A stretch of DNA of 49,854 nt, from assembly GCA_001938485.1 (NCBI GenBank), contig MQRK01224352.1, positions 1 to 49,854 on the forward strand, written 5' to 3'. The DNA comes from Girardia tigrina. Lineage: Eukaryota. The notes beneath the pieces were generated by a model. It made no database searches. It was given only the letters and a program-made list of their open reading frames with translations, and was not told where the DNA came from. Shown here one piece after another: positions 1 to 49,854 of the stretch. Positions within the stretch are counted from its first letter, which is position 1. Every line of letters starts with the position of its first letter. The translations under genes were made by a program, and so were the position numbers.

Positions 1-583
1 AATATCAGTAATCGACTTTCAATGTTGGCTTGATTCAATTCATGTGGTATCCATTTTCCTTCTTTTTGAATTATTTTCATAGCATGTAGACGTTTACTTA
101 TGGCTGCTTGAGTAACATTAAACTGTTTTGAAAGCTCTTTCTCTGTTTGAGTAGAATCTTCCTTCAGTAATGATTCCAAATCTTCATCTTGGAATCTTTT
201 TGGTTGACCGGAACGCTCTTCGTCACTTACTTCGAAATTTCCACTTTTGAAACGTTTATACCAGTTCTCGCAAGTCTGTTGAATTGATGCATGTTGACCA
301 TAAGTTTCTTCAAGAAGCCGAAAACTGTCTGCAGCTTTTTTTCTTTTGATTAAAGCAAAACAGTAGTGCTTCCCGCAAATGCTGTTTTGTTGGTATGAAA
401 GTTGTCATGCTAAAACGTGATTAAAAATATGTTTATGACGCATTTAAGGTCAATGACCTACTTAATTTTAATGCCTCGATTTCAGCACTTTAAAAATCTG
501 TACGTACGACTGTAAAATTATGCTTATTACAAAGGTTACACTATCTCTTAGAAAATCCAAAAAACTAAGTTATACACCTAATA
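1..583 (-). mobile_element. Mariner transposon relic, 5' part: N-terminal transposase (ATG at 408) plus TIR
   Basis: Minus-strand translation MTTFIPTKQHLREALLFCF..(frameshift)..LEETYGQHASIQQTCENWYKRFKSGNFEVSDEERSGQPKRF...EGKWIPHEL contains the mariner WVPHEL motif. TIR-like TATTAGGTGTATAACTTAG at 565-583. Confidence 0.93.
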
Positions 584-714
584 AATTCATTTCATCTTCA
601 TTTAAAGTATCACTTAAGTTTAAAACTGTATTTTGGACATCAAATTGAAAATTGGTTTGATAATGGGAGCAATATTTCCGAACATAATTTAAAATATAAA
701 AAGAAAATCGGAGA

Positions 715-1000
715 AAATGATTTTCAAATTCTGTGTAATCGATTTAAAAATTACTGGGAGAGAGTAACGTGTGAGGCCTTATTAATAAGATCCATGGATC
801 CAAAAATTAATATTCAAGCTTCACACTCAACTTCTCTGTTAAACATTTTCAAATAGATTCTTTATTACATGATGAATTGCGTAATTACTTTTCTCATATA
901 TAAGCTGCAAAAAGCCAGTGTTAATTTAATCTGAAGATGGCATTGGGTAATCCGCCGAAATTAATTACAAAATAAATTGTGAAAAATGGCGTTCACTTTT
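715..1000 (+). mobile_element. 3' end of a Penelope-like element (GIY-YIG C-terminus plus pLTR)
   Basis: FQILCNRFKNYWERVTCEALLIRSMDPKINIQ...FK* is closely similar to the endonuclease tail at 13222-13370. It is followed by a hammerhead-like motif. Confidence 0.8.
928..969 (+). ncRNA. Degenerate minimal hammerhead ribozyme (PLE type)
   Basis: CTGAAGA-t-GGC..GCC-GAAA-TTAA-T-T. The core and the palindromic stem III (ATTAAT) are intact; stems I and II are eroded. Confidence 0.55.
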
Positions 1001-1329
1001 TAGTTAAAGATATTTAACATTTAGACTGTTTTATTTTCCCTATTTTGAATGTTCATTAAATTTTTGAATTTAAAATCTGATCAAATTAATAACTAAACAA
1101 TTACATTTTGTAAAGTTTTAAAGATAAGATATTATTAAAGTTTTATAGATAAGTTAAAATAAGATTTTATCAATTTAATGTAAAAAGTTCATATATGTAA
1201 AAATAAAATACATTTTACGGTAGATTTATTAAAATTTAATTTAGAGTCAATAAAAGGATTATAAGGTAATAAAATAAATTTTTGTTTCATGAGCTTAAAT
1301 TTTGAATCCGAACCCAATACAACGTGTTA

Positions 1330-1892
1330 GTGTTCACTATTCCATGTTTTGAGATAAAAATTTGTCTACAATTTCCGCCTCCCATCTCTTTCATTGGTAC
1401 TGAGCTTCTAGGCTCTTTAGAGAGCCCACTTAAACTAAAGATTAGGAGCCCCCTGATAATAGCCCATTACGGATTCGGATTGCTTCTGGCTCCGGGATCT
1501 CTAAGCTACCCATTAAGAAAATACCACCCATTTATCATAGTTCCATAGCTTTGCATACATTTGGCTATATTTCTGGATTTTATCCAGCTGCAAAAGGGAC
1601 ATCTGAACTATCACTTCACAAAGAAGTCTGTGACTTTAGAATATAGATGTGTTTCTACCGCACTGATCATTTCTTTCTATATCATCAAGATCTGAGGCTC
1701 ATTTAGAATATCCTTGATATTTTGATCGGCTTTTAGAATTATGTTGCTAATCTAGTTTATATACTCTGATTTATATGATGAGATTCTGACATTTTTGACA
1801 TTGTCCAGATGTCTCGATAGATAACTCCTTGTTTTACATGTCTTTTGACAGTATGTACGTTTAAAAGATTTTACGTCTTCTTAGGTATTCAT
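1330..1892 (-). pseudogene. Disrupted intronless ORF beginning with a degenerate C2H2 zinc finger
   Basis: From ATG 1892: MNT*EDVKSFK(R)TYCQKTCKTRSYLSRHLDNV. This fits F-x-C-x2-C-x12-H with the first Cys mutated. Stops and frameshifts follow. Confidence 0.4.
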
Positions 1893-1924
1893 TGTTGTTG
1901 TTGTTTCTATCTAGGTGGGAGATG

Positions 1925-2215
1925 CTACTGCTTCATAGTATTTATTGATTTTATTAGGGAGTTCACATACGCCTCATAATTTACAGCGGGGTCTCGATGA
2001 AAGATGTGATTCACAACGTCATCGTAGACCGCCTCATTCCAGAAATTCCCATGTATATCATCTTGGAGACATTGCAAGATGAATTTTATGCTCATCGTCT
2101 CTATTTGCATTATCACTGTCAAGATTTGTTTGAAATATTCAAACACTTCCTGCGCTTGAAGGGAATGCATATTGTAATGCTTTAAACATTTAAAACATAA
2201 TATGTTTGTCGACAT
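1925..2215 (-). CDS. Intact 96-aa intronless ORF of unknown function
   Basis: Starts at ATG, has protein-like composition and an N-terminal CxxC, and has TATAAATA about 20-25 nt upstream. It lies in tandem with the next ORF, about 30 bp downstream. Confidence 0.45.
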   Translation of the reverse strand: MSTNILCFKCLKHYNMHSLQAQEVFEYFKQILTVIMQIETMSIKFILQCLQDDIHGNFWNEAVYDDVVNHIFHRDPAVNYEAYVNSLIKSINTMKQ

Positions 2216-2400
2216 TAAATTATTATAACCTTTATTTATATCACCTCACACTCTCCAATTTGTTTTTGATATGCAAATAATGATTTAACTGTTTTGTCTA
2301 ATTAAAATAGTTATTCAAATAATTATTCTTAATTGATTCATGTATTGTCTTTGAAAATAATTATATATACGTGTGTTAATGTTTGTGCTATTTGAGTTCT

Positions 2401-2732
2401 ATTTTTACAAGCTTTTATTACGTTTCATTTGTTTGTTTGTTTGTTTGTCTGTATGGATCAAATCTTGCGATCGAAATTTCACCCACTTCCCGTTGTGCTG
2501 GTGACTTGAAATTTTCAGGAGTGATGTATTCTAGATGACAATACACTATTTCATTTCCTGCTGACTGCTTTCCTGCAGTCAGTAGTTTGTCCGTAAAAAG
2601 TCAATAAAGTGCCGTTCTCATGCTTTTCTTAGTAGTAGGCTTTGAAATTTACTAAATTTAATTTCCAAATCGAATGAGATTTCGCATGTAGTAATAGTAG
2701 GCTTTGGAAATTCAGTCAAAAAAAATTCTGCA
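2401..2732 (+). mobile_element. Probable DINE-1/Helentron-associated-type non-autonomous element, truncated by a gap
   Basis: T-rich start TTTTACAAGCTTTTATT, then an internal (TTTG)n microsatellite at ~2427-2450, then a core with CCCACTTCCCG..TGAAATT. The architecture is typical of DINE/HINE elements; the family was assigned from memory only. Confidence 0.45.
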
Positions 2733-5700
2733 NNNNNNNNNNNNNNNNNNNNNNNNNNNNNNNNNNNNNNNNNNNNNNNNNNNNNNNNNNNNNNNNNNNN
2801 NNNNNNNNNNNNNNNNNNNNNNNNNNNNNNNNNNNNNNNNNNNNNNNNNNNNNNNNNNNNNNNNNNNNNNNNNNNNNNNNNNNNNNNNNNNNNNNNNNNN
2901 NNNNNNNNNNNNNNNNNNNNNNNNNNNNNNNNNNNNNNNNNNNNNNNNNNNNNNNNNNNNACGTCGCGCTGAGCCGACTCCGATCCTTGGAAGGACTACG
3001 AATTGAAGAGCTATGCTGTGAAATGCTCACAGGCAAAAAGCCGTGCAATCAACGAGCTCTCAATGAGATGGAGAGAATGTGACATGTGAATCTAAATAAT
3101 CAGAACATTTCAATCGAACCTCAAAACATTGATGGTGAGTGAGATTTTACAATTAACGATATGAAATGAACTTATGAGAACTTTAACTTCCTTTGCAGAG
3201 CGTACTAACGCAATGACCGANNNNNNNNNNNNNNNNNNNNNNNNNNNNNNNNNNNNNNNNNNNNNNNNNNNNNNNNNNNNNNNNNNNNNNNNNNNNNNNN
3301 NNNNNNNNNNNNNNNNNNNNNNNNNNNNNNNNNNNNNNNNNNNNNNNNNNNNNNNNNNNNNNNNNNNNNNNNNNNNNNNNNNNNNNNNNNNNNNNNNNNN
3401 NNNNNNNNNNTATATATTTCATATCCATACAAATCACTGCAATCAGGTCTTTTAATATGGGAAGTGGGTGAAATACATACAGATCCGCAAACATTTAACA
3501 AATTATAAAAGCTTGTGCACCAAAAATTTTTTTGGCGTGATAATTTCAATTAATATATGTATTATAACTTTTGTCACTGAGAAAATTTGGAAACAAATCA
3601 TCTTTCAAACACAGAAATAATTGTCACATAAATGAACAATAATAATCATAGCACCATGTAATCAAACTTTTCATTAAACTGTGGTCAAAATGGAACTTAA
3701 TTACTGAATGCAAAATAATTATTTAGAAATCAAGTACTCCTTCAATTCGAAAAAGAGGGCCGAGTTAAATTATAAAGTAATTAAGTAATTAATATTCACA
3801 GTCGCTAGATTACTTAAATGCCACTCAACGGTAAAATTGGCAGAGGTACTAATAACCTTCGTAGGAGTCTGGGCTCCTGGGTGGGACAAACTGAAAATTG
3901 ATGTTGATCAGTGTTATTATGCTAAGTGACACGGAAATGATGAGATGATATTTGATACTATTTGCATCAACTATTTATTTAATTATTTTATTTCTTTCCA
4001 CTTTTATCTAAATATTCTGATTGATCCCTGTTCTCTTGTATATTTGATAGACCTCCCCTGGCTGTTAATGCTCTTCTATCCTCCTGAATTTTATACTTTT
4101 TGCAAAATCTTTGATGTTATTCAATTTTAAAATCACTGAAATATAAGCTTTTATTTGAGATATATAAAAATAAGTTCTTCGGAACCCTGTGTTAAAAAAT
4201 TATTTTTTCTCTTTTCAGTGAAATTCCCACTTAAAAAAATTTAATTTCAAATTATTAAGTTCAAAAAGTTTTGAAAAAAAAAATTTATTCGTTATGAGAA
4301 ATATAATGATTTATTATTTATTAAAATCCAACATTTGCATTTTTTAATATTTAATATTTTATAAATTTAGAAACCCAAGCATGATGCCATTTTTAAAATT
4401 TAGATTTTTATTGTTATTTTAATTGTGTTAAAATGTTTAAATTTAAGTGCTTTTATAATTATAGTAATTTTTATTATTTTATATTAATGTCATCTTAAAT
4501 ATAATTTCTTTATTAAAATGATAATTATAATAATTATATATATTATGAAGTCAGTGAGTAAATATAAAAAAGTCCATTATTTATTATTTGTATTCTGTCA
4601 GTAACAATGACTTGTTTCCATATATTATCACAAAAAACCTTTTTTCCTCTACTTTTTGTTATAAATTTCATATCTAATTACCAAACATAAATTATTAATT
4701 ATTTCAGTGCAAATTAAAACAAATAATATTATATTTTATTTATGTCATATTCTTCAAAAAAATCAGTTACAATATTTATTAATTCTGAAAATTTTGATAA
4801 AAAGAAATATTTATTTTTTGTTAAACATCAAAAATTTATTTTCTTGTAATTTCAAACAAAAATTATTTTTTATATTATTTGCTTACTTTTTTTTATAATA
4901 CTAATAATAAAATATTTAAGTTCAAATTTATTTTTTAACGTAAAATATATTTTTTTTAAATTTTAAATTAATTAAAAAAACTGTTTATTGATTTAAACAG
5001 ATAAAAGTAAAAAATATTTTATTTTCAATTTAAAATAATTTTTATAATTGACAAAAGTCTTTATAAAAAATGAATCATGTTATAATTTCAAAAGAGAGAA
5101 AACGAATTTATTTATTAAATGTTAAATTAGTTTAAATGATTAATTTGAGAAATGTAAACCAAATAATATGAAACCATTTTTATTGGTAATTGATATCCTA
5201 AAAGAATAAATATAATTTAATTAATTGACAAAAAAACTTAAAATAAATATATTTTTATTTGAAAAAAAACAAAATATTATTTAAAAAAATAATATTAATA
5301 AATATAGGGGTTGGAAAAAATATGGAAACACATAACATTTTGGTATCATGTTTTTAGGTCTATTATTTTGTTATTTCTTATGTTTATTTATATTAAATGT
5401 TTTTAACGAAAATTTTGAAATAGGTTACGATCTGCTTAAAATGGCAGACCTATCTGACATGTACAGAACCAAGTTTTTAAAAGAAATGTTTATCGGGACA
5501 TTCTTAAATCTAGATTCCAAGAAAGAACTACAACTAGAAAACTTTTGCTCTTAAAACAATCTTTCAAAGCGTTTAGAGTTGTAATCTCTAAAAGAGTCCT
5601 TCTAGCAGTTGATAAATGGGATTTTCCTCTGGGTATTACCTCTGGCCCGAGTGTAAGTTTCGGGTGAGTCAAAAAAAGCATTTTATCGAAACTACATTCT

Positions 5701-5891
5701 CTCAACCGTAAACCATTATGGGGTTTTGTGATAATCAAGAGTTTAATTTCTTAGAAAACCAATCGGTCAATGATTTTTTTCATGAAAGAATTAACTGCTG
5801 AGACTTTTTAGGAATTTTTGGCTTCAAAGTGTATTCTTTGGTTCAAGAACTAATTATAGAGATGAACACCATCTTTCAAGATAAAAATACC

Positions 5892-6039
5892 AGTATGAGG
5901 AAAATGCGGGTTCTCCCCCACCCCCCCCCGAGGGGGTAGCCCGTTTCCACGGCAACGATTACCATAGCAACGGTTCCGGTTACCATGATAACGGGCTACC
6001 CCAAAGGGGGTGGGGTAAAACCCGCATTCCCCCACTACT
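5892..6039. mobile_element. 148-bp fold-back element with Polinton/Maverick-type termini and a 6-bp TSD
   Basis: AATACC flanks both sides (5886-5891 and 6040-6045). The left end is AGTATGAGGAAAATGCGGGTT; the reverse complement of the right end is AGTAGTGGGGGAATGCGGGTT. Arms pair at 5903-5912/6019-6028, 5916-5925/6006-6015 and 5933-5945/5990-6002. Confidence 0.75.
5943..5992. promoter_or_regulatory. Three RFX X-box-like motifs
   Basis: GTTTCCACGGCAAC (5943-5956), ATTACCATAGCAAC (5958-5971) and GTTACCATGATAAC (5979-5992), compared with the consensus GTTNCCATGGNAAC. Confidence 0.6.
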
Positions 6040-7672
6040 AATACCAATTCATACACCTAAAATAGTTAAAACTGGAATCTGAAAACATCTCATCTGAAGA
6101 AAACATGGTGCCATGTTCATATGGCCATTTGGGACAAAGGATATTGCTAAAGAGACAGGTACTTATACCAAAGGATATTAATAATAAAAGATATTAAAAT
6201 AAATGATATTAAAAATATATTCATTATTTAATTATTCCAGAAAAGATTTAAGTATTTTACTGTTTTTTTGTCAAAAAGACAAAATAATCTTTTATAAAAT
6301 AATAAAATATTTATATAAATCCAAAAAGGAATTCGTCTTTGATAACAAAAAAAACACTCTAACATTCAATAATTTAATTTATGAATTTATAATTTTCTTT
6401 GAAGATTTTTTTATTAGTTTATATTTGGTTTTTTTTTATTTGTTTATTCGTTATGGTCGCATTTTCAACATTTGTATAATTATTAAATTTCTTTATTAAA
6501 TTATATTTTCGCATCATATTCGAACAGGAATTGTTTAATTTCAAGTGTCGCGTTTCATTTCAAGTTTGGCTTAAATATCCTTCATAAAAGGCGGCAATTT
6601 ACTGAATAAGGAAAGAAGTACTTTTTTAAAGAAACAATGTGATAACAAGGGAATTATAAACATTTAATAAATATTTTTCCCAATTTTTCAAATGAATTTC
6701 CTAAGGGAACATTAACAAACTTCAATAATAATAAAAAAATAAAATTTAATCGGAGCAAAGATTTCATAGAAGTATCCTCAAAATTTCTGCGAAGGAGGAA
6801 TTTTAAATTACGTCTACGTTGAGAAGGAGTAAAGAAAAGATTGTCGATAAAAGTTCTGTTTAATATAATTTTATGAACTCTTTCACTCAGCAATGCTTTT
6901 TGAGATTTGGAGTTCATAAAGTTGCGGGTGTTTTGTGTTGAGCAGTTTGAGAATGTTATACGCGTTCAAAGATTTTGAGGTACACATTCTTTGTGAAGAT
7001 ATACTTGTAGAGCAGTGAAAGGGTAATTGAGAAATTTAGATCAAGAATTTAATAAAGAATGTCATTAAAAAGCATAAATTTTAAGTTCTTCCAAAGTAAT
7101 CTAATTTTTTAATGTAATTTGTAATATTAATTTGTATAAAATAAATATAGTAATAAAATATCGAAATAGTGACAGCAACCCGGAAAACAAATAAAGATTC
7201 GGTCTTTTAACTTTAGTCAATATTGCAATAGTTAAAAAAAAGTTACTGAAATTAGTCAAAATATAATGAAAAAGATTAGAAAAATAATAAATAAATATAT
7301 TAAGATCAGTGTCCGGTCACTTAATTTTCAACATTTACTCCTTTGGTACATAATCCTACAAACTTCCCAAAACTTCAATGAAAACTTTAATTGATGTACC
7401 AAGTAAAATTAATATAAGCACGACTCTGAACTAGCATCGTTGGAGACTTAAAAACACCGAGATCAAGAGATTTTTGGGGTTGTTTTATTTAAAAGAATTT
7501 AAAGAAATAACAATAAATACAAATTATCAACTAAGAGAAAATCAAACAAAACATAGATTTAAAATTTACTTAAACCTTTTACAAAATCCAAATACTGATA
7601 AGTTTTTCAAAGAATTTGTAACTTCAGATAATAATTTGATTTAATTCATAATAGGAAATATGCATTAAACAT

Positions 7673-8875
7673 AAGGTGTGTCCACTAAAAAAGTGCACAA
7701 GTTTTAAAACCATCATAACTTTTTAATGTAATATAATTTAAAATCGTAAATTTGGAATTTAAATATTTGTTTTAATAGGTTAGAAATAGTAAAGCAGGTA
7801 TTTAAAATTTTTGGTTTAATATGTTTTATTTTAGAGACAATTATAATGATTTCAAAACGACATGAAAATATAATCAATTTTTTCAAAACGCACAGTAAAA
7901 GTGAGACTGTGACAAAGTTTACTGGCATTCATTTTTCCAGAATAGGTATATATGTAATAATACAACGCTATAAGAAGACCGGCAGCATTGAAAGAAAAGT
8001 AGGAAGTGGAAGGAAACCTGTTAAAATGACGTCAGACAACGGGAAGAGACTTCTGCAGCGTGCAACTTTGACTGTTGGACAAAGTGGGAGAAAGTTAGGT
8101 AGATAAATGAATGTTTCAAAGTCTTACGTGCATAAGATGCTCAAGACTAATAACATAGTGTTTCGAAAGAGTAAAGAAATCCCAAAGGTTACTCCGACAC
8201 AGATTATTCGCCAGAAAGCCAGGTTACACAATCTCGCTAAAATTGTTGTGGAAAAGACCAAAACCGACTTTGTACTTGATGATGAGTCGTATTTTACACT
8301 CACCGGAGCAATGACATCGGGTTATTATGTGGACCAAAAGAAGTTCGGTCATGTAACTGATAATATTCGCCTTAAATTTCAAAAGAAATTCACAGTAAAA
8401 GTTTTGGTTTGGGCAACTGTTTCCAGACAAGGCATTTCAAACCTGTACATCAGGAAATGGAAATCTGTAACTTCTAATTCGGATATTTATATCTCCGAGT
8501 GCTTAACGAAGCGTTTGCTTCCTTATCTGAATGATAAATACCCAGCTGGTCACTTCATCTTCTGGCCAGATCTTGCTGCTTGTCACCACGCCAAAGTAAG
8601 TCTGAAGTGCTTAGAGGACAACAAAATTCCATTTGTCAAAAAAGATTCGAATCCACCTTGTGCTCCCCAAATACGCCCAATTGAAAAGTTTAGGGCTCAT
8701 TTAAAGGAGAAGGTGTTTGAAAAGGGTTGGACTGCCGATTCTGAAGACCAGTTGATTCGCAGAATCAAACTAAAGCAAAGCAGTTTAACAATTTATATTT
8801 TAGGACATTATTTGCAAATTTTCGACAAAGAATAATGCTTGCTAACTCTTATGGCCTTAATAGTTTGATATAATA
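7673..8875 (+). mobile_element. IS630/Tc1/mariner DD37E-type transposon; transposase interrupted by an in-frame TAA
   Basis: ORFs 7846-8106 and 8107-8835 are in the same frame. HTH region ERKVGSGRKP; catalytic FVLDDESYF, FWPDLA and PQIRPIE with 37 residues between the second D and the E. Left TIR candidate at 7673; no right TIR found. Confidence 0.9.
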
Positions 8876-9800
8876 AAATAGTTATTCTGTTATTATGATC
8901 TTAACTGGATTTTAATTTGTATATTTTATGTGTTCATGCCTAATCAATCTAACATGTACTTTACTTTAAATAAAGAAGTGAAATTATGCATTACAATTAT
9001 TTCTATTACTTTTTTGTAAAACTAGATTCTAACACTTGAGGACATAATCAATTCTCAGTAGACTTTAGACATATACAATTTTATATGTATTTGGTTTAAA
9101 GTTTAAAAGAAAATGTTCATACGTACCTTTGAACCAATTCGTATAAGTATTAAGATTCAATGAATACATAATAGCTCAATCAAAAATAATAAATATATGC
9201 TTTAAATGATAACTATAACTATTAACTGAAAACAGTTTATACTAGTAATTATAATGTAAATAGTTACTATAATTGCAATTATGATAATTATTTTAATTAA
9301 ATGGAATTACTTGTATTTAGGCATCCGTACAATTGCAGTTTGAGGCAGATTTTTTCATTTGTCGATTGATAGGGATAGAGTCTCAACCAGCGGGCGATTA
9401 ATGGCGGCTCTAATGATATAAAGTTTTCATTTAAAGGATCCTTACGACAGATTAATTCCTAAAATAGTTAAATTAAAATTAATTTAGTAAAAGCAAATCA
9501 TATTTCCTTTAATTTATTTTCTAAGTTAGTTTTTTATAATAAAAACGATAAATATTATTTATATATATATATATACGAAACAACAAATATTTATTTTAAA
9601 GAATTTTTAATCTCAATCTTCGAATCTTTTGCTTTTGTTGAAACTTTATAATTAAATTAAATTTAGAAGATAGGCAAAATTAACAATAAAAAAATTTATT
9701 ATGTGATTTCCTCTGCTTAAAGAGTGTTATTTATAATATGTTCAATCTTAGTAATTCATTCATAATTTTTAACACTTGGTTCAAATATATATTTATTACG

Positions 9801-10233
9801 TGTCTTAAGAGCACCAAATGGACTTTTAATATTTTTATTAGTATTATAAGTTTGATTGCCATCAGGACAATCTTTGGCAAAGCTTTCATACAATCTCATC
9901 TTTCTAATTGATAATTAACTATGATCTTATTATCTGAGTAAATAGAGATTTAATAAATTGTTGAAATACTTATTCCAAATTTTATTAGTTAAAATTTAAA
10001 TGAAATATTAATTATTTAAAAAATATTAATTCAATTTATTTTTTAAAAATTGTAAATAAAATTAATCAACTTATTTAAAATTTTACAATTATTTTAAATT
10101 AGAAATACATTTAAACATTACATATTTTCAGATAATAAGAATTAAAATATTAATCATCTATCTGAGTAGGAGAGTCACAAATCTAAACAGCATACAAACA
10201 ACAAACTTACAACATTCCAAAGTATCCCTCACA
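9801..10233 (-). repeat. Solo LTR related to the TGTGAGG family
   Basis: The minus strand starts TGTGAGG, contains CTCCTACTCAGAT, and ends ...TTGTCC..GCAAT..AATAAA..TTGGTGCTCTTAA, like the copies at 29354, 41603 and 44993. Confidence 0.65.
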
Positions 10234-10439
10234 TGCATCATTTTAAAAATAGATCTCATGTCCCTCAACGGACGCTGCGAAAAATAAAAGTATCAATGCG
10301 AATATCGTAACATTTATAGATCTTGTCTTTTAATGTTTTTACAGAATGATTTCAATAGCAAAACAGTTTGTCACTACTAACCGGATTATTTGTAAAAAAC
10401 AGTGACGTCTCTTAAGAAAGTATCAAGAAACTTTCAAAA

Positions 10440-10720
10440 CGTTATAATACGGTTGAATAAAATGATGACAGATTTTTGAAAGTATTTTAATAAAACTGTT
10501 TCTTTATATATGATCACTAATCCTGATTTTGAAATGAAGATTTGACTCTCCATTTATAAATAAATTTATAAACTACATTACCCTGGAAATTCAATTTTTT
10601 TCGATTTTTTTGAGATGAAGTTTTGAACTTTAGATGTCATTGAAACCACGTTGACATTATAGATATTCTTACAGTTGCGGAGACGGTGCCTCGACTTTTA
10701 CTGATTCTAATGACACATCC
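10440..10720 (-). mobile_element. Degraded Penelope GIY-YIG endonuclease fragment
   Basis: Minus-strand frames give FQGNVVYKF and GESNLHFKIRISDHI, matching the VVYxFxC..YIGET-R-L-RI-EH pattern. Confidence 0.65.
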
Positions 10721-11061
10721 AGAAGTTCGATGTTTTTTTTAATGATATTGTTAAACATTTCTAAGGAAATGATTTTGTACATTTAATATTAATAGATGAT
10801 TTCAAAATAACATATTCGTTTTCAAGATTACTTTGCATTGTTCAATTTCATTAACACTCAGTAAAGGTTTAGATTTTTAATATTGATATCCTTTTTTGTG
10901 ACAAAACTGGAATTCGATTTCTTCAAAGAATATTTATTTAAATGGTTAGACTCGAAGAATGTTTTCTTTTAATTTGATAATAAACTTTATTTTTTAATTG
11001 AAATAACATTTCTTTTTAACAATTGAATTGTGATAAAGAGAAAATCAATATTTTCTCTCCC

Positions 11062-11165
11062 AAACACACACCAATCACAATTTAACATGTCACATTCACA
11101 CACACACATGCATTTAACATTTCTTTACACGCACACATTCAAATTCAAACAAATACACACACAAC
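11062..11165. repeat. Degenerate (CA)n-rich simple repeat
   Basis: Several ACACAC runs. Confidence 0.6.
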
Positions 11166-12164
11166 TAAGCTAATCACTCGATTGACCAATTCAAATATCT
11201 CAGAAAACTCAAAGTTTTGCACACATACATGTCGAACATTTCTTACATTTTCATTTGTAATATTTCGAAAAAATCGATTAATCGAATTATTTGCGAATGT
11301 ATTACGAAATAAAATTACCATTTAATCGATAAATAACCGAAACATCTAAGTGCAGATCAATCGATAAATATGAATAGTCCTAAATGTTCCGAGAAAAATT
11401 AATTTACAAAAATCCATTTAATGTGACAGAGGTCAAAACAAACCAATTATTTAATTAATCCAATTAATTTTGTTTATTTATTTATTTTCTTTAATTACGT
11501 TATTTGATTATATGTATTTTAATTTATTTGTTAATTTTATTGATTTTAGTTATTTAATTTACTTAATTTAATAATTTATGTAAGGGCAAAATATTCGGTC
11601 AAATCGAATCAATTTCCGCTCCACTTAAGAATACTCTTCTTAAATCCGGTAAATCATTCAAAAATGGTATGATGACTATTTGTTTGTGCTCTTTGATGTT
11701 TTCTTTCTTTTATCTTTTCTTTGCTCATTTTTACTTTAATGATTTGTCAAATATAACCTTAATTTTGTGATATATTTGTTTGTTTGTGTACATGTAGTCC
11801 CTCAAGCTTCCTCAAAGAATATTAAAACCATGATTCATTATTGCAAAAGAAAAATTTGAAACCCTTAATCAGTAGGTATAATGAAAAGTTGGAAAGATAA
11901 TTGGTAAAAATCAAAGTAAGTCGGTTATGAATGGAATTTGGAGAAGAATCAGCTGTTATTAATTCTTTATGTAGAAACTATGAAGTGGACTATTTATTTG
12001 TATTTTACTTTCTCAGTTTTCGATGTGGAAATGAATATTTTTTCCTGGCAAGTAATAATATGTTTCAATTTCGAAGACTCTGTGATATTTTCAAGTTTAT
12101 TGTATTTATTAACAACACAAACATTTTCACTAGCAATTTCTGCTGGAATCGTCATTCTTGATTA

Positions 12165-12509
12165 ATATGCTTTTTGTATCTAAATTCAAATCTTAAAATT
12201 AATTAATGTGACAAGATTAATATTAACTTTTAATTTCTCAAAATTTTATTGGATAAAATTGCATTAAGTAATTTTTAAAATAAACATTAGTTTTTTAAAA
12301 TATATAAAATTCAATAAGTTAAAATCCTTTACTAAAAATATTAATAAAATTTATAATTATAAAACTTTTAAGTAATTAGTATTTAAAAATGAATTTCATT
12401 AGATTTAAATAATTAATTGATAACATATAAATCCAATCTGAGTAGGAGAGTCACCAATCTGAAAAGCATACAAACAACAAACTTACAACATTCAGAATTT
12501 TCCCTCACA
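12165..12509 (-). repeat. Partial LTR copy, same subfamily as 9801-10233
   Basis: 12437-12509 is near-identical to 10161-10233 (TCTGAGTAGGAGAGTCAC..CATACAAACAACAAACTTACAACATTC..CCCTCACA). The left boundary is approximate. Confidence 0.65.
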
Positions 12510-12592
12510 GTATTAATTAATAATTTTAATTTAGAATAAATTGAGAAAAATAGCAGATTATTAAAATCAAAATTCGAAAGTCAATTGAAAAT

Positions 12593-12631
12593 ATTTATTA
12601 ATTTCGACGGTTTAACCGTCATCGTTAGAAC
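12593..12631 (-). ncRNA. Minimal hammerhead ribozyme in the inverted pLTR (core G5A mutation)
   Basis: gtt-CTAACGA-t-GACGG-ttaaa-CCGTC-GAAA-TTAA-T-A-aat. Confidence 0.65.
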
Positions 12632-13447
12632 AAATGATTTTTCAAACGAAATTTACTTGTATAGTGCAGTTAGTGATTATGCAATCAATACGTAATCAAT
12701 GCATCATTTAAAAACTAATTTGCGGAAATTCTTTGGCGTTTTAAAATTTAAATTATATTATAAAGGATATTCAAAATCGATAGTGGAGAAATTAACAAAG
12801 GAAACTATTTATAAATTAATTGACAAAAAAAGTAAAACTAAAATTTTAGATGTTCAAGATCAAGAGCAATCTTGCAACACTAATGATAAAAGTTTGGGAA
12901 TTGTTTATGTGTTAACTGTGCCATATTCAGAGGGGTTTAAAATATTTAAAAATTCTATTTTAAAAGCGTTAGATAATGCAGTAAGTTTAAAAGTAATATC
13001 CCGGACCCAGAAAATTGAAAGCATGTTTGGCAATAAATCTCCAACGCCATTGGGATTGTGTTTGAATCTCATTTACCAATATACATGTAATGGGTGTAAC
13101 GCCACATACATTGGAGAGACTTCACGTCCTCTCTGTAAGAGAATCCAGGAACACAGTCGCAATGAAGGTGGAATTAACATTGCAGGGCAAAGAAGACATT
13201 GTAAAGGAGATATGACTTTATAACACTTTAAAATTCTGTGCACTCAATTTAAAAATTATTGGGAGAGAGTGGCATGTGAAGCTTATATGTGAAGATCTTA
13301 TATATATAAGATCTTTGAATCCTAAAATTAACGTTCAAACTACACTCTCTATAACTTTGTTGAGTTTTTAAATGATGTATGGATTACGTATTGATTGTAT
13401 AATCATTAACTGCACTATATAAGTAAATTTCGTTTTAAAAATTATTT

Positions 13448-13486
13448 GTGCTGACGATGACGGTTAAACCGTCGAAATAAATAAAT
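13448..13486 (+). ncRNA. Minimal hammerhead ribozyme in the 3' pLTR
   Basis: gtg-CTGACGA-t-GACGG-ttaaa-CCGTC-GAAA-TAAA-T-A-aat. The core is intact; there is one mutation each in stems I and III relative to the sister copy. Confidence 0.75.
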
Positions 13487-14203
13487 ATTTTCAATCGGCT
13501 TTCGAATTTTAATTTTAATTTAATATATTGTTTTAATATTTCTTATTTTGAACATTAAGTTTTTTCTTTTATATCTTCAAAATCATAAACACATAATGAT
13601 AAATATTTTACATGAAAGAAAATATTTTTGATATTTCATTTACATATTATCGATGAAAGTAATTGTAAAGTGTAATGTACTGTAATTGTCATGTTGAAGG
13701 AAAATGAAAATAAATCTGGATAATATTTTGAATTTATCAATAGAAAAAATATATGATTTTGAGAATATATATGAATTTCTAATAATAGAAAAAATAATCA
13801 TAAAATATTTCTTACTCTTGAGCCGGTGTAATTTTTGTAAAATTTCCAATCTGACTGATTTTCTTGTTTGTATTTGAGAAAATAACTTTGCGCTGAGGCC
13901 TTAAAAAATATATATTCTTATAATTTATACTATTATTAATTTGAAAATGTTGAATATAAATCTGATATTATGGAAAAATTATTCTTCGAATTTAATTTTA
14001 TTTACATATTTCTTATTATTATGTATATTTCGAAATTTCTCTTACCTTTGCTCAAAAGACAATCTATCTTAAATCTTATAAATGACAAATTCGATCTGGT
14101 TTATTGATGTTTTCCTTGAATATGTTTGAATATCCTTGAATATATACCATATTTCTGTATGTATCGATATATGTTTATAATAAATATAATTAACAAATAA
14201 ATA

Positions 14204-15620
14204 TTTAGGTTGTCCCAAAAGTCTTCAGGTGGCCTTTAAAAACACACTAATATTTTACCAAATTTAACCAAATTTGGACTGAATATTATTCAGACTGTCA
14301 TAAATAGTGTGTTAAAATTTCAAAGCATAAAATTAAAAAAGTAAAATTTTGTTTTATTAAAGTATTGAAATTTTAAAAGTGCAGCGAATTCAAAGCAAAC
14401 GGTTTTTAACAATGGAACCAAATAAATATTGACAACGTTTTTTTGTTCTAACTCAAAGTAAAAGAGGATTCTCTGCTTCAGAAATTCTTCAGCAACTTGG
14501 GAATTCTTCATGGGAAGACTCAAATCACCCAGCACTGAAAACTATTCAACAATGGTTGACTGATTTTAAAAAAGAAAAGCGGACGTCCTTCGACGATTCA
14601 TCAAGAAGTGGTAGGCCGTCATTAATAGATGACGAAAAGATTAAAGCAGTCAAAGAAGTGATTGATGAAGCTCCAAACGCGTCTTTGCGTTATATTGAAA
14701 ATGAACTTTCTTTAGGCAAAAATACAGTGCACAAAATTTTGCGTGAAAAACTTCATTACAAAAAAGTTTGCTCTGTTTGGTCCCTCACGAACTTTCTGCT
14801 GCTAATAAACAACAACGCATTAACACTGCAAAGCATATACGCCATGCAATTTCATATTTGGGTGATGAAGCATATTCCAACATAGCGATCGAGGATGAGA
14901 CATGAGTCTTTTTCCAAGGTAGAGGAAAGAAGATCACAAAGTTTGGATTCCTTCTAATGCTGTTCCACCCAAAGTGATAAAGCCATCGCCAATGACTGAT
15001 AAAAAATCTCTTGTTTTCGTAACCTTTACCTGCAACAAAACGTTTTAATGTAAAAGCACTGCCATATAGTACCAAGATTGATTCCGAGGCGTATGTGAAC
15101 TTTGTTCATGACACCGGTGAAAAATGGCGGAAACTTAGATCTAACAGCATCAAGCTAAAGAAACTTAAGTGGTGGCATGCAAGACCTCATTCTAGCAAAG
15201 AAAAAACTCTTTTTTTGAAAGAAGAAAAATTGAAAAAATTTATCAATCGCCCCATAGTCCAGATTTTAATCTGTGTGATAGATTCTTGTTTTCAAAAATG
15301 AAGAAAAGTTTTAAAAATCATGTTTTCAAATCACATGAAAAAATTGAAGAAGCTTTTAAATTCTTTTTTAATTCTTTATCAACAGAAACCTTAAAGAATC
15401 AACTAGATAAACTTTTTAACTATTTTCAGTTGGTTATTGACAACAATGGTGAATATGTTGTTGCTTAGGAAATTTTTAAAATATTTTTTTAAATAAATTT
15501 TTAAATTCGCTGCAACTAATTTTTTTTGTTGGTTAATAATATTATTTTTTTGGTACGTTTCAATTGTATGCTTTGAAATTTTAACACAGTATTTATGACA
15601 GTCTGAAGGGACAGCCCAAG
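14204..15620 (+). mobile_element. Full-length degraded mariner with TIRs and TA TSD
   Basis: TA|TTTAGGTTGTCCC ... GGGACAGCCCAAG|TA. Internal inverted repeat 14289-14329/15567-15607. Motifs RSGRP, WSPHEL, DET, HARPH and YSPDFNLCD occur across frameshifts. Confidence 0.9.
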
Positions 15621-18600
15621 TAATATGTTTAATTATAATTTAAGAATTATTAATCATAAAAAAATTTAATTTCAGTCAATTAAAAACCCGATCTTTGTAT
15701 TATAATTGACTTGTTAATAACTCATTACGAGCAAAATTTAATCGTTTTTGATTTTTCATCGCTTGTCAGCCTCGTTTAGAGAATGACTCGCTCTGATTGG
15801 CTAACCAAGCAGCACGACCTTGGTGGGAGCAAAATATTAGGTGATTTTAAAATCACCATTCACAAACAGTCTCGTTATACATGCTCGATTGGGAGGATTG
15901 TTATTGAGGAAAACATGGGGAATGCGAAAGACAATTATTATTTTTAGTAGTATTATTATATCATCATTATTTTTATTATTATTATTAATCTTTAAAATAT
16001 CTTAATAATAATCAAAAATATTTTATTCAGAAAATTTAAAAATTGTAATCAGCAAATATTGATTTAAGATTTTTTAAATTATTCATAAGTAAGGCTTCAT
16101 CAACTGGTTCATTAATATGGTGGTTTATGGAAACAAATAAAATTCATAATTTAACAACTTAATGCTCGGATAATTTCTACAAAAATTGCAATAAGTTTTA
16201 AAACAAAGTCATTTAAATAATATTTATTAATGTTTTAAAAACAAATCAACTCAAGGTCAAAAAAGACAAGTGCAAGTTTTTGTCTTTATGAATAGTATGC
16301 CAACAAGTCGAGCAGCGTTTGGATTAGTGATATGCAATAAGTACGAAGAGCGCGAGAGATACTCGTTCAAAGGAGGGAAATGGTTAAACATACAATGATA
16401 ATATTTATAAAAAACTGCAGATCTTCATTTAATTAAGTATTTTTGTGACCAGAACAAAACCAAAAATCAAAGCTCAAATTTAATTTAATTCCACCAGGAA
16501 ATTTGAAATAAGCGTTACAAATTAGTTAAAAAAATATATTTAAATTGTTTAAATAATTAATATTTTTATGATAATAAATAGTGTTTTATTAACTATTGCA
16601 TTTAATTATTATAAAATTAAACATAAATACTATATATTATAAAAGAAATAGAGAAATTATCTAAGATGTAATAATATTATATTTATTTAATATTTTTTTC
16701 TTAATAAAAATAAATTAATCCTCTAGAAATAAAAAAGAGATTTGAAAAAAGAAAAAATGATCAAATGAAAAATTTCCGAATAATTTTTAAAATAATAATG
16801 CGTTTTATAAATATTATAAAAATATAAAAATCATATATGTATAAAATTTTAATATGAAAATGATTCTAAGATTCTGACGCAATGGAAATATATTAATTTA
16901 TCCCGATATCATCACATGGGCAGCATAGCATTGATAGCGAAATTATCCCCCTCAATCCAGCTCGCGTCCGTTCCATCCAGATTGTCACGGTCATAAATCA
17001 TCCCGAAAGTCTCATCATCCAATCTAATTCGTATTCATTAAGATTGATATTTGATAATGTCCTCTAATAATTCCGTCATCAATTTTTATATCATTAAATC
17101 GCCGAATAAATGAATTATTATCAAAACGAAAGTCTCATAAAAGAATTGTCTTAGCAAAAATCGAAGCTTGGTTTATTATTTATTTTAATTTTTCATTTGA
17201 TCTATAATGATAATCAGTTTGTCTTCACTGGGAAATGTAATAATTTCTTTTCCTTTTGCTTAATAACTTCAAACACATATTATTTTCTTTTTGTCTGGAA
17301 ATATTTTCAAAGACAAAAAAATTCAATATTATGATTTTTAATCAACCATTTTTGATGTTTTTATATTGCAAGAAAAATTAAGAAAAAAATATTATTACGT
17401 GTTAATAAAAAAAATATAAATGATTTCTATACATTATTTCTATTGAAAAAAGTAAAATGCATTTTTTTCTTTTATTTTTAGAAAAAATATTTTTTTAATT
17501 AAAATTATTTGAAATAATTTCAGAAAATTTTTAATTAAAATAAAAATTTTTTTTCTTTATTTATTTTTATTCATAAAATTATTTATTTGATTTTATTTTT
17601 TAATGCATTTTCTAAGTTAGGAAATAAGTTAAAATCTGTGTTGCTTGAAGCAGACTCATTTCCTTAAGTAATCTGAAGTCTGAGGAAAAAAAAAGAAAGT
17701 TTAAACATTTATTAAAATAAATAATTAATTTATAACTATTGGAAAATAAAAACAAATGTTACTTTTCGAGGTTTGATGAATTATTTTCGTTAATTAATTA
17801 GAAAAAACTGTTTGTTTTTGGAAATTAATTAAAATATGTTTTTGAATATTTTAAAATAAAAAATGTTAATTTTTTAAAAAAATTGATTTTCTTTTAAAAG
17901 AATAATTTATTATGATATTAAATATTTTTTTTAATTTTAATTATTTTCATAAATTATCTTCTTTTATTGTCTCAGGAATCAAAGACGTGTGACAGAAATA
18001 CCATATAAATGTGGCTGGTATATTGGGATCTCATTGAAAAAGATAAGAAAAAAAATATTATTTAAATCATACAGAGTCATATTTTAATAGATAAAAATAA
18101 AGGTAAATTAGAAGCCTTAAATTGTTTATTTTTGGCAGCGTTTTAATTTTTTGTGGAGTGAATAATAATGAGTCAAATCAGCACAAAACATAATTTAACA
18201 TATTTACACAATTATAAATTATTAATAATATTTTTTTGTAAAATTATTAACTTAAATAAGTAATCATCAATAAAATTTTATATTTAGAAATATATAATAA
18301 GAAATAACTGAAGTATACAATTTTAATATTACCCGTTATAATTATATTCATAAGAATTAATATATATTTCGTAATTTTAGTGATATTTTAGTGACATCAT
18401 TATTTATGTCATTTAAAGGAGTAGTAATTAAGATAATCAATAATAAAAAAATAATAATTTTACAATAAAAAATATTTTTTCGATCATATTTAAAGCGTAA
18501 TTATTATATTTTAATTAAAAATTATATAATTTTTAACAAAAAAATTAAATTGAGATGAACTTCATTTTTTTCAAAACTTCGAAACAATATAAAATTTTAA

Positions 18601-20156
18601 ATATAAATAATATTCAATTAAAATGAAAGTTTGATTTAAAATTATTGCAAATTTACTTAAAATATTTAATTTTAAATCATAGAAATTGTTATTTAATTTA
18701 ATTGAAATTTAAATTTAAATCCTTACAAGATTAATTATTTAATTAAATTATTTAAATCTCAATAAGCGAAGTGAAAATCAAGTGACTCATCATAAAAAGT
18801 ATATATATATTATATAGTTAATAATTACAGAAAGTTTTAAATATTATTTTTTTTAATAATTATAAATTAAAACATTTATTTTTGAGAAAATATTTAATTT
18901 GCAATCTGCCTTGTAGATCTTGTTTTAATTAACTATTTTATGTTTGTTTAGCTAATCCTCAAATTCATTATTAAACATAAAAAATATATAAATGTAATTA
19001 TTAGCTCAACCTTAAACTGTGTTGTTATAATAAAAAAATATTTCAGTTGTTATAATCAGATTAACAAATAGCTCGATTGTATAAAACGTTGTTTAATGAT
19101 TATAGATTTGGGATTTTATTGTTTTAACTATATAAAAAAGCAAACATTAAACTATTTATTTGGTTTTAAAGCATTTTATTTTATATCCAAAATAAATAAA
19201 TATATTCGTCTTGAAATTATCTATTACAATTTTATGATTTTGCGATTGTTTTTAATAAAATCCTTTAGAGAGGTTCTGTCCAGACAGAAAATTTTCAATA
19301 TTTAAACATTTTTAAAATTAATCATATAGAATAAATATTTTTTACTTACAACTTTACATTTTAACTAGTTATTTAAGCATAAGGAGGAATAGTCGTAAAT
19401 AATATTTACCTCCACAAATGAACCACCCGTACTTTATAGCAGTTTTAGGGACAACCAAAATATGATATAAATGGAAAGTATAATAATCCAAAAGTAATCA
19501 TCCCTGAGGTACTTACCCTAGGATCATCATTCCAAAATTAAAAAGAAGAGATTTTAATTGTTTTTATTTTTTTAATAATATAATTTAATATTTTATTTTA
19601 TAATTTATAAACTATTATATAAAATTTTATTTTTGCAATCAAATTATTTTTTTAATTCACAATGAATTGAATTTCTTGAATTATCAAATTATTTTGTAAA
19701 TAGAGACAAATTAAGTGTGACATTGCATTTTTAAAGGATTTATTTACTTGAATTTGTTTTCGTATTTAATTAGTTGCGATATTCGACTAATTTTTTTAAT
19801 TGTATTTTGAATATGTCTGATTGATCAGATAACCTTCTTAATTATTATTTTATTGCACCATAAGTTGAGTTATAAGGATGCTCCGTTTATTACAATTGAT
19901 TTATATATATATATATATNNNNNNNNNNNNNNNNNNNNNNNNNNNNNNNNNNNNNNNNNNNNNNNNNNNNNNNNNNNNNNNNNNNNNNNNNNNNNNNNNN
20001 NNNNNNNNNNNNNNNNNNNNNNNNNNNNNNNNNNNNNNNNNNNNNNNNNNNNNNNNNNNNNNNNNNNNNNNNNNNNNNNNNNNNNNNNNNNNNNNNNNNN
20101 NNNNNNNNNNNNNNNNNNNNNNNNNNNNNNNNNNNNNNNNNNNNNNNNNNNNNNNN

Positions 20157-20966
20157 AAAGGGTTTTCAATTTTTTATGCATTTCATCAATTTCATGACAG
20201 TACCTCTCCGCTGTGATTGTTTCACATGGATTCAAGAAACTATAGTGGATGATTCCAGCATCACACCACCAAACTTTTCACCATTACCTTACGGGGTTTT
20301 CGGTTTTGAAAAGTGTTTCAGTACTTCATCTTTGTCCAACCACTGTGTAGATCGACGTCGGTTATCATACAGGATCCATTTCTCATCACAGGTAACAATA
20401 CGATCAAGAAATGGATCGTTTTTATTGCAAAGATGATTGGCAGAACAAATTTCATAGCGTCGGTTCTTTTGATTTTCATTCAAATCATGTGGAACCAATT
20501 TATCAAGTTTCTTGATTTTTCCAAGTAGTTTTAAATGATCCAGGACTGTTGAATGACTAATGCCCAACTCATCTGCAAGTACTCTGATTGTTGTACGGGG
20601 ATCTGTTTCCACCATTGCCCTCAAATTGTCATTGTTCACAGCAACTGGACGACCACGACCTTCTTCAAGGTTTTCATCTCCATCAGAAAATTTTCGGAAT
20701 CATCCTTGCACTGTGCGCACAGAAGCTGTTCCCTTGCCAAACGCTTTATTGATATTGCGAGCCGTTTCTGCTGCTTTACGACCCAGTTTAAATTTGTACA
20801 AGAAAATTGCTCTAATTTTAATTTTTTCCATTATTAATTTAGTACCGTAAATATTCTAAAAAAATAACAGCAATATGTTAATAATGACTATAGGAATATA
20901 CAGCTATGCATAAGATTTCAAATAATATCTAACACTAATGCATTTAAACTTATATACATATCAAAG
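20157..20966 (-). mobile_element. Mariner transposase (cecropia-like), bounded by gaps
   Basis: ATG 20831 MEKIKIRAIFLYKFKLGRKAAETARNIN; also LVPHDL and FLDRIVTCDEKWILYDN. Confidence 0.95.
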
Positions 20967-23159
20967 NNNNNNNNNNNNNNNNNNNNNNNNNNNNNNNNNN
21001 NNNNNNNNNNNNNNNNNNNNNNNNNNNNNNNNNNNNNNNNNNNNNNATATATATATATATATATATATATATAACTATTAACCACAAAAGTACTTCTATT
21101 ATATTTTTCAATTAAAAAACAATTAATTAAAACAGTTCTATCAAATTTAATTGGAAGGGAAAGTTAATTTTGGTTCTATTGTTTACTTTGGTTATTTTCA
21201 GCTCCAGCATCAAAGTAACCAATTCACTCCCTAAAGCTAGTTGTGATGATCTTTTTTATTTTAAAAGCACCGTGACACTAAAAATTTATAAAGTTCTTTT
21301 ACAAAATAATATTCTGGCATTAAAGACTTAATTAATGTTTCAAGAAAATTTATGATAGCGATTCTTATTTAACAAGTAACTTAGTTTATCATACTTTTAA
21401 TAAATTAAAAAAATATATTCTACCAATATAGGGTTAATGAAGGGTTAACTTGTGATGTATAGAGAATGATTGTAGAGTTAAGTTGAATGTTTTCGGTTGT
21501 GCTGGTAGACGACATTACTCGAAAATACATATTTATGTTACATTCGGTAAAATGGTAAAGTGCATTACAAAATACAATTAATTTATTTTTAGTAATAAAT
21601 AATATAGGTAAAATGGTACAAGGAAATCTTAACTCTAAACAATAATGATGATTTTAAAAAAAGCTCCAAAACAAAAGTTTTGATTTCTTAGAAATATGAC
21701 TGAGGAATCGTAATTAAACTATATAATATATCGTCAAATAAATAAATAATTGTGTTTCCCTATGTATATTTTACGATTAGAAATTGCAAAGAAACAAGTG
21801 TGTGATTACTTCAATTAAATCTTCTGCTCTTCTTATGAAAAAGATTCAGTGAATTTAGACAAACTTCTAATATCGATAGTATGAGAAGAATAAATAGACC
21901 TGAAGACGCATTCAAAATCCAAATCATTTGAACTCTTTCAATAATTTTCTAATTTAATTTGTGTAAAGATTTTATTACATTGCAAATTTCAGACTTTATT
22001 ATAAATTTTTTGGACATAAATTATTTTTTATTTTGTCATTCAATAATTTTATTACCTGTGAACATCATTTTATCTTTTATATCTTAGTAGACCCGTGACA
22101 TTGTATAAGTCGTCTTGCTGCGTGATAAAATCAGATCAAAACATTCGTGAATAATTTGATTTTTAAAATATACAAAAAATTAAAATTTCAGTTAAAATTC
22201 AGTTGCACTAAAATTACTTGTTAGATGAGGTACAAAAAACAAACATGTAAAAGTAAAAATAATAAGTAAAAAGAATCTTGTTTAGGTAAAAATGAAAAAA
22301 AAATCTAAGACATTCACTTAGGATCTTTTGTTGACCCTTGAGCGTCTGTAGGTCACAGTTTTGAAACATTTCATCTAAATAATTGAAATATTTTTTATTT
22401 AAATTTTTTAATTTTTAATTATTATTTTTTGTAAAAAGTATGCTCAATCATTTAAAGATAATATGTAAAGGATAATGTATTTAAAATAATCATAATTTAT
22501 TATTTGAAAAAAATAAGAAATAATATTAACAAGAAATAAAATTTTTCATTGTTATATTTTCTGAAAATATAATTTAAATAATATTTTTATTTTGTTTACA
22601 TATTATTTTTATCTTCATTTGATCGACAGTTTTTTTTGTTTTAATATTTATGAATTAAACTCAATTTCATCTAATTTACATGAAAAAAATGTAATTAAAA
22701 TAAAAATAAACTTATTTAAAATACTTCCATCATTTATGTTTTTTGTTTATTTTAATGTTTTTTTAAAAAAAACCAAACATTTTTTATTCCATTACTTTTA
22801 AACTAAAACTTAAAAGACATTTTTATTTAGAAACAAAATTAATTGTAAATATTTGCATTATATTTTTTCCATTATCCATATTGAATTAATTTGTATAAAT
22901 AATTGTTTCAATAATAAAACAAATAAAACTAAATAAAGGAGTTTTTGTTTAATTTTTTTTAATTATCAAATTACATTAAATGAAATGAACTTTTAANNNN
23001 NNNNNNNNNNNNNNNNNNNNNNNNNNNNNNNNNNNNNNNNNNNNNNNNNNNNNNNNNNNNNNNNNNNNNNNNNNNNNNNNNNNNNNNNNNNNNNNNNNNN
23101 NNNNNNNNNNNNNNNNNNNNNNNNNNNNNNNNNNNNNNNACCGAAAGATTTTATTGATA

Positions 23160-23700
23160 AAAAATTACCTTAAATTTTCTTTTAATAAAATTTTGTTGAA
23201 TTTATACTAACTTTGAATTTATATTCATTAGTATAACTCAATTCAGTAACCAGGTCTCCGGTGGTAGCAGAGACCAAGTTGAGTCGTTGAACGGGAATTT
23301 TTAACCGGTCTTATTTTATAATGTTCAGACTGATAATCATTTATATTTTAGGAAGGAATAATTCAAATCAACCTTTTATGTTGAATTTCACAATTCAAGT
23401 TACCATAGGTGTCTCACCACCTGAAATAATATTTTGCAGGAAGTTAATATATTATTGGAAAATCACCAGTGAGGAAAAAAGGACAGGAAATAAAAGAGAA
23501 AAAAATATAGTAGAGACAAATCAAACTTTTCAAGTTGTGGATAAAGTGATGATACTGCATAAAAAACATAACAAAAGAAGAAGATCGATATATTGGTCCT
23601 GCAACAATAAAGAACTGAAGACATGAAAAAAGTTATGAGTTGAAGTTATAGGGTAGAATTTTAATCAGGAATTTAGAATGGCGAAAGTAGAATCTTAGAA
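23160..23700 (+). mobile_element. Gypsy/Ty3 integrase C-terminal remnant
   Basis: LNFTIQVTIGVSPPEIIFCRKL, FQVVDKVMI and, in another frame, DRYIGPATI (GPY/F motif). Confidence 0.7.
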
Positions 23701-23715
23701 ATATTTTTGAATGAT

Positions 23716-24075
23716 GTTATTTTACGATGTTGTTTTAGGATTGTGTATTCCACCCAAATAGCAGAAAAAAATTTTGACAAGATAAAATAAAATAAAATAA
23801 AATAAAATAACAACTTTAAAATTAAATTAATATATTTTAATCTATAATATTTTAATCATAAATAATGTATTTAAAATCAAATTAAAATATTTTTAAAATA
23901 ATTTAAATTTATTTGTAAGTTAATTTGTTTGAATATTTAGAGGTTTAGAAATAGAATAAAAATTTATCAATCAAGCGTGATGTCTAAACTAGAAAAGTTT
24001 TATGGAGAATTGTCCTGGAGACAATTTCAGTTGTGATAGGAATAAATGTATTGAAAATCAAATTAGTGTTCTAAT
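23716..24075 (+). repeat. Diverged 3' LTR following the integrase remnant
   Basis: The 3' part GAATTGTCCTGGAGACAATT..GAATAAA..TTGAAAATC..TTAGTGTTCTAA matches the ends of the solo-LTR family. Boundaries are approximate. Confidence 0.55.
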
Positions 24076-24730
24076 TGTAAAACAGAAATGTGATCGAATC
24101 TTAGAAGCGAATTCGCACTCGGAGAAAACAAAGTTGATTCGACAAAAAAAACGAAAAATTGATTTTTAATTATCACTCAAAAATTATTGTCCACGAAGCT
24201 CGTTCTGATTGGTTAACCAAAGATAGACTGATTTAAGTAGCAATATCAAACCTCTTAAAAAGAATAAAAAAAACAAAATAAAATGGCCGCTTAGCCGTTT
24301 GAATTAACAATCTTCAATGAGGATTATTAACTGCATTGAAATTTCATTGTTCTTTTATACATATTATTACTACAGATTAATTCAGTTTATTATTATCATT
24401 TCAATATTTACAATTGAATTTAGATAAACATTATGTTTTCACAACAATACCCATTATTTGAAAGTTTTTACAATGTTTATTGTTATGTTTTATTACATTT
24501 TGTATTATTTTCGTTGTATTCAAACAATTAAAGTGAAAAAATCAATGAAACAAGTTTGATTTTTAAATATTTTTATTAAATTAAAATAATGTTACAAGAA
24601 TGTTTAAATGCTTGAAATATAGACTTTTTGTAGTAGATAAACTTTCTAAAAAACAAATAAATTTTGATATCATTTGTTTTTATAATGGCATTGACACTTT
24701 AAAAAAACAAAATAATTTTTTGATGATATA

Positions 24731-25770
24731 TTAGGTCATCAAGTATTAAATTTGTCAAAGTTTATCGATAATTTACCAAAACAAATATTTATGTCATTCA
24801 TCAAAGTATGCACCGACACACATTTGATATTTCAGTGGCAACTTGTTAAGGCTATTTGAATAAATAAATTGTGGGAAAAAATCTATAAATTCCTTTTCAG
24901 TCATTTTTACAGAATCTTACATTTTTACAAAAAGTTGTTGAAATTGAGGAAGAAATGGTATTTAGTTGGGTTTAAATCTGGAGAGTATGATAGTTCAAAA
25001 GTTCTAACTCAAGTTCCTGTAGTTTTGTCATGATCTTAAGTGCAGTATATGGTTTTGAATTGTCGAGAACCAAGATAGGAGTCGATCTATTTAACAAACA
25101 TGGCTCTTTTTCATTGTGATTCAGCCTCATATCTTCAAGTTGGTTGTAGTAGACATCTGCTGTGATCGTCGAACCAGCTTTCAGAGAGTCATAATGGATT
25201 CCGCCTTTAACAGACTACCAAACACTCAGTACCAGCCTATTTTGATGAATTTTGAGCTTTGTTCTGTGTTTTGATGCTTCATCAGAGTCCCCTAGCTTGC
25301 TGAACGTTTTCGATTATCACATGGGATCCGATTTTTATCACAAGTGACCATTCGTTTGAAAACATTATCACATTTACAAGAGTAAGCATCATCAAACAAT
25401 CATTCTAACTCTTTTATTTCTGTTTTTTAATTCAACTCAAGTAAAATCCTTTTATCAATTTTTTTACTTTACTAATTTGAACGAAAATATTCAATAAAGT
25501 TTGCTTTGTAACAGCAAACATTAGCGATAAATAATGAACAATTTGTGATGTATCCTGCACCATAGTTACCTTCAGTTTTTCATTACTTACCTGTGCTGCA
25601 GAGGTACGGCGACCCCGAGACTCATTATTAAGATTGAAATGACCTTTTTTGGTGTAATAAGTTTTAATTGTTGTAATATATTTATAGGAGTCGACCTATT
25701 TAACAAAAATGGCTCTTTTTCTTTGTGATTCAGCATCATATCTTCAAGTTGTTTGCTGTAGATATCTGCT
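24731..25770 (-). mobile_element. Degraded mariner with 3' TIR and a duplicated internal 87-bp piece
   Basis: TA|TTAGGTCATC at 24729-24740. Motifs NESRGR, MVTCDK and LSVW. 25075-25161 is repeated at 25684-25770. Confidence 0.85.
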
Positions 25771-25859
25771 TTTAATTTAGATAACAACTTTTAATTTTTA
25801 TAATGTATTTAAAAAGATTTTGTTAAAGCTGATATATATATATATATCAACGATAACAA

Positions 25860-26463
25860 ATGGCGCCTTCCAAATGAAAAATCAGCACTGAAAGTGAAGT
25901 CCGGGACAAGGCATCGGCCATGTATTATGCTGACTTTATTTTGGGACGGTGATGGTGTCATAAAACTTGATTTCACAGACAAAACAGTGAAACTGAATAG
26001 CGTCTACTAAGTCTCACTCGTTGCTGAGACCAGATCACTGCTTAGGAAGCCTAGAGGATCAACACTGTGGCTGTTGCAAGACAACACACCAATTCAAAAA
26101 CACCTTTCAACAGCGGCTATATATGATGATGCAGGTTTCAACCTCGTCCCTCATCCTCCATACAGTCCTAGCGCCAAGTGATGTTTTGTTATTCCGGCAC
26201 CTAAAGAAGGCCATTCGTGACAAAAACTTTAAATCCCATGAAGAAGTGAGAGGTGCAGTTATGGATTTCTTTGCTGAATGTGACTCAAACTTCTTCAAAG
26301 ATTTCTTTTCGGAATTAGTGGTACGCTGGGAGAAGTGCGTGGCCAATAATGATTCTTACATTAATAAGTAATCCTTTACATGTTTGTTATCATTTGAAAA
26401 ATATATGAAATGTCTGTGATCTTCCTTGTATACTTAGTCCGGGGACTTAATGCTTCAACCACG
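25860..26463 (+). mobile_element. Mariner 3' half with TIR
   Basis: MLTLFWDGDGVI, LLQDN, HPPYSP/LAPSD and RWEKCV. Ends ...GGACTTAATGCTTCAACCACG|TA. Confidence 0.88.
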
Positions 26464-27190
26464 TATGTGAAAAATATATACTAAAGACTAAAATGATAAA
26501 CGTTTGCATCTTTTTCTTATTATTGTTATTGTTTTTTATAATCATTATTATTTTTATTAAATATAACACGAAACTTAAACATAGGTAAAAATGTTTAAAA
26601 TAATAAGATAAATAAAAATAAGGAAATCTTTGTAAACTTTATGAAAATTAATAATAAAAAGAAATTTTTACATGAAAAACAATTTGATTATTTATATAAT
26701 TTGTATGCTAATAGTTATAAATAGTTATATTAATTAATATTATTATTTGTATAATGTTTTCTTCGTAGAATATAAACAAAATTCTGTAGATTATATTCGA
26801 AAATTTTATTCTCGTTTTAATAATTGTTCAATTAGATCAATTTCGTTTTAACATTTATATTTAATACATATTTCAAATTATCATAAATCGTGGATTATTC
26901 CATCTTTATTCCGCGGGATGGGAAAATGAGCCATGATTAGCAAGTGAAAATTAGGAAAAGCAATTAATATATTAAGAAATATAAAATTTTAAATATGTAT
27001 ATTTTATTTGTTGGGCAATTTATTATATTTTATTTTAAATTAAAATTATTTTGTTTATCAATTTATTTCGAGATTATATTGTTCCATAGAGTTTTACTTA
27101 AATACTCATTGAAAGTCTTTATCAAGTCTTTGTTAAATTTTATTCATAAACTTAAAAAACAATAAATATAACATTGAAGGTTAACAAGTA

Positions 27191-28230
27191 TTAGGTTGGA
27201 AATGGAATTTGTTGCAAATGGAATGCAGGTTTTTGATTTTTTGTATTTACCGCAATGTTATACGACTAAAGCATGTATGATGTTATGAGTCATTCGAAAG
27301 CTTAATTTTTACTCCTTTAGATATATCTGTCTAAAACGTATTATAATATTTCTTTTGTTAATAATTTTGATTTTAAATACAGATGTCAAAACGTGATTTT
27401 TGCAATATTTACTTCTACGATTTCAAGCTGGGGCGTAATGCAGCTCAAACCACTTAAAACATCAACGAAGTTTAGGGCAAGAGAGTATCAACGAATGTAC
27501 GATGCAGCGCTGGTATTAAAAGGGTTGTTCTGGCAAAACCAGCCTAGAAGATGAGCCTTATGGCACCCACCCATCGACGATCGACAATGACGAATTGAAG
27601 GAGTTGGCGGAAGCAAATCCACATACAACTGTTTGAGCACTTGCAGAAGAGCTTAACGTTGATCCCTCACGGTTAGACTCGGCACTTAAAGAAAATTTGA
27701 AAGTCAAAAAAGCTCGATAAATGGATGCCTCACGAATTGAACGAAAGTCAAAAAAATTTTCGTTTTGAGATGTCTTCAAGTTTCTTTTCTACGCAGCAAA
27801 AACAACACGTTTCTCGATCGGATTGTGACGTGTGATGAGAAGTGGATTCTCTACGACAATCAATAACACAATGGTTGGACTGCGATAACGCTCCTCATTA
27901 CTATTGGAAACCGAAACTCCAGCAAAAGAAGGTTATGATGACTGTTTGGTGGTCTGCAGCCGGTCTCATCTATCACAGCCTTCTGAATAAAGATTAAACG
28001 ACCACCACAGAGAAGTACTGCCAATAAAATGTTAAAATGAATAACGAGCTTCAACTTATGTGCCCGAGATTGGTCACACATCGCAAAACATACCCTAAAA
28101 AAGCTAAAAGAATTGGACTACGAAATTCTACCTCATCCGCCCTACTTACCGAACCTCTTGCCCACCGACTACCATTTTTTCACGCACCTGGAAAACTTCC
28201 TCCAAGAAAAACGTCTCAACCAGCTTATTG
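27191..28230 (+). mobile_element. Degraded mariner (cecropia-like) with 5' TIR
   Basis: TA|TTAGGTTGG. ATG 27383 MSKRDFCNIYFYDFKLGRNAAQT; also WMPHEL, FLDRIVTCDEKWILYDN and LLPTDYHFF. Many stops. Confidence 0.93.
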
Positions 28231-28309
28231 AGAATGATCGATTAGAATGATTTCATGCAATCGATTACATAATCATCATTTTTGTATTTATATAAAGGTG
28301 AATTAATTA

Positions 28310-28385
28310 TTAATCACTGACATGAAGATGACGGTAGATCCACCAAGTTATATTGTCTCTAAATATATTTTTTTAATGGATGAGT
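28310..28385 (+). repeat. Eroded pLTR/hammerhead copy of the 43.8-kb family
   Basis: TAATCACTGACATGAAGATGACGGTAGATCC..TATATTGTCTCTAAATATATTTTTTTAATGG aligns with 43830-43897. Confidence 0.5.
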
Positions 28386-29353
28386 TTTTTTCGATGTAAA
28401 AATAATTCAAATTTAAATTCCGACCAAGCATGCATAAACCAAAATTATACAACTTCTATCCATGTTTCAGTGAAAAGAAAAACGTATGTATTTACAAACT
28501 AATATTAAACATTCAAGGAAACTTAAGTATTAATTGAACATTCAAATTTAAAAAAAAATATAAGAAATTTTAAGGTATATTTTCACAAACTTAAAAAAAA
28601 TTGTACATAAATTGTATAATGCTACTTAAAAAAATTTCATGTTTTTTGGCAACCAATTTTTAGTTCAACATATTTTCCATAAAATGCATATCACAGACTC
28701 CGGATATCCGATCACCCAACAGACTTTTTCAGACCAAACACGTCAGTTATTGGCAAAACATGATTATTTAGTTATGTTTCATTATTTTTCGACATGTATA
28801 TATAAAAAGATTTTTTTAAATTAAAATAAAAAAATCAATAAAAAAATTAAACATAAAAAAATAAAATAAGAAATTATTAGGCAAAAAGTTTAAAGGAAAA
28901 TTTGTAAGGTTAGAAATTTAGAAATATTTTGAGTCTGATTGGAAATTCGATTTGTTATTATCCGAACGATAACAATTTGTAAAATTTATCAAAGCGAGAA
29001 TAAGAAAAAAGAAAAAAAAGTAAAAACCAAAGATTTTGTCCTATTTACGAAGAAAGTTTCAGATCAGATATTTGATATAAAATAACTAATTATCCTAAAC
29101 TATTTATTATCTATATTCTTTTCTACAAACAAAACAATGAAATTGTTATTTTCCATTGTTTACCAATGTTTTTCATAGTTTTTGAATGAAGAGTTTGGAC
29201 CCACTCGGGCCAAAGGAGAGCGCTCATCTAGGAGATAATCATAACTGTTTTTTAGATTACCTATCTTTTTTCTTTCATCGGGCAAATTGAATTGAAAGGT
29301 TAGTTAAAATTACATTGTGCCTACTTTATTTTCGACCTACTCGACATCAGTAT

Positions 29354-29872
29354 AGTGAGAAATATTTTAAATTTGATATGTTGAATTTCGTATGTTGAGT
29401 TTAGTATTTGGAAATGTGTTTCTCCCACCCAGATGGAAAATTGATATTTTAGATGTTCACGATAAATAATTATTCGAGTATAATTTATATTTTAAAGTAC
29501 AGCATAATATATTTAAAAAACTTTAAAAATATCAAATCGTTTCAAATTTTAATATTAAAAATTTAAATAAAATAAATAGTTTTAACTAAGTTTTGAATTA
29601 AATAAATGTTCTTTCTTTAAATAAAATCATTTTTAAAATAAAATTAATATATAGTTAGAATTATTACTAAAATTACAAAATTTGAACTTTAAAAATAAAA
29701 TCTGAAAATAATGAAAAATTTGTTCGATTAATTGTTTATTAAAAAACATTAACTAAAATTTATCAATTTAGAACGATGTTGAATTACGAAAGCTTGGTTG
29801 AGAGTTGTCCAAAGGACAATTCAAATTTTACTGAAAATAAAAGGTCAAAAATCCATGTTGGTGTTCTCAATA
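29354..29872 (+). repeat. Solo LTR with 5-bp TSD AGTAT
   Basis: Highly similar to 41603-42102 and 44993-45524. AGTAT at 29349-29353 and 29873-29877. Confidence 0.85.
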
Positions 29873-29949
29873 AGTATAAATTAAGTTGTCCTGTGTTCGA
29901 TTATGCATAATCGCTTCTTTGCATAATCCGATTACATAATTACGCTATC

Positions 29950-30760
29950 GTCAGTTCCAATAAGTTGCTGGTCAAAGTAACTTATTCTTTTGTAAATTGT
30001 CCAGTTCCACAACCAATATCGATGATACTCAAAGGATATCGAATTTCAAAATTTTTTGAACAATCGTCAATAATCAATAATCTTCTGCACTGTTAAGAGA
30101 ACTCACTCATTTGACAGAACATTTATTACATTCACATTTCTTATCATCTTTATGATGATCAACAGTATTGCTTTCACTTAGATCCATCAATCAATTTTCA
30201 ATATCTCCCATTATAATCTGATCTATACTTGAAAAAATTATTTTATTTAAAAATATCATTTTGGGGTCTAGTTCTTTGATCACATAAAGATCTATTAACT
30301 TTTGTGTTCCCTCAATAGCCACATTTAATTGAACGATTCCATAATTGATCATTTCTGAATCATTTGCGTAATAGATACGTTTTTTCGTTTCTCTTATTTT
30401 AATACCTTTCTTGTTTTTAATTATCTCCGCTTTAATTATATTTACTCTTGCTCCAGTGTCCAAAGGCAATGGATATTCCTATCTTTCACGTAAAAATCCA
30501 CACATGGACGTCCTTTCAGTTCTTTATAATTTATCTTAAACTTTGATATCTTGAATATTTCTGTTTTACCATTTAGTTTCTTATCATCTTGAGTTGGTGT
30601 ACTATTACACTGTTCTCGATTTACAATATCTTTACATTCTAGCGTTCTGTCAACACATCTTCTCCATACACTTCGCATAATTTTCTTCTTGCTTCTACAG
30701 CATTTTTACATTTTTGGAAGTAAAAAAGTAATACATGCCGTAAAATCTGATTCTTGCTTT
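29950..30760 (-). mobile_element. Gypsy gag-end/aspartic protease remnant
   Basis: LDTGARVNII, YYANDSEMINYGIV and LYVIKELDPKMI fit the retropepsin pattern, preceded by GRPCV and a Cys-rich gag tail. Confidence 0.8.
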
Positions 30761-30910
30761 CCATCTTTGATAGGTCAAAAATCAAATATAAATGTTTTTA
30801 ATTATTCCAACATTTTCCAAATCTAACCCTGATTACCAACTGCTAAAATAAATAATAAAGTCATGATTATTAATATAAAAAATACATTTAAAAAAGTATT
30901 AAAAAAAACC

Positions 30911-30937
30911 AAATGACTTTCCGAACAACCCAATATA
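30911..30937. repeat. Isolated mariner TIR
   Basis: AAATGACTTTCCGAACAACCCAA|TA. Confidence 0.55.
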
Positions 30938-32319
30938 TCGGGTAAAAGTTGTTTCAATTACATCTGAAGTTATGGACTTGCTTTCAAAAAAATAAGAAAC
31001 TAGTTGCGTATATTTTTCATTTTAATAAATAAATAAAATCAATATTTAATTAAAATTGCTATAAAAATTTCAGTTTAAATAGGATTGTTCTGCGGAATCA
31101 TTAAAAGCTCATAAAATAGCGAAATACATTTTAATATTGGAATCATTACCCGACTTATTTATACTTATATCTTTATTATTATTACAATTAGTTAATATAA
31201 CAAAACGTATCCCTTTTAAATGCATTTTATTGAACCCTATTCATAATTAATATTTGTTCTCATGAGTCGCTCTCATCCATTAATATATAAATTGAAATTA
31301 GAACGAGTTTAACGGATATTGTATTGAATCACCAAAATAATTTATTATTAATTAAAAAGCTGGGATGTTGAGGCAGAAACTTCACAGAATTCTCTCCTGG
31401 ACAATGGACAGTTGGTCCTGCTCATTTCCAACATTTTTCCTATATGATTTATAATTTTTTTTACTATTATTAAAATAAATTTTATACAGTTAAAATTTAT
31501 GAAAAATAATTTTATTTTTCTGCTTATTTTTTAAAAAAGATTTTCTCATCGATTTAATGAAAAGAATAAAGATTATGAAAAAGAAAAAAAAATAAAATTT
31601 AATAGTTGAATGAAAATATTATATTTTTATGTTGAAATAATTTTCAAAAATCTGACAATAAAAATTTCTATCTTTTTATTTATTATCTATTTTGATAATT
31701 AATTTATAAAAAATTTATTTTTCATTATCGATTTGGAAATTTTATTTTTCTTAGGAAAAAAATTGAAATGTCAACAATTTCTGGACAATTTTTGGAAAAA
31801 AATGAAATTTAATAATTTTAAAAAAATATTTTTAATATGTATATATATATATATATATTGATTATTATATAATTTATTATTAATTTCATTCTTTTTTATT
31901 TTATTTTTTTCAATTTCTCTACAAAGTTTATAATAATAAATAATTTATAATTTACAATATTTAAATTACATAAATTTTAATATTTAAAATAAAAAAATAT
32001 TTTGAAAAACAATGTTGAGTTTGGTTTTAAAAAATATTTTCAAATAATATAACAAATAGTATTATAATTTTTTTATTCTTCCTTATTTTTATTCTAGATA
32101 AAATTTACATATATTAAATTTCTTTATATTAATTACTTTAAATATGAAAAAATAATTTGACAAAATATTTTTTGTTCATATTAGATTTTAATATTTAATA
32201 TTTTAATATTTTAATATTAATGATATTTCTGTAGTTAGATTAGTAAATATGTTTTGTTTAATTTCATTAAATTAATTCTTTTTGCAAAACTTTTAAACAA
32301 TTTTTTAAATATTACCAAT

Positions 32320-32435
32320 AGTCAATGGCCGCAGTTGGGTACGCCGGATCTCGTCCGATCTCCGAAGTTATGCAACCAAATGCCGCGTTAGTACTTATTT
32401 GGGTTACCGATAGAGAAATTGCGGGGCCAATGACT
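32320..32435 (+). rRNA. Divergent 5S rRNA-derived sequence (pseudogene or SINE head)
   Basis: GATCTCGTCCGATCTCCGAAGTTATGCA (box A region) and GTTAGTACTT..TGGG..ACCG (box C region). Terminal helix AGTCAATGGCC/GGCCAATGACT. No poly-T terminator follows. Confidence 0.88.
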
Positions 32436-32588
32436 ACAAGTCAGGTCAGTCAAGCTACCTGCTACAGGTACCATGTAAACCTGTAATACCTGTTCATGGT
32501 CGAATGGTTGGTGACTAAACCGTCTCCCTCAACTAGAGCAACCTGGGTGAAGAGGTGTCTGGACACCACGAAATGCATCTATTAAAAT
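32320..32588 (+). mobile_element. Probable 5S-derived SINE (SINE3-like), interrupted at its 3' end by a hAT element
   Basis: The 5S head runs directly into ~145 bp of GC-richer body lacking TTTT. A hammerhead-like motif lies at 32547-32579. Confidence 0.6.
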
Positions 32589-34788
32589 CAGGGTTTCGAA
32601 CCCTTCAAATTGTTAGTTCAGGTTCGGGTTAGGTTCGATACATTATTTTGGCTTCGGGTAAAGGGTTCTTTTTCAAAAATTTCCAAGCGGAATTTTATAT
32701 AAATTAATTTTATTTTAAATAAAATAAAACAAAAATTACATTAAATTTTATTTTTTGAAAAAATTTTTTTGTTTAATCTTACGAGTAATACATTTCTTAA
32801 AGAATCCTCTGAAAGATGCACTCTTTAGGAAGCTAAAATAAACATCAATGCCGAAAAAGCCCTTTCAACACTTACCTGAGTTGGCTGAACATCTAATATG
32901 ACCTGCGCAGTTTCAAATAATAGAGGTAGATCAATTTTTTTGTTCCCAGAATTCTAAATTGTTCTAATCTTTAGAAATTCTAGGAAATGTGTCTTATATT
33001 TCCAGTTCATTTTGTATCCCAACAACAATAGTGCATTTATTGTTAATGCTTTTTTATGATGAATTCTTTTCCTTCGTTTTTAGTAGTTCTTCAAGCATAT
33101 TTGCGCCTTCATCTTCATAACTGGATATTGTGATTGTATTCGTATTTTCGGTTGTAGATTTTTCACTAGTATTTAATGTTAATGTCGTTTCTAATTTCGT
33201 ATGTAAATATATTAATTGTCTTATGGTCTTCAAAATTTTATTCAGTGCTTTGACAATGTTTTCATCATTTAATTGCAGTCTAAATCTAGGATATAAATAT
33301 ATGGCAGTGTTTAAAGGTTCGTTATCAACAAACATTTTTTCACGTCTACGAACATTTATATGCAGATCTGTACCTCATTTTTTATGTTTTTGTTTGTCCA
33401 ATTCATACATAAATTTCATCCAAAGCCCATAAAAATCTCCTAAATTCAATTGTTCATTTTGTAAGTTTAATGTTGCCCTTTTAATGGGGTTAAAAATCTC
33501 AATGAAGTCTGAAATAAAGTTTCACATAGTGTTATCCATATTTAGTTCAGGATTTATGATATTTGCACAACTTTTATATTATTATAGGCGTTGGAGTGTG
33601 TCGAAAGTTGAATTCCACCGAGTTGGCAATGAATTACAGCTTTCTTTAGGCCTAGTTTTTCGAGCAAAGAAACTTTATTTGGCGCTCTCAGATTTTTGTA
33701 GAAATCTCTGCATTTGGTAATATAATGATTCCCTGCAGATATTGTATCACAAGCTGTATCACAAGAGTATGAGCTATGGACCTAAAGTGAATGACATCGG
33801 TAAATAAATTAAAGAAATATTCCAATCCTTCCCCATTTGCATTAAAATAGTCTTCCTCTCTTTCTACTTCTTCAAGTTCAGGAGTTTCGAATTCATTTCT
33901 AAGGAATTTAGTCGCTTTTATCATATTTCTACCGTTGTCGGATGTAACTGAGGAAATTTGATTTATCTTTATACTCGATCACTTCAACTATAACATTTTT
34001 AATATAATTTGCCGTTTGTGGGCATTTAACTTCATGTATTGCTATGATTCTCAAATGAATTCTTCCATTGCCAATAACGCTTCTACCAAGCCGGGATGCT
34101 GAATCAATTTTTATGGATATTAATCGTCTTTTAATTTCGGTTTTAATTGTACTTTTTATTTTTTTTGCTTTTTTATTTACCAGATCTTTAATATTTTCTG
34201 ACTTTACACTTAATTTAAGTGTTTTCATTATTGGTTCTATGATATCGTGCATCCCAAAATTTTTGAAAATTGTAAACAGTCGTCGATTAACTGTAACTAT
34301 TTTGATGCAAGCATCAATGAAAAATTTTGAAGACATATAAATCTTGATTAAATACTCGAGAGTAACAAATAGACAACGGGAGACTAGAAAATGCTTTGGA
34401 TGTGGAATGGAGGGACATATTAGAAAAAAACTGTACAGAAAGGAGACAAATCAAATGCCATGGTTGCGGAAAGCAGGGACATGTAAGAAGAAACTGCCCG
34501 AATATCAAATATCAATTTTCAATAAAAATAAATTTCATTAAATGAAATTTTTTAAGAAATTCAAATATTCAACGGCTACTTGTTTAAAAATTTAAATCTA
34601 CAATATTGCTTTTTGAAAGTATAACAAATTTACTCTAGCTTAGAAATATTATTCAAATATCTTTACATACAAAAGTATTTCCTAAAAAAAATATAATTTG
34701 AACCTGAACCCAACCAATTTTTTAATAGGTTCGGGTTCACATAATTCATTGAACCGGAGCGGATTTAGGGTTCGAGTTCGAAACCCTG
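32589..34788 (-). mobile_element. hAT transposon with degraded transposase
   Basis: TIRs CAGGGTTTCGAAC/GTTCGAAACCCTG; 8-bp TSD ATTAAAAT/ACTAAAAT; subterminal GGTTCGG repeats. Motifs ISIKID, SDNG, AHTL, TRWNS, YLYPRF and TQVSVERAFS. Confidence 0.95.
34370..34510 (+). mobile_element. Gag fragment with two CCHC zinc knuckles inside the hAT
   Basis: KCFGCGMEGHIRK(frameshift)NCTERRQIKCHGCGKQGHVRRNCPNIK. Confidence 0.85.
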
Positions 34789-35068
34789 ACTAAAATCATC
34801 CTTCCAAACAACCAATATATCAATATCATTTCTTCAAACTATTTTTGCAAAAATATGTTTTTACAAATAAAATTAATCTTTAAATATCAGAAACTTAATA
34901 AAAAATTTTAATGTGTAAGGATTTCGGAGGTACTTAGAAGGTTTCAAAGTTTATAGATTAGAAATAAATTAAAGCAATATTATATTTTGATTTAAACAAC
35001 TAATGTTTTTGTAAAAACACAAAAATCTTGAAATTTTTATTATGACAATTATTATTAGGATTTATATA

Positions 35069-36265
35069 TTAGGTCATTTCACATTGAATGTCGGAAATAT
35101 TTTGCAAAACAAGAATAAATATTCCACGAAGATTAAGCACATTCAAACAATAGCGTATGCCCAATCATTTCTATGAGACCTGCCCACTTATAAAAGAGAT
35201 TTATTATGCCTTGCTGATAAAAATTCTGATCTTTAGAATCAAAAAACTCTTGTACACCATTTTACACATCATCCAGTGAACAAATGTTTTTTCGTATTAG
35301 ATAATGTTGCATCGAAACGAATAAATGAAAATCAGATGGTGCAATGTTCGGACGATAGGTTGGATGGGGCAGAATTTCCTTCAAATACTCCTGGATTTTA
35401 CTGTGAGTGTTCTTTGCAGCGACTGGCCTTGCATTGTCGTGCTACAAAATCAAATCTTTCATATTTGCTATTGCCAGGAAGTTTAGAAAAGATTTCTTTC
35501 AAGCGTGCCAATTTAGCGCAGTAAATATCCGAGGTACCTATTTCACCAGGTTTCAGCAGTTTGAAGTGAATAATCCCATTCATTCTTCACAACACGCATA
35601 TCAGAACTTTTTGACAATAAATGTCAGATTTTGGAGTAGACGATGAAGTTAGACCATCTGATAACCCTCCCTGCATCTTTTAGGATTATTATACATCACC
35701 CACTTTTCGTCTCCAGTGACTATTCTTTCAAGAAACGGATCATTGCTAACCGCTGAACTTTATGTTTTTCAGTAAATTGGTGTTGTACCTACACACCAGC
35801 TCTACTTACATTGCCATTGCTTTAATAAGGCAGAAAACTATCTATCCCTGTTTTATCCGCTATTTCATCTAAAGTCTGCTATGGATCTTCCGCGACTACA
35901 ATGTGGAGAGCTTCATCATCCACAGCTGATCTACGGCCTTGCTTGGTTTCGATTTTAAGATGAAATTACCGCTTCTAAATTTCGTCGTCTTTGGCACTTT
36001 TTAATTTAACATTCTAGGATAAATCTTATTGATTTCTTTTGCTATATTGGAAGCATTTTTCCTTTTCGATATTCATAAAGCATGTAATGTTACAAATGCT
36101 CTAGTTCCACAATTTTCGCTGCCTTTCAGTATCACTTGAGATAATTTTACTGTTCTTCTTAAAAATTACACAAATTCACAAAAAAATTGGCTCCTAAAAT
36201 TAGGTGGACTGCAGCTAGTTTAAGTCAGTACACAAAAATCCGACGTCCAATATGAAATGACTTAA
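35069..36265 (-). mobile_element. Full-length degraded mariner with TIRs and TA TSD
   Basis: TA|TTAGGTCATTTCACATTGAATGTCGGA ... TCCGACGTCCAATATGAAATGACTTAA|TA. FLERIVTGDEKWVMYNN. Confidence 0.93.
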
Positions 36266-38229
36266 TAAAATTTCATCTCACCAAATAAATTATTTCAAAA
36301 AATTTAAATGTAATATTTTTCTGAAATTCAAATTTCTAAAAATAAAATCAAATCTTTCCAATTAAATTTTTATAATAATAGTAATAATAATATAATTGAT
36401 TATGATGATAATAATTTATCATTATTTTATTTAATCTTTATTATTATATTTTTTATTAATACGACTTTTCTAAAAAACAAAATATTTTCATTTATTACAA
36501 ATTATTTATTAAATGAATAAAATTTATTTTAATTCTTTATTAATATTTATAAATTTATTTCTTTTTCTTACCGGTTTTCAAAACATATCCTTCTTTATCT
36601 GTAAAATATTTTATTAAAATTCACAATTTATTATAATTAAAATATCTTTCACTCAATAAAATAATAAAAAGTAGTTTTAATAGCAATCTATCACATAATT
36701 ATTTTTTAAAATTAAAATATAAATTTATTGATTATTTTTGATTAATTATTATTTTATAATAATTATTTTTTTATAATTATGTGATAATAAAATATTTAAA
36801 TATATTACATTATATATATATAATTACTTTTGTACAATTAATTTAAAATAATAAAATATTTTTACTGATCAATTTTAATTAACTGTCATTTTAATAATTA
36901 TAAAAAAAATATTAAAAATTTTATATTTAAATATAATGATTTACAAGATATTAGGTAAAATAATAATTTGGCATTATTTATATATATTTATTGATCATTA
37001 TTTTTAAAAATTTATTAAAGTAAATTAATTAATTTTTGGTTAAATGTTTTGTAATGTTTTTTTTCTATTACTTTAATGATCAAATTGTCTATTTTTTAAA
37101 ACAATTTTGCGAATATATTTTCTGGGAAAATTCAAAATTTTCCTGTAAAATCATAAACAGTTTTATCAACAAATATCCTTGATGTCCGCGACTTATTTAG
37201 ATTATTTTATCGTCGCTTCTTTGACACAAATCTGCCAGTAGAAATTTTCGCGGTCAATTTTATTTAAAGATATTTTTTTGAAAATAAAATTTATTTTTTA
37301 TTTTATATATTCGATTATTAATATTAGAAACATTTTTTTAATTGTTTTTAATGTTTTTAATTTTTTTAAATAATGTTCTGTTAATGATTTATAATTTTTA
37401 CAATATAATTTTTGATCCCAAATAAATTGGAGAAACTTGTCTTCATGTCTTTGAACGAATTCAGGAATAGAACTGAATTGCTCAACATGGAAATAATTTT
37501 TAAGATTTTGAGTTCGATATTTATTGATTACAGAGAAAAAGTGATATATCAGTCATTGTTGATCGAAATATTTTGGTACTTAAATCAATGTTTAAACACC
37601 GTCTTTTTCAACGTTATTAAAAGTAATTTTATGACTTTGAAATTACATAAGCATTGAATGAACATCGATCTTGGATGTAAATATGAACCTGTCATCGTGC
37701 GTCTTTCTAAAGAATAAGGTTGATCCTTTGAAATTTATAATAGTAAATTACAATGAACGAATTTATTGTTTAAATCATTATGAGGAAGCCTAAAGTTCAA
37801 GTTATTGATCCTGATACTTTCTTATGTTAAACCGAAAAAAAATTCAATTTAAAAACTTCAACGAAGTATCAACAAATATATACATATTTTATGCTGATAA
37901 TAATTTTGAACCAACAAAAGAATAATAATCGCTAATTTATGGTTGCTATGATCAGTTCAAAACACGAAACAATGTCAATTGATGATGAATATGATTCCGA
38001 ATAATCGTAAAAAAAAGGCACGGAAATAAGTTTCAAACATGGAATTTGTACAATTGGTAGTAGAAAGGAATAGTTTCCTTAATGTTGGTGATATGTATAT
38101 AATTTTTTAGAAAGTCAAATTTCTTCATCGATTTCTGAATATTTTTCGGATTCCTAATAGTCCACCTATGCTTTCAAGAACTTGATGATTTATACTAGCA
38201 CAATATTTTGTTCTAAAATTGATACCAAA

Positions 38230-39384
38230 TTGTGCATCGTTTGCAATGAGCAAGCTCATTCCTTTATCTAAGAAACATGAATAAAATGCTTTTTTATAAT
38301 TAGTTCTTTCGAAAAACTTTCCCAAGCAATATTAACCTATTTTGAAATCAACTCATATGGTGGAGGTTTTTTTTCTACCAGATTTGGTACGCTCACAAGC
38401 ATCAGATTGAAACCATTGAGCAGTTTTGTACCACAGGCAGTCTTTTAATGGTTAAAACCCAAAATAATCCGCTAGCTGAAGAAGACTGGTAAAACTGCCT
38501 GGGATAATACAAAAAAATCTTTATTTTTTTGCAAATGCTTTTTTACCTCTTTGGAAATATGGCATTGGGCACTATCAAATATAAGAAGTTCATTAGGTCG
38601 TGCAGTTACCACGGGGAACATGTACTCAATCCAGATTTTGAACAATATCGTGTTGATCCAGGAGTTTGTAACTGTAATTTGAACAACTCCATTTTTTGTA
38701 GAGATTAATTTATTTTTTTCTTTAAAAATAATAGTCAGGGAAAGTTTTGTTCCCGCTGCATATGCAACACAAATACTAGTGACCCTAAATCTAGACATAC
38801 TAGCTGCTACAAAAGGGACATTTTACACCAACTTGTTCGATAGTTTTGAAATGATCATGTTCGATAAAGATTGCCATTTCATCAAAATTATAAATATTTT
38901 TGGCAGAATCTTTTATTCCTTAATGAGGCCTTTGAGATGAATAATAAAGCTTAATCCTATTTCGATCACTTAATCATCATCTAAGCAACATATTTTGTTA
39001 GCTTTCTGATTGTTAAATGGTTTTTCATAAGAAATTTATCCAGCCAACCAGTAGATGCCTCAAATATTGAAGGATCCAATTCCAAAGCAATCTTTTTAGC
39101 CCATTGAACAATAATTTTTCTCGATACAATTTTTTTTGAAGTAGCCATCTTTAATTTTATCAACTAAAAAACCATCTAAATCAACGCATTCCATTTTTTT
39201 CTAGTGCCGTCCAAGCGATAGCGAACTGGATCTGTACCACAAATAGCTTCTTCGGCCGCAAACCATTCTGTCAGTGTTTTACGATCCCTTTTAAATTTTT
39301 TAATGTTTGAAGCTTGTTGCCTCCAGCCTGATAATCATTAATTGCTTCTAATTTATATTGGTTGCTATGCTTGTTAGATTTCAT
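38230..39384 (-). mobile_element. pogo/Tigger-type transposase remnant (CENP-B HTH plus DDE_1)
   Basis: FEASTGWLDKF, IYNFDE, SWIN..F..W, LLIFDSAQCH and PGSFTSLLQLAD. TIRs not identified. Confidence 0.9.
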
Positions 39385-41602
39385 TAGGGATCAATAAAAT
39401 TTTGGGATATATAAAAATTATAGAAAAAAATGTTAATTAAAAAAATATAATGGTAATGGTAAAAATATAATGTTAATTAAAAATATAATAAATCAATTTT
39501 ATGGGTAATTACAATTTGTTTATTGGTTTAATAAGTCCATATATAATTAAAACGGGATTTGATATTTTAACGATATTAGTTCATTATTTGATAAACTTAG
39601 TTGATTGATTTTTGTTTATCTTGGCTTTTTAGTAAGCCTTGAGAAAAGTGACAAAGATTGAGACAGGGTGAATGTGTAAGATCATTGATGTCACTATGTA
39701 ACTAATTGAAAGTACTGGAAACATTGTTCATTAACCCTTCCACAAATCATTACTCCGACTGAAATTGGAATTTCTGATTGGGAAGGTTTTTATAATAAAA
39801 CTAGAAACATTTTATGAACTTCTTTATTTATGATAGATCCAACGATCAACTATATATGTTGAAAAGCATTAAGATCACAACATTGTTAAGGAACTTGTGC
39901 TAATCCTATAGATAAAATGGTTTTTGTTACATTCTCCCTTCTTTTTAACATAATAATCTTTTCCTGTTAAAAAGAGAAGTAAGTATATCAAAAATACCTT
40001 TTGTTCTTCACTAAAAGTATTTTAACATTAAAAAATATATAAAATTAAGTTTCACATATGAAATTCATCTATAAAATCTTTAATGTATCAAAATTTAGTT
40101 CATTCTAAACAATGTTTAGATAAAAAAAAATAATTATCTGAATTTTTGTTTAATTGATTCATAATTTATTTTGAAATTAACTAAACTAAATTATATATCT
40201 CTTCAGATAAATATGCATTAATAAAAATATTTTTTTAAATACATATTAAATATATTCTGAAATTTTAAAACTCTTTTAATACCGAAAATAATTTTAATCA
40301 ATAAAAACCGAATTTATTTGGTTTAAATTATTTGACATTTAAATTAATGAAATATTATTAATTTTTGATCAAATATTTAGATAATCATTAAGGAAGAAAA
40401 TATAATTAAAATTGTATAATCTTTATTTTATATTGACATTCTTAATTATTAAAAACATATTAAATGTTAGAATTCGTTTTGAATTTTTATTTAAAATTGA
40501 ATATTCGAAAATTAAATATCTGTTTATTTTTGTAATATAGAAGGAATCACAGTAAATATTGCTATTTTATCATATTTAAACAAGTTAAATCTAATTACAT
40601 TGTACAGAGAATTATACAAATAAAATTCTAGGATTAATAAACATTATATATTTTGAATGTATTTGGTAGTTAATGAAAAGTAACTATATAAACATTATTT
40701 GCAACATTATGTTTAATACTTTGTCAACATTAATGAAAAAATGCATTATTTGTTAAATGAAAAACAGGAAATTATTGTATTGTAACGGCTTATATAACTC
40801 ATATGTAACATTGAAAGTCGTGAGAATTAAATATAATGTTAATATATTTGGACATGATAACAGAACAATTGAATAATACCTTTTTAAACATGATGAGACG
40901 CTACCAAGCATTTAACGATTGTTAGGTAAACCAACAGTAAAATATAAAATTGAAACCAATTTAACATTTTAATACAAATATTTTCTGAATAGACCTGATT
41001 GCATAAAAACAAAAGATATTGCAAATATTTTCCATATAATAACTAATACTTCAAAAAAATTTTTCAATAAACTCAGAAGTTTGGTAAGCTTTTCAGCTTT
41101 GTCTTTTAAATTTTCTGATATATTTGTAACTTCTATTCCATGAAGTTTCATTTCTTCTGTGGTTTGTTCACTTGTATAAACTTGTTTCTTTCTGTCCGAC
41201 TTCTCTTAAAAGCTTTTCAAATGCGAAATCAATTCTTTGTATCACCTTTTTAGCTCCTGTACTATTTAAGTTATTTAACTTCATTTTAGCATTGTCACAT
41301 ATTTCTGTAAAATGTTCTGTAATTCTACAAGCCTCTTTAGCTATAACGTACCATATAACATCTATCCGTAAATATTTTAAATTTATTTCTGCAATTATGG
41401 TAAATATTATTAAAGAATATTATTCATTGCTTATATATACCTATTTTATCATTACAAGCATTTAATAATACTTGAAAATAATTTATTTGCATATTAACGG
41501 CTGCGCCGCTATTGAAAAGACCGAATTGAATAATATATATCGAATCTTTTATTTTCCTCTATGTTTCTTTAACAGCATTACTCCATTTTTGGATATTATA
41601 TT

Positions 41603-42102
41603 TGTGAGGAATATTTTACATTTGGTATGTTGAAATTTGTATGTTGAGTTTAGTATTTGGAAATGTGTTTCTCCCACACAGATGGAAAATTGATATTTTG
41701 GATGTTCACGATAGATAATTATTCGATTATAATTTGCATAAGATATTTAAAAAAATTAAAAATATTAAATCGTTTCAAATTTTCATATTAAAATTTAAAT
41801 AAAATAAATAGTTTTAACTAAGTTTTGAATTAAATAAATCTTCTTTCTTTCCATAAAATAATTTTTAAATAAAATTAATATCTTAATAAAATTTATACTA
41901 AAATTACAAAATTTGAATTTTAAAAATAAAATCTGAATATAATGAAAAATTTGTTCGAATAATTGTTTATTAACAAACATTAATAAAAATTATCAATATA
42001 GAACGATGTCGAATTATGAGAGTTTTGCTGAGAGTTGTCCAAAAGACAATTCTGATTGTAATGAAAATAAAAGTTTGAAAACTCATGTTGGTGTTCTTAA
42101 TA
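41603..42102 (+). repeat. Solo LTR with 5-bp TSD ATATT
   Basis: TGTGAGGA...GTTCTTAATA. ATATT at 41598-41602 and 42103-42107. Confidence 0.85.
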
Positions 42103-43750
42103 ATATTTAATTAATTGATAAGGGGATTTTGCTATAACTTTGATTATTTGAAAATTTAACCTCACTTGATCTAAGACGCAAGCTAGCTCTGCTTTTGCAT
42201 TTCTCACAAAGACTCCTGTAAGAACTAACTTTCTTAGTTGGTTCTTTACCAGTTGCTTAACGCAATCTTACCCTTATGGGTTGGCGGCCTGTCCAAATAA
42301 GAATCCCGGGATGGGTCGTGGTTCTATCTTTGTAATTGTAGATACAGGAGTAGTAGTCAAGAGGTACTGTAAACTCGCATATGATGGCTTCCCTGATGCG
42401 GCGTACCTGGGCTCAATGGACGCTTTAGTTCGAGCTCCTTGCTTGGCGTATATTCTGCGTTTTGGTCTAGAACCAAGTTGTGCTAAATGAAAATTTCCAG
42501 CATTTCCCATCATACTTAACGCAGGACCAAGACCCGTAAATACTGATGCATACATTAACAAAACCCAACGAAGTCTACTTGAAGCCAAAAATGGTCCGAC
42601 TAAAGAAAATATGCATTTCATATCCTTCAAAAAAGATATACCGAAAACAGACAGAATTAACAAAATTATACAAAAGAAAAGTTCTATACCAGGATCTCTG
42701 TGAAATGTAAAAACCAGTAGAAAGAAAAGAAGATAAGCTAACACAATACCCCAAAATAGATCGGTTGTATTCTTCTTTAATTCTTTTACATCTTCGACTG
42801 GAAAGCTATCAAAATATACGAGATCTATTTCAAAATAACCAATTGTGTTACGAATTAAATTTTAAATTGAGTCTGATAGTTTTTCTAACCATTGTTCTTT
42901 CCCATCTTTCTAATTTTCGAAGCTTGTTTCTTTTCTAAACGTTTAATTCTTTTAATATTTTTTTGTGCCTTCTTTGAAATTTTCGCTTCCTTCTTTTGAT
43001 TTTTTTGATTTTTTTTCTAATTCATTATTGTACACAATTTTTGATTTACAAATTTCCTTTTTTGTCTTATTAGATACATTAGTATGAGTAAAACGTTTGG
43101 TAATCATCAATAATAGTCATTTTAAAGTGGTAAATTTCAAAATTTTGAAACTATTATGCTTATTAAAATTCAAAACAAATTTAAAAAAAATTTTGTCAGT
43201 CTTTCAGTAAAGGATAGATGAATTCAGGAAACCTTTTTCCTTCCTTAAACAAATTTAAGATTTTGAGGACCATGATTTATCAAGTGGTCAACAGACTTGA
43301 TAAATATGTTTTAAATAGTATTGAGATATTTTGTTTGGTAATTTAAATTATAAATTATCTACCGGTATATTTATTTATAAATGTCTCTCTTTCCTTGCCC
43401 AAGGACGATTCAAATCAACATGTTATCACTGGCAATTGTTGCTCATTGCTTGATTATATAACAATTAAGTATTTAGGAAAAGATATAAATTAAATAATAT
43501 TTAAAAAACTAAAATTAGAAAATCAAAAAAAATTGAAATTTCAAAATTATATGATTTTTATTAGTTTTAAAACAAATAAATAAATTATAAATTAATTTAA
43601 AAAGGAAATATTTTCGAGCTTTGAACCAAATTTTATTGAACTAATAATTTAAATTTTAAACGCATCAGGATAATGATTACAAATAAACTTGAAAAAAGAT
43701 GGCAATTTTTTATTAAAAACAAATAAACGCCATTTAAAAATATATTTTAG

Positions 43751-43789
43751 GATAATATATTTCGACGGTTTAACCGTCATCATCAGATC
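43751..43789 (-). ncRNA. Intact minimal hammerhead ribozyme
   Basis: gat-CTGATGA-t-GACGG-ttaaa-CCGTC-GAAA-TATA-T-T-atc. Stem I is gat/atc; stem III is the palindrome ATATAT. Confidence 0.8.
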
Positions 43790-43837
43790 ACTGATTACGT
43801 TCTTGATATAAAAGCAATAAAAAAGAACATAATCAGT

Positions 43838-43876
43838 GATCTGATGATGACGTTTAAACCGTCGAAGTATATTATC
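43838..43876 (+). ncRNA. Mutated sister hammerhead
   Basis: Same motif with GAAA changed to GAAG and one stem II mismatch. Confidence 0.65.
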
Positions 43877-44469
43877 CTAAAATATATTTTTAAATGGCGT
43901 TTATTTGTTTTTAATTTAAATTTTGTCCCCCATTTTAATCGAAATTTTGTCGAGTGTTAATTGAAGTTTTGTCGAAAGTTTGATTAAAATTTTTAGTCGA
44001 ACTTTGAGTGAAATTTATAATTCAACATTAATTATTTTGAAATTTTATTGAAATCTAGTTGCTGATTATTTTGAAATTTTGTCAAACTTTTGATTTATTT
44101 AGAAAAATTCATTGAAAACTTCGAATTCCGAATTTAACTGAATCAGATGTTTAAAAGATATCTCCACAATAAAATGATCGTAGCAGGACCACAAAGTCCC
44201 TGAATTTCAAATCCGATATTGCCACTTCATCGCTACCCCTGTTCGGCCTGAGGGCAACTTGAGGATCGGGGGGAACACATAGAAGGCAGAAATGCATTAA
44301 TTTGAAAGTTTTACTTTAAAGAACCGAACTCCTTTTTCTTTTAAGGTTAGAAAATAGACAGTTTTAATTTTATTTCAGCATAAAACTACGGAAATAAAAA
44401 CAGAGAAGCCGAATAAATTCATATTACAACCTAATCACATAAAGACTGTGTTATATGTTACTTTTACTC

Positions 44470-44790
44470 GACATTTGCGACATATCTCATAATCATCATT
44501 GATGATTCACAGAATATTAATGATATAATTGATAAATTTGTTCGGGAATTATTTATCAAAAGTGTCTCCGCCAAAGAGGATGATAAATCTAATTCGTTAT
44601 ATTGACTGTTTTATATTAATTATCAAACGAGTCTTCAAAACATTTAAGGTATCCCACAAATATCTTTTTTTTGAATTTGTTAATATTTTAATAATTGAAA
44701 GCATTCTTTGATCATTTAGAGCAATAAGATTTACGTGTTAAAAAATGCGAAATAAAGTTTTGATTTCAAGTGAAATATCTAATAAAATAT
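44470..44790 (-). mobile_element. Heavily degraded PLE reverse-transcriptase fragment
   Basis: In order: ISLEIKTLF (SLDIxSLF), LSSSLAET (LSPxLA) and MRYVA (RYVDD). Confidence 0.45.
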
Positions 44791-44992
44791 GGTTTTTGAC
44801 AATTTAATGATCTTATTGCTCTTTTTATCTTGACCACAACAATCGACCTTTGAGTATAAAATGCGAATTATATTTCTTCAAGTCACAAAATGCATCTTTA
44901 CATAAATTATATTATTTTTGTACAAAAAATAAAAAATTTAGTTTTAAATAAATTAAATATTATAATTTTTTCAATTTTCAACGTATTATACT

Positions 44993-45524
44993 TGTGAGGA
45001 ATATTTTAAATCTGGTATATTGAAATTGGTATGTTGAAAGTGGTATGTTGAGTTTAGTATTTGGAAATGTGTTTCTCCCACCCAGATGGAAAATTGATTA
45101 TTTAGATGTTCACGATAAATAATTATTCGAGTATAAGTTACATTTTAAAGTACAGCATAAGATATGTAAAAAACATTAAAAATATCAAATCGTTTCAAGT
45201 TTTAATATTAAAAATTTAAATAAAATAAATAGTTTTAACTAAGTTTTAAATTAAATAAATATTCTCTCTTTCCATAAAATAATTTTTAAAATAAAAATTA
45301 ATATGTAGATAAAATTATTACTAAAATTACAAAATTTGAACTTTAAAAATAAAATCTGAAAATAATGAAAAATTTGTTCAAATAATTGTTTATTAAAAAA
45401 ACATTAAATACAATTTAATTTAGAACGATGTCGAATTACGAGAGCTTTGCTGAGAGTAGTCCAAAAGACAATTCTGATTGTATTGAAAATAAAAGTTCGA
45501 AAACCGATGTTGGTGTTATTAAAA
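44993..45524 (+). repeat. Solo LTR, third close copy
   Basis: Starts TGTGAGGA and is collinear with the 29354 and 41603 copies. The TSD is not clean. Confidence 0.82.
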
Positions 45525-45639
45525 TTATTCACCAAGACTTATGATAAAATTCCTTCAAAAAAGCAGATGCAATATTTGAGGGAAAGCAAGAAACATACTA
45601 AAAATCAGGATAAAGGTATAAATATGTAATTATATGATG

Positions 45640-45960
45640 TAGATATAACAAAGATGTTTACAAAGCTTAATAAAGGACAAGGTATTGTTTCATGGAATTT
45701 AAAGAAAAAATTTTTTTTACATAAAAGAGAAACAAGTACGACAAATACAAGTTAATATTTGAGAAAGACCAAGATGATTTTTTAAGGATCGTGAAAATAG
45801 ATTGAGTGGCAATGTAAAATGAAGATGTAAAATGTTACAAAACATTTATTTTCTAATCTCATTTTTAATTCAAAATAGATTTTACCTGAATTAATATATT
45901 TTTAAAGCAACTCAATATACATTCGAATACCTTCTCAGGCTCGTATTTGGGAATTACATC
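45640..45960 (+). mobile_element. Possible degraded PLE N-terminal/RT fragment
   Basis: TKLNKGQGIVSWN resembles the PLE KADKGxxxV motif. Little else is recognisable. Confidence 0.3.
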
Positions 45961-48900
45961 TCAGATGTGCTTCGAAAAGCTTTGGATAAGTAATATAATC
46001 AAACATGCGTCATTTTAATTTAACTTTAATATCGGGTCCAAACCCTATAAGTCGACTTAGCCGCCCATTATCCGAGACGGGAGACAATGCAGCAGTTGTG
46101 TCTACCAGTCCCAAGAGCAATTTTCGAGAGCACGCCAATCGGTGAATATTGGGTCTAATCGGTTTACCATAGGACAATCCTTTCAATCGCCGAAGTCCCG
46201 AACGGTTAATATGTCCTGGTTTCTGCGACTTGTCCGAGCAAACAACATTTCAATGACAAAAAATATTAATCAAGAAAGAATGTTGAATAGGAAAGTAGTT
46301 TGAATACTTGTTGTTTTGACAATTCTTTTTTGTGATATTAATAAATATTCGAAAAATCATATTGATGTTGTTAATACCCTTGAAACGTTTATATGTTAAA
46401 ATAATTTTAAACATAATAAATTGTTTAATTGTTTTTTTTATTCTTTTTACTGTTTATTATTATATAATTATTAAATTCTATTAAATATTTCTTTATACAT
46501 TATTAATTTCTAAATTACTAAAATGTTTTAACCTGGGAAATAAAATTAAACAACTTTATGTTTAATTAATAATTAATCTGGTATTTCTCATCTATATAAT
46601 AAAAAATAAAGAAAAATGAATATTTTATAAATAATTAATAAATTTTTGTTCTACAAAAATTTATTGATATTATAAACTTTAATTTTTTCTTAATGTTTAT
46701 TTTTTATTTTTTTGAATGCTCAAAATCTTTTAATAAAACCTATTAAAATTTTATAAAAAAATAAAATTTAATAAATTTTTTTTCTAATTTCTCTTTCATT
46801 TCTATCGATTAAAATACATTTATTTTCAGATTAAAAAAAACAAAATATGAAATAATTTCAGTTTCATTGAAAATTTGTTTTCAATAAAAATTAAATTGTC
46901 CACAATATTGTCCAACTGATGATTTTAAGTGACCCTCTTTGGCGGTGGATTTTGAATACATAATTGTATTTGATCTCAAACTCCGGAAAATTTTGATGAG
47001 TCCCGATATTGGTCAATAAACATCAAACGTTTAATAAATACTTCCGATCGGTATTATTAGAATTATCAATTGAAAACATAAGAAATTTATTGGCCAATAA
47101 TTTATTTTTTATGGCTCACAAATATTTATATCAGTTCAAAACAATATGTTTGTCAGAATTATGATTAAATTATATCTATTTTTCAGTTTCATTTGGCTTT
47201 TGGGGATGTTAATTTTAAAACTGGGACAAATTTTTTTCAGTTGCCTAATAAAATGATCAATAAACTGTTAATCCGACCTTTTGGTGACGGGGGACATCAG
47301 TATGTTTGGGGGATGAGTTAGGATCCGTGTAAATTGATCAGGTCAACTGTTCGGTTGATCTAATATATATCCTTAAGAGAGATTAGAGTGTCAGGATCAG
47401 TAGGGAGTCTTTGCAGATTTTCAAAGTCCAAATTGAATTATATAGATTAATTTCTTTGACGCTAATAATTTTTTAAAGTATATAATAAATCATTTTTCGA
47501 ATTGGATTACAATTATTGTCGTCCTTCGGTTATAATTATCTTTTATTTTTTTTAAGTTTTTAATCAAAACTTTTTTAATATAATTACTTTAAAAATAAAT
47601 TAGCACTTTTTGACCGGAAATTTTAAAATAAATATTATTAACGTTTCACTTTTTTAAAAAATTATGTGTAAAACAATAAATAATAAAAAAGTATGGAAAA
47701 TGTATATAAAATATAATAAATAAAAGAAATAAATAAAATTAATTAAAATATTAAATTTTTGTTTATAACATAAAGTATTTCATATTATCATTTTACAAAA
47801 AAAATTTTTCAGTATTTATAATTATTAAAAAATGTAAATTGAATATATAATTATATTCGGATAATAAGATAAATGAAAGTGTAATTAATGTAATTAAATG
47901 AAGAAATTATTTAATTTATTGAAACGGTAGATAAATAAAAATAGATNNNNNNNNNNNNNNNNNNNNNNNNNNNNNNNNNNNNNNNNNNNNNNNNNNNNNN
48001 NNNNNNNNNNNNNNNNNNNNNNNNNNNNNNNNNNNNNNNNNNNNNNNNNNNNNNNNNNNNNNNNNNNNNNNNNNNNTGTCTAATTAAATTTTTCTCAGAA
48101 ATTACATGTAATCAGATATTATGTGAAATGCAATATTCAACGTTGGATAGGAAGTTATTAGAACTTTTAGACCAGTAAAACATTTCTTACACTTGTTAGA
48201 ACAGAGACTTTTTGTAATCTAAAGAGATCATAAAAATAATTTTTTTTGAAGTTAAAAAATCATAATATTTCAAACTCCATCAAACTTGTTATTTATTTAT
48301 ATCGTAAAATCTGTTACATATAAAGAAAATCTGAAATTCTATTCTAACATTTATTCAATGAGATTTGGTATTCCTTTCTTTTTTATTAAAAGTCTAATAC
48401 AAAAACAAAACAAGTTTCTGAATGACAAAAATAAAATTAATAATTAAAATTAAAATTAAAATTAAAATTAATTAAAATTAATAATTAAAATTAATAATAA
48501 TTAAATTAAATTAATAAATCAAGGTAGATTTCATAAAAATAACATAAAAGCAATACAAAAGTTATAGTTAGTGTCAAAGCTACTTACTACTTCTCCTACA
48601 TAACTCTATGCTTAAATGTATAAAAATTTTCATACTATCCTTTTTGAAAAAAATACGTATTTAAAAAACACAAACTTCAATGCCGTCACATGTATATTAA
48701 ACTTCAAGAAGCTTATAATTACGTTTTTTTTCGTTTGCCTGCACTCTTACAAGAAGAATAAATTAAAACTAAGTCGCGTTTATTAAAATATTAATAAAAT
48801 AAAATCGTTATTTGTTTTTTTTGTATTTTATTTATCTTTATAGCGATTAGGCAATCCTTAAAATGTTGTCCCTGTCGTTATTTTTTACACATTTTGTTAA

Positions 48901-49149
48901 AATTAAGAGGCTTATTTATTATACATATAATTTGTAGTGATTTTTTATATTTTCAAATAAAAATTTGTACACATTTACAAATGATAATAATAAAGTTTAC
49001 TTATTTATCAGGAGATAAGGATTTGCTGTCTTTTTAAATTTTTATTTGTAATAAACAGTTTAGTTAAATCCGGTGCCCATTTTAAAAGTTCTTACTACAT
49101 TTTCTGAAAATTTACAATAAAAAATAACTAATTAAATTTGCAAAAAACA

Positions 49150-49705
49150 GAAAGGTTTTTTAATCTAAAATATTTTCATGTAAGAATACCTGTATCTGGT
49201 GTCTTTTTGTATAATTCAGTTTTATACTTCCCATTCATCCTACTGAAAAGAATATCAAGAAAATGAAGTTTGTTATTAACTTCCAATTCCGTAGTGTATT
49301 TAATATCAGGATATATATTGATGGGTACCAATATGTAAAAATAAAAACAGTAGAGTGTGTACGATTAATTGGAAGTCTAACTTCTAGCTACCGTTGACCA
49401 ATTTGATTGTATTGAGTGTGAGAAGTTTCATCTCAATGATTAGCTTTTGGTGTGCTGTTAGTTGTCATCTTTATCATATGTCTTCGTTGCCTTGTAAAGT
49501 ACGGAACGATAGAGAAAACATATCGTTTTCTCAAATGGCAATTGATAGCTGCCAATGGTTGGTTTGCGAGAATGAGATTGATTGCATTTAGTGCATTTTT
49601 CTTAATTTTAAGAAAAAGTGAAATAAAGTTATTTTCATCCAATAATTTATTGGATAAATTTTATTTATTTTCGGCAAGTTTCCATATAGTGTACCTGCTT
49701 GGTAC
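49150..49705 (-). mobile_element. Degraded PLE reverse transcriptase
   Basis: GTLYGNLPKINK (LYGLPKIHK) near 49695 and YPDIKYTTELEVNNKLH/FLDILFSRMNGKYKTELYKK..DTG at 49316-49185. Confidence 0.75.
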
Positions 49706-49712
49706 ATTTTGT

Positions 49713-49753
49713 GACTTGATGATGGGATTATTATAATCTCGAAACGCGTCGTC
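49713..49753 (+). ncRNA. Minimal hammerhead ribozyme (C3U variant) in an inverted pLTR
   Basis: gac-TTGATGA-t-GGGATT-attat-AATCTC-GAAA-CGCG-T-C-gtc. GUC cleavage triplet, palindrome ACGCGT, stem I gac/gtc. Confidence 0.8.
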
Positions 49754-49789
49754 TTATTTTTATCCCTATTATATAGATTTTACCTTACA

Positions 49790-49793
<4 letters not shown>

Positions 49794-49854
<61 letters not shown>
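49794..49854. repeat. (TA)n microsatellite
   Basis: Pure TA run to the window end. Similar runs border the gaps at ~19902 and ~21047. Confidence 0.95.

Follow-up and report, generated by a model that had tools for sequence, protein, structure and literature searches.

A dispersed short element with Maverick/Polinton-type ends around a variable array of X-box-like palindromes in Girardia tigrina

We identified a 148-bp insert (5892-6039) in a 49,854-nucleotide stretch of Girardia tigrina DNA, referred to here in its entirety as the window, that is one copy of an abundant dispersed family. Judged from its sequence features, the family is probably a tandem-repeat-containing MITE, in which two arms of ~50 bp with Maverick/Polinton-type ends surround a variable 21-bp array, and it is probably mobilized by Polintons; we give this reading a rough probability of 0.6.

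The insert is bounded on both sides by the direct repeat AATACC (5886-5891 on the left and 6040-6045 on the right, plus strand). These coordinates, the 148-bp length and the flanking duplication had been proposed in a sequence-only reading of this DNA and were confirmed in the sequence. Exact 6-mer duplications at equal spacing occur at 61 of the 47,825 window positions (0.13%), and the window holds seven AGTA..TACT pairs that have such a duplication of 6 bp, of which only the one at 5892-6039 has matching 20-bp tips (15 of 20 positions). The GC content of the insert is 0.59 vs 0.27-0.28 in the adjoining kilobases, and as single-stranded DNA it folds into a single long hairpin of -41.2 kcal/mol (z -5.85), a value equaled by none of 200 shuffles. 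The terminal inverted repeats (TIRs) consist of a left arm of 51 bp (5892-5942, plus strand), which starts with AGTATG and contains a C-run and a G-run, and a right arm of 47 bp (5993-6039, minus strand), which is an inverted copy of the left arm and ends in ACTACT. Three X-box-like palindromes lie between the arms (5943-5956, 5958-5971 and 5979-5992), with a single base separating the first from the second. The second palindrome and the 7-bp asymmetric spacer behind it form a full 21-bp array unit (5958-5978, plus strand).

Alignment of the two halves of the element, comprising the arms and adjacent boxes, gave 47 identities, 14 mismatches and 4 gaps over 65 columns, and the arms are 72% alike. 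The GC-rich near-palindrome of the sequence-only reading stands with respect to base composition and hairpin, but the palindrome is imperfect. Similarly, of the doubled AGT/ACT trinucleotides claimed for the ends, the right ACTACT is exact, but the left end reads AGTATG, leaving the full doubling at the right end only. We also noted runs of 3-9 G residues on both strands of the insert (five plus, six minus), such that G-quadruplexes could compete with the hairpin. No Rfam match was found at the element.

Evidence for a dispersed family came from two public contig sets, X1 and X2, which derive from one organism and one study and share 0.83 and 0.28, respectively, of the words of the window; X1 is possibly the source of the window itself. 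Contigs were placed on the 701-bp stretch 5600-6300 at 80% likeness, each at its best place. This stretch was matched by 4611 contigs in X1 and 2396 in X2, with the depth concentrated on 5888-6007. On the unique left flank, the summed contig depth, which does not equal copy number and provides bounds only, was 53 in X1 and 141 in X2. In the three bins across 5888-5959 it was 0.68-1.1 million (X1) and 0.31-0.52 million (X2), and it peaked in the bin 5960-5983, at 6.05 million and 3.25 million. The raw ratio of arm to flank depth is 2,200-21,000, or 70-680 once the greatest overlap that is possible, a factor of 31, is divided out, and from these bounds we estimate a copy number of hundreds to a few thousand. 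The element-to-flank ratio differs ~3- to 6-fold between X1 and X2.

The left boundary is shared across the family. Among the loose ends displayed (15 of 260 rows), 26 X1 contigs and 21 X2 contigs had matches that began exactly at 5892 and were preceded by other sequence, with a flank agreement of only 0.41 and 0.40, indicating that many different AT-rich flanks precede this position and hence that the copies are dispersed. Since these family matches start at 5892, the A at this position is part of the element, and a length of 6 bp, as first claimed, is the better reading of the target site duplication (TSD). The 7-bp alternative (AATACCA), which would also break the A..T symmetry of the ends, was rejected. 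A mobile mini-family with Polinton-type ends, as the sequence-only reading had proposed, is likewise supported by these unrelated flanks and the large depth excess. A second pile of loose ends was observed at 5901 (27 contigs in X1, 23 in X2); these end in AGTAG in both runs, followed by G and not by a second AGT. The largest likeness class was 90-95% in both sets (2398 of 4611 contigs in X1 and 1269 of 2396 in X2), which suggests that the expansion of the family is moderately old.

Both junctions of the window copy were present in X1 contigs (5600-5926 and 5965-6064). The left junction was also found in X2, in a contig at 5698-5927 with a depth of 141 and 5 other letters, and the insertion is thus common to the two samples. 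The depth contributed by other copies to 6008-6031 of the right arm was 423 in X1 and 0 in X2. This lack could be due to best-place mapping onto the left arm or to a record filter, the latter being plausible given that the right flank of the locus itself (6080-6151) also has zero depth. The family boundary is known at the left end, and the TSD and right end are known from one copy (5892-6039). No empty-site joint was found among the joints listed for X1 and X2, neither blastn nor nhmmer detected a second copy within the 50-kb window, and run X3 (organism B, ~1 in 100 raw reads) gave nothing on the element, with its 22 reads corresponding to AT-rich matches at 6152-6247.

The contigs also revealed that the center of the element is a variable array and not a join scar. 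The array unit of 21 bp comprises a 14-bp X-box-like palindrome and the 7-bp spacer, arranged head-to-tail, and 130 contigs in X1 and 101 in X2 continue behind 5994, at the third box, into additional box-plus-spacer units. We computed periods for 13 joints, using the 12 of 22 joint rows shown together with one go-back row; the other go-back row repeats a joint already counted, and two skip joints were omitted because they are deletions. Nine periods were 42, three were 63 and one was 64, so that 12 of the 13 are exact multiples of 21, a common divisor that equals the spacing from box 2 to box 3 in the window copy. Array length accordingly varies among copies (joints of period 42 and 63, and one variant with a 33-bp skip), contrary to the expectation that all copies would be ~148 bp with the same center. 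Wherever the inserted letters were long enough, in the window copy and in the displayed joints (12 of 22 rows), the spacers were unidirectional. The letters that predominate in X1 at 5946 (T to G, 155,898 of 187,839) and 5950 (C to T, 114,190 of 121,468), with the same majorities in X2, make box 1 a perfect 14-bp palindrome in most of the family depth. The depth of the center is 5-11 times that of the arms, pointing either to many copies with long arrays or to an additional occurrence of the 21-bp unit in free arrays. Tandem Repeats Finder reported no rows for 5892-6039 alone, and the array is thus evident only from other copies. The idea that the X-boxes supplied a recombination join is not supported, as the boxes are units of this family-wide head-to-tail array.

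X-box-like 14-mers start at 5943, 5958 and 5979 in the window copy, and two or more were found in none of 5000 shuffles, with a pattern that was set after the motifs had been seen. We take the boxes to fit the RFX X-box consensus, a 14-bp GTT..AAC palindrome. A distance of 21 bp corresponds to two helical turns, which would place the boxes on the same side of the helix. At the ends of adenovirus genomes, NFI and Oct-1 sites are auxiliary origin elements bound by host factors. RFX factors, which bind X-boxes, are regulators of cilia genes (PMC2913254).

A 6-bp TSD combined with one perfect end (ACTACT) is the basis for a probable membership among Polinton derivatives. Intact vertebrate Mavericks have a 6-bp TSD, most often (AGT)2//(ACT)2 ends, and TIRs that range from 46 to 1,447 bp (PMC8097293); the arms of the element are near the low end of this range. 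A TSD of 6 bp is reported to be rare, and the other DNA transposons compared here that have such a TSD carry TA or TG ends (PMC6839031, PMC10045372, PMC2836005). The element resembles animal Mavericks/Polintons (PMC8097293; PMC3014272) in TSD, TIRs, AG..CT ends and exact (ACT)2 right end. In contrast to these elements of 12.7-24.6 kb, it is 148 bp long and gene-free, with arms 72% alike, a left end of AGTATG and a 21-bp array. An autonomous Polinton was rejected, since 148 bp is too short for the pPolB, integrase, ATPase, protease and capsid genes of such an element (12-25 kb). Also rejected was membership of IS3EU/GingerRoot and of Ginger1/Ginger2: the former share the 6-bp TSD and TIRs but have TA..TA, sometimes TG..CA, ends (PMC10045372, PMC6839031), and Ginger has TGTNR termini (PMC2836005), whereas the element ends in AG..CT. 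For Ginger2, the accessible passages disagree on TSD length (PMC10045372, PMC6839031, PMC2836005).

A full-size Polinton probably provides the enzymes for such an element. Its retroviral-type integrase, which makes 6-bp TSDs where the termini have AG ends, would insert the element in trans. With its fold-back shape and AGT-repeat tips, the element could also be copied by the protein-primed polymerase of the helper, and slippage at the palindromes, or unequal exchange there, may lengthen and shorten the array. None of the 71 ORF stretches in the window matched a Polinton family. Each of four pattern scans of viral contigs gave no matches, a scan of metagenomes gave five that were dissimilar beyond the pattern and attributable to chance, and blastn against a phage collection returned no match. 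We consider tentatively, and with considerable doubt, a more elaborate proposal, in which the element would be an Alu-like, gene-free Polinton parasite of ~150-400 bp, a MITE family of a thousand copies integrated and perhaps copied by the enzymes of a virus-like element, whose array of phased predicted RFX sites would act as an auxiliary origin bound by a host factor, in the way of the adenovirus NFI and Oct-1 sites, and which would have seeded the host genome with clusters of RFX sites and perhaps also with a satellite.

The element is short, falling within ~100-800 bp, and non-coding, with TIRs and a TSD, in line with the definition of MITEs (PMC7764229), and like MITEs it has dispersed copies that share a left boundary; the uniform length of MITEs is lacking given the variable array. 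Longer non-autonomous Polintons are probably recorded in Repbase. An anole survey found Polintons in fewer than 10 copies, far below the copy number here, and non-autonomous ones were apparently missing (PMC3014272). 'Maverick' MITEs have been listed for Helicoverpa armigera and H. zea (PMC7764229, PMC9033116). Like our element, these are small, with inverted repeats and a 6-bp TSD; unlike the much more abundant family described here, they number only 6 and 5 sequences, of 50-800 and 306-654 bp. MITE Tracker assigned them to Maverick on the basis of TIR and TSD, and the available passages give neither a link to a helper nor an internal array (PMC7764229, PMC9033116). The earlier impression that tiny Polinton derivatives are poorly described needs amendment in that these two surveys already contain such MITEs, assigned from TIR and TSD.

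For the array, the closest parallels lie outside Polintons. DTC84 of Donax trunculus, in the passages available, is also high-copy and non-autonomous, with ends that serve as a cassette around an array whose length varies and with a palindrome in each unit that is proposed to drive length change, as the 21-bp unit here holds a palindrome (PMC3879986). It differs in that its putative TSD is AA, its inverted repeats are short and it carries a microsatellite (PMC3879986), whereas the element here has a 6-bp TSD, full AGT-tipped arms and a 21-bp unit. Tetris of Drosophila virilis is similarly an array-bearing foldback/tandem-repeat element that is non-autonomous and high-copy (PMC4079207). We found no high-copy family of equal size and build in the accessible literature on small or non-autonomous Polintons and on X-box-array transposons, most subscription papers and Repbase Reports being outside our reach; this is weak evidence that the family is novel.

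The main competitor to a Polinton-mobilized MITE, possible but clearly less probable, is an ordinary tandem-repeat MITE moved by another cut-and-paste DDE transposase that makes 6-bp TSDs, in which case the palindromes would be subterminal repeats that the transposase binds and the AGT ends would be coincidental. Duplications of 6 bp are known for hAT6 and an unclassified family. Such an origin would agree with the many cut-and-paste transposase fossils in the window, with the doubled AGT being complete at one end only, and with a size, copy number and build like those of DTC84 and other known MITEs that contain arrays (PMC3879986). Against it, the 6-bp TSD and the exact ACTACT together match the commonest published Maverick signature (PMC8097293), and the 6-bp-TSD groups that we compared (IS3EU/GingerRoot and Ginger) end in TA or TG.

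We regard it as unlikely that the copies are instead immobile remnants of many full-size Polintons with X-box arrays in both TIRs, each collapsed between palindromic units in the manner of solo LTRs. Palindromic units would permit exchange between inverted arrays, a variable number of units would be expected, and the available passages report hundreds of defective Mavericks in some vertebrates (PMC8097293) and TIR-only Polinton insertions in C. elegans (bioRxiv 2024.01.15.575659). However, hundreds to thousands of full-size insertions would be required, and collapse between inverted arrays would usually switch the direction of the spacers, which is constant in the window copy and the displayed joints. 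Considerably less probable still is a family that is mainly a one-armed repeat or satellite-carrying element (an arm with a 21-bp array, Helentron/HINE-like, or a free minisatellite), of which the two-armed copy with a TSD would be atypical. The 5- to 11-fold excess of center over arm depth and the near lack of depth from other copies on the right arm of the window copy are in line with this possibility, but in the window copy both arms are present between exact 6-bp duplicates, expected by chance at 0.13%. Best-place mapping may also have put right arms on the left arm, and the records are filtered, with zero depth even on the right flank of the locus itself (6080-6151). The recovery of only one copy from the 50-kb window could be taken to favor a one-time collapse of a lone Polinton at this position, as the sequence-only reading had considered, or an assembly artifact. 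Multi-copy dispersal in two samples, with at least 26 and 21 contigs carrying other flanks, depth thousands of times that of the flank, and the left junction in the second sample, makes either almost certainly wrong.

The window is AT-rich eukaryotic DNA that is rich in transposon fossils with mariner/Tc1 and pogo-like domains and contains 1009 N. CpG observed/expected is 0.99 over the whole window, indicating no CpG depletion. The flank interrupted by the insert (5300-5891 and 6046-6150) is a degraded, coding-looking stretch, one minus-strand frame of which may resemble a LINE 3' end. Nine read-through frames of this flank gave no Pfam match at the cut-off, no paralog was found in the window, and the one phmmer match of the minus-strand frame among 1.84 billion proteins, a repeat-rich bacterial-type surface protein, was judged spurious. 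In the left flank, one contig per sample skips 150 bases (5712-5863; depth 22.9 in X1 and 70.4 in X2; short side of 26 letters), reflecting a deletion allele or a paralog.

Elsewhere in the window, transposase fossils of the mariner/Tc1 and pogo-like types are found at 3-404, 7750-8835, 14289-15607, 20292-20699, 24975-25214 and 38475-38822, and the fossil at 14289-15607 retains 50-bp TIRs at 94%. An AT-rich hairpin of 220 bp (43704-43923), with 101-bp arms that are 94% complementary and an 18-bp loop, is probably another MITE. At 12560-13519, inverted repeats of 157 bp (92%) flank an ORF that weakly matches GIY-YIG (E 0.012), possibly a Penelope-type fragment, and a weak retrotransposon peptidase match lies at 30194-30478 (E 0.00023). 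We also noted an isolated 5S rRNA match at 32321-32435 (57 bits; gathering score 38), which may be a divergent gene, a pseudogene or a SINE head, and three copies of a ~520-bp repeat (29363-29884, 41612-42114 and 45016-45536) that are 66-93% alike by segment.

What the family means depends on its helper, and the link to Polintons is no more than probable. If the helper is a cut-and-paste transposase, the family would be one more array-bearing MITE, of modest importance. If the helper is a Polinton, ~50 bp per end would suffice for mobilization by a Polinton integrase at the scale of MITEs, the minimal cis ends of this transposon-virus group would be defined, and the copies would provide a large natural set of insertion sites from which to derive target preference. 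The family spreads clusters of X-box-like palindromes, which may matter for regulation and for the origin of minisatellites.
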